Assembly (NCBI GenBank): GCA_045592785.1
Contig: JAZNVL010000060.1
Location: 2,045 to 66,044, forward strand
Source of the DNA: Victivallales bacterium
GTDB lineage: Bacteria; Verrucomicrobiota; Lentisphaeria; Victivallales; UBA1829
Direction: 5' to 3'
Length of the DNA: 64,000 nt
Part shown: one piece after another, positions 1 through 64,000 of the stretch
Layout of the letters: each line of letters starts with the position of its first letter
Position numbering within the stretch: position 1 is the stretch's first letter
Position numbers and translations under genes: made by a program
The notes under the pieces: model-generated
Told to the model about the DNA's origin: nothing
The model's database searches: none
Seen by the model: only the letters and a program-made list of their open reading frames with translations

Positions 1-41
1 AAGACATATCTGGTTATGGTATAAAAATCCCGGAAGTTGCA

Positions 42-1403
42 TTGCTGTTTGGTTCAATAAATAAAATGCCTAATATTTCTCCAATAGAAGGAATCGTTCA
101 ATATGGACCGTATTCATCTCCTGTTTTAACAGCATTAGAACGGAAAGGTATAAAACTCGGCATAGTAACCCCGAGTGGGGATGATGCTCAAAAGTTGTTT
201 CGTTTTTTGGGAAGAGCGAATGAAAGCATAAAAACAGAAAATGTGCGTGATTATATTTCAGATTTTCCAGGTTTTGAAAAAGCATTCAAAATTTCATTAG
301 ACATACCACAATGCAATTCTGATCGCTGCGAATATATTTCTGAGCATCTTTCTATAAAAGAACTCGCTGATGAAATTTGCCATGCGATTGATAGAATCAA
401 TAAGCGGGAAAGTCAAGATGTTATTTTGATTTATCTTCCTAAACGTTGGGGATTCCCTATTCGCGAAGAAAATGATCATGAATATTTTGACCTACACGAT
501 TTTGTAAAATCTTTCTGTGCACAAAAAGGGATAGTCACCCAATTTATTGCTGAAAAAACAACACCATTTAATACTCAGTCATGCAGAGTCTGGTGGTGGC
601 TTTCTTTGGCAATATATACGAAAGCAGGTTATACCCCGTGGGTTTTGAAGGCTATTGATAATAAATCTGCATTTGTCGGAATTGGATATGCTTATGCAAA
701 TAGAAAGGAATCTTCGCAAATCGTTATTGGTTGTAGTCATGTATACAATGAAATGGGAGAAGGCCTTAGTTTTCGCTTAAATCAGCTTGAAAATCCTTTT
801 TTCGACAAGCAAAAAAATCCTTATATGTCCAAAGATGATGCAAGACGTGTTGGGGAATCAATAATACAACTATTTTACGAGCAAAAAAATAAATTACCGA
901 AAAGAGTTGTTATTCACAAGCGTACTCCTTTTAAATCAGAAGAAATAGAAGGCTTGCTATTAGGATTAAGTAAAATTCCGACAGTAGATTTATTGGAAAT
1001 CAACATTGCCTCTCAAATGCGTTTTATTGCTTCTGAATTTAATTTTTTTGAACAGAAATTCAACTCTGAATATGGTTATCCTGTTGATCGAGGAACTATA
1101 TTACAGGATGGGGATTATGGGGCATATTTATGGATTCATGGTTGTGTACAATTTCCATTTGGAAAATATTATCAGGGGAAAAGACGAATCCCGGCCCCTA
1201 TATATATAAAACGACACTACGGAACAACAGACTTATCTACCATATGCGAAGAAATTTTGGGGTTGTCCAAGATGGATTTCAACAATATGGATCTTTACAG
1301 TAAAATGCCATGCACCATTAATACCGCCCAAAAAATCGCAGAAATAGGAGCATTGTTAAGCCATGTCTCCAACAGAAGTTACGATTACCGCCTTTTTATG
1401 TAA
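42..1403 (+). CDS. Prokaryotic Argonaute (MID-PIWI), predicted catalytically inactive; 5' end may lie outside the window
   Basis: Frame 3 has no stop from nt 3 to 42, so the ORF is open to the window edge. The track start is TTG; the first ATG is at 66. MID 5'-end pocket pattern: YFDLHDFVK...GIVTQFI..K. PIWI landmarks: YTKAGYTPWVL; AFVGIGYAY, where the usual GxDV Asp is Gly; VVIHKRTP, where the usual RDG is KRT. The C-terminus ends ...YDYRLFM. Confidence 0.85.
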   Translation: MLFGSINKMPNISPIEGIVQYGPYSSPVLTALERKGIKLGIVTPSGDDAQKLFRFLGRANESIKTENVRDYISDFPGFEKAFKISLDIPQCNSDRCEYISEHLSIKELADEICHAIDRINKRESQDVILIYLPKRWGFPIREENDHEYFDLHDFVKSFCAQKGIVTQFIAEKTTPFNTQSCRVWWWLSLAIYTKAGYTPWVLKAIDNKSAFVGIGYAYANRKESSQIVIGCSHVYNEMGEGLSFRLNQLENPFFDKQKNPYMSKDDARRVGESIIQLFYEQKNKLPKRVVIHKRTPFKSEEIEGLLLGLSKIPTVDLLEINIASQMRFIASEFNFFEQKFNSEYGYPVDRGTILQDGDYGAYLWIHGCVQFPFGKYYQGKRRIPAPIYIKRHYGTTDLSTICEEILGLSKMDFNNMDLYSKMPCTINTAQKIAEIGALLSHVSNRSYDYRLFM

Positions 1404-1463
1404 CCGCAAAAATCAAACACCTGAACCATAATTTTAATAACAATATTTGGTGGAGAAACTAAT

Positions 1464-2733
1464 ATGGTAGAAAAACAAATATTTCAAACATTTGTTACAG
1501 AAGTTATCATTCCATTTTTTTCTGGGACTAAAATCAATTCGGACAATGAGCCATTACCTTTGAGAAATAGAAGTAAGCTTGTAACTCAATGTCCACGTAA
1601 AGGGGCCAATTATCAAAAACTGATGCCATCAGAAAAAGCTGATTATTGCCTTTCGATCCAACGATCTTTACCTTTTTCGCATGATGAAATTTCTTTTCTT
1701 CAGCTATTTCTCAAGGCAGCAGAAGAAATAAATATATACAAAGATATGGATAAGGCGTATTTTCTAGATCGCATTAATTCATTAACTACTTTTACGATAG
1801 CTAAAACATTGGGATTCGAGAATATTTCATACCAAGTAATCTATAATATGATAAATTGGTCTCAACAAACATACGAAGGCCAAAATATCGCCATGTGTAT
1901 TGGAATAGATTCCTCATTGCCTCAAAATGGTAATTTATTTAATGTATCGTTTAATAACATTGTTGATGAAGACTTTTTAAAGGTGTTAAGTAATGGCTAT
2001 GACACAATGATTCAACTTGATGAAAATGGTATCTTTCACAATTTGACGTCATTAAAAGAAAATAATGATGAAAAGGTTTACGCCCCATTCCGTTTTTCTA
2101 AAGTTGCACGATGGACTGCTGGAAATCAGAATATTGCCTTTGTGTTAAACAGAAATGGAGAAATTTTGATTTTTAAGAATGGTGAGTTAACATTTGCTCG
2201 CCGCAATGGAAAATGGTTTTTTTACTCACATATGCAAGCAATAAAAAAAAATAGCGGAAGGTACTGGACGCAGTTTTCCTGCAGATACTCGTGAAGCAAT
2301 TTACTTAACGGCTTTAGATGTTGCATTTTCACGCACAGGAGGATGTATCGGTTTTGTCAAAAACAATAAAAAAAGCTTGTTTAATCAATCATCAATTTTA
2401 TTGGAAGAAAACAACTTTAATGCGTCAAAAATGGATGAAAAAACAAAAGTATTGTACTCAATTGTAGGTAAAAAGAAATTTTATGAAATTCCTCGATTAT
2501 TACGAATGGAATTAGCAGCTATTGATGGTGCAACTCTTATCTCTCGAGAAGAAAAGTTTATTTCCATCGGAGCTATTTTACGGTTACACGACAATGAAGT
2601 TTCCAGTACAGGGGGCGGACGAACTCTAGCCGCAATGTCTCTAGGAAAATTTGGATTGGGTATAAAAATTTCGAATGATGGTTATATAAAATTTTATACA
2701 GATTCATCAGACCCCATTTTGGAAATAAACTAA
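1464..2733 (+). pseudogene. pAgo-adjacent gene with a C-terminal DisA_N/diadenylate-cyclase-like region, split by a frameshift in an A9 run
   Basis: ORF 1464-2294 (frame 3) and ORF 2377-2733 (frame 1) fuse if one A is removed from the A9 run at 2243-2251. The fused reading is ...HMQAIKKIAEGTGRSFPADTREAIYLTALDVAFSRTGGCIGFVKNN..., about 422 aa. The C-terminal ~150 aa line up with my recollection of DAC-domain landmarks: GGCIGFV ~ GALIVI; AIDGATLI ~ HDGAVII; GGGRTLAA ~ GTRHRAA; GIKISNDGYIKFY ~ vivVSEetG.is. The gene starts 60 nt after the pAgo stop on the same strand. Confidence 0.55.
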
Positions 2734-2986
2734 TGCAACGTATACGAAAATTTAGACATTTTCTTGGAGTTTTGTTGAATTTTCGCTTTTTATTTGTAAA
2801 AGTCGCAAGTTGATATCTTTTTTCGGGGCATTTTACAGTAGTTTCGGAGAAAATGTCCTTTCGGTTGAGCTGAAAATTTTTCTCTGGTGCATAAAAAAGC
2901 AAAAACAGAGATATTTTCGCGAGTTGACGAAGCGATGGATAACGTCCGACAAATTGCGCACATTTTGAAAAACAGGACTTAAAAAA

Positions 2987-3048
2987 AGCCTGTTTCCATG
3001 ATTGATTATAATATCCACAAAACAACCAATCAAGAAAGGAAACAGGCT
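2987..3048. repeat. 11-bp perfect inverted repeat (AGCCTGTTTCC / GGAAACAGGCT) with a 40-nt spacer
   Basis: Read directly: 2987-2997 is the reverse complement of 3038-3048. It lies in the convergent intergenic region between the pAgo operon and brxL. Confidence 0.8.
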
Positions 3049-3194
3049 ATGAACAATGTAGCGCCAAAAAACGAAAAGTCAATCGTCGGAGCAAATCTAT
3101 GCCTCCACAAAACGACCTGCTCCTCCGGAGCTTCCCGGTCGGGTCGGTCGTTTTGTTACGGCTATGCCTGATGCACAGGTTTATAATCAATCAT
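2998..3194. repeat. 14-bp perfect inverted repeat (ATGATTGATTATAA / TTATAATCAATCAT) bracketing ~170 bp
   Basis: 2998-3011 is the reverse complement of 3181-3194. The enclosed segment is non-coding and contains the hairpin at 3107-3156. Confidence 0.75.
3107..3156. terminator. Hairpin between convergent operons; possible bidirectional terminator
   Basis: ACAAAACGACC (3107-3117) pairs with GGTCGTTTTGT (3146-3156). The loop is GC-rich and contains the CTCCGGAG palindrome. T/A runs are part of the stem on both strands. It sits between the pAgo-partner stop (2733) and the brxL stop (3245). Confidence 0.4.
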
Positions 3195-3244
3195 AAATGT
3201 GCGCAAAATACCGTACACTACCTGTTCCCTTATGCAGAAAGACA

Positions 3245-5293
3245 TTAATTTTTAACATAGGTAATACCAAAACTTTTGCAAGATCGATACTCCTGGAGAG
3301 AATTTTGCAACGCAAAAGTATTATTACCATCGTAGTTCTGGAAAATATCCAAGCCGCGCCCCAGAATTATTTTCCAACCGGTATCCGTGGTTATTTCCCG
3401 ATCATGAATGGTTTCATCAAATGTGTAACTGAAATGGATTCCAGCTGGCATTACCGATGTAGCAATCTGGTCAAAGAAGTCTATTTGTTTTTCAGAGCCG
3501 AAGTCATCTGCCACAGTAATGAGGTTAATGGTAATTTCTTCATCTGCAGCCTTTGTTTTGATTAATCCTTCAAACAGTTCCATAAGATTGCGGATTTGCC
3601 AGTAAGTACGCAGATACGGATCGACAATCGTTACTGTTCTTGCACCTTTGAGATGGGGAACCAGTAATTTTTCAAATGATACCCCTTTACAGTTTTCTTG
3701 AAAGGTCAAGTTACCTTCAAAAAGTTCTGCTGTTTCTGTGGATGTTACACTGACTTGCGTCAATACGGGTTGATTGGGGACATTGTTGTTCTGTCCACTG
3801 CATGTATCGTCTTCAATATCGTTTCCAGAGGAGTAATATTGTGGATATTCAGTTTCTTCCAACGTCTGTACCTTAAACGTTGTTCCCGCTTTGTCAAAAT
3901 ATTGAAATATCGGTTTTGAATAGGTATGGTCAAAACGCATGATCTGATCTTTTACCCGTTTTCTTCCTTCGACCGCAAATGACAATAATTGTGCTGTTTC
4001 TTCGGGAGTCGCATCATTATTCGGGAAAATGATTTTCATCAGACCGGACATCGTTTTCTGAACAGCATCTCTGTCGCGGGTTGAAATGGACGCATCAAGT
4101 GTAAAATACTTCTGATAATCGGCAGACCGGTCATCATCACGGAATGCTCTGAGAATTTCAGCCAGATAATCAACCACAAAACCGTACCCATCTGAAAACA
4201 TTTCGCCACGGATGATATCAACTTCCCATCCGGGAATGTAAAAGTGAATGCGGTCCAGAAATGCGGAGTCATGATATTCTTTGGGCAATTCATCAAATAA
4301 ATCTGAATTTTTAAGCATATACGGAACGCTGTGCTGCGTGTTGCCTACAAATATCATAGATGCTTCGGCACTCAATGTTTCCACGCCGCGAGAAAACGAT
4401 TTGTTTGCCATATAGTTTTTCATTATATCGACAAGACTCTTATTCGGCTTTTTCTGCTTCCCGGCAAATTCATCAAATGCGATGGCATCCCAATAGCCGA
4501 CCAGACCAAGTTTTCCATTGGAGTTATTTACAAATAATTTCGGAACGGTTACTTCTCCCCCGGATAACAAGATCCCGTGAGGTGAAAATTCCGAATAAAT
4601 GTGCGATTTACCAGTGCCTTTAGGGCCTAATTCAATCAGGTTGTAATTGCGCTCACAATAGGGAATAAGGCGCATTAACTGGAATAATTTATTGCGTGCA
4701 CCAAACATCTCCGGATTGAAACCCATACTTTGGATCAGCAGATCAATCCATTCCTCAGTCGAAAATTGTTTTCTTGATTCCAGATAAAGTTCCCGGTCGA
4801 AATAGGACAGCTGAATCGGCTTCAGTGATTCCAATACCCAGGGGCATTGCATTTTATCGTCAGAAGGCATATACTCCAATGCGGCTATACACCAAATGCC
4901 GTTAACCAATAATTTCGGATGACTTTTGATCGTCTCGGCTGGAACTAAGACCTTGCTGATTCCCAAGTTAGAAAAAGTTGCTTCGTAAACATCGGCTTTG
5001 TCATTCAGCGCAACACTGATTTTGTCAATGACTTTGTGTCTGCCTTTTTCCTTGATCGTAGACCGGATCAATCCTGCTTCATTCCGATGTACATAATGTT
5101 CCCGCAGAATGTTTTTGACAGATTCGATACCTGTTCGGATGGATTCTTCATCGCTCGTTGCGCAATATTGCCCAAGTAAATATTCAAGGACATACGTTGG
5201 CACAATGGCATTGCCTTTTACTTCCTTTACTAAATCTTTGCGAACTACAACGCCGGAAAAAGCGTTACAAATTTTTTTATCAAAGTCTGTCAT
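3245..5293 (-). CDS. brxL: BrxL-family AAA+ protein; C-terminal ~150 aa are MIT_C/PLD-like rather than a Lon protease domain
   Basis: The N-terminus MTDFDKKICNAFSGVVVRKDLVKEVKGNAIVPTYVLEYLLGQYCATSDEES closely matches the BrxL N-terminus as I recall it. Walker A is GPKGTGKSH. The C-terminus reads VTIVDPYLRTYWQIRNL...IHDREITTDTGWKIILGRGLDIF, and I saw no GxSxG/Ser-Lys Lon motif. Confidence 0.85.
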   Translation of the reverse strand: MTDFDKKICNAFSGVVVRKDLVKEVKGNAIVPTYVLEYLLGQYCATSDEESIRTGIESVKNILREHYVHRNEAGLIRSTIKEKGRHKVIDKISVALNDKADVYEATFSNLGISKVLVPAETIKSHPKLLVNGIWCIAALEYMPSDDKMQCPWVLESLKPIQLSYFDRELYLESRKQFSTEEWIDLLIQSMGFNPEMFGARNKLFQLMRLIPYCERNYNLIELGPKGTGKSHIYSEFSPHGILLSGGEVTVPKLFVNNSNGKLGLVGYWDAIAFDEFAGKQKKPNKSLVDIMKNYMANKSFSRGVETLSAEASMIFVGNTQHSVPYMLKNSDLFDELPKEYHDSAFLDRIHFYIPGWEVDIIRGEMFSDGYGFVVDYLAEILRAFRDDDRSADYQKYFTLDASISTRDRDAVQKTMSGLMKIIFPNNDATPEETAQLLSFAVEGRKRVKDQIMRFDHTYSKPIFQYFDKAGTTFKVQTLEETEYPQYYSSGNDIEDDTCSGQNNNVPNQPVLTQVSVTSTETAELFEGNLTFQENCKGVSFEKLLVPHLKGARTVTIVDPYLRTYWQIRNLMELFEGLIKTKAADEEITINLITVADDFGSEKQIDFFDQIATSVMPAGIHFSYTFDETIHDREITTDTGWKIILGRGLDIFQNYDGNNTFALQNSLQEYRSCKSFGITYVKN

Positions 5294-5304
5294 AGCAATT
5301 CACC

Positions 5305-7812
5305 TCAAAAATCCAGATCTACCAACTGACGGCGCAGCTGATATTTGCGGGTTAAATATTCGTTATAATAAGTCGTACCAGACTCAAGTTCAAGAAGCTT
5401 TAATATGATTTCCTGACCATTGTATTTTTCGGCATCGCGAGTCAATACCAAGCCGCAAGTCACTTCTCTGTCACGGGGTTCTTTGCTGGTCAAATCGAAG
5501 AATATTTCATGCTCATCAGAAATCAGCTTGTTATCTTGCGAGTAGAGACCCACTTTCAACTTCCGCGGCAGCAACTTTCCTTCTACCGGCTGCTGCTGAT
5601 AGAAACGTACCGCCATTTGACCGGATGTGATAACTTGCATACCGGAAATAATATCAATATCGACGTAAGAAAGATCCCCTTCGCGTTTTTTATTGATTTT
5701 CAATATCGGAACAACGATTTCCTGCAGTGAGGATCCACCATGCACAAAACGGCTGCCGGCTCCTTTGACTCTCAAACGATTGATGGATTTTGCGATTTGG
5801 ACTTCACAGTTCCCATTCATCTCAAGTGTTTCAAGATCGTATTTTTGCAGACCATCAACAGGGGTGAGATCTTTACCTATAACAAAGCGGCGATTCACCT
5901 TGCATACTTCTGACCCTTGTGGTTCCCCGGCCAGAAAGTCGTTAGTAGGTAATTCCCGGTTTTGATAGATGAAACCGTGATCTGCGGTGACGATAATATT
6001 TGTGGCATTGTATCCGGCCAGACGCTTTACCATCGCTATAATCTCTGTAACAGCATCTTCGATCGCTTCGCAAGTCTTTATTTCGGTTGACAAGTCATCG
6101 CCTGTTTCATCGATCGTATTGTGATAAATGTAAACGAGTTCATTTTCTTTTGCAAGGGTTCGACCTTCATCTCTTGTGAGATTCATCAGTTCACTGGCAT
6201 TCAGAACCGCTGATTTCGGAATTTTGCTGCTCAGGACTTTTGCTCTCGCTGCAGAACCAAGTGTGCTTAATCCATCGACTGTAACGGAAATATTATCGCC
6301 TTCGCCATTTAATTCTATCTTTGAATGAGGAAGCAATGCAGCCATCCCCAATGCTGTATAACTGGGGATCACACTGCAGGCGGCTTCCAACGTGGCGGTA
6401 TAACGATCCTCTAACATGATCTTGCGCTGCAATTCTTCTGCAATCTCGTAACGCAAAGCATCTGATATAATAACAAATACTTTCTTTTTCTCTACGGACA
6501 TCGGGACAATATTGTTGTTGAAAAATCTGTCCTGACGTTTCGCCCCCGGGATCGGCCATGTCTTATAGGCGGAAAGTCGGTCCTGCCAGAGATTGTTCAA
6601 TGGCAGGAGATAGTTGTTGGAATAAAAGTTTTCCACCAGATCGTAAAGTGCCTTAAGCAAATCGTTCTGATTCGCAGCATTCGCATGAAAAATAAATTTA
6701 CGGTACAATTGATCCAGTTGAAAATATTGTTTTGTGTAATTTTCGAAGCCGTTCGCAAGGGAATCCATCGTAATGGTCGTGGAACTCTGAAGACTCAAAA
6801 ACATCGATGCATAATCCAATGCCAGATACGCATGTTCCAATTTCTTGTACCAGAAGGTTTGACGGCGTTCCCGGATGATATTGGAACATTCAACGGCTGA
6901 AATCGTCCGGGAAATGATTCCTGATGCAAGATTCGTTAATATGTGTCGATCGATTTCCTTGAACAAATCCAGGGAACCGAGGTCGCTTAAATTGCGTTTC
7001 GCAAGATCTTCCACGATCGCATTCTGCAAAGTCTCTGCCACCATGGCTGAACATTTTTCAAATGAACTGCCGTATTGACGGCTGTCCTTGAAGCGTTTCA
7101 GAAATACCAGTGCTTCATCGTTCAGACGGATTTCAGACGGACAAGCGGTCGACAAGGTCATCAAATAACAGGCATGGAATAAACGGTAAGCAAAGTCTTT
7201 GACCGAGGGGGACTGTGAATGATACCCGTAATGTTCCGCTGCCTTTTTCCACAGAAAACCGCTTAAATTGTATTTTTCAATTTCTGTATACTTTGCATCA
7301 TCGCCTTCTGCGAGTTCCTGCAAAAGTCGTTCCAGGATCGAGTCCAGTCTGCGATCCACACCCACTGTCGCAGCAAGCATCTTCATGCGAATAGCGCCAT
7401 CGGAATCATGTTCTCCCAACAACTTCTTTAATGCCTGACGCCGTTTCGCAGATGTGAAAAATTGGGGATGCTCATCCGTGAGGAAGGCAAAACTGTAATT
7501 CAAACCCAGTTCGCTGAGCCAGAGAGATGCCTGATCCGCCTGGAATGTGTCGTAAGTCAGTTCCAAATTCAGCAGCCAGTTATCGCTGTCTTTGGGCGTT
7601 GGACCGGACGAAAAGACCAAAAAGCGTTTTCCTGGTTCAGCCTTTAATACCCGGTGCATGACCGCAAATTCATTGTTCTGGACTTCGATTTTTTCCACAT
7701 CGGGCAATTTTAATGCTTCAAATTCGTCATGCAGCTCACTCTTCGTATCGCGCCAGCAGACAATGCGACTCTTTTCAAATTTCTGCAGCAGGATTTTTTC
7801 GGTTGGTGTCAT
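5305..7812 (-). CDS. pglZ: PglZ (alkaline-phosphatase-superfamily BREX protein)
   Basis: 835 aa in the canonical position upstream of brxL. PglZ-domain region: VFVIISDALRYEIAEEL...TADHGF. Confidence 0.9.
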   Translation of the reverse strand: MTPTEKILLQKFEKSRIVCWRDTKSELHDEFEALKLPDVEKIEVQNNEFAVMHRVLKAEPGKRFLVFSSGPTPKDSDNWLLNLELTYDTFQADQASLWLSELGLNYSFAFLTDEHPQFFTSAKRRQALKKLLGEHDSDGAIRMKMLAATVGVDRRLDSILERLLQELAEGDDAKYTEIEKYNLSGFLWKKAAEHYGYHSQSPSVKDFAYRLFHACYLMTLSTACPSEIRLNDEALVFLKRFKDSRQYGSSFEKCSAMVAETLQNAIVEDLAKRNLSDLGSLDLFKEIDRHILTNLASGIISRTISAVECSNIIRERRQTFWYKKLEHAYLALDYASMFLSLQSSTTITMDSLANGFENYTKQYFQLDQLYRKFIFHANAANQNDLLKALYDLVENFYSNNYLLPLNNLWQDRLSAYKTWPIPGAKRQDRFFNNNIVPMSVEKKKVFVIISDALRYEIAEELQRKIMLEDRYTATLEAACSVIPSYTALGMAALLPHSKIELNGEGDNISVTVDGLSTLGSAARAKVLSSKIPKSAVLNASELMNLTRDEGRTLAKENELVYIYHNTIDETGDDLSTEIKTCEAIEDAVTEIIAMVKRLAGYNATNIIVTADHGFIYQNRELPTNDFLAGEPQGSEVCKVNRRFVIGKDLTPVDGLQKYDLETLEMNGNCEVQIAKSINRLRVKGAGSRFVHGGSSLQEIVVPILKINKKREGDLSYVDIDIISGMQVITSGQMAVRFYQQQPVEGKLLPRKLKVGLYSQDNKLISDEHEIFFDLTSKEPRDREVTCGLVLTRDAEKYNGQEIILKLLELESGTTYYNEYLTRKYQLRRQLVDLDF

Positions 7813-7817
7813 TGTGC

Positions 7818-8837
7818 TTACCCCTGTCCTTCAGAAAGTTTTTTGATCACCTTATCAAAATCAGAAACAATGGGCTGTGTCCGATTGAATACATCATATT
7901 CCGCAGTCGCTTTGGCTTTTGCCTGTGACATGGAAATTTTACCTTTATCGCCATCCATAAGGATTTGATATTTGCGGAATGCCAGAAATTCATTGATACT
8001 TGCCGCAAATTCTTCCATTGTGAAGGTGTTTTCCCGTTCGATCAAATCTTCAATGTAATCAAAATAACCGGCGACTGTCCGTTCCAATTGACGGATTTCT
8101 TTTTCCTGTAAATAATTCTTGGCAATTGTCACATCTGTCTTCAGGATCCTGCCGTCCGGTGAATTCTTCCAGGTGACCAAACCCATGTGATCTTTATTCT
8201 TGTCGGCGTGAGTAAAAACGATTTCTGCGGCAGTCTGTCCTGTGATCGCAAAATGAAACTTGTTTTGCACCATGGCGTAAAAACTCCGGGTCAATTCCGA
8301 TTCCCTGTCATAATCAATGCTGCACTCCGCAAAAATATCGGTGATCTGCTGCCAGATGCGCCGTTCAGAGCTGCGGATGGAGCGGACTCGTTCCAGGAGT
8401 TCCCGGAAGTAATCTTTACCGAAAAGAGTTTTCCCCTGCTTGAGCCGTTCATCATCCATGGCAAAACCTTTGATCATATACTCTTTCAACACTCCGGTCG
8501 CCCAGATTCGGAACTGGGTGGCACGGCGGGAGTTGACCCGGTAGCCCACGGAAATGATTGCGTCAAGGTTATAATATTTCAGTTTGCGATTTACCTGCCG
8601 ATTGCCCTCCTGGCGAACTACCGAGATTTCCTCGGCAGTTGCATTTTCTGCCAATTCTCCATCTGCGTAAATGTTTTGCAGATGGAGAGATATATTGTCA
8701 GAAGTACAATCAAACAGTGTCGCCATTCCCTTTTGAGTCAGCCAAATGGTTTCATCTTTAACGGCGGCATCAATGCGGATATCTTCTTCCGGAGTACTGT
8801 ATATGATAAATTCAAGTCCATCAGGCATAATTTTCAC
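7818..8837 (-). CDS. RhuM-family (virulence protein RhuM / Fic-DOC-associated) protein embedded between pglX(C) and pglZ
   Basis: Typical RhuM family text: ...IWLTQKGMATLFDCTSDNISLHLQNIY...NLDAIISVGYRVNSRRATQFRIWAT.... The track start is GTG at 8837, overlapping the pglX(C) stop. An alternative ATG is at 8828. Confidence 0.75.
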   Translation of the reverse strand: MKIMPDGLEFIIYSTPEEDIRIDAAVKDETIWLTQKGMATLFDCTSDNISLHLQNIYADGELAENATAEEISVVRQEGNRQVNRKLKYYNLDAIISVGYRVNSRRATQFRIWATGVLKEYMIKGFAMDDERLKQGKTLFGKDYFRELLERVRSIRSSERRIWQQITDIFAECSIDYDRESELTRSFYAMVQNKFHFAITGQTAAEIVFTHADKNKDHMGLVTWKNSPDGRILKTDVTIAKNYLQEKEIRQLERTVAGYFDYIEDLIERENTFTMEEFAASINEFLAFRKYQILMDGDKGKISMSQAKAKATAEYDVFNRTQPIVSDFDKVIKKLSEGQG

Positions 8838-10828
8838 TCCTCCTTGGCTTCGAGACCGGGGATTTTTTTCAGGGCTGCGCCGAATTTACAATAGTTGACT
8901 TTTACGCCGTCGTCAAGGTCAATGGCGATCTTTTGCTGTGCCAGAGGGAAGATGACATCACGCTCGTAGTCTTCCAGTTCGGCGAGCTGAGCGGTGTATT
9001 TGTCGATCTGCTTCAAATTCCGGGTCTTATCGGCGTTGTTGATGTCGGTACGGTTGTTTTCTTCAATGAGGTGTTTGATGCGGGTGCTGATCTTGGTCAT
9101 CAACTCCCGGAGATATTCATTGAGAACGATGCTGACGGTATCAGGCGTGTAGCGGTGCAGATAGATCAGGGCATTGAAAGAACCTTTCGGAGAACTGAAA
9201 AGCCAGTAGATGGGGCGTTTTTTGTACCGTTGGATGTGTTCTTTGTAGAAATCCTTGACAAAGTATTTGCGGATATCTTTACCCAGCACCGCTTCAATAA
9301 AGTCCATATTGGCAGTGAGGTTTTCTTCTCCAAAGGTCAACGCAACAAAAGCTTTGAATTGAGTTACGATATCATCAAAGAACCATTCTTCATCCAGTAT
9401 CGGCAATATGCCATCCCGATCCATAATAAAGTGTTTATTCTCTCCGATAACGGGATAGAAAGAGGCATAAGACGATGTTAATTGCTGCTGTCCGTCATTC
9501 GCAGAAAATGAAACCATTGCTGGATCCTGCGAAAAAATATTTGAGCCAGTCACAGTTGTTTCATAGATAATCAGGTCTTCTTCCTGACCGTTGGATTGAT
9601 TGGCAAGGATCAAGCCTGATTTTTCAGGCGAGTATCTCCCCATCAAACAACCAACAGCGTAGGAGATGAATTCTTTGATCGTATCTGAAAGCAGCCTGTC
9701 TTCCAACTCTTTATTGTAAGGAAAATTCGCAGACAATACCGGATATGCTTCTGTGGTAGCAATACCATTGGAAGAACATTCGCAAATACTGTAAACATTG
9801 TCAATAACCTGCAACTGAGATTTTTCTCCTGTAACAGCTGAAATGTGCGAAATTGTAGATGTACTGGATTTATCAAGCGTTTTGCCATATCTGTACCACG
9901 GATTACAAGTCAATGTGATTTCATCCCAAGGCACGTCAGAAGTCAATTCATCCTGTAATCCATAAGCATCTATAAAAATGCGATTATTGCTCATTTCAAG
10001 CTGACGCATCTTTTCACAATCTTCAGTCCATTTTCTGCGGACTGAATCGTAAATACTCCAAATCGGAGTCTGTTTTACCCAACGGTCGCTATTATACTCT
10101 GCGATCAATGGATTTTTCTGAAAATCCCAAGAAGTTTCATAAGAATCCCAATTGTTTTTAGAAGATTTTACGCATTTTTCAGCATTACTTCCCGCGAAAT
10201 CAGCTACAGAGTCGCAAACAGGCAATCTTCCAACAACATCAGCACCAGTATTTATTGTTGGATTAATTGTTTCCAATGCGTAGTTAAATACTTTGGTGCT
10301 CATATAGGCAAGGTATTTCATCATTTCATTTGCATTATGTGGGAAAAGACTTGCTGCAGCATGATCAAATAAAAAACCTTTTCCATAATATCTGCAATGA
10401 AATTTTCCCGATGTAATAGCAGACCAACTTATTGCCGGACGGTAATATAAATCAATATATGTTGTCCTCGGGCGATGAAATAACGCAGATAGCCGCCATT
10501 TTATAATGTACTCGTTATCCCCATACCAACGTCTGAAATCGCCACCTTTTTTACAAGGGACATATTGTTTGTCTGATTTTTCAAACTCTTGGTTATTCGC
10601 AAAATTAAAAGCAATCTCTGAGCAATCGACCTCATACCAATAACGCATAAAGCGATCATTGTCTCCTGTCGATAATCCAGAACGGATTATTGCTAAATTT
10701 TCAAACTTTTTATTATTTGCAAAGCAATTTGTCAACTTTTCTGCCCAATACGCAATCGGGCTGCCGGGGATTTTCTTAAAATCCTCAGCAGACACGCGGA
10801 AAAAGTTTTTCGATTTATCTTTAGTCAT
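8834..10828 (-). CDS. pglX: PglX C-terminal half as a separate ORF
   Basis: Starts MTKDKSKNFFRVSAEDFKKIPGSPIAYW...GLSTGDNDRFMRYWYEV. In full-length PglX/Eco57I-like methyltransferases this segment directly follows the methyltransferase lobe. No methyltransferase motifs are present in this ORF. Its ATG overlaps the upstream stop (ATGA). Confidence 0.85.
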   Translation of the reverse strand: MTKDKSKNFFRVSAEDFKKIPGSPIAYWAEKLTNCFANNKKFENLAIIRSGLSTGDNDRFMRYWYEVDCSEIAFNFANNQEFEKSDKQYVPCKKGGDFRRWYGDNEYIIKWRLSALFHRPRTTYIDLYYRPAISWSAITSGKFHCRYYGKGFLFDHAAASLFPHNANEMMKYLAYMSTKVFNYALETINPTINTGADVVGRLPVCDSVADFAGSNAEKCVKSSKNNWDSYETSWDFQKNPLIAEYNSDRWVKQTPIWSIYDSVRRKWTEDCEKMRQLEMSNNRIFIDAYGLQDELTSDVPWDEITLTCNPWYRYGKTLDKSSTSTISHISAVTGEKSQLQVIDNVYSICECSSNGIATTEAYPVLSANFPYNKELEDRLLSDTIKEFISYAVGCLMGRYSPEKSGLILANQSNGQEEDLIIYETTVTGSNIFSQDPAMVSFSANDGQQQLTSSYASFYPVIGENKHFIMDRDGILPILDEEWFFDDIVTQFKAFVALTFGEENLTANMDFIEAVLGKDIRKYFVKDFYKEHIQRYKKRPIYWLFSSPKGSFNALIYLHRYTPDTVSIVLNEYLRELMTKISTRIKHLIEENNRTDINNADKTRNLKQIDKYTAQLAELEDYERDVIFPLAQQKIAIDLDDGVKVNYCKFGAALKKIPGLEAKEE
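10783..10828. repeat. Direct repeat copy 1 (functional 5' end of pglX(C))
   Basis: cctcagcagacacgcggaaaaagtttttcgatttatctttagtcat. On the minus strand it encodes MTKDKSKNFFRVSAE. Confidence 0.9.
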
Positions 10829-11853
10829 TTTAAATTACCCTCAGAAATATTTTTATTGATCCAAACAGGGGTATCTGAATACGTAATAGTTTGAGTCTCT
10901 CCATCTATGGATATGTTCTCTATTTCATGAAGAGATACTGAACTCGTATGGTTGCATTTGGAAATAATAGAAGCAACTTTTATCATGTCTGATAATGTGA
11001 TTTTTTTAGGTGGCATGATATCATATAAGTCTTTTCCTGCTCTTGTCAGACGATGCCCAGTTAAAACAATATCATACTTAGATACAATTTTTAAAACATA
11101 ACCTGTTCTGATAAAAAAGATGATATTATTTGAATTTTCAGCTTTTTTACATTGCCTTTCGGCTTTTTGAGGATTGATCAACTCCGCATCTTGTAAAGTC
11201 AAAATATCACTGAACGTACCAGTGGCAGGCTCATCTTCTGCGTTTGTCAACAAAAAGCCTTCACTAATACCAATATTCAATTTTTCAAATAATTGCGCTT
11301 CTTCCCGAGATAATTTCTTCGCCACTTCCAAGGTACGTGGCGAGATGGAATGCGGCTTTTTTGTTTCTTCAACCAACAAATGAGCCCACCATTGCCGCAA
11401 ATCATCATCGTCGATCAACTCAGCTTCAGCCCGCCAGCGATTGAAAAAGGTTTGGTTTATAGGATCTGAAGATATGTTTTCTTCCGGAATTTGTTTTATT
11501 TCAACGCCTGCCGTAAAAATTGCAGCAGCCAAACGTTTTGCTTTCAATATGGAATCTACATTTACAATTTCCCGGCAAAGCATGTCAATACTTGACACTT
11601 CTGGCAAAGAAATCATTTTTTTTGCCGCAATATCGTACCTTGAGATGCCATCTTTAATTTCAGAAGCATCCCTTTCTGCTTGTGCTTCAATTCGTTTAGC
11701 TTCTCCGATCCTTTTTTCAACCAAAGGACCATAAGCTGCATAAAGGATTTTTCCAAATCCCTTATGCGTATCTTTGGTCATCTCGGTAATATCTTCCGCA
11801 GGCTTAGTCAAATCAGCATTGATATCTATTTTAACAGGCGAAATATCACACAT
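10825..11853 (-). CDS. Abi-alpha / DUF2806-DUF4393-like protein (candidate abortive-infection component)
   Basis: The central segment FFNRWRAEAELIDDDDLRQWWAHLLVEETKKPHSISPRTLEVAKKLSREEAQLFEKL matches the pattern I recall for these families (...W..f...a..vsd..mq.lWa.iLa.E...p.s.S.rTl..l..Ls..eA.lF..l). The gene is AT-rich and is flanked by the 46-bp direct repeat. Confidence 0.55.
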   Translation of the reverse strand: MCDISPVKIDINADLTKPAEDITEMTKDTHKGFGKILYAAYGPLVEKRIGEAKRIEAQAERDASEIKDGISRYDIAAKKMISLPEVSSIDMLCREIVNVDSILKAKRLAAAIFTAGVEIKQIPEENISSDPINQTFFNRWRAEAELIDDDDLRQWWAHLLVEETKKPHSISPRTLEVAKKLSREEAQLFEKLNIGISEGFLLTNAEDEPATGTFSDILTLQDAELINPQKAERQCKKAENSNNIIFFIRTGYVLKIVSKYDIVLTGHRLTRAGKDLYDIMPPKKITLSDMIKVASIISKCNHTSSVSLHEIENISIDGETQTITYSDTPVWINKNISEGNLK

Positions 11854-11905
11854 TTTTAGCCTCCGCCGACACCCGGAAAAAGTTTTTCGATTTATCTGTG
11901 GTCAT
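11846..11905 (-). other. 19-codon relic ORF (MTTDKSKNFFRVSAEAKNV*) bridging the 343-aa gene and the Abi-alpha-like gene
   Basis: Its ATG overlaps the upstream stop (ATGA at 11902-11905). Its TGA (11846-11848) lies 3 nt inside the next gene, whose ATG is at 11851-11853. The relic therefore preserves translational coupling. Confidence 0.6.
11860..11905. repeat. Direct repeat copy 2 (orphan duplicate of the pglX(C) 5' end)
   Basis: cctccgccgacacccggaaaaagtttttcgatttatctgtggtcat. 41 of 46 nt are identical to copy 1. On the minus strand it encodes MTTDKSKNFFRVSAE. Confidence 0.9.
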
Positions 11906-12933
11906 TGTTGTTCCTCGCGAATTTCAACATTGTATGCGACTCCGAATTTCGGAGGTTCATTATTAACTTCCTTTTTCTCAACGAGCGGTTCCCATTCAAA
12001 TATACTTTGCTGCCACATTACATCCGGAGCTGAAATTTTATTCTCGCTTATCCATAATGCAACATCCCTATAAATCAAATGTGAAATTCTAGAGGCCTTT
12101 GATAATATTTGTAATATTATCCCATTGAGTGAAAAGAGAATGAAAGGAAGCTTGTCTTTATTCAAGTATATTTCATTAACTTTTTTTCGCAATTCATCTT
12201 TTTTAATATTTTGAGGACCATGCAAAATAAGAGTTCCGTATTGAAAAATTTCTATAAGTTCTTTGTTCGTTGTTGCAAAATTTTGTGTAATTGATTGATT
12301 TGGAGCTTCCTGTAAAAAATCATTTATCTCCCGCACCTTATTCTTTAAAAAATCTTGCTTTTCAGAATTTGATGAATGTTTCTTAAATATATTGACTGCA
12401 TTTTTTATCATATTGTCATGATCGTCTATCAGTTGCCGAATATATAACAAGGCAAAAGCGGTCAGTTCTAATGATGGGAAATCACCGCGAGCCAAACCGT
12501 CTCCATTCATATTGTACTGAAGTATCGGTTTGTTTTTGTACCATGAACTATTTTGAATAACTTGTACAAGTTGGATAAAATGTGCAATGATATCAGATTC
12601 CTGTTGCGTCATATCTTTTCCAGTAGCATCTTGCTTATATGGATTGTTTAGATTATATATGTACTCCTCCATAGTAATCATTCTTTCCATATATCCGTCT
12701 TCATAGCAACGAAAAAGCTGCCCATTTTTATCTTTCAAAATAATACAATGCATTGCTTCACAATAAGAAATCAACGAATCCGGAGAACCATTTTCATCAT
12801 ATAACACTGCAAATTCATATCCATCTGGAATAGTAAATTTTTCTTGCATTAAGGTTTTCCATGTATCAATGCGTTCGCAACTGTTATCATTTTGCTTTTT
12901 ATATTCCTCTTCAGAAGATATATTGATATTCAT
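11902..12933 (-). CDS. Hypothetical protein, 343 aa, no domain recognised
   Basis: Long AT-rich ORF with 4-nt overlaps to neighbours on both sides. I recognise no motif. Confidence 0.6.
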   Translation of the reverse strand: MNINISSEEEYKKQNDNSCERIDTWKTLMQEKFTIPDGYEFAVLYDENGSPDSLISYCEAMHCIILKDKNGQLFRCYEDGYMERMITMEEYIYNLNNPYKQDATGKDMTQQESDIIAHFIQLVQVIQNSSWYKNKPILQYNMNGDGLARGDFPSLELTAFALLYIRQLIDDHDNMIKNAVNIFKKHSSNSEKQDFLKNKVREINDFLQEAPNQSITQNFATTNKELIEIFQYGTLILHGPQNIKKDELRKKVNEIYLNKDKLPFILFSLNGIILQILSKASRISHLIYRDVALWISENKISAPDVMWQQSIFEWEPLVEKKEVNNEPPKFGVAYNVEIREEQQ

Positions 12934-14228
12934 TTTCTATTCCCCTGCTCTTTACCTGATGATAAAAAGTTCTTCCTTAAGGCGATTTCTAATTCTTCGA
13001 TTTGCTTTTTCAAAGCAGCAATTTCAGCATAAAGTTTTTGTTTTTCCAGTGCGAATCCAGCAGTGGCAGCATTATATTTCTTTTCCAATCCGGAAAGAGT
13101 ATCCTGTGCTTTTTTCAAATCTGCCTGCAAGCGGTTTGTTTTCTGCATAAGTTTTACATCATCTTGTGAAACTATGGTACCTTTTTCTAATGCGACTTTC
13201 ACATTACTTGATTTTTCTATATGAATTTTAGGGGAACAAAAAGATTTGTTTTGCAAAATTTCAATAATTTTTTCATGGTTATCGGTACAATAATCAAAAA
13301 TTGCAAGTCCAATTTGTACAATAACACCAACAAAGGCAATACCAATCGCAACATATGACAAATTCGTATTTTTCTTGGCGTCAACTTTAGATGCTTTAAA
13401 ATTATTTTGAGATGCGGTAAGTAACTCATTTACCGTATTGCCATTTTTTTCTGCAGTTCTTACTTGTTCCGCAATTTTGTCATTGTTTTCTTTAGCTTTA
13501 TCTACCAATTTTTCAATATTTTTCTGCGTCAATTGAGACGCATTGAGCAACTTACCTGCATTTTCATCAAATTTAGCTAAAAACATAGACAATGTAGCAT
13601 TAATATCAGAAGTGTCTTGCTGTATCTTAGAAAAAGCAATCTCATCCGCCTTTAGTTCCGTTTTTTTCCGTAATTCACGAAAAGCTTCTTGTTCTTCCGG
13701 TTCATTCTTCTTTATTTTTTCTGCAGTTTCTTTCAATTCCTTCAAATCATGCCGGAGAACATTGTCTTCTTCATTTTCTTCTACAGAACTTGAATTGGAA
13801 AACTCTTGTTCAGCATTGATGGCCTCTTGAATATTCTTTTGATAATCTATAACCGTACTAGACAATGCGGCGTTGCATAATGCATCTCCCATTCTTTTGT
13901 ATGCAGCTATCGTCTCTTGCATCACATGGGGAGCTGCAAGAACTTTATTTACTTGTTGTTGAATTTTAGAATAATTTTGAAACAACTTTTGACGGATTTC
14001 ACTATCAACGGCACTAAGCAAGTTACAAGAGTTTTTTAATTTTTCATTCAAGCTGATTACTGCTTTTATTGCCTCTGGATTCCTTATTTGTTCCAACTTG
14101 GCTTGCATATTAGTTTTTTCACGGTAAAGGTTATGCAATGGATTATTATTGATTTTAAGGCTAGTCATACTTTTTTTATTCTCTTTTTGAGAAGAGGATT
14201 CTGTGTTTTTTTTATTTTCTTCACTCAT
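12930..14228 (-). CDS. Membrane-anchored coiled-coil protein, 432 aa
   Basis: One hydrophobic helix (LSYVAIGIAFVGVIVQIGLAIF), flanked by long K/E/Q-rich heptad-like stretches, e.g. the C-terminal LQADLKKAQDTLSGLEKKYN...AEIAALKKQIEELEIAL. A GGAAG lies upstream of the ATG. Confidence 0.6.
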   Translation of the reverse strand: MSEENKKNTESSSQKENKKSMTSLKINNNPLHNLYREKTNMQAKLEQIRNPEAIKAVISLNEKLKNSCNLLSAVDSEIRQKLFQNYSKIQQQVNKVLAAPHVMQETIAAYKRMGDALCNAALSSTVIDYQKNIQEAINAEQEFSNSSSVEENEEDNVLRHDLKELKETAEKIKKNEPEEQEAFRELRKKTELKADEIAFSKIQQDTSDINATLSMFLAKFDENAGKLLNASQLTQKNIEKLVDKAKENNDKIAEQVRTAEKNGNTVNELLTASQNNFKASKVDAKKNTNLSYVAIGIAFVGVIVQIGLAIFDYCTDNHEKIIEILQNKSFCSPKIHIEKSSNVKVALEKGTIVSQDDVKLMQKTNRLQADLKKAQDTLSGLEKKYNAATAGFALEKQKLYAEIAALKKQIEELEIALRKNFLSSGKEQGNRK

Positions 14229-14243
14229 TGTGTTGCTTCCTGA

Positions 14244-15287
14244 TTATGATTTTTTTATGACAGCGGTCTCTTTTGCTAACTCGGTTTCCAATTGCTCAAT
14301 TGATGGAAGAGATGATTTCAGATTTTCTGGAATAGATCGGGTCAATTCGTACTCTGAAATCCCGATTGGTTTATGAATATCCTGCAACGCATATTCTGCA
14401 ACAACTTTGTCTTTTGTCTTACAGAGTAAAAGTCCTATTGTCGGAGCATCCTGTTCACTCTTCAATTGACGATCAACTGCTGTTACATAAAAACTCAGTT
14501 GCCCGATATGCTCAGGCTTGAATGCCGCTGTTTTTAATTCAATAACAATGTAACAATGTAATTTGATATGATAGAACAGTAAATCTACATAAAAGTCTTG
14601 CTCTCCAACTTCTAAATGTACCTGTTTTCCTACAAAAGCAAAACCATCCCCCAATTCCAACAGAAAATTTGTTACATGTTGAACCAGAGCATGTTCAATA
14701 TCCCGTTCCTGAGCTTCCTGTCCTAATCCGAGAAAATCAAGTTTATATGGATCTTTCAAACACTCTATTGCCAAATCCGATTGTGGCGCAGGTAAGGTCA
14801 TAGAAAAATTGTTGGCTGCCTGTCCGATCCTTTTTGCCGTATCAAGTTCAATGTGGTGAACCATTGCATTGCGCGACCAACCATTTTTTACAGCAAGGCT
14901 CGCATATACAAGACGTTCTGATTTTTTAGAAAGTTTATCAAGTAAAGTTACCTGGTGATACCATGGCAATTGTCCAAGCGGCTCTTGGACAATTTCTGCT
15001 TCCGTCCAAGCCGCAGCAAATCCTCTCATATACATGAGGTTCGCCCGCGAAAAACCTTTCATTTCCGGAAAGGCGGTCCGCAAATCGTCTGCAAGGCGTG
15101 TAATTACTTTTGCGCCCCATCCTTGCATCTTTTGCCGTTCTAAAATTTCATGTCCAATTTGCCAATACAAACGGATAAGTTCAAGATTTACCGCTCGGGC
15201 TGCCTGTAGTTGAGTATTGGCAATTCGCTGTTTTAAATCGGATAACCATTGACTGTAATCTGAACTGATAAAATTAAAATCTTTCAT
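14244..15287 (-). CDS. DUF1016 / YhcG-like PDDEXK nuclease
   Basis: Family-typical N-terminus: ...LKQRIANTQLQAARAVNLELIRLYWQIGHEI. PD-(D/E)xK core: FYVDLLFYHIKLHCYIVIELK. Its ATG overlaps the pglX(N) stop. Confidence 0.8.
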   Translation of the reverse strand: MKDFNFISSDYSQWLSDLKQRIANTQLQAARAVNLELIRLYWQIGHEILERQKMQGWGAKVITRLADDLRTAFPEMKGFSRANLMYMRGFAAAWTEAEIVQEPLGQLPWYHQVTLLDKLSKKSERLVYASLAVKNGWSRNAMVHHIELDTAKRIGQAANNFSMTLPAPQSDLAIECLKDPYKLDFLGLGQEAQERDIEHALVQHVTNFLLELGDGFAFVGKQVHLEVGEQDFYVDLLFYHIKLHCYIVIELKTAAFKPEHIGQLSFYVTAVDRQLKSEQDAPTIGLLLCKTKDKVVAEYALQDIHKPIGISEYELTRSIPENLKSSLPSIEQLETELAKETAVIKKS

Positions 15288-17221
15288 CGTACCGCCTCCC
15301 GGAACATTGCGGCTTTTTCGGCTTCGTTGTTGCCGTCAACCAAACGGATGAAGGCTCCTTTGTAATCAGGGATGAGCGTATTGGTCATGGTAAAGGCTGT
15401 GGTCTGTACTACTTCGCCGCCGATGGAGTCAAAACCTCTGGCTCCCAAGTGCGCCATTGACAGAATGGTATTTTCATCCAGCAGTTTTGTCCGCAGTTTT
15501 TCAAAGGAAGAGAGAAACATCCAACTCTGCATAGTGATCATACCAATCGTTCCCTGATGCTGCACCAACTCCAAACACCGTTCAATAAACATGGCAAAGA
15601 GGTCGGATTTACTGTCGGAATAAAATCTTTCTGCAAAGCGTTTCAAGTCTGCATTCATACCTTTGCCGCCCATGTACGGGGGATTGGTCACTACTACATG
15701 GTATTTCTGTGAAAGATAGTCCGCCTGACAAAGCACTTTTTGAAGATTTTTATACTCTGCATCTTCAAAAAGTAAGTGATTAGTGGTTAGTGACCAGTTG
15801 TCAGAAGATTGCGAATAGCGATCAGAAAAGTATTCAGACAAAGCCATAAGTTTTTCGGATGAAAGTTTGGGGTGCAGCAAAGACCCCATGCAATCCGCTT
15901 TATCAAACATATTTATATCATGCAAGAAATCATCTGATTTACATCCAACTTGCTTACACGCTTCCTCAAACTGACCACTAAACACTGACCACTGACCACT
16001 GAAATTCTCCAGCACGCAAATCTGCGGGCGTGGAGAATTTTCTCGCCGCAGGAATCGGCTGTCATATTCTCTGGCTTTCATCGTCAGAGCAAATGCTGCC
16101 AGTTCTCCGGCTCGGGTGTCGATTTCCACTCCATGCAGATTTTTGAGCAATATCAGTGTTGGGATCTTCCGGCGGTCGTAGCCCTCTTCCTCATAAATTT
16201 TGACCAATAGATCAAAGGCATAGGTCAACATGTGTCCAGAACCGCAGCACGGATCGCAGATGCGAATTTCTTCCGGCGAAGAAATTTTTAAGTGGCTAGT
16301 GGCTAGTGTCCAGTGGTCAGATTTTTGCTGATTACCAGCCACTTCCCCATCACTAACCACTGCCCACTGATCACTGCCCACTTTTCCATCACTAGCCACT
16401 GAACACTGATCACTATCCACTGGAATATAGTATTCCATTTCGTCCGCTAACTTGGAGTTGGGGTGGTTGAGCATCCACAACCGTCCCAGAGAATTCTGCA
16501 CCAGATACCGCACGATCCAATCCGGCGTAAACAACTGGGTCGCCGCCGGAATGTCTTCGGTCTTGACGGTTTTGCCCATTACTTCATCTTTTTTTTCGGA
16601 AATATAGAACTGATAGAGCCATCCGATGACTTCCACGCCGTCCGCAGCCACATCTTCGGTAATGGCATCACGGGTCTTCATGAGTATAGAGTTCTCTTTC
16701 ATCAAATCATCGGGTAGCAGCAGCTCCGTATAATCATCGATTTTCTGAAACAGAAACGGCATCACCTTATTATAAGCGTTACACGCCGAAACCAGCAGCA
16801 GCTTATAGGCTTCAGCCTGACCATCTACCGCAGGGATTGAACCATCCAGCAATCCCTTGATACGCGTCCGATATTTGGAGTCGGCTACAAATGTTTCATC
16901 AATATTGCCGCCTTTGGCTTCTTCAAGGATCTCCGGCTGAAAATGCCCCGGCAAGGGCGAAACAATGCGAATGGAGTTATACCCCATCACATCCATAAAA
17001 CGCAATGCACAGAACCGGTTGAACCAAGTGTAAGCGATTTTATCGATCAACGCTTCATCGCCCAAGGCTTTGCGTGTTTTTTCCAATTCTGCCACAGCCT
17101 GCGGCTTTTCACGGCGGGCAGCACTGTTTTCAGCCAGCACCAACGGCAGAAGAGCCTTGACGATCTTCTGCAACTCCCGGCGGGCATCCTGGGCAAATCT
17201 TTTCAACCGATTCGTATCCAT
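15284..17221 (-). CDS. pglX: PglX N-terminal half (N6-adenine methyltransferase lobe) as a separate ORF
   Basis: Motif I: ICDPCCGSGHML. Motif IV: VVTNPPYMGGKGMN. The PglX-like N-terminal helical region (...WFNRFCALRFMD...) is present. The ORF ends just before the segment that pglX(C) begins with. Confidence 0.9.
   Translation of the reverse strand: MDTNRLKRFAQDARRELQKIVKALLPLVLAENSAARREKPQAVAELEKTRKALGDEALIDKIAYTWFNRFCALRFMDVMGYNSIRIVSPLPGHFQPEILEEAKGGNIDETFVADSKYRTRIKGLLDGSIPAVDGQAEAYKLLLVSACNAYNKVMPFLFQKIDDYTELLLPDDLMKENSILMKTRDAITEDVAADGVEVIGWLYQFYISEKKDEVMGKTVKTEDIPAATQLFTPDWIVRYLVQNSLGRLWMLNHPNSKLADEMEYYIPVDSDQCSVASDGKVGSDQWAVVSDGEVAGNQQKSDHWTLATSHLKISSPEEIRICDPCCGSGHMLTYAFDLLVKIYEEEGYDRRKIPTLILLKNLHGVEIDTRAGELAAFALTMKAREYDSRFLRRENSPRPQICVLENFSGQWSVFSGQFEEACKQVGCKSDDFLHDINMFDKADCMGSLLHPKLSSEKLMALSEYFSDRYSQSSDNWSLTTNHLLFEDAEYKNLQKVLCQADYLSQKYHVVVTNPPYMGGKGMNADLKRFAERFYSDSKSDLFAMFIERCLELVQHQGTIGMITMQSWMFLSSFEKLRTKLLDENTILSMAHLGARGFDSIGGEVVQTTAFTMTNTLIPDYKGAFIRLVDGNNEAEKAAMFREAVR
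15775..16001. repeat. Inverted pair of heptamer-periodic patches inside pglX(N)
   Basis: Plus strand 15775-15804: AGTGATT AGTGGTT AGTGACC AGTTGTC AG. Plus strand 15971-16001: CTGACCA CTAAACA CTGACCA CTGACCA CTG. They are translated in frame as SDNWSLTTNHL and SGQWSVFSGQ. Confidence 0.85.
16291..16423. repeat. Second inverted pair of heptamer-periodic patches inside pglX(N), just upstream of motif I
   Basis: Plus strand 16291-16320: AGTGGCT AGTGGCT AGTGTCC AGTGGTC AG. Region 16336-16423 is an array of NNNCCAC-type heptamers containing a 39-nt tandem duplication (VDSDQCSVASDGK / VGSDQWAVVSDGE). AGTGGCTAGTG (16291-16301) is the exact reverse complement of 16390-16400. Confidence 0.85.
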
Positions 17222-17239
17222 AAAAGTTTTATCTCCTTA

Positions 17240-20200
17240 TCAAAGTTGGATCCGCTTGCCGGATTTAAGTTTTTCCTGCAGATCTTTGCGGAGTTTTTCC
17301 AATTCACTCTGCCACAGAGCCATATATTCAGCAAGGTCTTCTTCGCTTTCCAGCCACGGTTTGCTGAAACTGACTTTCGCTTTGGGCATCGGAACGGATT
17401 CAATGGGCTTTTCTTCTACCACAGGATGTGCCAATGTGTAAAGTTGTTCCAGAAGTTTTTTGTAACGTTCATTTTCGAATTTTTGTAATCTTCCCTGAAC
17501 GCTGTAAATACTGTTCTGAGCATTGATATCCTCAAGGTTTTCAGAAAAGACAGCAAGCAACGCAGTTTGCTGCGCAGTATCCAGTAATGCGAAATCCGGT
17601 TTTTGTTTGAATTCCAGCTGCAAGTTTTCAATGCGTTTGTGACTGCAATCAATCTCATTGCGCAGAAGCTCGTTGAGCTGTTTTGTCAATAATTCCGTCA
17701 ACTCTTTCAAGCGATTCATCCGATTGCCTTTGAAGCAGTGCGGAGAACTCAATATATCTTCAAATTCCCGACGTTCTGCAACAAGGACATCCGACGGGAA
17801 ATCTATGTAGTTGTGCCGCTGAAAGTTTTTTGCTGTATCAAAAATCTCTTTTGCGTTGCCAGTCATGAAGGATATAACCGGATCGATACAGTCTTCTTTA
17901 TCATCGCACAGCACATCCAGATCACCCGGTTTACATTCGGTGAAGAAATATGCGGCAGGTTTACTTGCAAATTTTTTCAATCTGAGGAGCGGATCCAGCA
18001 ATTCACCCTGGAAAGGATAATGGCTGCGTGTGGCGTTATAGCCTTCCAAGGTCGCCACAAGCTCTTTCAGCTTCCGGATCAGGTCATTACCCAACTGCTT
18101 TGGATCTTCTGCATTGGCCGGTTCCTGGAAGTAGTCGACGTAGAATTCCTTGACACGTTTGACCTGATGGGGTTCGTAGTCCAATTGCAGTTCCAGCGTA
18201 ACGTTATCATGACAATGAGAGTTTTTCAGAGCTGCGATCTGTTTTTCTGCATCAAGCAGTTCTCCATCGGACCGCATTTCCAATTTATTACGGATCGACA
18301 GTTGTGCAAGCAGACAGAAGATCGCCGCATCATACCAGCCATAGGGACGGGCGGAGAGTTTATCTTTCAGGCTTTTAAGCGTTGTTCTCAACCCATTGTT
18401 TTTATTGGCGCGCAGTAAATTGAGGATCTCAGTTTCGGCTTCAGACAAGGTTGGAGAAAACAGGTTCGGGGTTGCATTCCGGTAATATGCAGGAATATTG
18501 TTTTCTGTGTATGGCGTGCCTTCAATCATTTTGAGGTTTGGATAGATCGTCTGGATCAACTCCTGGCATCCGCTTATGATCAATTGTTTTGCATTTTCGC
18601 TTTTCAGTTCACAAACACGCCCGTTGATAAAAAATTGGGCTTGGGAGATGAGTGATTCCGTGCGGACTTTGATCTCACGTTCTCTATCCCGGTTACCGAT
18701 CATTTTGTTATCCAGAATGCGTCTGATATTTTCGTTTTGCGTGTTGCCGTTCAGTTTTGCGTACTTTTCCGTTCTCAGCAGAAGGGTGACATCGACCATT
18801 AAACGGGAGTCAGAAGGCAATACGATAAACAGTTCCGCTTTGCCCATAGATTCCGTTAAGAATTCATCATACCGATACGATTCCTGCCATGGTGTAATAA
18901 CATGAATCGCCAGTTCCCGTTCCGCATTGAGATTGCGTCCATCCATTTTTTTACAGAATGTGTAATCATAGCCGGTCGTGACACAGCGGACTTTCATACC
19001 GCCGATGATCTGTTCAAAGATGATCTTGTTTAATATTTCCAAAACATCTGCGGTATCGATTGCTGTATTTTTGATTTCTTTTTCGATATCCTGTTCTTCA
19101 TCGGTCAGGTATTCGTAATATTCACCATTGCGCTGGATATAGGACTGGCTTTCCAGTTTATTGAGGGATTCCTGAACTCTTTTCAACAAATCCGGAGCGT
19201 TTTCAGCAAATGATTCCCGCATCAGCACTGTCATATTGCGTGCCGTAGCCCGGAACGTCCGTACATATTTGACCAGGAACAGAGTTTTCAATGTCCGGAT
19301 GGTGAATATATCATCCGGCATTTGATTTTCTGCCGTATGAATCGCCCGTACCGCATTGGATTTTACGGAATGCCTGATCCCCTCATACATCAAGTCAAAA
19401 GGTGCAATGCAGCCAAGCTCTTTTGATGCAAGATTTTTTGCAACCTCCTGAAATACTCCCAGCATAGAACGTTCCCCTACAGAATTGTGACGTCCTTCAA
19501 AAATGTTGTGTTCAGACAGATTCTGAATTGCGGTCTGGAACAACCCGAATTGATACGGGATAAAGGGATAACAGGAAATAAAATCCTGAGCATCCGTAAA
19601 ATTCTTGTAGACCGTTGCGCCGTCTGTAAAGTTGAACAGAGTCTTGAAGTTGTTGCTTTGTTCCGCATAGATCTTGTTCAGTTGTGGTACAAAGTCGTCC
19701 TTCTTAGCCAGCAGACGTTTGCGGATTACTTCATCGACGTTGGCACTGGTCAATTTCAATCTGTTTGCAAAACGGGCCTGGATCTTTGAAAAGTCGTTGC
19801 CTTGTTTTTTGCCGATTTCACCGAAAACGCTGGTCATATCTTCCTGGGCTGTCACAATGATCCATGCCTGACCACGGCAAACGGTAGCAAGTTCTTCTGC
19901 CAAACTTTGCAGATTGAGCATCAATTGGGTATTGTCTGCAATATACTGTCCCACTTCATCGACAAAAAAGTTCAAACGGAATCCTTTCGGTTGTTTATCG
20001 ATGTAGGACTTTATCATTTTTGCGAAATCTTCAATCGAAAGGTTATAGTCCTTACGATATTTATCGATGATCCCGTTTGCCGTTTCCACCGGTTCGCCGG
20101 AGACTTCAGCATAGGCCTTTGCAATATTGCGTCCTTCCAGGATGGCTTGTGTTCTCCCCTTATCCCAAGTTTTTTTGGATATGTTCTGGAATGCGTCCTT

Positions 20201-20737
20201 GAATTTTTCATACAAACCGCGGCTGTCAAGATCCCGCTCGAACTGCGCGATGTACCCTTGCTTGCCGTAATATCCGCACATTTCATCAAATACTTTTACG
20301 AAAACAGAAAGCAGTGCATCCGTTTGCTTGGTCGTGATCGCATCAGATTTTTGATCGATATTGAAAAGAATACTTTTTGACGGAGTACTGCAAGCCTTTA
20401 ATAAGGAAGCCTGTAACTCTGCATCACCTTCGCATTTAGGAATAAACAATTCGGCAACAGATTTTTCATCTACGGTGTTGTTTTCAAGCAGCAGAGAGAG
20501 CATTTTGAGCAAGTGAGATTTCCCGGAACCAAAGAAGCCGGATATCCACACACCGTTTTGGGTTGCTGCACTGTAGTCGTTGTACGCAGACAGAAACAAC
20601 GAAAGACTCTTCTGCACTTCGTTGGTCAATACATATTCTTCAATCTCGTTGAGAAGTGAACTGGCATCATCCGCCTTGATAACGCCTTCGATCGGACGAT
20701 TGATCCTTTTAGAAAAAATATCATTCAATATTGCCAT
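17240..20737 (-). CDS. brxC: BrxC/PglY P-loop ATPase
   Basis: 1165 aa. Walker A: GFFGSGKSHLLKM. Canonical position between brxB and pglX. Confidence 0.9.
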   Translation of the reverse strand: MAILNDIFSKRINRPIEGVIKADDASSLLNEIEEYVLTNEVQKSLSLFLSAYNDYSAATQNGVWISGFFGSGKSHLLKMLSLLLENNTVDEKSVAELFIPKCEGDAELQASLLKACSTPSKSILFNIDQKSDAITTKQTDALLSVFVKVFDEMCGYYGKQGYIAQFERDLDSRGLYEKFKDAFQNISKKTWDKGRTQAILEGRNIAKAYAEVSGEPVETANGIIDKYRKDYNLSIEDFAKMIKSYIDKQPKGFRLNFFVDEVGQYIADNTQLMLNLQSLAEELATVCRGQAWIIVTAQEDMTSVFGEIGKKQGNDFSKIQARFANRLKLTSANVDEVIRKRLLAKKDDFVPQLNKIYAEQSNNFKTLFNFTDGATVYKNFTDAQDFISCYPFIPYQFGLFQTAIQNLSEHNIFEGRHNSVGERSMLGVFQEVAKNLASKELGCIAPFDLMYEGIRHSVKSNAVRAIHTAENQMPDDIFTIRTLKTLFLVKYVRTFRATARNMTVLMRESFAENAPDLLKRVQESLNKLESQSYIQRNGEYYEYLTDEEQDIEKEIKNTAIDTADVLEILNKIIFEQIIGGMKVRCVTTGYDYTFCKKMDGRNLNAERELAIHVITPWQESYRYDEFLTESMGKAELFIVLPSDSRLMVDVTLLLRTEKYAKLNGNTQNENIRRILDNKMIGNRDREREIKVRTESLISQAQFFINGRVCELKSENAKQLIISGCQELIQTIYPNLKMIEGTPYTENNIPAYYRNATPNLFSPTLSEAETEILNLLRANKNNGLRTTLKSLKDKLSARPYGWYDAAIFCLLAQLSIRNKLEMRSDGELLDAEKQIAALKNSHCHDNVTLELQLDYEPHQVKRVKEFYVDYFQEPANAEDPKQLGNDLIRKLKELVATLEGYNATRSHYPFQGELLDPLLRLKKFASKPAAYFFTECKPGDLDVLCDDKEDCIDPVISFMTGNAKEIFDTAKNFQRHNYIDFPSDVLVAERREFEDILSSPHCFKGNRMNRLKELTELLTKQLNELLRNEIDCSHKRIENLQLEFKQKPDFALLDTAQQTALLAVFSENLEDINAQNSIYSVQGRLQKFENERYKKLLEQLYTLAHPVVEEKPIESVPMPKAKVSFSKPWLESEEDLAEYMALWQSELEKLRKDLQEKLKSGKRIQL

Positions 20738-20748
20738 TTTTTAACTCC

Positions 20749-21354
20749 TCAAATTTCATAATGCGTTATGTCGTACGCACGATAATACTTATCATCCGGC
20801 AGTTTGCCAAACAACCGTAATGATGCGCCTTTTTCCAGAGATTGTTCATAAGCTCCCGGAAAGAACAGCAGCGTTGGGAATTCCTTTGCGACACGCTGCA
20901 AGTTGTTCAGCAGATTGTGCGTCCTGATGTATGGAAAGACTTCACCCACACCTGTGAGGAAGAGAATATCCACTTTTTCTGTGCTTTCTATGATCTGTTC
21001 GATTTCCGGGATCAGGACATTTTCGATGTCAAGAATGCTTTGAAGCGATTCGAGAAAATAGCCTTTTTCTGTATCGGGTTCGATTTCGCATAACTGTTCA
21101 AACAAATCATTTTTCTGCAGGTAATCAAGGCATAAATCGTAGAGATTGATATCGACTATTCCAAGACCGGAATCCTGAAGTTGCTTTTTTAGAAGCGGCA
21201 ACATCTTTTCAACTTCGAGTTTCTGTTTGACCGCAAAAGGACAAAGGAAGAAAGGCACTTCCTGGTTCAAGCCCTGCATTTTCAAAAAACACTCATTACG
21301 GAGGACTTTGAGCAGATGGTTGAATAAATCATTGATCTTCAAAAAACCGGTCAT
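20749..21354 (-). CDS. brxB: BrxB (DUF1788)
   Basis: 201 aa. C-terminal pattern: LFLTGVGEVFPYIRTHNLLNNL...LLFFPGAY...LRLFGKL...YYRAY. Confidence 0.85.
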   Translation of the reverse strand: MTGFLKINDLFNHLLKVLRNECFLKMQGLNQEVPFFLCPFAVKQKLEVEKMLPLLKKQLQDSGLGIVDINLYDLCLDYLQKNDLFEQLCEIEPDTEKGYFLESLQSILDIENVLIPEIEQIIESTEKVDILFLTGVGEVFPYIRTHNLLNNLQRVAKEFPTLLFFPGAYEQSLEKGASLRLFGKLPDDKYYRAYDITHYEI

Positions 21355-21950
21355 CGGATACCTCCATATTCATTTGTGGGAAAGTATCCCAATTCTTCTG
21401 CCTTTAACATGGTACGCAATTCCGAAGAACAATAGAATGCAAGTATTTCATTATTCCGTCCCAGAATATTGCATTCACGAAGCAATTTGAAAACGATCTG
21501 TTTGATTTTTTTTCTGGTCATGTCTGTCAACTCATTCAACTCGGGATGCAACGTGCTTTTCTTTTCAAAAAACAACTCATAATCGCAATCTTCTATGCTT
21601 TTCTGAAAAGAAATATATTTTTCATGGATCACTTCTTTTGCAAAATCACCGATAAAAGAGTATGATCTGCAAATTGCCAGCCACAATATCGCTTCACTAT
21701 TAGAGGGATCGTCATTTGCAAGAATTTGTAATTCCGATGTGGACAAATGTTTGAGACGTAATTTAATTTCAACATAAATACGCTTTTGACTGCTGATTGA
21801 ATTTAATTGCAAAATGTTATCAGATAAAACCTCATTATAAACTGCATCCCAGTCTGCATAACGCAAAAACAGTTCTGCGATTATGGCAGACTCCCTGCGG
21901 CGTAAGCTGGATGCTGTAAATGACATTGTGTATTTTTTCTGCATCTGCAT
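21351..21950 (-). CDS. brxA: BrxA (DUF1819)
   Basis: 199 aa, first gene of the operon, with a 4-nt overlap with brxB. Size and position fit BrxA. The start may be a downstream Met. Confidence 0.8.
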   Translation of the reverse strand: MQMQKKYTMSFTASSLRRRESAIIAELFLRYADWDAVYNEVLSDNILQLNSISSQKRIYVEIKLRLKHLSTSELQILANDDPSNSEAILWLAICRSYSFIGDFAKEVIHEKYISFQKSIEDCDYELFFEKKSTLHPELNELTDMTRKKIKQIVFKLLRECNILGRNNEILAFYCSSELRTMLKAEELGYFPTNEYGGIR

Positions 21951-22218
21951 ATTTATTTCTCTTGGTTACAATCTATCAAGAGCCATCAGTTACAGCTGTC
22001 TCCTGAAATTCATTTTGCTGTTTATTATATATTTTAGAGTAATATAAATGCAGAAAAGAAAAAGTCAATATTTTTAATCCCGAAAAGATTTAATTTTTTC
22101 AGATAAAGTCTGTAAAAATATGCTTAAATATGATTTTTTCTATTTTGTACAGGATTGAGCAACCGTTTTTCCTGTGTCAAGTGTACGGGGAAGGGGCCTG
22201 CTGCTGTTTGGCAAAGAA

Positions 22219-22257
22219 TAAGGGTATTACCTTTTAGTAAGGGTAAAAGTAAGGGTA
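22219..22257. repeat. Three copies of TAAGGGTA (reverse complement TACCCTTA) at the BREX / GC-rich-remnant boundary
   Basis: aaTAAGGGTAttaccttttagTAAGGGTAaaagTAAGGGTActgg. The core ACCCTTA differs by one base from the ACCCTAA core of the 25302-25380 array and is in the opposite orientation. Confidence 0.6.
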
Positions 22258-22375
22258 CTGGGGGATAATGCTGTGGTTGTCTGATAAACTTATCAGAGGG
22301 ACTAAAGAAAAAAAATAACGTTTTTCATTGCGAATGGTTTATATATTACCTCGGTGAGATAAGCTCTGATCGGAT

Positions 22376-22419
22376 AAGCCCCGTCGGTCCATGATGGATC
22401 GGCGGGGCTTTTGAATTTT
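22376..22419 (+). terminator. Strong hairpin followed by a T-rich tail (intrinsic-terminator-like), upstream of the clamp-like gene
   Basis: AAGCCCCGTCGGTCCAT / ATGGATCGGCGGGGCTT (22376-22409; the two mismatched positions can form G-U pairs), then TTGAATTTT. No plus-strand gene ends here, so its function is uncertain. Confidence 0.35.
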
Positions 22420-22449
22420 AAAATCTTAATCAAACATGGAGGTAAGTAA

Positions 22450-23100
22450 ATGAAAGTCGAAAAGAAAAATCTCAATGAGGCCCTGCGCGTGCTGGGCAAG
22501 GTGGTGTGCCAGACATCTCCGGTCGAATTGTATCGGGCGGTCCGGTTTGTCGGTAATGGCGATGGCGTTATGGCAATGGCAACGGATGGCATCGAAACGG
22601 TGTCGGTCGCAATCCAGGCAGAAGTGGAGAGTCCCGTGGATTTCTGTGTGCCGTATCGGGAGTTGAAGGAGTTGATTCGGATCAATCGCGCCGAGACGAT
22701 GGATTTGAATGGCAAGTTCATCGAATTTCCCGCCATCGATGACCCGGATCCGGATGCCATTACTGTTGAGTTGCCGGAGAACTTTTGCGAGTTGTTGGCG
22801 AATGCCGCGGCAGTGGTCGATCGCAACGGGTATCGTCAGGTCTTGCAGGGGATCAATCTTTCATCGGCAGGGATTACGGCGACCGATGGGAAACAACTGC
22901 TGCATCTGCCTTGAGCGTTGTCGCTGGAGAAAGATGTGACGATCCCATTTCCGGCGGCGTTAGTGGCGTTGAAAAGTGAGCAGTCCGGCGGTACGCTGCG
23001 CATCCGGAACAATCACTTTCTGCTAAGTCTTGATTTGCTTATAAAGTTTGGAGAAGCATTTACAGTCCCTCGAATGCGAAAATACTACCAGTCCGAATAA
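22450..23100 (+). pseudogene. DNA polymerase III beta-clamp-like gene with an in-frame TGA, 3'-truncated at a composition break
   Basis: Aligns by eye to the E. coli DnaN N-terminal half: MKVEKKNLNEAL...AMATDGIE; FPAIDD ~ FPNLDD; RQVLQGINLSSAGITATDGKQLLHL ~ RYYLNGMLFE...VATDGHRLAV. A TGA at 22912-22914 is followed in the same frame by ALSLEKDVTIPFPAALVAL.... Clamp-like sequence stops near 23020, where the DNA turns AT-rich. Confidence 0.65.
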
Positions 23101-23235
23101 CGAATTTAAGGATAGCATTTTGATTTTACATTCAAAGAAACAATGCAAAAATATCAAATTGTTTTTTTAATACCTTGTTTTTTGTTCTTGCTGTGGTATA
23201 TTGAAGGTATGACATATTTTATTCAGGAGATTTTT

Positions 23236-24105
23236 ATGAAAACACGCGGACGGACAATTACTTTGTTTTTACTTAACGGGTCAGTTACAGGTACAATTAA
23301 ATACACATTACCAAACTGGACGGGTGTCGTTTATAAAATTCCAAGAACGGAGTTGGAAAATTGTAAAAAGCGTGAAGATTTACAACACTGTGGCGTTTAT
23401 TTTCTTTTCGGTAAATCCGATGAGCAAGGAGAAAATATTGTTTACGTCGGACAAGCCGGTATTCGTAAAAACGGGAATGGCTTATTAGGCCGAATTCTTG
23501 AACATGCAAAAAATCCTGACAAGGATTATTGGACAGAGGTCGTCGCAATTACGACGACGAATAATTCGTTTGGACCGACCGAGATCAGTTATTTGGAAAA
23601 TCGTTTTACACAAATGGCGAGTGATGCAAAAAGATATATCGTAAAAAATGCAAATGATCCCAATTCCGGTAATATCACAGAAGAAAAAGAAAGTGAACTG
23701 GAAGAGTTTATCGATTATTCTAAAGTCGTCATGGGGATTTTAGGACATAAAGTTTTTATTCCGCTGGATGAGATCACAAATGATACTCCCGGCAAGCAAG
23801 CAACAAAATTACTGTTGAAAAAGCGCGGATCCGATGCCACTGGATTATTGACCAGTGAAGGTATTGTGGTGTGTAAAGGCAGCAAAGTGAATGCAAAACC
23901 GACACCCAGTTGTCCCGAATGGTTGAAATATTTGAGAAATATTCATTCTTCAAAAATAACAGAGAAAAACATTCTCACGGAAGATATTATTTTTAACAGT
24001 CCTTCTGCCGCTGCAGGCTTTTGTGTATTCGGCGCAGAAAACGGAAGAATATCCTGGAAAACAGAAGCCGGTAAAACGTTAAAAGAACTCGACGGCGAGA
24101 TCTGA
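23236..24105 (+). CDS. GIY-YIG nuclease with C-terminal DUF4357 domain
   Basis: GIY-YIG core: CGVYFLFG...IVYVGQA...LLGRILEH...E..LE. DUF4357-type tail: ATGLLTSEGIVVCKGSKV...FNSPSAAAGFCVFGAENGRISWKTEAGKTLKEL. I prefer the ATG at 23236 (AGGAGA 6 nt upstream) over the track start at 23143. Confidence 0.75.
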   Translation: MKTRGRTITLFLLNGSVTGTIKYTLPNWTGVVYKIPRTELENCKKREDLQHCGVYFLFGKSDEQGENIVYVGQAGIRKNGNGLLGRILEHAKNPDKDYWTEVVAITTTNNSFGPTEISYLENRFTQMASDAKRYIVKNANDPNSGNITEEKESELEEFIDYSKVVMGILGHKVFIPLDEITNDTPGKQATKLLLKKRGSDATGLLTSEGIVVCKGSKVNAKPTPSCPEWLKYLRNIHSSKITEKNILTEDIIFNSPSAAAGFCVFGAENGRISWKTEAGKTLKELDGEI

Positions 24106-24152
24106 ACATTGCAGTAATTCACAATAAAAACACAGGCGCAAGAAAAGTCATT

Positions 24153-25055
24153 ATGTTTAACGAATATGTTTGGAAATTATATCTGGAAGCAAATGGCAAA
24201 GAAACCGTTGAACGTTTTGAACGAAATTTCAAGCAAGCGCTTTCAGTGGATTATGCGCAATTAATTGAAGATTTACACAATGTTTATTCTCCACCGGAAG
24301 AACATCCTTCTTACTTGTTTACCATGTTAGACACACTCAAAAAAGGATTTCATTCAGAAAATGCAATTCTCGCGGCTGCATGTAATCGGGTGCTTGATTT
24401 GAGTGAAAGTCTTCATACTCGTAAACATATCTTTGATGCGTTTTACAAAGGATTGAAAAATAAAGAGTACAACATAATTACTGAAAATCAAATATTAAAT
24501 GAATTTTGTGCGGGGATATATTACTATACAACTTTTCTTGCTGTACGATATCCAGACTTTTTTGTGCCGTATTATTTCGTGTGCAATTACAATGTTCTCG
24601 AAAAAATTGCGCAGGATTTCGATATTGCCTTACCCGAAATTCCTGCCAAGAAGAATTATAAAGAACGTATATACCATTATCGCGATGTATGTGCTGTGTT
24701 GCATGATTTCAAAGATAAGCATGGCATGTCACCTTATGAGCTGTATGCATTTTTATATGACTTTGCGCCGAAATACATCGGTGGCATTGACAGTTACATT
24801 ATAAAAGATCTGCCCGCGCCCAAAAGTGTATTTTTTATTGGTGGCTCAGGGGATGATGTTTTTAATGAAGATGATTCTGATATGATAAGCAGTTGGCAAT
24901 GTAATCCCGATACAAAAGCCGGAGATTTGATCGTGATGTATCTGCGAACACCGATAAGCGCAATTGATTCCATCTGGCGGAGTGTATCTGTCGGATTTCA
25001 ACGATTTCAGGGCTTGGAGTATGACGGTTCAGCTCTTCGTTGCATATCTCGTTGA
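24153..25055 (+). pseudogene. Hypothetical protein with a PUA-like (EVE/ASCH-type) C-terminal fragment, apparently 3'-truncated near 25010
   Basis: WQCNPDTKAGDLIVMYLRTPISAIDSIWRSVSVGF resembles the W...GD.v..Y......i..i core of EVE/ASCH folds (weak evidence). The reading frame runs into GC-rich unrelated DNA after ~25010. Confidence 0.35.
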
Positions 25056-25278
25056 CCAGTTCAGGCAGGATCGTTCGGGCGACCATTCCCTGGACCGCAC
25101 GACCGAACAGATCCTGCAATCGTCTTCCGCAAGCCTGACACCGTAATTCTGTTGCCGGTGTGTCAGGCTGCTTCAGATTCCGGGCAATAATCTTCGGCAG
25201 ACAATCCCATAATTGTTTTGGCGTTTTCATCCAAAATCTAATACGTTTTCCTTCATTGCGATAATAGGTTTTTTTCAT
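25010..25278 (-). pseudogene. 5' fragment (~89 codons) of an unknown mobile-element gene (Rep- or integrase-arm-binding-like, speculative)
   Basis: ORF 24862-25278 starts MKKTYYRNEGKRIRFWMKTPKQLW.... Only the GC-rich part (>~25010) looks native; below that it is antisense to the preceding gene. The tandem array lies 24-100 nt upstream of its ATG. Confidence 0.3.
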
Positions 25279-25301
25279 GGCATCCTTTCGAGGACGGAAA
25301 A

Positions 25302-25380
25302 GTGACCCTAAAAGTAACCCTAAAGTAAATAAGAAGTAACCCTAAAAGTGACCCTAGAAGTGACCCTAACGACCCCACTA
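25302..25380. repeat. Tandem array of ~7 units of 11-12 bp (GTRACCCTAAAA)
   Basis: GTGACCCTAAAA GTAACCCTAAA GTAAATAAGAA GTAACCCTAAAA GTGACCCTAGAA GTGACCCTAAC GACCCCACTA. The units are contiguous with no spacers. Confidence 0.9.
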
Positions 25381-25485
25381 TGCTGTTTTGCGCAACAGGA
25401 TAAAGGATATGAGGAAAGATGTTAAATGCTTAAACGTATAAAGTTAAATGGAAAAAATGGAAAATGTGGGAATTTAAAATAAAAA

Positions 25486-25570
25486 TGGTGGTGGGGGATG
25501 GATTCGAACCATCGAAGGCATGGCCGGTAGATTTACAGTCTACTGCATTTGACCGCTCTGCAACCCCACC
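25486..25570 (-). tRNA. tRNA-Tyr (GUA), long variable arm, encoded CCA
   Basis: Reverse complement: GGTGGGGTTGCAGAGCGGTCAAATGCAGTAGACTGTAAATCTACCGGCCATGCCTTCGATGGTTCGAATCCATCCCCCACCACCA. Acceptor stem GGTGGGG/CCCCACC; anticodon loop CTGTAAA; T-loop GGTTCGAATCC. Confidence 0.9.
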
Positions 25571-25595
25571 ACTGTGGTGTTTCTGTTGAAGTCTC

Positions 25596-25669
25596 TGGAG
25601 CGGGTAGAGGGAATCGAACCCTCACAATCAGCTTGGAAGGCTGATGTTCTACCGTTGAACTATACCCGC
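25596..25669 (-). tRNA. tRNA-Gly (UCC), encoded CCA
   Basis: Reverse complement: GCGGGTATAGTTCAACGGTAGAACATCAGCCTTCCAAGCTGATTGTGAGGGTTCGATTCCCTCTACCCGCTCCA. Acceptor stem GCGGGTA/TACCCGC; anticodon loop CTTCCAA. Confidence 0.9.
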
Positions 25670-25777
25670 AATCGAGGAGTTCCTCAACTGAATGGCTTTA
25701 ATATATCACTCATTTTGTAAAATGCAAGTCGTTTTTCGCTTTTTTTTCAAATTTTTTTGTTTTTTTTTCTGCGATAC

Positions 25778-25806
25778 TTGACTTTTGTTTTTATCTATGT
25801 TATATT
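25778..25806 (+). promoter_or_regulatory. Sigma-70-like promoter with extended -10 (TTGACT-N17-TATATT, TGt immediately upstream)
   Basis: TTGACT at 25778-25783 and TATATT at 25801-25806, preceded by ctaTGt. A T-rich tract lies upstream. It sits 23-29 nt before the lipoprotein gene start. Confidence 0.4.
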
Positions 25807-25828
25807 ACAAAAATAAAACAGGAAAGGA

Positions 25829-28075
25829 ATGATCATGCCGAAAAATATAATTCTATGTCTGACCGCTTGTATTATCACGTTTCTCCTCGCCGGATGCGCT
25901 TCCTCGGAACGGATGATGCGGATGTCCGGTGGCGTGTTTTATGAGTACAGTGTCCCTACCAAACAACGGATCCGTTCGGAAAAGTTCCAGAAGAAAACGG
26001 AGCAATTCAACGCGGGCAGGAAGTCCGCCCGTCAGGAATTGGGCGGAGTGGATACAGCACTGGTCAATATCTGGCCTTTTTATTTCCGGTCCCGGGATTA
26101 TTTTTCTGTGATGTGGCCCATGATCGACTGGGATCCTTACGGGATGGCGATCCGTCCTTTTTACAATCAGGAAGGGGATGATTATTCTGTTCTGTTTCCG
26201 CTTTCCGCCTGGAATCCGCAGCGCAAGCATGGGTGGATCCTCAATTTGATCTGGACGACCGAGGGCGGCGGCTGGATCCCGCTGGTGTGGCATTCTGTTG
26301 ACGGGAAGAAACGTTTTACGATGGCGACGCCGTTATTCTGGCATAAGAGCGACCGTGCGGAACTGAAAAAGGATGTGTATTCTGTGAATGACACGTTTCT
26401 GTATTTTCTGCTGTTTTACTACGATCATTACAAAAAACTGGATCTCGGGAAATGGAATTTTCTTCTGCCGTCTCAGTGCAATTACAATACCCGTTTGAAT
26501 AACCGGATCGCTTATCTCGGGGAGAAAGTACCTGCCAACAAGGCGGAGTTTGATGCGTTGCGCAACAAGATCATTGATACGAAGTCGTCCGTGCAGGAAA
26601 AGAACAATAACGGGATCCCCATGATCTACCATTACAGTGGGGAATATGATGGCGGGTATTCGTTCCGCGGGCCCGGGTACATTACGTTCGGATTCGAGAA
26701 GAGACTGCCGCTTTATTCGGAATGGGATCTCTTCGGGGGATTGCTGGCGAAATATTCCCATCGCGGCGCGGATATGTCCGGCTTATCCGGCGAGAACACG
26801 CTGTTCTATTCGGTGGCACTGCTCACCCGGATCGTTGCGCGGCGTGCGCTGAAAGAGGAGGGTGATGTCCCCGTTCTGCGCAAACTCAAAAATCTTTGCG
26901 GTTGGTCGGAAGAATCGTTCCGGAAGAATCTGCCTGCGATCAAAGAAAATCTCAAAAAGCTGGGGATCAAAGAATTGCCTGCGACCGTCAAGGATGATGA
27001 AACATTCCGCATGTATCTTCATGATACGTTCGGGAACAAGGTTTATCCCCTTGAGAATCCGGCACGGGAAGGGATCATTGGTGGAATGTTCTATTATGGG
27101 TTCAACAAATACGTTTCCGAATGGTTTGCTCTGCCGCTGCTTACATGGTATTCCGAACGGAAACAGCAGGACCGTTTCTCTTTCTGGAGTGTACCGCTGT
27201 TGTCCTATGTGATGCGGGAACCCCGGAAAGACCGTACGATGGTACTGCCGCCGTTGCTTTATTATTCAGCGGGAGACCGTTACGATCATCTGACGCGTCC
27301 GGTTCATGGCCGCAGTGTCCAATGGGTATCGGATTATCGGAGTGCGGAAACTACGTCGGAATACATGGCATGCGGTTTGTTCTACCGTGGGAGTCATGCG
27401 TTTTATGTGGAAAAGGCAGGGAAAACGGACGTGGAAAAGATCCGTAAGAATTTGTATGAACTGCGCCGGATGCGGAATCAGAACCTGGCGACGGGCAAGA
27501 ACATCAAAGAGCGTCGTGACCGGAATGCACAATGGCAGACGAAGACGCGGATCGAGGAACTGCGGAAACTCATCGTGGTGGAAGAACTGAAACTGGCAGA
27601 AGACCGTCTGGAGAAAGACCATCAGAAGTACCGGAAACTGCTTGGGGAAACGGAAGCATTGTGTAAAAAGAATCAGTTTGCGTTTCAGGAGAAAATGATC
27701 CTGACGGATGCGGCGTTGAAAGATTGTGTGGCACGTCTGTTCCGGGAATGTGCGGAACTGCGTACGAAGTCTGACATCGGCAACGGGCTGATTTTCCGGA
27801 AAGAGAATTTTTATAACGGGGATTATAAATGGCATTTTTGCAGTGTGCTTGCGGGCGGTGAAAAGAAAGGCGATCTGGAATACAATCATGTGTTGTATTT
27901 CCTTTATCGCGACCGGAAGGAAGGTGCCCGTTCGGAAACATTGCTGTTCCCGTTCATCTCGATCCAGCGTGACGGTGCGGACGAACGCCGTTCCTTCATG
28001 GGGCGTGTGTGGGAACGCCGGATCAAAGACGGGAAAACGAGCGGATACATTCTCGGGATTCCGTACGGTGACTGA
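25829..28075 (+). CDS. Lipoprotein of unknown function (748 aa)
   Basis: Signal peptide plus lipobox: ...CIITFLLAGCASS. The C-terminal part is charged and coiled-coil-like. The ATG at 25835 has better spacing to GGAAAGGA than the one at 25829. Confidence 0.7.
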   Translation: MIMPKNIILCLTACIITFLLAGCASSERMMRMSGGVFYEYSVPTKQRIRSEKFQKKTEQFNAGRKSARQELGGVDTALVNIWPFYFRSRDYFSVMWPMIDWDPYGMAIRPFYNQEGDDYSVLFPLSAWNPQRKHGWILNLIWTTEGGGWIPLVWHSVDGKKRFTMATPLFWHKSDRAELKKDVYSVNDTFLYFLLFYYDHYKKLDLGKWNFLLPSQCNYNTRLNNRIAYLGEKVPANKAEFDALRNKIIDTKSSVQEKNNNGIPMIYHYSGEYDGGYSFRGPGYITFGFEKRLPLYSEWDLFGGLLAKYSHRGADMSGLSGENTLFYSVALLTRIVARRALKEEGDVPVLRKLKNLCGWSEESFRKNLPAIKENLKKLGIKELPATVKDDETFRMYLHDTFGNKVYPLENPAREGIIGGMFYYGFNKYVSEWFALPLLTWYSERKQQDRFSFWSVPLLSYVMREPRKDRTMVLPPLLYYSAGDRYDHLTRPVHGRSVQWVSDYRSAETTSEYMACGLFYRGSHAFYVEKAGKTDVEKIRKNLYELRRMRNQNLATGKNIKERRDRNAQWQTKTRIEELRKLIVVEELKLAEDRLEKDHQKYRKLLGETEALCKKNQFAFQEKMILTDAALKDCVARLFRECAELRTKSDIGNGLIFRKENFYNGDYKWHFCSVLAGGEKKGDLEYNHVLYFLYRDRKEGARSETLLFPFISIQRDGADERRSFMGRVWERRIKDGKTSGYILGIPYGD

Positions 28076-28186
28076 AAAAAATTAAAAATTTTTGTATCCG
28101 GGTTTGAAAAAAGCGAAATATGTGCTATGTTATACGCAATTTCTTACAAAGATAACAATAAACCTTAACATCTGGAGACAGAGATC

Positions 28187-28294
28187 ATGGGAAGACAGTA
28201 CAACAAGATCGAAAAAAGAGCACGTCGTAAAAACTACCTTGCACGGGTGAAAGCGAAACACAACGCTGCGAAAAAAGCTTCTGCAAAGAAATAA
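28187..28294 (+). CDS. Small, very basic 35-aa ORF (MGRQYNKIEKRARRKNYLARVKAKHNAAKKASAKK)
   Basis: Not in the track (<60 aa). ATG at 28187 with GGAGA 9 nt upstream. It ends 28 nt before lpxA. The composition is like small ribosome/RNA-associated proteins. Confidence 0.35.
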   Translation: MGRQYNKIEKRARRKNYLARVKAKHNAAKKASAKK

Positions 28295-28322
28295 TTTACG
28301 ATAAGCCGAGCGAGTATATCCC

Positions 28323-29126
28323 ATGGCAAAAATCCATCCCACAGCAATGATCGGCGACGATGTTCGCCTGGGTGATAATGTGGAAATCGGACCCTATGTC
28401 GTCATCGAAGACCATGTGTCGATCGGTGACGGCTGTCGTTTGATCGCACAGTGTCACATCGCCTCCTATACAGAAATGGGAGAAAACAATGTGGTTTATC
28501 CTTTTGCCTCCATCGGCGGTGATCCCGAGGATTATGCTTATGATCCTGCGCAGGGACCTTCCTATACCCGCATCGGCAGCAACAACAAATTCCGTGAGAA
28601 TGTGACCATCAACCGCGGGACTCATGCCGGGACCGAAACGATTGTCGGTGACGGCTGTTTCCTGATGGCGAATACGCATGTTTCACACAACTGCGTGCTG
28701 GGGAACGGTGTGATCATGGTTCCCTACAGCGGTGTCGCCGGATATTGTCAAATCGGCGACAAATGTCTGATCTCCGGCCTGTCCGGTATGCACCAGTTCT
28801 GTCGCATGGGACGTATGGCTGTCCTCTCCGGCGGTTCCACGATTTCCATGGATCTGCCGCCTTTCATGATCGGTGACGGTCGTAACGGCGGGGTCCGCGG
28901 GTTCAATATCGTGGGGATGCGCCGTAACGGATTCAGCCCGGAAACGATCCGTGCGATCAAAGACCTTTATGACATCTTCTTCCGTCACGGCAGCAGCATG
29001 AGCAATGCGATCGCGAAAGCCCGTGCTGAAGTGCCGGACCTTCCGGAAGTCCGCGAGTTTCTCGAATTCATCGAAAGCAGCAAACGCGGCGTATTGAGCG
29101 GGGATCGTCACGGCAGACGTGCCTGA
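28323..29126 (+). CDS. lpxA: Acyl-ACP--UDP-GlcNAc O-acyltransferase
   Basis: IHPTAMIGDDVRLGDNVEIGPYVVIEDHVSIGDGC hexapeptide repeats, ...NRGT...T.VG...F.MA..HV.HNC.LGN..., and the C-terminal helical domain (GFN.VG..R.GFS.E.I..IK..Y). Confidence 0.9.
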   Translation: MAKIHPTAMIGDDVRLGDNVEIGPYVVIEDHVSIGDGCRLIAQCHIASYTEMGENNVVYPFASIGGDPEDYAYDPAQGPSYTRIGSNNKFRENVTINRGTHAGTETIVGDGCFLMANTHVSHNCVLGNGVIMVPYSGVAGYCQIGDKCLISGLSGMHQFCRMGRMAVLSGGSTISMDLPPFMIGDGRNGGVRGFNIVGMRRNGFSPETIRAIKDLYDIFFRHGSSMSNAIAKARAEVPDLPEVREFLEFIESSKRGVLSGDRHGRRA

Positions 29127-29229
29127 TCCTGTCCGTTCTGATTTTTTACTGTAAAGCAGATCATCGGATCGCGCGCTCTTTCTATCTTTTTTAACACATT
29201 GATTTTTCAATAATTTTTTTATTGGCTGC

Positions 29230-29257
29230 TTGCATTTTCTTTTTGCCATGTTATATT
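29230..29257 (+). promoter_or_regulatory. Sigma-70-like promoter with extended -10 (TTGCAT-N16-TATATT)
   Basis: TTGCAT at 29230-29235 and TATATT at 29252-29257, preceded by caTGt. This is the same cYATGTTATATTA block seen at 25795-25808. Confidence 0.35.
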
Positions 29258-29297
29258 ATGATGTTTCACTACGATAATCCATAATAAGGAAAAGAAA

Positions 29298-31226
29298 ATG
29301 AAAGACTTATACACACTTCACGTTATGCCGCTCATTCCCGGTTCCGAAAAAGAACTCGCCCGGGATGCGGAGTACCTGCTCAAACATAAGATCTGCACGC
29401 ACATTGCATGCTGTATGACTCTGGTCCCGGAGAATGTTCCGCCTGCCGATAAAGCGGGTACTTACAGCGTGATATACAAGAAATTCCTTTCCCATTTCAA
29501 AGGAGATAAGAAGCATGTCGGTATTCTGATCCAGGCGAGTATCGGACACGGTTGGAAGCCCAATGTGCCCTGTGATTTCCAGAAGATCCTGCACGGATTC
29601 AACGGTGAACAATACCGGATGTGTCCCCTGGGATCCGATTTTCTTGCTTATCTGGATCAGCAGATGGATACCCTCATGTCTCTGAAGCCCGGATTCTTTA
29701 TGGTGGATGATGACTTCCGTATGCTGTCAGGGCACACCGGCTGTTTCTGCCCGCTGCATCTTGCGGAGTTCGAACGCCGTACAGGCGAAAAACATACGGC
29801 GGAATCCCTGCGTGACAAAGTTGCCTCCGACGAGGCGACCGCGCGGAAATATGATGAAATGATCCTGGATTCTCTGCTGGGCGCGGCGAAAGTGATCCGG
29901 GGCGCCATCGACCGTCATGATCCGGATATGGAATGCAGCTGCTGTATCTGCAGCGGTGATGTCCGCCACGCCGGACCGGTTGCGAAAGTTCTTGCGGGGA
30001 ATGGAAAAGCAGAACGGATCATCCGCATCAATAACGCCCGTTATCTGTCAGCGGAAATGCGTTCCTTCCCCCGCCGGATGTATGACGGCGCTTTGCAGAT
30101 CGCGGCATTGGATGATGATATCCGCATTCTTGCGGAAACGGATACCTGTCCGCAGACCCGGTGGAGTACTTGTGCCACGTTAATGCACTCTCATTACACG
30201 GGCTCCATTCTGGAAGGATGTCGCGGCGCGAAGCACTGGATCACCCAGATGAATACCTGGAATCCGGAAGGCGGGAAGGAATACCGGAAGATCCTGAAGA
30301 AGTATAACAGGTTTTATCAGACTCTGGCAGATACCCTTGACGATGCCGTGCCCTCCGGCGTGATCACTGCTCCTCTTTATCAGAAACCGGGATTCAATAA
30401 TCCCGTTACGGCAAACCGTGAGACCGGTGCGACTTACAACTGGCAGCAGCCGATGAGTGTTATGGGGTTACCCTGCAATTATTCCAAGTACCGGAAAGGG
30501 CTTCCCGCGTTTTTCGCAGAAGAAGACCTGGCATTGTTCACGGATGAAGAACTGACGAAGTTCGCGGAAAATGGGATCATTGTGGATGGTGCTGCCGCCT
30601 GTGTTCTGACGCAGCGTGGACTTGCTCATCTGATCGGTGTGGAAGCGCGCAAGTGGGAGAAGGAAACGATCTCCGGCGAATTTTATGGGAAAAAGCTGTT
30701 GAAAGCGGGGAATTTTTATTATGAACTGACACCCCTTGCGGGCGTGAAAGTGGAAGAAAAAGGACAGTTGTTCCACCGGAAATCCGGTACGGACTTTGAT
30801 CCGGCGGTGGTGGGTACTGCGCTTTACTTCACGGAACCTGCCCACGGCGGACGTTGTGCGGTCTTCTCTGTCTCCATGGATCTCAATGGTTTCAACGTGT
30901 TCAGTCTCCGTGATTTGATCCGGAAAGAACAGCTTGTGGAAACGCTTGAATATGTTACCGGCGGCAGGATTTCCTATGTTGCCGGGGATAATGAAGTGTA
31001 TATGAAAGAGTTTACGCACAAAGACGGATCCCGGATCATGGCATTTTTCAATCTTGCATTTGACCCGATGGCATCCCTGCCGTTGCGACTGGCGGATGTT
31101 CCTGAAAAAATAGAAGCGCTCCAGCCCAACGGGACCTGGAAGGAAGTCGCGTATAAGGGCGGGAGCGTGAAAGAGAAATTGCCTCCCGGATACCCGATGA
31201 TCCTGCGTGTCACGGGGATCCGGTAA
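29298..31226 (+). CDS. Hypothetical protein, 642 aa
   Basis: Long ORF with host-like GC content. AAGGAAAAG lies upstream of the ATG. No domain recognised. Confidence 0.6.
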   Translation: MKDLYTLHVMPLIPGSEKELARDAEYLLKHKICTHIACCMTLVPENVPPADKAGTYSVIYKKFLSHFKGDKKHVGILIQASIGHGWKPNVPCDFQKILHGFNGEQYRMCPLGSDFLAYLDQQMDTLMSLKPGFFMVDDDFRMLSGHTGCFCPLHLAEFERRTGEKHTAESLRDKVASDEATARKYDEMILDSLLGAAKVIRGAIDRHDPDMECSCCICSGDVRHAGPVAKVLAGNGKAERIIRINNARYLSAEMRSFPRRMYDGALQIAALDDDIRILAETDTCPQTRWSTCATLMHSHYTGSILEGCRGAKHWITQMNTWNPEGGKEYRKILKKYNRFYQTLADTLDDAVPSGVITAPLYQKPGFNNPVTANRETGATYNWQQPMSVMGLPCNYSKYRKGLPAFFAEEDLALFTDEELTKFAENGIIVDGAAACVLTQRGLAHLIGVEARKWEKETISGEFYGKKLLKAGNFYYELTPLAGVKVEEKGQLFHRKSGTDFDPAVVGTALYFTEPAHGGRCAVFSVSMDLNGFNVFSLRDLIRKEQLVETLEYVTGGRISYVAGDNEVYMKEFTHKDGSRIMAFFNLAFDPMASLPLRLADVPEKIEALQPNGTWKEVAYKGGSVKEKLPPGYPMILRVTGIR

Positions 31227-31235
31227 GGGGATCGA

Positions 31236-31589
31236 TCATTCCTCCGTTCCGGCTGCATAGGTATGCAGCGAAGCGGAATCGGGCGCAGAGCCTTCGATGG
31301 AGAAGGTGGCTGCGCCTGTATTTGTTTCATCGACAGAAGTGGACTCGATTCCGTAAGTCGTTCCGGCGTAAGTGATAGTGTCACCGGCTTTTACGGAAAG
31401 CGATTCACTGTCCATGACACCGGAGAGCGTGACTCTTTCCTCTCTGGAATAATACCATTTGTCGGTGACCGCGCCGGATTCATTCCGTGCTTCTGCGGTC
31501 TTGACGGAGGTGCTTCGCCTGACGGTATTGAGTACGCATCCGGCGATATCACCATCGGCATTGGAGACGATTCCGAATTGTCTTGCCAT
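31236..31589 (-). CDS. Small phage-associated protein (117 aa), unknown role
   Basis: Last gene of the head-module string. GGAGC at 31596-31600 lies close upstream of the ATG at 31589. No motif recognised. Confidence 0.5.
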   Translation of the reverse strand: MARQFGIVSNADGDIAGCVLNTVRRSTSVKTAEARNESGAVTDKWYYSREERVTLSGVMDSESLSVKAGDTITYAGTTYGIESTSVDETNTGAATFSIEGSAPDSASLHTYAAGTEE

Positions 31590-31606
31590 GGTTAGCTCCT
31601 TTCATG

Positions 31607-32017
31607 TTAAAAGTTTTTCAGATTTTTCCGGCTGAAAACAGGCGTTTCCATTTCCAGAAATGCGATATTTGCTTTTGTTTGCTCGGCGGCACCGGGCAGA
31701 CAGAATGATTCCTCGCGGATCTCTGTCAGCCGGGCACGGACCTGGGCGACTCTTGCCTTTACTTTTTCCGGGAAACGTGCGCCATCGGTCCGGGCGTAAG
31801 CCCGTTCCTCCGCCAGAGTGAGAGTCCAGCTTTTCAGCAGGGGCAGGGCACTCTGACAGGTCACGGGGATCTGATAGCGCATGGTCAGGACGCCATCGAT
31901 CTCCGCCTGGGCATCAAGCAGATCATCGATGGCGCGTTCGGTTTCCGGATAGATTTGAGTAAAGAGAGCGCCGAGCCTGTTTTTCAGATCATGCAGTTCG
32001 GCGTACATGAGGCTCAA
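31607..32017 (-). CDS. DUF1320 / Mu gp36-like head completion protein
   Basis: 136 aa immediately after the major head gene, with a 4-nt overlap. The N-terminal ...Y.....L..R.G......L... pattern and the size fit the gp36 family (from recollection). Confidence 0.5.
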   Translation of the reverse strand: MSLMYAELHDLKNRLGALFTQIYPETERAIDDLLDAQAEIDGVLTMRYQIPVTCQSALPLLKSWTLTLAEERAYARTDGARFPEKVKARVAQVRARLTEIREESFCLPGAAEQTKANIAFLEMETPVFSRKNLKNF

Positions 32018-32910
32018 CGTCCGCCGCGGAAGACCAGGTGCGGGAACGCACAGGCTGCGTTGCCGTACGCCTTGGTGCCGTAAATGATCTCGTCATATTC
32101 GAAGACGTTTTCATTATCCTGACGATCCAGTGCGGTGAGTTCGCAGTCTTTGGACTTCTGCAGGATGACGGGCTTGAGGATCCCGTTTGTCTGCATGAGA
32201 TACCAGTCATCGGCAAACGCGCCGCTGAGTCTGGGGTTGACCACGATCTCCACCAGATCAAAGTTCCGGTTGTCAATGACGGCACCGTTATCCCCGGAAA
32301 CGATTTTGGTGTTCTTGATGATGTCCCACGCCGTCGCCCGGAGTTTGGGGCCGACCATGAGGACATCGGGGCAGACTGCCAGTGTTTCGCCGTTATGGGA
32401 AGTGTAAGAAGTCATGCGTTCGTAAGCGGCTTCGAATGCTTCACGGGAGAGGGCATCGCTTGCGGTATTGCAGATGACACTGGAACCGTATTTGTGTTCC
32501 TGATGGAAAAATGCCTTGCCGTCGATCCACTTGCTGTTTCCGGTGAGAGCTTCCACTGCCAGACGGTCCCAGAGCTGTCTGCCGGCCTGTCCCATCTGTG
32601 CGATGAGTGCGGAATACTGCTGCCAGTTATCGGTTTCGATGTCGCGGACCCGGATCTTGACGGTATCTTCGAATGCGCGTTCCACGAGACGGATGGACTG
32701 GGATTTGAGGTTTTTGACCTGTCTGGGGCCGATCCATTCACGCATGAAAGCGAATGTTTCGAGGAAGGGAAATTCGATAGCGGAATGATTGGGATCGCCA
32801 TCGATCATGCAGAACTTTTCGTATACGGTGGGCGTGTTGTCGAATGCGTTCTGAAATTTGAGACTGTAAGAAGTCCGCATGGAGTTCAGAGTATCGGGAT
32901 TGAGTTCCAT
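32014..32910 (-). CDS. Mu gpT-like major head subunit
   Basis: MELNPDTLNSMRTSYSLKFQNAFDNTPTVYEKFCM...EFPFLETFAFMREWIGPRQVKNL is the characteristic Mu-like major head N-terminus. 298 aa. Confidence 0.8.
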   Translation of the reverse strand: MELNPDTLNSMRTSYSLKFQNAFDNTPTVYEKFCMIDGDPNHSAIEFPFLETFAFMREWIGPRQVKNLKSQSIRLVERAFEDTVKIRVRDIETDNWQQYSALIAQMGQAGRQLWDRLAVEALTGNSKWIDGKAFFHQEHKYGSSVICNTASDALSREAFEAAYERMTSYTSHNGETLAVCPDVLMVGPKLRATAWDIIKNTKIVSGDNGAVIDNRNFDLVEIVVNPRLSGAFADDWYLMQTNGILKPVILQKSKDCELTALDRQDNENVFEYDEIIYGTKAYGNAACAFPHLVFRGGR

Positions 32911-32940
32911 AAGATGATTACCTTTCTTCTTTGATTACGA

Positions 32941-33516
32941 TCAGGCGAGTTTGACCCAGCTCAAACCATTGTTCATATAGATTTCACCAGCGGCGGCTTC
33001 CGCAATGGCTTCCCCGCCGGTCCATGCCTTGGCAATGATGAGCAGTTTGCCGGGAAGTGAGGTCGCCGCCGGTTCCGGATCTTCACTGACCGTGAGCGCA
33101 ACGGGGACCGTCACCGGCAGATTGCCGATCTCCACGATGACTTCGTTTCCGTCCACGTCCCGGAGCATCCCGGCGACGATATGATGTTCGCCGCCGATTT
33201 TCCCCACGGTCTGATCGTTGACGATGTAAACGGTCTTGCCGATGTCATTGACCGTGAGTGCTTCCTCCGCTGTGCCGTTTTCCAGACGGAACGCACCGGA
33301 GCGGACGTAAGCGTGTCCGTTGAACACGGCTTCGCAGATCCCTGCGACGACGATCCCTTCGGAGTCAGATGCTTCGACGGCTTTGCCGAGGGAGTCGATG
33401 GCGACGATCGCCCCGGGGAAGATGACGGCGTTTTCTGCGATTTCGAGTTTCCGGTTGAATCCGGCACATCCGCAGATGATTTCCCGTGTATTACGGGGTT
33501 CTTTGAGTGTACTCAT
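32941..33516 (-). CDS. Phage head-associated protein (DUF2190-like, possible decoration/cement)
   Basis: Sits between the protease/scaffold and major head genes. I prefer the ATG at 33516 (MSTLKEP...; AGGAAAGG 9 nt upstream) over the track start at 33567. Confidence 0.45.
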   Translation of the reverse strand: MSTLKEPRNTREIICGCAGFNRKLEIAENAVIFPGAIVAIDSLGKAVEASDSEGIVVAGICEAVFNGHAYVRSGAFRLENGTAEEALTVNDIGKTVYIVNDQTVGKIGGEHHIVAGMLRDVDGNEVIVEIGNLPVTVPVALTVSEDPEPAATSLPGKLLIIAKAWTGGEAIAEAAAGEIYMNNGLSWVKLA

Positions 33517-33554
33517 GAGTTGTTGCCTTTCCTGTTGATTGGTTGTAAAAGGGT

Positions 33555-34724
33555 TCAGTCCATACATTTTTTCTTGTGCAGAAGATAATCCTCTTCCTTG
33601 AAGCCGAAACGCTGACAGGCGGCACGGTCTTCTGCGGTGAGGGTGGCATAATGATCTTCCGCGGGGAGTGCATCACGCCGGGTGGTCCCCTGGGGAATGA
33701 TCACGGGCGCAGCCGCAAGATGAGCGGAGAGCTGCACGTTGTCCAGTTTTCCCCACCACTCTCTGGTTGAGGGGGTGATCTTGCCGTCCCGGATGCCCTG
33801 TTCCAGCAGTTCATCATGTTGTTTCTTTTCCTGCTGGATCCGGAGCTGCTTCAATTTTTCTTCGGCGTCGTTCAATTCCTTCCGGAGTTTCTCCAGATCT
33901 TCGTCTCTGCTGATGAGTTTTTGCAGCGCGGGGACGAGAAGCGCATCGGGCACGTCATCCTGAAGATTGAGGATGCGTCTGAACTCCGCCAGCAGTTCCA
34001 CTTTTTCCGTGATGCCTGCTGCCAGCGATCCGTCATCGACAGAAGACGGATCGGCGGACAATGTCAGGGTGTCACGTCCCAGCAGACGGCTGAGTGCTTT
34101 TTCGACAGGTGTCATTGCATGTTCCTTTTGTTGATGTTTGTTATTGTGATCCGGGATATTCCCGGGCGTTTCCCGAACAACGGCGGATGCGGCAAGGGAA
34201 TCCAGATGATTGATCGCCGGTTCATTTTCCAAAGCCACGCTGGTGACCCGTAAAGGCGGCTGGACCAGACCACGGATCGCCGGAGAGAAATAACGGTAGA
34301 TCTTTTCCTGCATCAGACGATAAGCCGCTGGATTCCATTTGACTTTGATCCGCAGTTCATCCCCGCGGAGGAAGAGCGTACCGAATCCCATGGCAGCCAC
34401 GCCGGAGGGGATCAGACGGAGACATTCGGACTCCTCCAGATTTTTTTCATTTGCCAGATAATGGAGATAATGATTGGAGTCCAGAGGGATCAGTTCTCCT
34501 TTATCATAAAAGTATTGCATGATCGACTCCATGTCCTCCCGCGTGAGATACAGGACCCCTTTTCTGCCGTTCCGGATAAACGCATTTTCACCGATCCGTA
34601 AAAGAGTCCATTCCACCGGCACCCCGTTTTTGTCCCGGATCACATTATTTTCCTTTGCGGAAAGTGTGATCCCGTCATGGAGCATCAGCTCCGCGTGTTC
34701 GATTTCACTTACTTTCATTTTCAT
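33555..34724 (-). CDS. Mu gpI-like protease/scaffold protein
   Basis: The N-terminal part (...VPVEWTLLRIGENAFIRNGRKGVLYLTREDMESIMQYF...IPLDSNH) resembles the Mu-like prophage I protease domain. The C-terminal part is coiled-coil and scaffold-like. The start is probably MKMKVSEIEH (34724 or 34718), not 34817. Confidence 0.65.
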   Translation of the reverse strand: MKMKVSEIEHAELMLHDGITLSAKENNVIRDKNGVPVEWTLLRIGENAFIRNGRKGVLYLTREDMESIMQYFYDKGELIPLDSNHYLHYLANEKNLEESECLRLIPSGVAAMGFGTLFLRGDELRIKVKWNPAAYRLMQEKIYRYFSPAIRGLVQPPLRVTSVALENEPAINHLDSLAASAVVRETPGNIPDHNNKHQQKEHAMTPVEKALSRLLGRDTLTLSADPSSVDDGSLAAGITEKVELLAEFRRILNLQDDVPDALLVPALQKLISRDEDLEKLRKELNDAEEKLKQLRIQQEKKQHDELLEQGIRDGKITPSTREWWGKLDNVQLSAHLAAAPVIIPQGTTRRDALPAEDHYATLTAEDRAACQRFGFKEEDYLLHKKKCMD

Positions 34725-35946
34725 CCTTTCGTTTGAGATGGATCCCGAACCGTTTGCCGATCTCCTCGGGATCCGCTTCCAGTCCGGCACTGTATAATGA
34801 TGCCAGAGTCTGTGCAAAATGTGTCAGGTCTTCCGGCGGTTCCACACGGAAACGCAAGACCGGCACGGGGGCATCCGGCCCGTAATGGAACATAGTCCAC
34901 GGAGCAGCCAAACCGGAACGGATGGTGGATTCGATCTTCCGGGCATCGGCTTCGAGGATATCCTGTCTGACTTTGCTCTGTGCATCTCCACCGCTCAACC
35001 CCGAGGACCGTCCGGAAGTTGCCAGCTGTCCGAGGATGACTTTCGTAATGGCATCGCTCATGTGAGAAATAATGGCTTCGTAAACCGTTCCGGAGTTACC
35101 GGCAGCACTCTGCAACAGTTCGATCTCCATGGCTTTGGAGAAGACCCCGCCGCCCCGTGGTCCGAAATTCCGGATGGCGTTCTGAACAGCGGCACGGTCT
35201 TTGTCGTATGCCGCCCGATCCAGTTTTGCTACAAGGAATGGCATCCCGTACCGTTCCGCAAATGCCATCCAGTCTTTCATGGGATAGGATTGGAAACAGT
35301 GGAGCCATGCGAGGGTACGGATCAAGCCGCCGCGACAGATATCGCTGCCGATCCGGTGATGCCAGTGAAAAAGGAATTTATATGGGGGGAGGGGACGTCC
35401 TTCGGGAGCCGCCCGTGTGATAAGTTGCGGTCCATCCGGATTCCGGAAAGAGAAGTGTCTGCCTTCGATGCCGCGGAACCCGAGGAGTTCCGCACCGTCC
35501 CAGATGATCTCCGAGACGGCATAGGGTGCAATAACAGCGCCGGAAAGATCGTTGATGAGATCCTGAAAGGAATCGAATTCATTGAGTTCTCCGACGGAAC
35601 GCAATGCGTTTTCAAAATGTTGGGCGATCCGATATGCTTCGGGGGAATGTTCGGTCGCAGGCGGGGTGATCTGCCATTCACAACCAAGCAGCGTGTTGCG
35701 GCGGGTCGCCATGCTGTTCCGGATATCCCAGTTTTTTTCTTCCAGTTCCAGGGCAAGTTTACAGAGTTCCCCGGGTGATCCGTTATTGGCGCGCTCCATG
35801 AGATCGCGGATGGCGGAGGGGGTGAGTTCCTGTTGGATGAAACCGGCATTGCGGTCGATGGTTTCGTGAATGACACGATTGTTGGAGTTGTCGAATTGCA
35901 TGGGCTTTCCTTTGTGTGAAAGATGATCAAAATGATGTTTCTTCAT
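34705..35946 (-). CDS. DUF935 / Mu gp29-like portal protein
   Basis: ...LALELEEKNWDIRNSMATRRNTLLGCEWQITPP... is the DUF935 portal signature region. 398-413 aa depending on the start (35946 or 35901). Confidence 0.7.
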   Translation of the reverse strand: MKKHHFDHLSHKGKPMQFDNSNNRVIHETIDRNAGFIQQELTPSAIRDLMERANNGSPGELCKLALELEEKNWDIRNSMATRRNTLLGCEWQITPPATEHSPEAYRIAQHFENALRSVGELNEFDSFQDLINDLSGAVIAPYAVSEIIWDGAELLGFRGIEGRHFSFRNPDGPQLITRAAPEGRPLPPYKFLFHWHHRIGSDICRGGLIRTLAWLHCFQSYPMKDWMAFAERYGMPFLVAKLDRAAYDKDRAAVQNAIRNFGPRGGGVFSKAMEIELLQSAAGNSGTVYEAIISHMSDAITKVILGQLATSGRSSGLSGGDAQSKVRQDILEADARKIESTIRSGLAAPWTMFHYGPDAPVPVLRFRVEPPEDLTHFAQTLASLYSAGLEADPEEIGKRFGIHLKRKDENESK

Positions 35947-36188
35947 ATTAAATCATGAATGTTATATAAAATACAGTTTTTATTTGAAAAATGAGTTAAA
36001 AATAACATTTATAGTTTATGCGATGTAAATTTTTTTTAAAAATTTTTAATTTAAAACTTGAAAATATCAGAAATTATGTTCTATTACGCACCGGAGTCTT
36101 GATGCTTTCTTCTCCGGAAAGGAGTGTGGATAAAAAGAAGCATAACACGAGAAATATTCACAGTTTATACAATGGAGTATTCAGTAAC

Positions 36189-36395
36189 ATGACAAAACAA
36201 AAAAAAAAGCCGTCAACAAGGATCAAACGCAGACTGCGGGTTCTGGGGATCTCCCAGACGGAACTGGCACATCGGCTGCAGAAGAATGTGTCACTGGTCA
36301 ATTATTTCTGCATACATGGGGTGAAGACTGTGCGTGTTGCAAAAGAATATGCGCGCATACTTTGCTGTCGTCCGGAAGAATTATTGGAAATTTAA
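36189..36395 (+). CDS. Small HTH DNA-binding protein (Ner/XRE-like)
   Basis: MTKQKKKPSTRIKRRLRVLGISQTELAHRLQKNVSLVNYF.... Divergent from the portal gene across a very AT-rich ~240-bp region. I chose the ATG at 36189 rather than the longer track ORF. Confidence 0.55.
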   Translation: MTKQKKKPSTRIKRRLRVLGISQTELAHRLQKNVSLVNYFCIHGVKTVRVAKEYARILCCRPEELLEI

Positions 36396-36401
36396 CAGGG
36401 T

Positions 36402-36725
36402 ATGGTATTTGAAATGGAGAAAGAGGAACAGAAAGGCGTGACATTGCAGGATGTATTGTCATGCGCCGTGGAACATGATAAAGCAATGAACAGAAAAACG
36501 GGGGGCAGGGCACCGATCCTGACAGAACGGCGGATCGTTTGTGCGCTTGACCGCGCCGCACGGTATCCGGACTGGTGGCATGTGAACCGGATCCATTTTT
36601 ACAATCCGGAATTGAGTTACGGCAGGATCGCGCAACTGCTTGGGTTGAGCCGTCAATCGGTTTCACGCTGGATCCGCGATGTGGAGATCCCGGAAGATGA
36701 TTATGATGCGCTTCCCCAAATATAA
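36402..36725 (+). CDS. Small protein with C-terminal HTH
   Basis: SYGRIAQLLGLSRQSVSRWIRD is a helix-turn-helix. 103-107 aa. Confidence 0.5.
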   Translation: MVFEMEKEEQKGVTLQDVLSCAVEHDKAMNRKTGGRAPILTERRIVCALDRAARYPDWWHVNRIHFYNPELSYGRIAQLLGLSRQSVSRWIRDVEIPEDDYDALPQI

Positions 36726-36733
36726 ACTTGTTT

Positions 36734-38344
36734 TTACAGGTAGAGGATCCAAACAACAAGGAGTGCAAGTAATGCAAAAATAATCGTCGGAATGAGATTG
36801 AGGAGAAGGAGTTTACCTTCTTTTTTCTGCAATCCGACAGCGGCACAGGCAGCAATGATCCCGCTGATCCGGATCATGCTGCCGAGTCCGCCTCCTGTCA
36901 CCTGGAGTGCAAAGAATGTTTCCGGCGGATATTCCAGCAGGTGTGCCGTATTCAGCTGCAGGGAGGCAAAAAGAATATTGGAAACGGTGCAGGACCCTGC
37001 AAAGAATGTGCCGAGAACACCCAGGAAGGGAGAGACGGCAATAAACGCTTTGCCCATTCCATCGGCAGCTGTTTGTGCCATAATGGAAAGCATCCCCGGG
37101 ATATTCGCCGCGTTCTCATTGGAGAACACCATGATCTGCACCATTGCCGTACTGACGATGATCGCCAATGCAGCCATTTGCAGTTGCTTTGCAGTGTCAA
37201 TGACGATCTTCCCCTGTTCTTTCCAGCTTAACCGCATCCAGAGTGCAGTACCCAGTGCCAGCAACAGAAACGGGAAAAGTCCGGGATTATTGAGCAGCAT
37301 CCAGCGGAGTCCAGTACCCGATACATCAAAAAAGTCCGGAAGGTTCAGTATCCCATAGGAACGGAAGAACTTCCGCAGGGGAAGAAACTGTACCCGGGTG
37401 AGCAGCAGCAGAACAGTCAGCAGGATATAGGGCATCCATGCTTTCCAGACGGGGACTTCACCGGGAGTATCGGCGACACTGTTTATTTCGGGTTCATCGG
37501 GGAATCTCCACACATATTTCGGCACAAGGAACCGGAATTTGACACAGAATAACAGCAGTGGCAGACCGACAGCTGCGCCCATGATCGAGGGGAGTTCCGG
37601 TCCCAGATGGTTTGCGGTGAATTGCCAGGGCAGAATATAAACGGCGGCGGTCAGCAGTGTCAGGGGAAGGATCTCCAACATGGATCGCAGTTTCCGTTTT
37701 CCTTTGGAGAGCAGGATCATGATCACGATCGCACAGAATGGGAGCAACGCGCCGGAAAGCCCGGAAACGATCGTGAAAGTCTTCATCATCACTATATTGA
37801 ACTTTTCCGGTTCCAACCCCATATCAAGCAGATTCTGTGATGTCGTATTCAGTGCAGTGAAAAAAGGCGTGCCCACGCCGCCGAAGGCAACGGGGAGCGT
37901 ATTACAGATCAACGCAACTGCAACTGCTGTGAATGCGGGGAACCCCAGGCTGACCAGCAGGGGTGCGACCACTGCCGGAGCTGCCCCGAACCCCGCAGCT
38001 CCCTCCATCAACCCGCTGAAAAGCCATCCGATGATCAGGACCTGGATCCTGCGATCATCGCTGATATGATGAAAACTGTTGCTGATACTGCGGAGCATAC
38101 CGGTTGCTTTCTGCACATTGAGCAGAAGTACGGCACCGAATATGATCAGGACGATATCCAATGCTTTGAATATGCCGTTAAGGGTCGCCGCACCGATCAC
38201 GGCGCAGTTTACTTTCCAGAAAATCATTCCGTTGAGGACGGTGAAACACCATGCGGCGGCAAGGGATTTTCCGGGTGAGATCCGGAAAACGGTCATCATG
38301 ATCACAGCCGTGAGGATGGGCAATACAGCAAGAAAGCAAAACAT
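36734..38344 (-). CDS. L-lactate/glycolate permease family (LctP)
   Basis: DDRRIQVLIIGWLFSGLMEGAAGFGAAPAVVAPLLVSLGF...NTLPVAFGGVGTP and the C-terminal SPFLGVLGTFFAGSCTVSNILFASLQ align closely with E. coli LldP as I recall it. The start is probably MFCFLAV (38344). Confidence 0.85.
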   Translation of the reverse strand: MFCFLAVLPILTAVIMMTVFRISPGKSLAAAWCFTVLNGMIFWKVNCAVIGAATLNGIFKALDIVLIIFGAVLLLNVQKATGMLRSISNSFHHISDDRRIQVLIIGWLFSGLMEGAAGFGAAPAVVAPLLVSLGFPAFTAVAVALICNTLPVAFGGVGTPFFTALNTTSQNLLDMGLEPEKFNIVMMKTFTIVSGLSGALLPFCAIVIMILLSKGKRKLRSMLEILPLTLLTAAVYILPWQFTANHLGPELPSIMGAAVGLPLLLFCVKFRFLVPKYVWRFPDEPEINSVADTPGEVPVWKAWMPYILLTVLLLLTRVQFLPLRKFFRSYGILNLPDFFDVSGTGLRWMLLNNPGLFPFLLLALGTALWMRLSWKEQGKIVIDTAKQLQMAALAIIVSTAMVQIMVFSNENAANIPGMLSIMAQTAADGMGKAFIAVSPFLGVLGTFFAGSCTVSNILFASLQLNTAHLLEYPPETFFALQVTGGGLGSMIRISGIIAACAAVGLQKKEGKLLLLNLIPTIIFALLALLVVWILYL

Positions 38345-38475
38345 ACTACGATCTTTCCTTAAAAATTTTGCGTAATGTACACCTTTTTTTTCAGAAATCA
38401 AGTTGCAATTTGCGTAATGTCTGCTATTTTATAATAACCTTAATTTTTACCAACCCAAAACAAGGAAAAAAGAAA

Positions 38476-39618
38476 ATGGACACAGAAACAATGTGTAATG
38501 CTCCGGAAACTGCATGTCAGTTTTTCGAATCCATCGCCGAATGGTTTACTTCTCAACCCGGTAACCTTATTACGGCAGCCATCATCCTCGGTATCGCCGT
38601 GGTCGCAGCCGTGATCATCAATGCCGTTTGCCGTGCGATTGCCGGTAAATGTGTGAAAGATGGTGAGCCCACGACTGCCGGACTGATCCTGAAAGCAGTC
38701 GGCAAGCCCGTATTCCTGCTCCTGATCGCCAGCGGTATCGACGTCGCTCTGCATGTCCTCCGTATTACGGAACGTGCGGAAAACATCATCAGCCGTACTT
38801 ACCAGGCTGTGTTTATTGTGCTGGCTGTCTGGGGTGCGCTCCGTATCGTGAAAGTCATCAACGACCGCACCATTTCCAAACTGGAAGAAAAGAATGCAGT
38901 GTATAATGTGCTGTTGCTCAACCTGCTCCGCCGTACAGTCAAGGCTGTTGTCTGGGTCGTTGCGATCCTTTTCATTGCGAAGAACTCCTTTAATCTTGAC
39001 ATCACCGCCATGCTCGCCGGTGCCGGTGTCATCGGCTTGGCTATCGCTTTTGCCGCACAGAATACCATTGCCAATATTTTCGGCGCGATCACATTGATCC
39101 TGGATAAACCCTTCACCGTCGGCGACCGTATCCTTGCCGGTGGAAAAGATGGTATTGTGGAAAGTATCGGACTGCGCAGCACAACTCTGCGTACGCTCAA
39201 CGGGACCCGGATCGCGGTTCCCAACAAGGAACTTTCTGAAGTTTCCATTGAAAACCTTTCCAGCCGTTCCAACTTCAAACAGACCTTCGATATCGGTCTG
39301 GTATACAGCACCACCGATGCTCAGATGCGGCGCGCTGTGGAAATCCTGCATGAGATCCTGGATAACAATTACGGCTTCGATATGCAGAACTTCCCCCCGA
39401 AGATCGCGTTCGGCGAAATGAAAGACTTCTCCCTCAATATCGGGGTCGTTGTCTGGTTCCCCACCACGGACTTCTTTGAAATGATGGGACTCCGTGAAAA
39501 AGTCAACTTCGAGATCCTCAAACGGTTCAACGAAGAAAAACTGGAATTCGCATTCCCCTCTCAGACCCTTTACCTTGCCGGCGATACGGTCAGACCTGTC
39601 CTCGTCAAGAATTCCTGA
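38476..39618 (+). CDS. MscS-family mechanosensitive channel
   Basis: NIFGAITLILDKPFTVGDRILAGGKDGIVESIGLRSTTLRTLNGTRIAVPNKEL is the MscS beta-domain signature. I chose the ATG at 38476 (MDTETM...) over the track start. Confidence 0.85.
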   Translation: MDTETMCNAPETACQFFESIAEWFTSQPGNLITAAIILGIAVVAAVIINAVCRAIAGKCVKDGEPTTAGLILKAVGKPVFLLLIASGIDVALHVLRITERAENIISRTYQAVFIVLAVWGALRIVKVINDRTISKLEEKNAVYNVLLLNLLRRTVKAVVWVVAILFIAKNSFNLDITAMLAGAGVIGLAIAFAAQNTIANIFGAITLILDKPFTVGDRILAGGKDGIVESIGLRSTTLRTLNGTRIAVPNKELSEVSIENLSSRSNFKQTFDIGLVYSTTDAQMRRAVEILHEILDNNYGFDMQNFPPKIAFGEMKDFSLNIGVVVWFPTTDFFEMMGLREKVNFEILKRFNEEKLEFAFPSQTLYLAGDTVRPVLVKNS

Positions 39619-39625
39619 GTGAATC

Positions 39626-40102
39626 ATGCTGAAGACCAATGTAATGCGTCTGCTTGAACACGCCGTGATCAAACACGGCGTGCATGAGTATGATATCTCC
39701 GACGGCAGACTCGACGCCGTTTCCATGGCGGAAAAAATGGGCGTCGATAAGGACATGGTCTTCAAAACCCTGGTGACGGTCAACCCGGAAAAACAGTACT
39801 TCGTATTCGTGATTCCGGGTCCCGCCACTCTGGACCTCAAAAAGGCCGCCAGAGCCTCCCGTTCCAAAAGCATCGTGATGATCCCCCAGAAAGAGCTGTT
39901 CCCGCTCACCGGATACATCCACGGAGGCTGTTCCCCCATCGGCTTGAAAAAGCCGTTCCCTGTTTATATTGATGAGACCGCACAGCTCTTTGATGAGATC
40001 CGCGTCAGCGGCGGACATGTGGGTGTCAGTATTTCCATCGAACCGGAAACGCTCCGGAATTTTGTGAACGGCACATTCGCCGATCTGATCTCAATCGCCT
40101 GA
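39626..40102 (+). CDS. ybaK: YbaK/EbsC-type Cys-tRNA(Pro) deacylase
   Basis: Collinear with E. coli YbaK: ...VFKTLV...LDLKKAA...TGY..GG.SP.G.KK..P..ID......I.VSGG. Confidence 0.8.
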   Translation: MLKTNVMRLLEHAVIKHGVHEYDISDGRLDAVSMAEKMGVDKDMVFKTLVTVNPEKQYFVFVIPGPATLDLKKAARASRSKSIVMIPQKELFPLTGYIHGGCSPIGLKKPFPVYIDETAQLFDEIRVSGGHVGVSISIEPETLRNFVNGTFADLISIA

Positions 40103-41287
40103 TCCTTTGGCATCGATCGCCTTCCGGATGCCGTCAGCGGCAAAATTGAAACTGGTTACCGTGAGAAAGATCGCCAGTCCCGGCCATAACATCAGATTCC
40201 AGTAGGTCAGCGGGTCCGCAAACGCTTCCCGCAGAAGTTCGCCCCAGCTTGCCGAAGGATCCTGTACGCCGAACCCGAGAAAGCTCAAACTGTTTTCCGC
40301 AAGGATCGCTCCCGCCACATCAAATGCACAGGAGACAAAAATCGGGCCTGCCGCATTGGGCAGCAAATGAAACAGCAGGATCCGCCAGGTGGGTAAACCG
40401 ATACTCTCACAACTCTGGATGTATGCCATCTGCCGTTGTTTCAAAACTTCGCCGCGCACCAGACGGCACAGTCCGGGCCACCCCGTGAACCCCAGTACGG
40501 CGATCACAAGCAGGATGGATTGCCGGGAACCGTAGTCAAGCATCAGAGCCATCAGGATCAGCAGCAGAAGAAACGTGGGAAAACAGATCACGATCTCCAC
40601 AAGTCGCTGTACGATCATGTCGATGCGCCCGCCTTTATACCCCGAAAACAACCCGATCACGGTCCCAAGAAATAACGAGATCGCAGTCGCAAGAAAACCC
40701 ACTGCCAGGGAAACACGGGCACCATATACCATCCGCGCAAATACATCCCGTCCCACCTGATCCGTGCCGAACCAGTGCCGTGCGGAAGGTTTTCCGTAGA
40801 TCTCCGACGATGTTTCAAAGGGACCGTATGGGACCGGCGCAAAAATGGTAACGCATCCCCGTTCTGCACCTTCTTCCGCCAGCATCCGGTAATCGGATTT
40901 ATTCATCACGCTTCTGGAAAAGAGAAAGGGCAGGGCGAGCAGAAGAAGCAGGGCGGCCAGTCCCCAATTCCGCCAACGGTTTTTCCAGCGTTTCGTGAAA
41001 AAACAATACAGTCCGCCAAAAAGAAAGGCAGGGAACAGGTAGTTGAAAAGACGTTCCACCAATGCCTCCTGGCAATCCGGCGCGATATAATCCCGGAACG
41101 CTGGACTTTCCCATACGCCGTTCATATTGGTGAGCCAGGGACGTCCATTGACCAGAAACGGGGCAAGGATCGCCAGTGAACACAGGAGAACAATAAAGAC
41201 AAGTCCGGCGACTGCCGCTTTATCCCGGAAAAATTTCCGGATCGTCAGAGTGCGTGGATTCAGTTCACCGGTATTGGCTGGATTCAT
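40091..41287 (-). CDS. ABC transporter permease, OppC/DppC-like
   Basis: FGTDQVGRDVFARMVYGARVSL...GGRIDMIVQRLVEIVICFP...SIGLPTWRILLFHLLPNAAGPI. Confidence 0.8.
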   Translation of the reverse strand: MNPANTGELNPRTLTIRKFFRDKAAVAGLVFIVLLCSLAILAPFLVNGRPWLTNMNGVWESPAFRDYIAPDCQEALVERLFNYLFPAFLFGGLYCFFTKRWKNRWRNWGLAALLLLLALPFLFSRSVMNKSDYRMLAEEGAERGCVTIFAPVPYGPFETSSEIYGKPSARHWFGTDQVGRDVFARMVYGARVSLAVGFLATAISLFLGTVIGLFSGYKGGRIDMIVQRLVEIVICFPTFLLLLILMALMLDYGSRQSILLVIAVLGFTGWPGLCRLVRGEVLKQRQMAYIQSCESIGLPTWRILLFHLLPNAAGPIFVSCAFDVAGAILAENSLSFLGFGVQDPSASWGELLREAFADPLTYWNLMLWPGLAIFLTVTSFNFAADGIRKAIDAKGSGD

Positions 41288-41805
41288 TGGGCAATCCCGA
41301 ACAGCATGGCGAGTTCCCGTTGAAGAACGGGGGTGAGGTCGGCACAGTCATCCGCCTTCAAACGCCGGATGAGTTCCGCCTGCGGAAAGAAATTGAGTTC
41401 ATCGATTTCATCCGCAGGAAACGCGAATGGTCCGATCGACTCCATGCGGTATACCGTCACCAGTTCCGATTCCAATTCATTATGGATCCGGTAATCGAAT
41501 AAATGAACGAACGAAGTCATATCCGGTTTGAGTCCGATCTCTTCTTCCGTTTCCCGCAGCAATGCTTCTCCGATCGTTTCCCCGGCGGAAACGTGTCCGC
41601 CCACCGAAGAATCCCATTTGCCCGGCTGGATCAGTTTGTTCTCCGCCCGTTTCTGCAGCAGAATATCGCCTGTGACCGGGTGAAATACCAGAACATGGAC
41701 CGCGCGATGCCACAAGGTGTTGTCACCATGACACTGTTTCCGCGGCGCGATGCCGATGACTTCACCCGTATCGGGATTGAGGATATCCAGCATTTCTTCG
41801 GACAT
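41284..41805 (-). CDS. NUDIX hydrolase
   Basis: Nudix box: GGHVSAGETIGEALLRETEEEIGL. Confidence 0.85.
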   Translation of the reverse strand: MSEEMLDILNPDTGEVIGIAPRKQCHGDNTLWHRAVHVLVFHPVTGDILLQKRAENKLIQPGKWDSSVGGHVSAGETIGEALLRETEEEIGLKPDMTSFVHLFDYRIHNELESELVTVYRMESIGPFAFPADEIDELNFFPQAELIRRLKADDCADLTPVLQRELAMLFGIAQ

Positions 41806-41807
41806 GA

Positions 41808-44306
41808 TCAGGCATCCTTTTCTGCGGGAAGGAACAGGATCTTATTGTTGTCCAGAACGGCACGGATCCCTTCTCCTTTCCGGAATGTTCCGCGGAGGAT
41901 CACATCGGAAAGCGGATCTTCGATCATGCGTTCCACCATTCTGCGCAACGGACGTGCGCCGTACTCTGCCTGCACATCCTGATCCAGAAGATAACGGATG
42001 ACCTCCGGTTCCACCGTAAGTTTCTGTCCGGCTTCCTCAAGTCGTTTTGCGAGTTTATTGACTTCCAGCGTGATGATCTTTTCCAGATCTTCGCGGACAA
42101 GTTTCCGGAATACAACGACTTCATCCAGACGGTTGATAAATTCCGGCTTGAACCGTTTTTTTGCGATTTCCAGCAAACGGTCGCCAGTCTTCTGATTCTT
42201 TTCCACTTCACTCCCGGCAAAGCCCAGAGCACCGCCGCCCTTCGCAAGCACTTCCGCACCCACATTGCTGGTCATGATGACCACCGTGTTCCGGAAATCG
42301 ATACGCCGTCCCAGGGTATCCGTCAGCTTCCCTTCTTCCAGGATCTGCAGGAACATGTGCATCACGTCCGGGTGTGCCTTTTCGATCTCATCGAACAAGA
42401 CCACGCTGTATGGATGACGGCGTACTTTTTCTGTCAGTTCGCCGCCGTCACCGTGTCCCACATATCCCGGCGGGGAACCCACCAGACGGCTCACGTTGAA
42501 TTTTTCCATGTATTCGGACATATCCACCTGGATCAGTGCATCGGCACTGCCGAACATGAATTCCGCCAATGCTTTTGCCAGAAGTGTCTTACCCACCCCG
42601 GTGGGCCCCAGGAACATAAAGGAGCCGATGGGGCGTGCCGGATCTTTCAGGTTCGCCCGGGAACGCCGCAGGGAACGTGCGATGGAAGATACGGCATCAT
42701 CCTGTCCGATGACAGTCTGCGCCAAATCATTTTCCATATTGAGCAGGCGTCCGGTCTCGCCGGATTCCATTTGCTGTACGGGGATCCCGCTGAGTTTGGA
42801 AAGGACTTCTGCGATATCATTTTCGGTGATGCATGGTTTGGAGCGTTCCGTTTCATTTTTCCATGTGGAGACAGTGGCTTCGATCTGCTGTTTTAACGCC
42901 CGTTCCTGATTCCGGAGTTCCGCCGCTTCTTCGAATTTCTGCTCGGTGATGGCATTATCTTTCTGCTGTTTGATTTCTTCCAGCTGTTTCTCCAACGGGC
43001 GGAGATCCGGAGCCTTTTTCATGTTCTGAATACGCACACGGGCTCCCGACTCATCCATCAGGTCAATGGCTTTATCCGGCAGAAAACGTCCGCTGATATA
43101 CCGGTCTGCCAGTTTCACCGCAGCCTCAATGGCATCCGGCGTGTAACGGACACCATGATGTTCCTCGTATTTCCCTTTCAATCCCATCAGGATCTTAACG
43201 GCATCCTCCGGGGAAGGGGGATTGACGATGACAGACTGGAACCGACGTTCCAGAGCGGCATCTTTTTCAATGCCTTTCCGGTATTCATCCAGGGTGGTCG
43301 CGCCGATACATTGCAGTTCCCCGCGTGACAACGCCGGCTTGATGATGTTGGCGGCATCCATGGTCCCTTCGGGGGAACCTGCGCCGACCAGCGTATGGAG
43401 TTCGTCGATAAAGAGGATCGCCACGCCGGAGTTCTGTACTTCATCCAGTACCGCTTTGATCCGTTCTTCGAATTGTCCGCGGTACTTTGTGCCTGCGACC
43501 ATCAGTGTGAGGTCGAGGGAGAAGATCTGTTTCCCGGCAAGGATTTCCGGTACGTCACCGGCGGCGATCTTTTCCGCAAGACCTTCCACGATCGCGGTCT
43601 TGCCCACGCCCGCTTCCCCGATCAGCACCGGATTGTTTTTTGTACGGCGGCACAGAATCTGAATGACCCGTTCGATCTCATCCTGGCGTCCGATCACGGG
43701 GTCCAGCTTACCGGTTTTTGCCAATTCCGTCAAGTTTCTGCCGAAGGTGTTGAGAGCCGTGAGATTTCCGAATGGGGCATTGCTTTCCTGGGGCGGAGTC
43801 ACACCCGTTTTTGCCGATTCGGAATCGGGGGTGTACGTCGGCTCCAGAGCGGCAAGCACTTTCTTCCGCAGAGACTCTGCATCCACGTTCCGTTCAGCCA
43901 GGATCCGGGCGGCATTGCTTTCACCGTCATGCAGGATCGCCAGCAGAAGGTGTTCGGTCCCGATGTAGTTATAATTCATTGCTCTTGCTTCTTCGGCGGA
44001 GAGCAGAATGATCTTTTTCAACCGTTTTGTGATTGGTTTGTTCATCCCGGCGATCGCCAATGCGGCATCTTCCTCATTGACCGCGCGGACCAATTCATCC
44101 CGGAGCGAGTTCAGATCCACGTTCAGACTGCGGAGACTTTCCACCGCGATCCCTTCTTCCAGATTGATGATCCCGAGAAGAAGATGTTCTGCTCCGATAC
44201 ATTTATGATCAAGCCGGTTCACTTCCCGTAACGCGCCGATAAATGCCTGACGTGAACGTGGGGTAAGATTTTTCAAGCAACTGTGGAGAGCATCTAATTC
44301 AGACAT
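41808..44306 (-). CDS. clpC: ClpC-type AAA+ chaperone (Clp ATPase)
   Basis: Double Clp_N repeat. Two Walker A motifs: [15 protein letters not shown] and [18 protein letters not shown]-like [11 protein letters not shown] between D1 and D2. 832 aa. Confidence 0.85.
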
Positions 44307-44327
44307 AAAACGGAATCCTTCCTCTGT

Positions 44328-45524
44328 TTATTTTTCTTCCGCGGAATAATACCCGTTGTTTGCCAGTACGGACTGGAAAATACGATGGTGTTCCTGTGTC
44401 ATTGCAAAAAATTGCAGTGACACCTGTTTCTTCAAATCCTGGAAGATATGGGCTGGTACATGCAGTTTTTCCGCAGCTTCCAGAAGAACGTTCAAGGCGA
44501 ACAGCTGTGAATACCGTTTGCCGTTGCTCTTCAAATACATGACCTGCGCTTTGTCATATACTTCACCCCAGCGTCCCAAATGTTTAAGTATGTTGAGCCG
44601 ACATTCATATACACCCATGTCCCCGGGAATCAGTTGTTCGATCTGATCCAACAGTCCCAATTTGATTTCCGGGGTGAGATCCGGACGCATGACTTCCGCT
44701 CCAAACAGGACTGCCGCAGGGCGGACCAGTTCCACCGGGACAAAAAACTGTGTCCGGTTATGGATCGCCTGGTACAGTTCCGGGTAATTATCCCCGATTT
44801 CCCGGCGGATCGTGCGGTATTCTTCCATGTATTCCTTTTTGTGTGACATGGTGTATTGATTATCATGTTCCCGATACAGCAGACGGTATTCATCCACAAA
44901 CAGAAGATCTTTTTTCAATGCAAGGGAGACCCACATGGTCACATCCACAGGTCCTTTGATCTCCGTATGGAACAGAGGAGAACTGTATCCGCCCACTTCT
45001 TTCAAGTCGGACATGCGGATGAACATGGCATTGTGTGTGGTGCGGGGGAGGTAGGACATCACAAATACGCTGTGATCGCCGCCGCCGTTCCGGGAAAGGT
45101 CCCGGTTATCCTTGAAATAACGTTTCTTCCCGTATGTTGCCGCAATGTGCGGATTTGCATCCAGAAATTCCATGTTGTTATCCAGATTGAACGGAAGAAG
45201 AATGTCATCGCAATCAAACGGCATAAAATAATCGCCTTTTGCTTCTTCCACCAAACGGCTGTAGGAATATTTGATCCCTTTGTTACCGGGATTTTTCAAT
45301 ACACGGATAAATTTATATTGCTTTGCATATTCTCTGGCGATGTCTCCATCTCCGCCTTCCGGAGAGCCGTCATCGCAAATCAAAAGTTCCGTATCGGTGC
45401 GATCTTTGATCACTGCAAGAATGGAATCCAATGCAGAGCGGAAAAAAGGTTGTTTCTGATAACAGGAAACTGCTACTGTTAAACGGATCTTGCTTTTTCT
45501 TCTTTTTGCCATGATATTCACCAT
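44328..45524 (-). CDS. Family 2 glycosyltransferase
   Basis: LTVAVSCYQKQPFFRSALDSIL...ELLICDDGSPEG...FDCDD. The start is possibly MAKRRK at 45512. Confidence 0.7.
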   Translation of the reverse strand: MVNIMAKRRKSKIRLTVAVSCYQKQPFFRSALDSILAVIKDRTDTELLICDDGSPEGGDGDIAREYAKQYKFIRVLKNPGNKGIKYSYSRLVEEAKGDYFMPFDCDDILLPFNLDNNMEFLDANPHIAATYGKKRYFKDNRDLSRNGGGDHSVFVMSYLPRTTHNAMFIRMSDLKEVGGYSSPLFHTEIKGPVDVTMWVSLALKKDLLFVDEYRLLYREHDNQYTMSHKKEYMEEYRTIRREIGDNYPELYQAIHNRTQFFVPVELVRPAAVLFGAEVMRPDLTPEIKLGLLDQIEQLIPGDMGVYECRLNILKHLGRWGEVYDKAQVMYLKSNGKRYSQLFALNVLLEAAEKLHVPAHIFQDLKKQVSLQFFAMTQEHHRIFQSVLANNGYYSAEEK

Positions 45525-45645
45525 GCTTTTTCGCTTGCTTCTTTATAATAATAAAGGGGAATATAGCATCTATTTCACGCTTTTCAAGCAAAAATAAAAA
45601 AAATCCCGGAACCTTTTCCGGTCCCGGGAGAATGATATGTTTCCC

Positions 45646-48600
45646 TTATGCTTCCACAAGCACTTCCGGTTCATCCAGAAGCCCAAGCGGTACCAGGATC
45701 TTATCCGGATGTTCAAACTGTCTCAACTGCCAGGAGCCGCACCAGCCAGGCGTACTTTCTCCATTGGGCAGGTAGAACGGACCATGGGAGTTCCGGCGGG
45801 AGCCGTATACATTGATCACAAGTTTATTTTCACCGTCACGGATCAAATCTGTCACCTCCACTTCGTACGGAGCCCAGCCAACCGGGATCAGTTCCGAACC
45901 GTTGACGGATACTGCAAATGCACTTCCCTGCCAGCCATTGACTTTGATGAATGTGCGTTTGCCTTTTTCTGCCCGGAAACTGCGTGTATAACGGAGGGAC
46001 CCGGAATAATTGGGCAGCCCGGCATCGCAGACATCGCCGCAGGAGAACGTTGCGGGCAGTTCGATCAGAGTGTCCGTATTCTTTTCCACGCCGAATTCGC
46101 CCAGCAGGAACATGGATTCCAATCCGGGCAGGAGTTCATGGTATTTCCCGGCAAGTTCGATCACGTTTTCCCCTTCTTTCAACATTGCAGCAGGAAGTTC
46201 CAGACGGCGCAGGGAGGGATCGATCCACCAGGAGGCATCTTTCTGTTCCAATGTCGCGCCATTGACTTTGATCGTGTAAAGATCCGGACGTTCCAATGCC
46301 AGATACAGTTCACCGGTGGGCAGGGCCTTGCAGGTGAAATCATAACGCAGAACAAGATCCAGCTGTCTTTCCGGTGTTTCCTGATGTGCGGTCAGCCAGG
46401 GCTGCGCCATACTTCCGCCCCGGTCCGGTTTGTCAAGAACCTTGCGCAGTTCCGTATCCACGTTCAGAACATAATCTTTCGCTTTCCATTCGCCGCCATC
46501 AATACAGTAAGCGCACTGGTCGAGAACGAGTACGTTCTGTTCATCACGGTCGATCTTCCAGCCGTCGGCAGGCAGTTTGATACTTTGCAGGGAGACTGGT
46601 TTCTGCGGCATCGGTTTCGCTTCGATCTCTTTCTCCGTGATAAAGAACAACCGGGAGCCCAGTTCCACAAAAGAGGTGCGGATCGTGGCTTTCCCGTTCG
46701 CAACTTCACCGTCCGCATGATAGATCTCACCGGTCTTCAAGTTCAATTCATAGACTTTGCCGCTGACTTCATTCACGGTCACGGTGACACTGGGGAATAC
46801 CAGTTTACGATCTTTCACCCGCGGGGCTCCGTCATTATTCCGGGGCACTACACCCACATTGCAAAGGAAGATCGTCTGGAAATCTTCTCCCTTACGCAAC
46901 AGATAAAGCGCTGGCAGGATCTCGCCGCCGTCCTCCCCGGTCACAGAGACACGGCGCACCGCAGGTGACATCATTTCCACCATGTTGTCTTTCGTGACAG
47001 AAGTAAAGGCTTTGTATGTTTCCGCGGCTTCCGTGGAACGTTTGCCGTCCACATACGCCGGGGGAGTATCCAGATAGAAGACTTTGCCCCCTTTCGCCGC
47101 AAATTCACGCAGAAACGCCAGCGTTGTCCCGCGGATCTCCACCATGTGCGGGATGAGGACTGCTTTATAAGCCGCCTGTGCGATCCGGATCCTGCCTTCT
47201 TCCACAACGCAATGACGCGTCATGACTTCTTCATCCCCGTAGTCGAAGTCCAGGTGATGTGTCAACAGGATATTACGGGTTTCGAACATTTCAAGATCCC
47301 AGGGGGATTCCTCGGTGAAACTGCGGTCTTTCATCGGCATGACCGACCAGGCAGATTCTTCCGGGTGGATCACAAGCAGATCACGCTGTTCTTCGCCGTC
47401 AGAGAGTGCAGCATTCAACCGGGCAAAGTAGTCCTCCACCAGCGGAAGCTGTTTGTACCAGGAGGACTGGAACGAAATACTTGCCGGGTAATCCCGTTTC
47501 GCTTGTGCTTCCATGGAGTACCAGGCAAGATGCTGACAACGCAGGTTGATCCCCAGTGCGAACTGCCAGTCACCCAACGCTTTATGTCCGAAGAACGGGA
47601 AGTCCCAACCCGTACAGCCGTAAGTTTCGCTCAATCTCCAGCGACGTCCGAACTGATGCGCCATACTGGTACACTGTTTGGCGGTATCATAGATCAAGTT
47701 GTGTTCGGTCAAAAGGTCGATCCCGGGTGCCTGCATGTATTCGTAAAAACGCATGGCTGCGCCCACCTGAAGCTGCTGGGCAAACAGGGAATCTTCCAGC
47801 AGGACATGTCCCGTGGATTCGATCCCGGCTTTCTCGCAGAACTCATAGATCGGTTTCGCATAGGAATTCACAAAGAGTTCCGTGCTGATCTCCATATATT
47901 CACGGTGCAGCGGGGAAATCGCTTCCCCTTCAAAACGGTACAGCAGTTCCGGAAGACGCGCCAGAATGTCACTGCCGAATTTTTCTTTCACCAGTTCCGG
48001 GATCCGATCCGTCCATTGAAGTTCCTTGTGCGCCTGCCCGTGGAAGAAATTCGGTTCATCGGTGAAGATGCCCGGTATCGTTTTTCCAAAATACTTCCCG
48101 CTTTTTTCCAGATATTTTTCGTGGGTGACGCGGATGAATTCCGCCGTCGCTTCCGGATTCATGGTGTCCAGATACGTCTGATTGTTGAACCAGGAACTTT
48201 CTTGCGCAAGAACGCGGTGGAACACATAAACTTTTTCCCCTTCCTTGCGATCGGATTCCGCTTCGATCCTGCGGTATGACTTCATCGTTTTTTCATCGTC
48301 ACTCAATGTGATCGCAAAAAGTCCGAAACAAATGGAATCTTCTTCCTTGTACTTGGGAAGTTCGCCGCCGGGCTCGATTTCCACCGGGATCAGATAGCGG
48401 ATACGGAATTCTTTGTTTTTCGTCACAAGTCCGCCCGCCGCTCCGGAGGGCCAACGGTCTTCATCGTAAAGCCAGGCACGCATGTTCAGCTTTTCCGCTT
48501 CATCGGCACAGGCGTTGATACATTCAAAGAACTCATCGCTCAAATAAGGCGTATTCAATCCCACGCGGGCGTGCATGAAAAATCCACCCAATCCCATTTC

Positions 48601-48723
48601 GTGGAAGATCCGGATCTGACGGCGCAGTTCATCGGGGGAAAGTTTCGTGTTCCATGCCCAGAAGGGGGCGGCACGGAATTCCGACGGCGTGTTTTTCACA
48701 TTCTCAAGGATGTTGCTTAACAT
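45646..48723 (-). CDS. Large putative glycoside hydrolase, tandem paralog A (1025 aa)
   Basis: The N-terminus FRAAPFWAWNTKLSPDELRRQIRIFHEMGLGGFFMHARVGLNTPYLSDEF is typical of large cytoplasmic glycosidases. I cannot assign a family without a search. Confidence 0.6.
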   Translation of the reverse strand: MLSNILENVKNTPSEFRAAPFWAWNTKLSPDELRRQIRIFHEMGLGGFFMHARVGLNTPYLSDEFFECINACADEAEKLNMRAWLYDEDRWPSGAAGGLVTKNKEFRIRYLIPVEIEPGGELPKYKEEDSICFGLFAITLSDDEKTMKSYRRIEAESDRKEGEKVYVFHRVLAQESSWFNNQTYLDTMNPEATAEFIRVTHEKYLEKSGKYFGKTIPGIFTDEPNFFHGQAHKELQWTDRIPELVKEKFGSDILARLPELLYRFEGEAISPLHREYMEISTELFVNSYAKPIYEFCEKAGIESTGHVLLEDSLFAQQLQVGAAMRFYEYMQAPGIDLLTEHNLIYDTAKQCTSMAHQFGRRWRLSETYGCTGWDFPFFGHKALGDWQFALGINLRCQHLAWYSMEAQAKRDYPASISFQSSWYKQLPLVEDYFARLNAALSDGEEQRDLLVIHPEESAWSVMPMKDRSFTEESPWDLEMFETRNILLTHHLDFDYGDEEVMTRHCVVEEGRIRIAQAAYKAVLIPHMVEIRGTTLAFLREFAAKGGKVFYLDTPPAYVDGKRSTEAAETYKAFTSVTKDNMVEMMSPAVRRVSVTGEDGGEILPALYLLRKGEDFQTIFLCNVGVVPRNNDGAPRVKDRKLVFPSVTVTVNEVSGKVYELNLKTGEIYHADGEVANGKATIRTSFVELGSRLFFITEKEIEAKPMPQKPVSLQSIKLPADGWKIDRDEQNVLVLDQCAYCIDGGEWKAKDYVLNVDTELRKVLDKPDRGGSMAQPWLTAHQETPERQLDLVLRYDFTCKALPTGELYLALERPDLYTIKVNGATLEQKDASWWIDPSLRRLELPAAMLKEGENVIELAGKYHELLPGLESMFLLGEFGVEKNTDTLIELPATFSCGDVCDAGLPNYSGSLRYTRSFRAEKGKRTFIKVNGWQGSAFAVSVNGSELIPVGWAPYEVEVTDLIRDGENKLVINVYGSRRNSHGPFYLPNGESTPGWCGSWQLRQFEHPDKILVPLGLLDEPEVLVEA

Positions 48724-48837
48724 CGTAATATCTCTCCTATCATTGTTGTGTTTTATAACAGCTCATAACATACAGTATGATAGCATTCCGTGCAAATTTT
48801 TTTCCATAAAAAACAGAAAAAAGTTTGCACGTTTTGC

Positions 48838-51800
48838 TTATGCTTCCACCAATATTTCCGGTTCATCCAGAAGACCCAGCGGTGCCAGAATCTTATCCGG
48901 ATGCGCAAAACAACTCATCTGCGCCGGACCGCACCAGCCGGGGGAGATTTCTCCGTCATGAAGATAAAACGGTCCGTGTGAGTTCCGGCGGGAACCGAAG
49001 ATATTGATTTTAAGTTCATTTTCGCCATCACGGATGAAGTCTGTCACTTCCACTTCGTATGGAGCCCAGCCGACCGGGATCAGTTTCGAACCGTTGACGG
49101 AAACACCGAACGCAGTCCCTTCCCAGTTGTTGACTTTGATGAACGTGCGTTTGCCTTTTTCCGCCCGGAAATTGCGGGTATAAGTGAGTGCCCCGGAATA
49201 ATTGGGCAGCCCGGCATCGCAGACATCGCCGCAGGAGAACGTTGCGGAGAGTTCGGTCAGGGTGTCTGTATTCTTTTCCACACCGAATTCACCCAGCAGG
49301 AACATGGATTCCAGTCCAGGCAGAAGTTCATGGTATTTCCCGGCAAGTTCGATCACGTTTTCCCCTTCTTTCAGCATCGCCGCAGGAAGTTCCAGACGGC
49401 GCAGGGAGGGATCCACCCACCAGGAGACATCGTGCTGTTCCAACAGAACACCATTGACTTTGATCGTGTAAAGATCCGGACGTTCCAATGCCAGATACAG
49501 CGCACCGGAGGGCAGGGCGTTACAGGTGAAATCATAACGCAAGACGATATCCAGCTGATTTTCCGGTATTGCTTGCGCCGATGTCAGCCAGGGCTGTACC
49601 ATTTGTCCTCCACGCCCGCGGACTCCCAATGCTTTGCGTAAAGCCTGGTCCACTTCCAGAATGAACGTTTTCGGTTCATATTCCCCGCCGTTGATGGAGT
49701 AACTGCATTGGTCAAGGACCAGTACATTCGGTTCGTCCCGCCGGATCTTCCATCCATCGGCAGGAAGTTTCTGACTTTTTACGGAGGCCGGGAATAACGG
49801 TCTTTCCTTTGCAGGCAGTTCGTTTTCTGTTATGAAGAACAAACGGGATTCGATTTCGGAAAATGAGGTCCGGATCGTTGCTTTGCCGTCCACGACTTCG
49901 CCGTCAGCATAATAGATCTCCCCGGTCTTCAAGTTCAATTCATAAATCCTGCCGCGTACATCATTCACTGTGACAGTCGCGACGGGATAGACCAGATTAC
50001 GGTATCTTACCTGCATCCCGCCATTGTAATTATTCGATTTCATCCCCGTATTGCAAAGGAAGAGCGTTTGGAAATCATCCCCCTTACGCAACAGATAAAG
50101 TACCGGCTCGATCTCGTTGCCGTCTTCCCCGGTCACAGAAACACGCCGTGCCGCCGGGGATATACGCTCCACCATGTTTTCTTGTGTGACGAAAGTGAAG
50201 GCTTTGTAGGTTTCCGCCGCTTCCGTGGAACGTTTGCCGTCCACATACGCAGGTACTTCGCCCATGTAAAACACATGGCCGCCATTTGCCGCGAACGCAC
50301 GCAGAAACGCCAGCGTTGTCCCGCGGATCTGCGCCATGTGCGGGATCAGGACCGCTTTATAAGCTGCCTTTGCGATCCGGAGCTTCCCGTTTTCCACAAC
50401 GCAATGGCGGGACATGACTTCTTCGTCTCCGTAGTCGAAGTCCAGATGATGGATCAGCAGCTGATTGCGCATTTCGATAAACTCAACATCCCATGGGCAT
50501 CTTCCGGTAAAGTGACGATCCTTCAGCGGGGTGACAGACCAGGTCGATTCTTCCGGGTGGATCACCAGCAGATCACGCTGTTCTTCCCCTTCCGAAAGCG
50601 CGGCACCCAAACGGGCAAAATAATCTTCCACCATGGGAAGTTGTTTGTACCAGGAGGATTGGAACGAAATACTCGCCGGATAATCCCGTTTCGCTTCCCC
50701 TTCCATGGAGTACCAGGCAAGGTGCGGACAACGCAGGTTGATCCCCAGCGCATACTGCCAGTCACCCAACGCTTTGTGTCCGGAAAACGGGAAATTCCAT
50801 CCCGTACAGCCGTAAGTCTCGCTCAATCGCCAACGGCGCCCGAACTGATGCGCCATACTGGTACATTGTTTCGCTGTATCGTAGATCATGGAGTGTTCCG
50901 TCAGCAGGTCGATCCCCGGTGCGTGCATGTATTCGTAAAAACGCATCGTCGCTCCGACTTGCATCATTTGTGCGTAAACCGTATCTTCCTGCAGAACATG
51001 TCCCGTGGATTCGATCCCGTTTTGTTCGCAGAAATCATAGATCGGTTTCGCAAAGGATTTGACAAAAAGATCCGTCGTGACATTCATATATTCCCGATAA
51101 AGCGGGGAAATCGTTTCTCCCTCAAAACGGTATAACAATTCCGGAAGACGCGCCAGAATATCCGAACCGAACTGTTCCTTCATCACTACCGGGATGCGAT
51201 CGGTCCACGCCATCTGTTTTTTTGCATTGCCGCCATGGAAGAAATTGGGCTCATCCATGAAAATGCCGGGGACTGTTTTTCCGAAATACTGTTTACATTC
51301 CTTCTTGTATTTTTCGTGGGTGACACGGATAAATTCCGCAGTCGCCTCCGGATTCAACGTGTCAAGATACGTTTGATCGTTGAACCAGGAACTGGGCTGT
51401 GTGATGGTGCGCTGGAACGCATAGACCGTTTCCCCTTCTTTCCGGTCCGTTTCCGCTTCGATCTTGCGATAGGACTTCATCGTTTTTTCATCGTCACTCA
51501 ACGTGATCGCGAAAAGTCCCAGGAAAAGCGAGTCCGGATACGCGGGGATCTGCTCCCCGATTCCGATTTCGTCCGTCGTCAGAAAACGCAGACGGTACTC
51601 CTTGTTCTTCGTTACAAGTCCGCCCGCCGCACCGGAAGGCCAGCGGTCTTCATCGTAAAGCCAGGCACGCATGTTCCGCTTTTCCGCTTCATCGGCACAG
51701 GCATTGATACATTCGAAAAATTCATCGCTCAAGTAAGGCGTATTCAAGCCCACACGGACGTGCATGAAAAATCCGCCCAGTCCCATCTCGTCGAAGATCT

Positions 51801-51912
51801 TTATCTGACGGCGCAGTTCTTCGGGGGAAAGTTTGGTATTCCATGCCCAGAAGGGGGCGGCACGGAATTCCGACGGCATATTTTTGACATTTTCAAGAAT
51901 ACGGTTTAACAT
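48838..51912 (-). CDS. Large putative glycoside hydrolase, tandem paralog B (1024 aa)
   Basis: Collinear with paralog A from the first to the last residue (...GLLDEPEILVEA versus ...GLLDEPEVLVEA). Offset 3192 nt. Confidence 0.6.
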   Translation of the reverse strand: MLNRILENVKNMPSEFRAAPFWAWNTKLSPEELRRQIKIFDEMGLGGFFMHVRVGLNTPYLSDEFFECINACADEAEKRNMRAWLYDEDRWPSGAAGGLVTKNKEYRLRFLTTDEIGIGEQIPAYPDSLFLGLFAITLSDDEKTMKSYRKIEAETDRKEGETVYAFQRTITQPSSWFNDQTYLDTLNPEATAEFIRVTHEKYKKECKQYFGKTVPGIFMDEPNFFHGGNAKKQMAWTDRIPVVMKEQFGSDILARLPELLYRFEGETISPLYREYMNVTTDLFVKSFAKPIYDFCEQNGIESTGHVLQEDTVYAQMMQVGATMRFYEYMHAPGIDLLTEHSMIYDTAKQCTSMAHQFGRRWRLSETYGCTGWNFPFSGHKALGDWQYALGINLRCPHLAWYSMEGEAKRDYPASISFQSSWYKQLPMVEDYFARLGAALSEGEEQRDLLVIHPEESTWSVTPLKDRHFTGRCPWDVEFIEMRNQLLIHHLDFDYGDEEVMSRHCVVENGKLRIAKAAYKAVLIPHMAQIRGTTLAFLRAFAANGGHVFYMGEVPAYVDGKRSTEAAETYKAFTFVTQENMVERISPAARRVSVTGEDGNEIEPVLYLLRKGDDFQTLFLCNTGMKSNNYNGGMQVRYRNLVYPVATVTVNDVRGRIYELNLKTGEIYYADGEVVDGKATIRTSFSEIESRLFFITENELPAKERPLFPASVKSQKLPADGWKIRRDEPNVLVLDQCSYSINGGEYEPKTFILEVDQALRKALGVRGRGGQMVQPWLTSAQAIPENQLDIVLRYDFTCNALPSGALYLALERPDLYTIKVNGVLLEQHDVSWWVDPSLRRLELPAAMLKEGENVIELAGKYHELLPGLESMFLLGEFGVEKNTDTLTELSATFSCGDVCDAGLPNYSGALTYTRNFRAEKGKRTFIKVNNWEGTAFGVSVNGSKLIPVGWAPYEVEVTDFIRDGENELKINIFGSRRNSHGPFYLHDGEISPGWCGPAQMSCFAHPDKILAPLGLLDEPEILVEA

Positions 51913-52068
51913 CGTAATGTGACTCCTTGTTGTGTTTATTTTGTGTAACAGGCATTACCATACAGCATTATCACTTGTATTGCAAATTTCTTTTTCAAAA
52001 ATAATGCAAAAAAATCGCCGTACCCGTTTCCGGATACGGCGTTTGAATAATACTCTGTATTCGCAGTA

Positions 52069-54627
52069 TTATTTTTCCGTGGGAACCACGATACCGCGGA
52101 TGATGATGTTCTGGCAGAAGATGAAGACCAGAAGAGTCGGGATCGCAGCGATTACCAGAGCGGCAAAACCGACAGACTGGGATGCACGCTGCTGCAACTG
52201 ATACAGGTACACCATCATGGTCCACATGGATTCTTTCTGACAGAGCAGGAACGCCAGCATGAAGTTGGCGTATGCGCCTGTGAACGCACCCAGCGCAATC
52301 ACCGAAAGAATCGGCTTGGAAAGCGTCATGGCGATGTTCCAGAAGATGTTCCATTCGCTGGCACCGTCAAGCGATGCAGATTCAAAAAGTTCCTTCGGCA
52401 AGCTGTCGAAGAAGCCTTTCAGCAGGAAGATACTGTAACCATTCGCCATACCGGGCAGGATCAGCGCGGCAAACGTATTCAGAAGTCCGATTTCCTTGAC
52501 CAGGAGGAACTGGGGAATACCGAGCACCATGCTGGGGAATGCCATCGGCAGCATCAGGAACAGCAGGATCTTGTAGGAAGATGCCGGTTTGTAACGGGAG
52601 AGACCGTACGCACACAGCGGGTTCACCAGCAAGGCTGCGAGCACTGCAAGGAAACAGTAGATGATCGTGTTGACTGCTGCATTCCCGTTGAGGAAGAGCG
52701 TTTCGAAGACCATCAGATAGTTCCGTTTCAGATATTCGCGGATGAGGAGACCTCTGTTTTTCTCCAACTGCACAAATTCGTATTCCAGAATGGGCAGATT
52801 GACCGTTTCAAAGGATGCCGCAGACTTCTGCCATGCTTTGTTGAGTTCCGCAATTGAGTTGTTGTACTTCTTGGCAAGGAATTCTTCCCACTGGTGCTGG
52901 AAACGTTCCGGTTCCGCAACACGGTACATATCTTTCATCACGCCGGATTTGATCAGGTTGACATAGTTTTCTCTGACCTTGTCGGTGTAATGGACTGTAT
53001 CATCCGGGTAAGCATTGAATGCAGGGATCTCGTTGATCGCGGTGATCGTCATATCGAAGTCATTGGACATCTTTGTGAAGTCACATTTGCCGTCCACGGT
53101 GTAAAGTTTGACCGTGTTGACACGATATTCGGAAAGCGCCTGACGGTTGAGTGCGATATCTTTTGCGGGGAGAGATTCCACAAATTCACGCCAGTCATCA
53201 GAAGCTGCCAGGTTGAATTCACCGTACGCATTTTCCTGCAGTTTGATATCGCCAAAGGTCTTATAGCCGCGTTCGTAGGCTTCATTGTATTTCTGAATGT
53301 CGCCATTGAAACGGTTTGCCAACCATTTACGGTATTCAAGTGCAAGATGATTGATCTGCAAGGCATCCGCAGGGATTTCCGCAGTTTTGTTTTCAGCGAT
53401 CTGCTTGAGCAGTGCATCATAGTCCGCTTTCGCCTGTGCAGGGAAATCTGCGGGCAGGGCGGTAAAACCATCAAGTTCCGGCAGCTGATTGAAGGAGCGG
53501 TAGGTGACTCCCCACGCCTTGTTCAATGCTGCAACCGTTTTGTATTTGTCCTTGACAAAATTGATCCAGAGTCCACTGACCGTAGAGTTTCCGTACAGGA
53601 AGTCCATCCAGTCTGCACGGGTCACACCGGAAAGGGGTGCGACAGCAGGGAGAACCAGATCCTTATGTGTCTTGTCTGCAATGTCAATACGATAGACTTT
53701 CGCCATGTCTTCATAGCTGCCGTACTTCTTCAGCAGGAATTTCTTCCACTGTTCCGTGGCTTTTGCAGGATCCACGGTGATGAATGCGGGATTCAAAGAC
53801 GTTTTGACAAAGTCTTCCCACTGGGCAGCCAGACGGGGATTATCCGTCGGAACAGTTGCGGGGAGCACAACATCGCTCCAGCAGTTGTATTTTGTACCGA
53901 GTTTTGCATTGATCACATCCAGGTCATTGCCGATATTCTGACGGAGTACGCTGATGAATTCACCTTCCAGGTTCTGCCAGATGCAGGTCAGATCCGGGTC
54001 TTCAATGCTTTCTTTGAATTCAAGAAGAAGTCTCTGGAAGCCTTTGCTGTAATCGACCGTTGCACGGCGTGCAACAAAGGATTCGATCGGAAGACTGATT
54101 TCACTCCAGTGATTGTATTCCAGGTCAAACTCTTCATTGAGTTTTGCGATCCCGCCGGCATCGTCACCGTAAACCGGGTGATTCTCCAGCCAGGAACGGA
54201 AGCGGCGGACCATGAGAGGGTTGACCCCGCTTTCGAATGCCATACCGATACAATACCAGTAATGTCCTTTTGTTTCGCGCATTTCTTTGAGGAACAGCTC
54301 ATAATCTTTGATCTGCACCAGAGAAATGTCGTTCGGTATTTCTACCGTGTCGAGAGTATACAGCGGTGTTTTGAACGAGCGGAATGCCCGTGTGGTGTCA
54401 CCGTTGTATTTTGTCGAGATGTGCTTCCGGAAGAGTTCCCAGTCGTCATGCAGGTACTGCGGAACGACGGTGAAGTTCGAGAAGTCCACGTTGCTTTTGA
54501 AAGATCCGGAAAGCATAAGAAGAAGCGGGTACACCATTGTCGCAGATCCGAGGATCAGGATCAAATGGATACAGATGTTCAGGACTTTGACTTTCCAACT
54601 GCGTTTTTCAACTTGTCCAATAATCAT
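52069..54627 (-). CDS. CUT1-type ABC sugar permease (MalG-like) with a ~600-aa extracytoplasmic insert after TM1
   Basis: N-terminal TM: VLNICIHLILILGSATMVYPLLLML. The C-terminal ~230 aa are a permease core with the EAA motif ESASLDGASEWNIFWNIAMTLSKP. The large domain in between carries repeated W..F...KY.....LN.AW motifs. Confidence 0.75.
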   Translation of the reverse strand: MIIGQVEKRSWKVKVLNICIHLILILGSATMVYPLLLMLSGSFKSNVDFSNFTVVPQYLHDDWELFRKHISTKYNGDTTRAFRSFKTPLYTLDTVEIPNDISLVQIKDYELFLKEMRETKGHYWYCIGMAFESGVNPLMVRRFRSWLENHPVYGDDAGGIAKLNEEFDLEYNHWSEISLPIESFVARRATVDYSKGFQRLLLEFKESIEDPDLTCIWQNLEGEFISVLRQNIGNDLDVINAKLGTKYNCWSDVVLPATVPTDNPRLAAQWEDFVKTSLNPAFITVDPAKATEQWKKFLLKKYGSYEDMAKVYRIDIADKTHKDLVLPAVAPLSGVTRADWMDFLYGNSTVSGLWINFVKDKYKTVAALNKAWGVTYRSFNQLPELDGFTALPADFPAQAKADYDALLKQIAENKTAEIPADALQINHLALEYRKWLANRFNGDIQKYNEAYERGYKTFGDIKLQENAYGEFNLAASDDWREFVESLPAKDIALNRQALSEYRVNTVKLYTVDGKCDFTKMSNDFDMTITAINEIPAFNAYPDDTVHYTDKVRENYVNLIKSGVMKDMYRVAEPERFQHQWEEFLAKKYNNSIAELNKAWQKSAASFETVNLPILEYEFVQLEKNRGLLIREYLKRNYLMVFETLFLNGNAAVNTIIYCFLAVLAALLVNPLCAYGLSRYKPASSYKILLFLMLPMAFPSMVLGIPQFLLVKEIGLLNTFAALILPGMANGYSIFLLKGFFDSLPKELFESASLDGASEWNIFWNIAMTLSKPILSVIALGAFTGAYANFMLAFLLCQKESMWTMMVYLYQLQQRASQSVGFAALVIAAIPTLLVFIFCQNIIIRGIVVPTEK

Positions 54628-54631
54628 GATA

Positions 54632-57265
54632 TCATTTTCCCGTAGTTTTGAATTCCATGTTCGAGAGTCTCTTCAGGTTGTAGATCGTGAAGAGAAGGGT
54701 CGTGACGCCGAGGATCCACGCCATGGCGATAGCAGAGCCGAACCGCAAGTTGGTATAGGCTTCTTTGAAGATGTGCAATTCCGCCACTTCCGTGTTTGCC
54801 CGACCGAAGGTCATGATCATGATGTTGCCGCCGCTCTGCGCCGCACCGATGAACGCACCAACAAAGTTGATGATGATCAGCGATTTGATCGTAGGCAGGG
54901 TGACGTGCCAGATCTTCATGAAGAAGTTGGCTCCGTCGATTTCCGCAGCTTCATATACATCGTCCGGTACGCCTTTGAGAGCCGCCAGATAGATCAGACA
55001 GCCCGGTCCGGCACTCGCCCAGACCGAAGGCAGAATACACGCAAGCATTGCCCATTTGGAGTCTTCCAACCAGGCGATCGGCTGGAAGACCAGACCTTCG
55101 TAACCTTCGCTGAAAATTGAACCGATCGGCACCAGTACATAGTTGATGCCGTCCACGATCGCCTGAACGACCTGGTTCATGATACCGGCAGGGCCGGCAC
55201 CGTAGAACAAACGCCACATGTAGATCACCACCAGACCGCTCATGACGGCAGGCAGATAGAACAACGTACGGTACAACACCTTGAACCGGGAGACTTCCTG
55301 CAGCAGGATCGCCAGAATGATCGGGGCAAAGAAGCCGAGAGCCAGGATCAGGCACATGTAACGGATGGTGTTCCAGATGGATGCCCACCATTCTGTGCTG
55401 AACAGAACGTCTGCAAGGTTGTTCAGACCGATCCACTTGGATTCCCCGACGAACCGGAAATCCTGGAAGAGGATCTTTGACCCGGAGAACATCGGACAGT
55501 AGACCCATAGGAGAATACTGATCAATGCCGGGAGCATAATCATATATGCAGGCCATTTTTTCGCAAATTCAAACCCGCGTCTCTTGCCGGACACAACATC
55601 TTTCGGAGAGAAGATCATCCAGATCTTGTAAACGGCGACCGAGAAGATACACATAATAATGATCGCGGCAACAACAGCCCAGTTGTTACGACGCTGACGT
55701 TCTTCCGGCGGAAGATGTCCGATCATCTGGATCGTGGTGCTTGCCACGGATTTCTGCAGGATCTTCTGCAACAGGTCAAGGCGTTCTTCCCGGTCTTCCG
55801 GAAGTTTGCCGTCGCGGGCGAGCTGCAACGCTTCGTCCATGGGCTTTGTCAACATGATATAAACCAACTGACAGTTTCTGCCGTAGGGTTCAGGAACCCC
55901 GTTGGCAACTGCTTCGTTGAACACGCGTTCGAAATCCGGGGGGAAGAATTTGAGGTATTCTTCATAACCGTATTTGCGGCACCAGTAAGGAGAAAGAGAT
56001 TGTCCGGCACCTGCTGCGACCAGATAGTCAGCGCGGATCTGGTTCGCTTCGTCAGAATTCATGAAGGAGACGTAGAGCCATGCAGCTTCGCGGATCTCTT
56101 CCGCCGTGACGTATACGCCTTCACTGTTGTTACGTCCGTCGATGGCGGAGAAGATACCTTCCATACGGGCGTTGATTTCAGTTTTACCCTTGCCGCCTTT
56201 TTCTTTCGGCGGGAATGCGGAAACACCATAGAGTGCGGGGTTGATGTCTCCACCCCCCATCTTTTTCTGTTCCATATAGGGCAGGGTCATGGCGATCTTC
56301 CAGGCACTGGCACCGGCTTTTTCGTTCTGTGCGGAAAGGGAGGTATAACCTTTCTGCAATTTCTGGTCGGAGTCATACCAGGGTTCCGTCACCAGAGTCA
56401 CATAGAAGTCAAGCGCTTCTGCCGCTTCACGGGTCCCGTAAGCAGCGACCCAGTTGCCGTCTTCATCTTGCGCCACAACGTCTCCGCCCGCAGACCAGAG
56501 ATAACCGACGAAGTCCCAGGAGGACTGTGTGCCGCCGGCGACCTGGATCCCGAAACGGCGTTCCGCCGGGTCGGAAAGCTTTTTCGCATATTCGTGAAGT
56601 TCTTTCCAATCTTCCGGGGGACGGTCGGGGTCGAGTCCGGCTTCCTGGAAGAGGTCTTTACGCCACATCAGCACGCGGACCAGCAGGTCACCGGGGATAA
56701 ACCAGAGGTGATCACCTGCGGGAACGTCATGGATATCCGGCCCTTCGCGTTTTGCGACGGGGCGAATCGGGGCTGCCATATCTTCCATGAACCCTTCGAG
56801 CTTGGTGGGATAGTCACGATTGACGAATTCATCCAGCGGATAGATGAAGCCCTGCTGGATGTAGGTATCGGACATACGGAAGTTCACGTTCAGGATATCG
56901 GGAGCCATACCGCCGGCGATAGCCAGCATCAGTTTGGATTCTTCACCCATCCCCGGGATGGTGATACCGGAGAACTGACTCATTTCGATAAAGGGATATT
57001 TTTTACGGAAGGCACGGAAAACGGCCTGTTCTGCCATTTGACTGGGAGACGTGTTTTTCGGATCGGGGATCTGCAGAACACGCAGGGGGATCTTCTTTGT
57101 CCCATCAAAGGGATGATGGGGGATAAACACGGTCTTTTTGACCTTTGGCGCATCTGCTGCTGCTGCATCTTGCGCCAGCGTGCATGGAATCGCTGCGACT
57201 GCCGATAACATCAACGTTGCCGGCAGAAGAAGTGCTTTCCATTTCTTCCTGTAACTTACTGACAT
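54632..57265 (-). CDS. Fusion of an extracellular solute-binding protein with a MalF-like ABC permease (877 aa)
   Basis: Signal sequence: KALLLPATLMLSAVAAIPCTLA. An SBP-like domain of ~480 aa follows, then a permease with the EAA motif EAAEIDGANFFMKIWHVTLPTIKS. Confidence 0.7.
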   Translation of the reverse strand: MSVSYRKKWKALLLPATLMLSAVAAIPCTLAQDAAAADAPKVKKTVFIPHHPFDGTKKIPLRVLQIPDPKNTSPSQMAEQAVFRAFRKKYPFIEMSQFSGITIPGMGEESKLMLAIAGGMAPDILNVNFRMSDTYIQQGFIYPLDEFVNRDYPTKLEGFMEDMAAPIRPVAKREGPDIHDVPAGDHLWFIPGDLLVRVLMWRKDLFQEAGLDPDRPPEDWKELHEYAKKLSDPAERRFGIQVAGGTQSSWDFVGYLWSAGGDVVAQDEDGNWVAAYGTREAAEALDFYVTLVTEPWYDSDQKLQKGYTSLSAQNEKAGASAWKIAMTLPYMEQKKMGGGDINPALYGVSAFPPKEKGGKGKTEINARMEGIFSAIDGRNNSEGVYVTAEEIREAAWLYVSFMNSDEANQIRADYLVAAGAGQSLSPYWCRKYGYEEYLKFFPPDFERVFNEAVANGVPEPYGRNCQLVYIMLTKPMDEALQLARDGKLPEDREERLDLLQKILQKSVASTTIQMIGHLPPEERQRRNNWAVVAAIIIMCIFSVAVYKIWMIFSPKDVVSGKRRGFEFAKKWPAYMIMLPALISILLWVYCPMFSGSKILFQDFRFVGESKWIGLNNLADVLFSTEWWASIWNTIRYMCLILALGFFAPIILAILLQEVSRFKVLYRTLFYLPAVMSGLVVIYMWRLFYGAGPAGIMNQVVQAIVDGINYVLVPIGSIFSEGYEGLVFQPIAWLEDSKWAMLACILPSVWASAGPGCLIYLAALKGVPDDVYEAAEIDGANFFMKIWHVTLPTIKSLIIINFVGAFIGAAQSGGNIMIMTFGRANTEVAELHIFKEAYTNLRFGSAIAMAWILGVTTLLFTIYNLKRLSNMEFKTTGK

Positions 57266-57480
57266 TTTTTTCTCCTTATAAACAGCTAAAAGCTGGGCTC
57301 ATAATTTGGGGACTATAGTAATTTACTCTATCTTTTCAGAAAATCAAGTGTTTTTCAGGAAAAAATACAAAAAAAATGCGCATTGTTTTATAACGCATCG
57401 TATTTATAGTATGTTACAATAAAAAACAGCCAATGGAGTGATTGGTTTCACATCCATTGGCTGTCCGGTTGTCAGAACGA

Positions 57481-60400
57481 TTATTCCGCCGCGTGTATAC
57501 GCATCAGAACTGTTTCTTCTTTCTTGAGTTGCATACGGAATGACGCTGCATCTTTTTCCGTAAATACGGCTTTGCCGCCGAGATTTCCGGAAAAGACTTT
57601 TTCGCCGTCGCAGACATCCAGTTTATACTTCCCGGCAGGAAGCTTGGTACCGCAGTTGACTGCTGTATCCCGTTCGCTCCAGTTGACCACCAGAAGAAGT
57701 TTTTCTTTGTCGGAAACACTTAACATGTAAAGCTGTACGTCATGATCCCGGTCTCTTTCCAGATACAGGGATGCGCCTTTGGCTTTCAGAGCATCAAAGA
57801 GAGCGGCTTTGAATTTTGCACTAAGTTCTTCTGTGGCAGGTTCATTGATCGGGTCGAACGCAATGGTCGTCACCGGGATCCCGTCAAGTGCCGGACTCTT
57901 CCGCGGTTCGCCTTTTTCGTCCACTGTGCCGATGGGATAGCTGCCGACTGCGATGATCTTGACACCGGCATCGGCGGCTGCTTTCAGCGCATCGCGTTCC
58001 GCATCGGAGATGGCATAGGCAAAGGGCAGGATGATGACCTGATAATTCTTTGCAATATTCTTCCATTCTTCCGGACGGTGCATGGCGTAGATTTCATAGG
58101 GAACGGCGTTCCGGACCAGATTGGCGGCTGTCCAGAAGAACTGGGTGAAGCCCTGGATGCAGCGTTCTTTTTTGGTCAGCTGGCTGGCATCCTTCCGGAA
58201 TTCCTCCCGGAGATGCCACCAGTCTTCACTGGTCCGGCTGCGCAAGACGAGTACATCCTTCGGGATCTCGGCATTGCGTCCGCCCCAGGAAGAGAGGACT
58301 TTTGTCATAAAGCCGCCTTTCTTCACGGCAGCGCGGGTGGCCGGGGGCTTCATGTAAATGTAGTTGTAACGCCAGAAGTTGGCGTACTGTCCCTTATTGA
58401 AGTAAGTGACAAGGGGTCCTGCGGTATAAGCGACATCCGGATAATCATCGTAGACCAGCGGGTTCACGACTTTACCGTGTTCCATCTTCATACCCCAGTT
58501 GCAGTTGAGGGTCGCCATGGAAAGACGTTTGGGCGTACATGCGACCTGTACTGCGGTCTGGATCCCGGGACGATACGTTCCGGTGGGCATATCACCCACG
58601 CCGTAGTAAGTCCCGTCACCGCCGATGACGTCACATTTTCCTTCGAACCCCCAGGCATCGTGTCCGCTGACGTATTCGAAACGGTTTTTGTAGTGATCGC
58701 AACCGGCGAACCCGCCGAAGGTAAGCGCTTCGGGATTACACTTCATGGTGTCGTCTTTGATCTCCGCCATCCATGTTGCGACCCGTTTCAGGTTCCAGAG
58801 ATACCCCATACGGACTGCCAGAGTATCGGCTCTTCCCTTCGGAGGAAGTTCCGAAAGTCCGGACCACTGGAAGAACGCCTGTTTGTCTTCCGGTTTGACG
58901 GTGTGCCCGATGCGGATCTGATGTTCGTCGACACAGACGGGAACGCCATGGGTTTTCCGTTCCGCGATTTCCTGTGCGAAGATGACCTGTTTGAGCCGTT
59001 TGGTTTCCTTCTTGTGGAAGGACCAGGCACGGGGGATAACGAAGTTTTTGATCTCGTGTTTGTTACATTCTTCGTTGATCTGTGACAGCAGATCGACATC
59101 ATGGCTGACATGCCAGACTTTGCTGGGCCAGACAACGGGTTCGGGATATGCGACTCCGGGGAGCGGTTTGACTCCGGGAGGCATGACGGCTGTGCTGGGC
59201 GGGAAGTGAAGAATGAAGTTGGAATAGAGATCCTTGTAATCCTTCATCATATTCTGCCATTCCTTCCATGTATTCAGAGGCGGAACGGTGACTTTGGGGG
59301 CAGGGGCAGCCTTTTTCGTTTCTGCCTGTCCCAGTCCGGCATCTTCTTCATCGCCGAAGAGAGACGCATCATCCATGGCAGATGACATGGTTGGCTTGGG
59401 ATTTTTTGCCTTTTCCAGATCTCTGAAATACTTCTGGAATACGCCCTGGATCCCGAACATCCAGGATTCCAGTGTGAAACCGAAATAAAGACGGTCTTTT
59501 TTCTTTGCTTCTGCGGGAACGGGGAGTTCATTGCCCCGTGCGAAAGCGGGCGCATTGGAAAGCGCGGTTGCTGCCGGATATTGTCCTGCGGGCCCGATAA
59601 TGCGTACTTCATGCGCGCCGCCGATGTACTGAATGGCGTGGAAGGACGTGGGTTTCTCGAATTTATGGATGAACCAGATATAATCCTTCAGGTTGCCCCA
59701 TGTGCTGAATCTGGGCGCATTGAGCTTTTCGTTGATAACGGTCTCGAATGTGCCGTCTCCATCGGCATCACCATAGAGAAGCATGGTATCTTTGGGGATC
59801 GTGATCCGGATCTCGGAAATCTTTACGGCTTTCGGGAAACGGAAGATCACGGGATTTTCGTAATGTGTTCCAACGGATCCGTCGGAGAGATAACGGGTAC
59901 GCGCGGTGAAGTCACCGGGCGCGATCTCATCGGCGAAGGGCATGAGGTTTTCCATACCGGCGGGGATGGGACAGTCTCTGCCATCGAAGTATTCCGGCGG
60001 AATGAACTTTGCATACTGCTGATGAGGATTGACCTGATACGGAACAATGGGGTGTTCCGAAGAGGAGATCCGGATGTCGGAGACTTTAACTGTTCCGGTG
60101 GTGTTGAATTTGAGCGTGACATTTTCCGCATTGCCGGGGATCTCCGCAAAGAAATAACGGAAGGGCATACGGGTCGCCGAGACTTTTTTCGGGGGCGCGG
60201 AGACCGGTGCGATCACGTCATTTCCGTTGAACATGAGAGTTGCGGAAATGGTTCCGTTCCCTTCGGCACGGAATGCAGCCACGAGGGATTTCTTTTTGTA
60301 TTTGCCGGCATCGATGTCGGCAGTCATTTCATTTTTGGCGTTGGCATCTGCGCCGTTGAGTTCGCCTTTCCAGACAAGGTCATTGACGGGTTCGAAGTTT

Positions 60401-60990
60401 CTGGCGAAGATATCCCGTTTGAGAGCTGTGACTTTGAAATCATCCACAACAAGCTGTCTCATGTTGTCCATGATGTAGGGACGGTTTTTCGTTCGTTGCC
60501 CGAGGACGAAATCAATGGTCGTTGTATTTTTATCAAGCGCGGGGAAGATCATCCGGTGCCGTACGGGTGTCTTCACCGTTGTCCGTTTGAGACAGGTGGA
60601 ATAAAGCGGGCGGATCACAGTTCCGGTCGCTTTGTTGTTGACTACGGGCGAGATATAACTGCTGGGATTATTGTAGTAACCACTCATATCGAATTCACCG
60701 GCGGCGGTGAACGCGATTTCCAGGGGGAGTCCCCGGAGGTTTTTCGGGATCCGGATACGGAGCGTGACAGGACGCCATACGTTGAGCGATTCGCTGCCGG
60801 AGATCACTTTGTCGGGTTCCGCGGGAGCCCAGGAATCCTTCGGGAGGATCCAGTCGCCCCAGGTGTTGCCGACGATATTGGCTTTTCCGGAAATGGGATC
60901 GGGTTCGAACCCGGGATCAGAAATCGGAATATTCTGTGCCGTGACGGCAGATCCCGTCAACAGTGCAGCCAAAAACAGACAATGTTTCAT
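57481..60990 (-). CDS. Large secreted protein of unknown function (1169 aa), probably glycan-related
   Basis: Signal peptide: MKHCLFLAALLTGSAVTAQN. It lies in a carbohydrate-utilisation neighbourhood. No domain recognised. Confidence 0.6.
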   Translation of the reverse strand: MKHCLFLAALLTGSAVTAQNIPISDPGFEPDPISGKANIVGNTWGDWILPKDSWAPAEPDKVISGSESLNVWRPVTLRIRIPKNLRGLPLEIAFTAAGEFDMSGYYNNPSSYISPVVNNKATGTVIRPLYSTCLKRTTVKTPVRHRMIFPALDKNTTTIDFVLGQRTKNRPYIMDNMRQLVVDDFKVTALKRDIFARNFEPVNDLVWKGELNGADANAKNEMTADIDAGKYKKKSLVAAFRAEGNGTISATLMFNGNDVIAPVSAPPKKVSATRMPFRYFFAEIPGNAENVTLKFNTTGTVKVSDIRISSSEHPIVPYQVNPHQQYAKFIPPEYFDGRDCPIPAGMENLMPFADEIAPGDFTARTRYLSDGSVGTHYENPVIFRFPKAVKISEIRITIPKDTMLLYGDADGDGTFETVINEKLNAPRFSTWGNLKDYIWFIHKFEKPTSFHAIQYIGGAHEVRIIGPAGQYPAATALSNAPAFARGNELPVPAEAKKKDRLYFGFTLESWMFGIQGVFQKYFRDLEKAKNPKPTMSSAMDDASLFGDEEDAGLGQAETKKAAPAPKVTVPPLNTWKEWQNMMKDYKDLYSNFILHFPPSTAVMPPGVKPLPGVAYPEPVVWPSKVWHVSHDVDLLSQINEECNKHEIKNFVIPRAWSFHKKETKRLKQVIFAQEIAERKTHGVPVCVDEHQIRIGHTVKPEDKQAFFQWSGLSELPPKGRADTLAVRMGYLWNLKRVATWMAEIKDDTMKCNPEALTFGGFAGCDHYKNRFEYVSGHDAWGFEGKCDVIGGDGTYYGVGDMPTGTYRPGIQTAVQVACTPKRLSMATLNCNWGMKMEHGKVVNPLVYDDYPDVAYTAGPLVTYFNKGQYANFWRYNYIYMKPPATRAAVKKGGFMTKVLSSWGGRNAEIPKDVLVLRSRTSEDWWHLREEFRKDASQLTKKERCIQGFTQFFWTAANLVRNAVPYEIYAMHRPEEWKNIAKNYQVIILPFAYAISDAERDALKAAADAGVKIIAVGSYPIGTVDEKGEPRKSPALDGIPVTTIAFDPINEPATEELSAKFKAALFDALKAKGASLYLERDRDHDVQLYMLSVSDKEKLLLVVNWSERDTAVNCGTKLPAGKYKLDVCDGEKVFSGNLGGKAVFTEKDAASFRMQLKKEETVLMRIHAAE

Positions 60991-61014
60991 GTTGCAATTC
61001 CTTTATTGTTCGAT

Positions 61015-61785
61015 TCAAAGATCTTCGGGTCGTACCGGACTTCCGTGCGGGGAGATTTGAAATACTTCCGCATGCACGATCGTTCTGCCTTTTTCGGGGC
61101 CATACTGACGCATCAGCAGTTCCCGGTTGTATTCGGCATGACACCGGTTTTTGAATCCTTTGCGTTCTACGAGACGGGGATAGACTTCATCCCAGGGCAT
61201 TTCCCGTTCTTCCGGCAGGAGCATCTGATCCCGGTGCAGGGAAATGGCTTTCATCTTTTCTTCCAGATAAGGCTCGATATCCAGAGCCCAATCGCCGATG
61301 AAGTTGCGGTCACGACCGTCGACATCGGCGTGGTAAAGAAGAACAGGGACATGGGGCAGGGCAGGGGTATCCCGGCAGAAACCCGGGATCGCGGTCATGA
61401 ATACAGAATCCATAGCCAGGCGTGAGGCGGCACGGTGATCGGGATGATAATCATTGCCCGGGTGAGTGATCACCAGATCCGCGTTGCATTTGCGGATCTC
61501 CCGTACGACCATTTCCCGTATGGAGAGAGAAGGTTCCAGATAACCGTCGCGGATGGGGAGGATCGTGAGATCCACGTTCAGGAAGTCAGCGGCTTGCTGT
61601 GCTTCCCGTTTCCGCAATGCGATGGCTTCTTCCGGCGGGATCAATCCGCAACCGGATTCCCCGTTGGTCAATACGACGATATGGATCTTTGCACCGCGTT
61701 CGCGGAAATAGATCATGGTCCCGCCGCAGGAACTTTCTGCATCATCGGGATGTGCCATAAGAAAAACTACGTTCTTGATATTCAT
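61015..61785 (-). CDS. PIG-L/LmbE-family deacetylase
   Basis: VVFLMAHPDDAESSCGG...ITHPGNDYHPDHRAAS. Confidence 0.8.
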   Translation of the reverse strand: MNIKNVVFLMAHPDDAESSCGGTMIYFRERGAKIHIVVLTNGESGCGLIPPEEAIALRKREAQQAADFLNVDLTILPIRDGYLEPSLSIREMVVREIRKCNADLVITHPGNDYHPDHRAASRLAMDSVFMTAIPGFCRDTPALPHVPVLLYHADVDGRDRNFIGDWALDIEPYLEEKMKAISLHRDQMLLPEEREMPWDEVYPRLVERKGFKNRCHAEYNRELLMRQYGPEKGRTIVHAEVFQISPHGSPVRPEDL

Positions 61786-61811
61786 TGAACTGCCCTGCCG
61801 TTATCCTGTCC

Positions 61812-63779
61812 TCAGATGTCGAACTTGCCGGTGACTTCTGCTCCATCCATGACGAGGGTATATTCGCCGGTGATGAAGTTGACCAGAGCACTGTCGCCGT
61901 TGGAGTAGGTCGTCTTCTGGACCGCACCCAATTCATCCAGCATCTGCCAATCCGTGATGGATTCGTACCCGATCCTTCCGTGGAAGTCGGAAAGGATCTT
62001 CAGCCCGTTGACAAGTTCGCCGTCGGCATCGAAATCGTGATCCGGCGGGATCGTCATGTTTTCCTGGATATCCAGACGGTACGAAGGCAGTCCGCCCCAG
62101 AGGAGACACCACAGACGCATGTCGAATTTTTCGGGAATGACCAGACCGTCTTTGATCACCGCGCAACCGTTTTTCTGACGGTGTATGTTGATGTAGGCGG
62201 GGATCAGCAGGCAGTCATGCCATACCATACTGTAAAGCGGGATGCTTTTGCCGAATGTTTTCATGGTGCCGAGCAGCACATGGGGGACCACATCCGGCTG
62301 TACGGTATGACAGAAGTCCATCAGACCGACGCACCAGTCGTTTCCGGATTCGCTGCCGACGAGCAGACCGCGGTTGTTGTATTCCGAGAAGGAGGTCTGC
62401 CAGTGCTGTTTGGTATCGGAACGGGTACAGAGATGTCTCTGATCGTAACATTCCCGGAGATGTCCGATGGACCAGCAGTCCACATATTCGCCGTCGATCG
62501 TGCAATGTTCGGCGAGTTCATCCAGCGTGCGTTTCACATACTTGAGTCCCTGGGAAGAGCAGAGCCATTCCTGATCGCCGCCCAGCCATTCACGGGATTC
62601 ATGATGAAGTCCATCCATGTTCTGCACGCCGTCCGGATTGTTCTTGAAGGTTTCAGTATGCTTGTAGAAGTCCACATAGTTGTTGTGAAGCAGGAAAATG
62701 TTTCCGTCTTCGTGGATCGCTTTTTCGAACTCACAGAAACCCTTCCATCCGCCCAGTCGGGTGTCCGGAGGAAGAATGTACGGATGATCGAAGTCATACC
62801 CGTTGGTTCCCCAGCCGTCCACATGGACCATGATCTTTTTGATGTCAGAACGTTTATACAGTTCTTTGTAACGGCGGATCGCTTCCCGGAACGAGATATA
62901 GCGGACCATATCACAGTTCTTGGTGTCCCGGGCGCGGAAGACGGACATCAGCCACACGTTCCAGATGGCAGCACCCATCATGTGAGCGAGGATGGGTTTG
63001 TCCAGGACTTTTTCCCGCAGAGTGTGGGCGATGCCCATGATCCGGTCTGCATGTTGACGGTATACTTTCGCCATTTCGATGACAGACGTTTTCTTGAAGA
63101 ACTGGAATTCCATGTAGCGGGTATATTTCAACCCGCCCAGGGATGCCTGCCAGTAAGGATGACAGGTCCCACCCTGACCATTGGTTTTGTTGGTCATGTG
63201 GAACCCGAGGTCATCGGGAGTCCGTGTCAATGCAACAAATCCTGCTCCGTTCCTGTCCAGTTGTCCCCACCAGGGCATCTGGAAACCCGGTCCCACATAA
63301 ACGGGAAGGGTCAGATCGTATTCCGTTGTTTCATCCTTATCCACCAGGGTACCCTGGGAGATGGGCAGGACGAGATCCCCTTTGGAACCTTCGGGGAAGA
63401 GGAATCCTCTGGGATACCAGCTGTCGACGAGAGACGCTTCCAGCTGTTCCTGACGGTGGGGGGCAAGGTTGATGATGAGTTTATTGTTTTCGACTTTGTA
63501 AGTGACAGTGACACCGAACGCCAGCGGGCTCCACACGTTGGCGGAGTAGGGCCAGTGCATCAAGGTGCACTGCACGCTGCTTTCGCTCAAAACTTCCCAT
63601 TTCCGGGTCTTTGCCTGGCTGAACATGAATGTCTGGTAGGGACCGCAATGGCCCTTGACACCCAGGTCGCCGGGTCCGTCTTCGCACATCCGCCAGACTT
63701 GTCCGGCGGCATTGACGGTGACGGAAAGGGTGATGTCATCGATCATGACTTCCAAATCGTTGGAACGGATCGTCTGCAT
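61812..63779 (-). CDS. Hypothetical protein, 655 aa (possible TIM-barrel glycosidase-like)
   Basis: Long host-like ORF. The VHVDGWGTNGYDFDHP segment is reminiscent of glycosidase barrels (weak evidence). Confidence 0.55.
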   Translation of the reverse strand: MQTIRSNDLEVMIDDITLSVTVNAAGQVWRMCEDGPGDLGVKGHCGPYQTFMFSQAKTRKWEVLSESSVQCTLMHWPYSANVWSPLAFGVTVTYKVENNKLIINLAPHRQEQLEASLVDSWYPRGFLFPEGSKGDLVLPISQGTLVDKDETTEYDLTLPVYVGPGFQMPWWGQLDRNGAGFVALTRTPDDLGFHMTNKTNGQGGTCHPYWQASLGGLKYTRYMEFQFFKKTSVIEMAKVYRQHADRIMGIAHTLREKVLDKPILAHMMGAAIWNVWLMSVFRARDTKNCDMVRYISFREAIRRYKELYKRSDIKKIMVHVDGWGTNGYDFDHPYILPPDTRLGGWKGFCEFEKAIHEDGNIFLLHNNYVDFYKHTETFKNNPDGVQNMDGLHHESREWLGGDQEWLCSSQGLKYVKRTLDELAEHCTIDGEYVDCWSIGHLRECYDQRHLCTRSDTKQHWQTSFSEYNNRGLLVGSESGNDWCVGLMDFCHTVQPDVVPHVLLGTMKTFGKSIPLYSMVWHDCLLIPAYINIHRQKNGCAVIKDGLVIPEKFDMRLWCLLWGGLPSYRLDIQENMTIPPDHDFDADGELVNGLKILSDFHGRIGYESITDWQMLDELGAVQKTTYSNGDSALVNFITGEYTLVMDGAEVTGKFDI

Positions 63780-63815
63780 AAGACAGTTACTCCTGTTTCT
63801 TACTTCTGTTTTTGC

Positions 63816-64000
63816 TTATTTTGCCGCTTTGTAGATGCGGACAAGTTTCACTTCCTGCGGATTCAGTTCGATCATGAATTTCTTCAGATCGGCTGCGGGA
63901 ATCAGTTCTTTACCCTTCAACGCATTCTTGTTCAGCTGCATGGCGTCAGAGTTGAACGTTTCCATACGGTACGTTGCACCTTCTTCCACGGGGAGGCTGA
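63816..64000 (-). CDS. 3' end of a gene continuing beyond the window (…NPQEVKLVRIYKAAK*)
   Basis: I checked triplets from 63816 to 64000 by hand and found no stop on the minus strand. TAA is at 63816-63818. Absent from the track because no start codon lies within the window. Confidence 0.45.
   Translation of the reverse strand, partial: SLPVEEGATYRMETFNSDAMQLNKNALKGKELIPAADLKKFMIELNPQEVKLVRIYKAAK

Follow-up and report, generated by a model that had tools for sequence, protein, structure and literature searches.

A probable recombination-driven cassette bay inside the split BREX-1 pglX gene of a Victivallales bacterium

Introduction

Why do four genes lie between the two halves of a BREX methyltransferase gene, and do they belong together? 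We addressed these questions in a contig of a Victivallales bacterium (JAZNVL010000060.1), probably a member of the Victivallaceae from the gut, using a stretch of 64,000 nucleotides that we refer to as the window.

Accessory effectors embedded in BREX loci include BrxU/GmrSD on pEFER and PARIS in Salmonella BREX. Type I restriction-modification (R-M) operons carry DUF1016, RhuM, Abi, and SLFN genes (PDC-S candidates of PADLOC) between or beside hsdM, hsdS, and hsdR, and in EcoprrI, prrC is located between hsdM and hsdS. Back-up effectors embedded in BREX loci have been described, together with a nuclease survey (PMC12839542), and Shedu was found in 87 BREX loci (10.1101/2023.08.10.552793).

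A first-pass annotation of the window had proposed that three of the four genes, encoding a membrane/coiled-coil protein, an unknown protein, and an Abi-alpha-like protein, form a unit guarded by PglX. Our analysis points to a different explanation. We consider it probable (roughly 0.6) that the region serves as a cassette bay, driven by recombination, within a BREX-1 pglX that is naturally split.

Results

pglX is split into two intact genes

The window contains a whole BREX type 1 operon (3245..21950, minus strand) in the order brxA, brxB, brxC, pglX-N, the four-gene cassette, pglX-C, rhuM, pglZ, and brxL. The operon genes have 70-87% amino-acid identity to loci with Pfam matches for BrxA, BrxB, BrxC, PglZ, and BrxL. 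A promoter-like site (22068-22041) and a terminator-like site (3131-3119), both on the minus strand, flank the operon, and we found no strong terminator-like sites on the minus strand inside it. Together with the gene overlaps described below, this suggests that the brxA promoter drives all of the embedded genes.

Together, the two halves account for all of PglX. pglX-N (15284..17221, minus strand; 645 aa) encodes a helical bundle and an N6-adenine methyltransferase domain (Pfam Eco57I/N6_Mtase/MmeI_Mtase) and corresponds to positions 1-619 of the PADLOC PglX model PDLC02521 and positions 1-645 of NCBIfam BREX_1_MTaseX. pglX-C (8834..10828, minus strand; 664 aa) encodes the target-recognition domain (TRD), spacer helices, and the C-terminal region, and corresponds to positions 620-1173 and 650-1209 of the same two models. 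When the halves are aligned to the solved structure of Salmonella PglX (8c45), the N-half stops at approximately residue 635 and the C-half begins at approximately residue 639, and the split is therefore seamless. The split point is ~25-35 residues ahead of the NTD/CTD boundary of PglX, a protein whose C-terminal domain could not be expressed in isolation (PMC11341690).

The BREX-1 PglX of Brevibacterium casei is also encoded by two genes, an arrangement that its authors interpret as a means of varying the middle of the protein between constant ends; there, the split follows the variable (TRD) region, and programmed inversions cause the variation (PMC9881135). In contrast, the split described here is before the TRD (~residue 636 in the Salmonella protein), the gap houses genes, and variation would be by allele exchange (see below). 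We saw no invertase adjoining the window operon.

It is highly improbable that pglX was simply broken by foreign DNA, with a dead or decaying BREX system and an unrelated cassette. The inserted block is indeed compositionally foreign: GC3 was 0.27-0.32 in all four genes, versus 0.41-0.52 in brxB, brxC, pglX-N, the RhuM gene, pglZ, and brxL (brxA was lower, at 0.37, and the TRD part of pglX-C was at 0.35). This bears out the earlier description of the distal genes as AT-rich and foreign, and extends it to the DUF1016 gene. Two of the comparison loci (L025 and L049) are in decay, with fragments of pglX-C and transposases. However, the halves in the window are full-length, all of the remaining BREX genes are intact, and PADLOC has separate PglX models of ~600 aa, one per half. 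Additionally, intact halves were present in at least eight related loci in which pglX-C has only 50-56% amino-acid identity; in these loci the split, the ATGA coupling, and the ribosome-binding site inside the anchor (see below) are kept, and pglX-C has no stop codons. We infer that the split is functional, and the methyltransferase and target-recognition halves would presumably reassemble in the manner of HsdM and HsdS.

The four genes in the gap

Four open reading frames were present on the minus strand between the pglX halves, exactly where the first-pass annotation had placed them. The first (14244..15287, minus strand; 347 aa) encodes a PD-(D/E)xK nuclease of the DUF1016/YhcG family, as had been called (Pfam DUF1016_N, E = 1e-39, and YhcG_C, E = 3e-66; PADLOC PDC-S02, E = 1e-156). 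The copies in L008, L012, and L049 have 96-100% amino-acid identity to that in the window, with a dN/dS of 0.02-0.04 and a synonymous divergence (dS) of 0.08-0.2, whereas brxC is saturated.

The second gene encodes a 432-aa single-pass membrane protein (T; 12930..14228, minus strand) with coiled-coil segments on either side of the helix, matching its earlier description. The predicted transmembrane helix (aa 288-315; 13284..13367, minus strand) is the sole hydrophobic segment, with a Kyte-Doolittle maximum of 2.6 in a 19-residue window, and heptad patterns are present at aa 51-113 and aa 358-419. K+R residues are more numerous on the N-terminal side, a weak hint of an N-in orientation. The parts conserved among 37 homologues are the helix, the juxtamembrane region, and the C-terminal coiled coil. 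T had no recognizable domain or defence-database match (Pfam, PADLOC) and no specific match in the PDB.

The third gene encodes a 343-aa orphan (U; 11902..12933, minus strand) from a rare family, with only five clusters among 5.8 billion proteins. U is truncated, without the N-terminal domain of ~75 aa that is present in its homologues of 400-422 aa; its C-terminal domain of ~200 aa is found in 186 representative proteins. As had been stated, it has no known domain: there was no match in Pfam, NCBIfam, PADLOC, or PHROG, and a Foldseek search of the AF2 model (pLDDT 91.6) against the PDB and BFVD gave nothing at E<1e-3. The dN/dS relative to the copy in L008 was 0.31, a value from ~30 substitutions, and the truncated U could be decaying.

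The fourth gene encodes a DUF2806 protein (D; 10825..11853, minus strand; 342 aa). Of the earlier assignment as Abi-alpha/DUF2806-like, the DUF2806 part was clear (PF10987, 54.3 bits, cut-off 24.5) and the Abi_alpha part (PF14337) was 28.6 bits, just short of the 29-bit cut-off. A match to PADLOC PDC-S47 (E = 3.6e-4) was over 77 residues only, and the AF2 model (pLDDT 78) had no fold match in the PDB. Belisama, a single-gene DUF2806 defence in the Vibrio cholerae superintegron, is abortive-type and toxic when over-expressed (10.1101/2024.07.02.601686). D resembles Belisama in having a DUF2806 domain with weak Abi-alpha similarity and in its carriage as a mobile cassette. Unlike Belisama, D has an additional alpha/beta domain at its C-terminus and is located in BREX and R-M operons of the PVC group, where T or U is often its upstream partner.

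T, U, and D matched no named system in PADLOC or in the other defence-database comparison, as the earlier reading had anticipated. The range of dN/dS (0.02-0.43) was a signal of purifying selection. An accessory-defence setting had also been proposed, and the genomic context agrees with it: the genes are inside an intact, if split, pglX, a type of site known to harbour accessory defence genes, and the DUF2806 family (85 homologues of D) is found almost solely beside other defence genes or within operons of BREX or type I R-M. Outside BREX, D was found in type I R-M operons and next to genes with OLD, YobI, TIR, Mrr, or AbiV domains. This context suggests that the embedded genes are add-on or back-up immunity: the DUF1016 protein would be a nuclease, D would be an abortive-infection effector like Belisama, and T would be a partner anchored in the membrane.

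Near-invariant anchors flank the gap, and a scar lies within it

The left anchor (15287..15336, minus strand) is the last ~50 nt of pglX-N and supplies the next gene with a ribosome-binding site (GGAGG) and an ATGA stop/start overlap. It is 94-100% identical in most compared loci, whether the next gene is that for DUF1016, T, or U, and is more diverged in L035 and L037. The right anchor (10745..10828, minus strand) is the first 84 nt of pglX-C, MTKDKSKNFFRVSAEDFKKIPGSPIAYW, and is 92-100% identical across loci irrespective of the preceding gene (D, U, or SduA). Directly past it, sequences could not be aligned between loci.

The embedded genes had been described as joined by ATGA overlaps. Such overlaps are present at three junctions (pglX-N/DUF1016, T/U, and D/pglX-C); at the others there is a 15-nt gap between DUF1016 and T, and a 48-nt spacer, derived from the start of pglX-C, between U and D. 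The scar located there (11860..11906, minus strand) is a 47-nt copy of the pglX-C start, that is, of the right anchor (repeat D2, 42/47 = 89% identical to 10783-10829), and is 100% identical to the genuine pglX-C start of L012. It makes a mini-ORF of 19 codons (11905-11846) that has an ATGA overlap with the stop of U and ends 4 nt into D, and its GGAGG is the ribosome-binding site for D. Translational coupling would thus be through the ATGA overlaps and the scar mini-ORF.

In the closest relatives (L008-L010), pglX-C comes directly after U with nothing between them. The scar and D were also found elsewhere, downstream of a reverse-transcriptase gene; the unit of scar, D, and anchor is 98.4-98.7% identical in L025, L026, and L049, with a different upstream gene. 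In L027, the scar and a 5' fragment of D are ahead of SduA.

The cassette is a mosaic

The closest relative changes from segment to segment of the cassette, across four different kinds of loci. Positions 15728-13791 have 91-93% nucleotide identity to L012 and L008, 13133-11860 have 96.9% to L008, and 11905-10736 have 98.4-98.7% to L025 and L049, compared to 75-78% for the window backbone versus related loci. The first ~600 nt past the right anchor (TRD) are 99% identical to L027, versus only 75% for brxC. Among L012, L015, L003, and L027, brxC has 93-97% nucleotide identity, yet their cassettes and TRDs differ. These patterns suggest that recombination across the anchors moves cassettes independently of the target-recognition region. 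Because of the mosaicism and the scars, we believe that embedded genes and TRDs are probably swapped independently by homologous recombination at the anchors, with occasional microhomology joins. The four genes appear to be a patchwork, acquired separately in at least three modules, which would be the DUF1016 nuclease; T with the truncated U, from a source allele in which U abuts pglX-C; and the scar with D.

The proposed trio did not hold up as a unit. T, U, and D were together only in this window, where the scar splits U from D, and were pairs or singles elsewhere. Among related loci, the gap contains T and D in L012, L015, L018, and L035 (with SIR2 in L035, giving T+D+SIR2), U and D in L003 and L019, T and U in L008, D alone in L037, and T with Trypsin_2 and SduA (protease and Shedu) in L027. 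D was the commonest occupant among the recovered split-pglX loci, all of which were recovered by searches with the embedded proteins and had an occupied gap; nearly all comparison loci trace to a small number of metagenome projects (gut or rumen) and to MAGs of the PVC group.

Tentatively, T and D might be a genuine, undescribed two-gene defence system (a membrane-anchored coiled-coil sensor or effector with a DUF2806 protein), split here by U and the scar, with U and DUF1016 as unrelated passengers; this is possible but not the reading that we favour. T is directly upstream of D, with overlaps of 4-8 nt, in the four lineages listed above, including the divergent L035 (BrxC 56% identical), and the conserved part of T (helix and C-terminal coiled coil) is retained across these loci. 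The sequence at the T|D junction, GGAGACTAAAAATGAGTGAT, is conserved, and the scar|D junction in the window joins at the same GGAG. However, wherever D was found outside BREX it had no T, nor did it in L003, L019, and L037; T is without D in L008, L027, and L030, and the two genes are 1.1 kb apart in the window.

We consider it unlikely that D, T, and/or U are held inactive by binding to the PglX halves or the BREX complex, in the style of PrrC, such that an anti-BREX factor (an Ocr-like DNA mimic or SAM lyase) would disturb PglX, release a toxic activity, and abort infection. The slot between M-like and S-like halves mirrors that of prrC between hsdM and hsdS, the coupling to both pglX halves is tight, Belisama shows that a DUF2806 protein can be toxic and abortive, and in most loci D directly adjoins the specificity gene, either upstream of pglX-C (the window, L003, L012, L015, and L018) or downstream of hsdS (L020, L021, L023, and L046). 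However, the genes are also found away from any PglX (U in L001, L007, and L011; T in L030; D in L022, L024, L038, L041, and L053), and the slot also houses stand-alone systems, such as Shedu, that are independent of an R-M partner. The independent recombination of cassette and TRD argues against co-adapted protein interfaces. Further, there was no sequence or fold likeness to PrrC, RloC, or any known guard, and the likeness to PrrC is positional only.

It is very unlikely that the embedded proteins serve the split PglX as accessory factors (for assembly, regulation, or control of BREX self-toxicity) and are not independent immunity genes. Such a role would fit a gap that is never empty, with D most frequent, in loci that were all found through the embedded proteins, and D accompanies type I HsdS genes too. 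In contrast, the content of the gap varies, L008 has no D, L027 has only the scar of D with Shedu, and D also adjoins TIR, OLD, and Mrr genes in places that lack a nearby methyltransferase.

Comparison to known systems

The cassette bay is similar to embedded BREX effectors in that extra defence genes are in the core operon and presumably co-expressed (a PD-(D/E)xK nuclease of the DUF1016 family here, Shedu in sister loci). It differs in that the insertion is within pglX, between intact halves with conserved flanking anchors, and in that the gap carries non-nuclease orphan proteins (T, U, and D). The word 'split' is absent from the text of PMC12839542.

As in type I R-M operons, M-like and S-like genes are parted by accessory genes, with the DUF1016 and RhuM families in common and the D family itself inside type I operons. 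Unlike these operons, the host here is BREX, without a classical restriction subunit, and unlike in EcoprrI, neither an ATPase nor an anticodon-nuclease domain of the PrrC type is present. The arrangement may also be compared to integron arrays and hsdS shufflons, in which variable promoter-less genes are exchanged on a fixed expression platform with conserved boundaries. In contrast to these, exchange here appears to use ordinary homologous recombination at coding-sequence anchors and microhomology joins; we saw neither an integrase nor attC sites nor inverted copies of hsdS.

Beyond the coordinates of the four-gene cassette, a second embedded accessory gene is located between pglX-C and pglZ (7818..8837, minus strand). 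It encodes a RhuM-family protein (Pfam Virulence_RhuM, E = 3e-105; PADLOC PDC-S05) and is at the same position in every related complete locus.

A split pglX gene in a BREX type 1 operon

The window contains a BREX type 1 operon on the minus strand (21950-3245), with open reading frames in the order brxA, brxB, brxC, pglX-N, four extra genes, pglX-C, rhuM, pglZ and brxL. By ORF order, brxA-brxB-brxC-pglX-pglZ-brxL are in one cluster, which is the gene set that defines BREX type 1. The two halves of the methyltransferase gene, pglX-N (15284-17221) and pglX-C (8834-10828), scored 693 and 598 bits with the NCBIfam model BREX_1_MTaseX (cut-off 500). The remaining operon genes were 70-87% identical to those of loci with Pfam matches to BrxA, BrxB, BrxC, PglZ and BrxL. 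The single PglX polypeptide of ~1200 amino acids found in BREX type 1 is absent here, and there are instead two ORFs separated by four genes.

The split in pglX is seamless and conserved. Both ORFs are intact and complementary: on the PADLOC PglX model PDLC02521, the 645-aa N-terminal half covers positions 1-619 and the 664-aa C-terminal half covers positions 620-1173. Compared with the solved Salmonella PglX (8c45), the N-terminal half stops at about residue 635 and the C-terminal half starts at about 639, just ahead of the boundary between the methyltransferase and the C-terminal domain containing the target-recognition part (TRD) given in PMC11341690. PglX-N is 90% identical to the copy in locus L019, the closest match in the genome collection, from which the host is probably a member of Victivallaceae. 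PADLOC includes half-length PglX models, indicating that split forms exist in reference genomes. The PglX of Brevibacterium casei is also split, but that split follows the variable region and is driven by inversion (PMC9881135), whereas the split in the window precedes the TRD. The intact, conserved halves suggest that PglX may be workable as separate methyltransferase and specificity subunits, and the halves would then reassemble in the manner of HsdM and HsdS. Separable subunits would bear on the mechanism of BREX and on re-engineering PglX specificity (PMC11341690).

pglX-N contains several repeats in its coding sequence. Arrays of a CAGTGGT-like heptanucleotide (3.7-4.7 copies, both orientations) are at 15970-16002, 16291-16316 and 16357-16382, and a 39-nt unit is repeated 2.4 times at 16328-16421. 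The repeats lie in both orientations, and the region encoding the CGSGH (GxG) SAM-binding motif is flanked by an inverted pair of 37 nt with 78% complementarity. They translate as SDQW/SGQW-type peptide inserts. Across related loci, pglX-N varies from 596 to 756 aa and nucleotide alignments break at the repeats; slippage or length variation is possible at these sites.

Four low-GC3 genes lie between the pglX halves

ORFs, Pfam matches and transmembrane prediction confirmed the four genes that the first-pass annotation had placed between the pglX halves: a DUF1016/YhcG nuclease gene (14244-15287), T (12930-14228), U (11902-12933) and D (10825-11853), all on the minus strand. The annotation had also described ATGA overlaps. 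We found these at pglX-N/DUF1016, T/U and D/pglX-C, but DUF1016 and T are separated by 15 nt and U and D by a spacer that is a copy of the pglX-C start (the scar). The three distal genes are AT-rich relative to the BREX core, as claimed, and DUF1016 is equally so: GC3 was 0.27-0.32 in all four genes, compared to 0.41-0.52 in the core BREX genes, except brxA (0.37). GC3 was 0.35 in the TRD part of pglX-C.

All four genes appear to be under purifying selection. dN/dS was lowest for DUF1016 (0.02-0.04), followed by D (0.13-0.23), U (0.19-0.31) and T (0.38-0.43); the estimate for truncated U rests on few changes. Counts of internal promoters and terminators were at or near shuffle expectation, and we found no convincing ones on the operon strand inside the cassette. 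The whole block would be transcribed from a promoter-like site ahead of brxA (22068-22041).

The genes in the gap differ among related loci

We compared the gap with that in related loci (from L001-L053, retrieved as homologue contexts). The occupants vary and include recognised defence genes. Between pglX-N and pglX-C there is DUF1016, T and D in L012-14; T and D in L015-17 and L018; full-length U (422 aa) and D in L003-6 and L019; and DUF1016, T and U in L008. In L027-29 the gap holds DUF1016, T, a Trypsin_2-like gene and SduA (Shedu), and in L035, whose BrxC is 56% identical, a T-like gene, D and a gene for a 1285-aa SIR2_2 protein. In L037, pglX-N is followed by D. Families found at the gap so far include Shedu, SIR2, reverse transcriptase, DUF1016, DUF2806 (D) and the orphans T and U, the latter with a confidently predicted fold that has no match.

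T, U and D do not form a single system. HMM searches of all compared loci found the three together in the window only, and the placed homologues elsewhere had T and D, U and D, T and U, D alone, or T and SduA. That three adjacent orphan genes make one new system was a tempting inference in the first-pass annotation, and it is wrong here. Distant homology, which could have explained why these genes interchange, is rejected for U versus D and U versus T (hhalign probability ≤0.1% for both comparisons). The view that the cassette matches no named system held: T and U with their homologues, and D, matched no named multi-gene system among the PADLOC 2.0 models (2023 database). A proposal stronger than the PrrC-like guard (see below) is that T and D are a real two-gene module that is interrupted in the window. 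The pair recurs in four lineages, with overlaps of 4-8 nt.

Other genes are embedded elsewhere in these operons. L018 has an AAA_15/AAA_21 ATPase gene and a gene for a 177-aa protein between brxC and pglX-N (728-2288), ahead of its T and D. In the window and in all related complete loci, pglX-C and pglZ are separated by a RhuM-family gene (PADLOC PDC-S05; 7818-8837 in the window) that has start/stop overlaps, and L003 has an additional gene there for a 240-aa orphan. This position seems to be a second accessory slot in the operon, and a more stable one.

Conserved anchors border a mosaic cassette

The borders of the gap are conserved regardless of what lies between them. The left anchor (the final ~50 nt of pglX-N, with GGAGG and ATGA) was 94-100% identical in most compared loci, whatever gene followed. 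The right anchor (the first 84 nt of pglX-C) was 92-100% identical, whatever gene preceded, and the TRD was unalignable immediately after it. brxC was 93-97% identical in nucleotide sequence among L012, L015, L003 and L027, yet the cassettes and TRDs of these loci differ.

The cassette in the window is a mosaic. The backbone of the window is only 75-78% identical to L012, L015, L003 and L027. The region 15728-13791 was 91-93% identical to its closest relatives (L012 and L008), 13133-11860 was 96.9% identical to L008, 11905-10736 was 98.4-98.7% identical to L025 and L049, and the first ~600 nt of the TRD were 99% identical to L027. dS was 0.08-0.2 for DUF1016 and saturated for brxC. The cassette segments are far closer to their relatives than the backbone is, indicating that the variable block moves between diverged BREX backbones and that, at the right anchor, the embedded genes recombine separately from the TRD. 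Exchange would occur by homologous recombination at the anchors. The differing cassettes and TRDs of strains with 93-97% identical brxC amount to mixing and matching, at population level, of BREX specificity and putative back-up immunity within a gut bacterium. Scanning for both anchors should recover whatever genes strains lodge in the gap. In the literature searched, we found no description of a pglX split ahead of the TRD that serves as a bay for gene cassettes between conserved anchors.

The mosaic is marked by the scar between U and D. This 47-nt sequence (11906-11860) matches the pglX-C start (10829-10783) at 42 of 47 positions and is 100% identical to the genuine pglX-C start in L012. 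In L008-L010, which have the closest relatives of U (95% aa identity), pglX-C directly follows U with an ATGA overlap, and D is absent. L025, L026 and L049 carry the segment comprising scar, D and pglX-C start (1170 nt) at 98.4-98.7% identity, and there it is preceded by a gene for a 992-aa reverse-transcriptase protein and followed by a broken pglX-C and a transposase gene. The scar and D join at GGAG, which is common to the anchor and the 3' end of the T genes that normally precede D ('...CAGGAGACTAAAAATGAGTGAT'), and this points to a microhomology join. The scar contains a 19-codon mini-ORF that overlaps the stop codon of U and ends 4 nt into D, and GGAGG is located 6 nt ahead of the ATG of D, so translational coupling could be relayed through the scar. 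In L027 (10425-10530), the scar and the first ~55 nt of D are kept before SduA, indicating successive cassette replacement.

Two of these loci have further features. In L027, the D remnant is upstream of two genes in the gap (9750-11787), a full-length Shedu gene and one for a trypsin-like protease. L049 (5290-11382) is a decayed hybrid of an HsdM_N fragment, DUF1016 (96% identical in nucleotide sequence to that in the window), the reverse-transcriptase gene, scar and DUF2806 (98.4%), a pglX-C fragment of 118 aa and a transposase gene. By eye, the C-terminus of its reverse-transcriptase protein looks PD-(D/E)xK-like.

D is a DUF2806 protein with relatives in defence loci

D matched DUF2806 (PF10987) with 54.3 bits over residues 122-192 (gathering threshold 24.5). 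It had been labelled Abi-alpha/DUF2806-like, and the first half of that label is borderline: the Abi_alpha match (PF14337; 28.6 bits, E 1.7e-6) is just below the 29-bit cut-off. Many D homologues have precomputed matches to both families. PADLOC PDC-S47 matched residues 118-194 of 342 only (E 3.6e-4). The AF2 model of D (pLDDT 78) has long N-terminal helices, a DUF2806 helical core and a C-terminal alpha/beta domain, and Foldseek found no PDB match at E<1e-3. The conserved core motif is QTFFNxWRxEAExIDDxDLRxWWAxLLVEE...SISPRTL.

The association of D with R-M, BREX and other defence genes is consistent. Homologues with 32-38% identity are in type I R-M operons (L020, L021, L023, L036, L040 and L046) from Kiritimatiellae and Victivallales MAGs and metagenome contigs, and others adjoin OLD, AAA_16, Mrr, TIR, AbiV or DUF1016 genes. 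One on an Acinetobacter plasmid is beside TIR and RES genes. A phage or plasmid origin of the embedded genes was considered and rejected: D had only two distant IMG/VR matches and two plasmid matches, and T and U had none (see below). Belisama, a DUF2806 protein encoded by an integron cassette of V. cholerae, is toxic on over-expression, and its protection takes the form of unrecoverable culture lysis at high MOI (10.1101/2024.07.02.601686). D resembles Belisama in the DUF2806 domain, a comparison made through the domain description of Belisama alone, and D may act as a similar abortive effector.

In three of the type I R-M operons, on Kiritimatiellae-type contigs, the DUF2806 gene is followed by an orphan gene (304-402 aa) and one for a YobI-like P-loop NTPase of ~1220 aa (L021 12266-15973, L023 12229-15891 and L046 6723-10373). 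These three genes may be a module of their own.

T and U are orphan families

T (432 aa) has one hydrophobic helix (aa 288-315) with heptad-patterned segments on both sides. The transmembrane helix, juxtamembrane segment and C-terminal coiled coil are conserved and the N-terminal helical region is variable. The distribution of charges is weak evidence for an N-in topology. T could serve as a membrane-anchored partner. A PDB sequence search with T found only generic coiled coils. Outside BREX, T adjoins Shedu in L030, which is a type III R-M locus.

U (343 aa) was described as having no recognisable domain, and Pfam, NCBIfam, PADLOC and PHROG gave no family match. The AF2 model is confident (pLDDT 91.6), and Foldseek matched it to nothing in PDB or BFVD at E<1e-3. 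PDB sequence searches with U and D found nothing, and relatives of T and U were not found in IMG/VR or PLSDB. The full-length U family is very rare (5 clusters among 5.8 billion proteins). Its C-terminal domain of ~200 aa, absent from Pfam and PADLOC, is more widespread (186 representatives). Outside BREX (L001, L002 and L011), U is beside a gene for an unrelated 464-aa protein, DUF3800 and transposase genes in a 5-Mb genome. The literature searched held no description of the T family, the U family or the pairing of T with D.

The embedded genes may provide accessory defence

The remaining product belongs to DUF1016/YhcG, a well-known PD-(D/E)xK family associated with R-M and BREX. It had full-length Pfam matches to DUF1016_N (E 1.5e-39) and YhcG_C (E 3.3e-66) and matched PADLOC PDLC04831 (PDC-S02) over residues 2-341 (E 1.3e-156). 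Accessory genes within R-M loci are documented. So are accessory effectors within BREX loci (PMC12839542), with Shedu in 87 of them (10.1101/2023.08.10.552793), and DUF1016 and RhuM are reported to be enriched beside invertible PglX and HsdS genes (PMC9881135). The earlier interpretation is partly supported: the coherent trio fell, and context supports embedded accessory defence. The embedded genes would supply add-on or back-up immunity, with DUF1016 acting as a nuclease.

The first-pass annotation went further, proposing that PglX restrains the embedded proteins in the manner of the PrrC guard. By analogy this is possible, and the position between the pglX halves favors it. However, T, U and D each occur free-standing, stand-alone Shedu occupies the same slot, and cassette and TRD assort independently. 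Pfam, NCBIfam and PADLOC found no ABC-ATPase or anticodon-nuclease domains (PrrC/RloC) in T, U or D. In a more specific version, which we consider unlikely, the split is an adaptation that makes BREX a docking platform: D, partnered by T or U, would watch the PglX-N:PglX-C interface and fire as an abortive-infection effector when anti-BREX proteins of phages (Ocr-like mimics or SAM-depleting enzymes) pry the halves apart. If true, BREX would have its own counterpart of the PrrC guard, made from new-fold families.

Genes flanking the operon

A GC-rich patch (22450-23000; 0.556 versus ~0.36 on either side) lies upstream of brxA, between its promoter region and the DUF4357 gene at 23143-24105. 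It contains ORFs that overlap on both strands, and it matched nothing in Rfam. Over the window, Rfam matched only two tRNA genes (25489-25669), far from the locus. Just downstream of brxL, a plus-strand gene (42-1403) encodes a protein of 453 aa that weakly matched a Piwi domain (E 3.4e-5, under the cut-off), and it is followed by a gene (1464-2294, plus strand) for a 276-aa protein without a match. The pair (42-2294) may be a short prokaryotic Argonaute pair, in which case the area would be a defence island.
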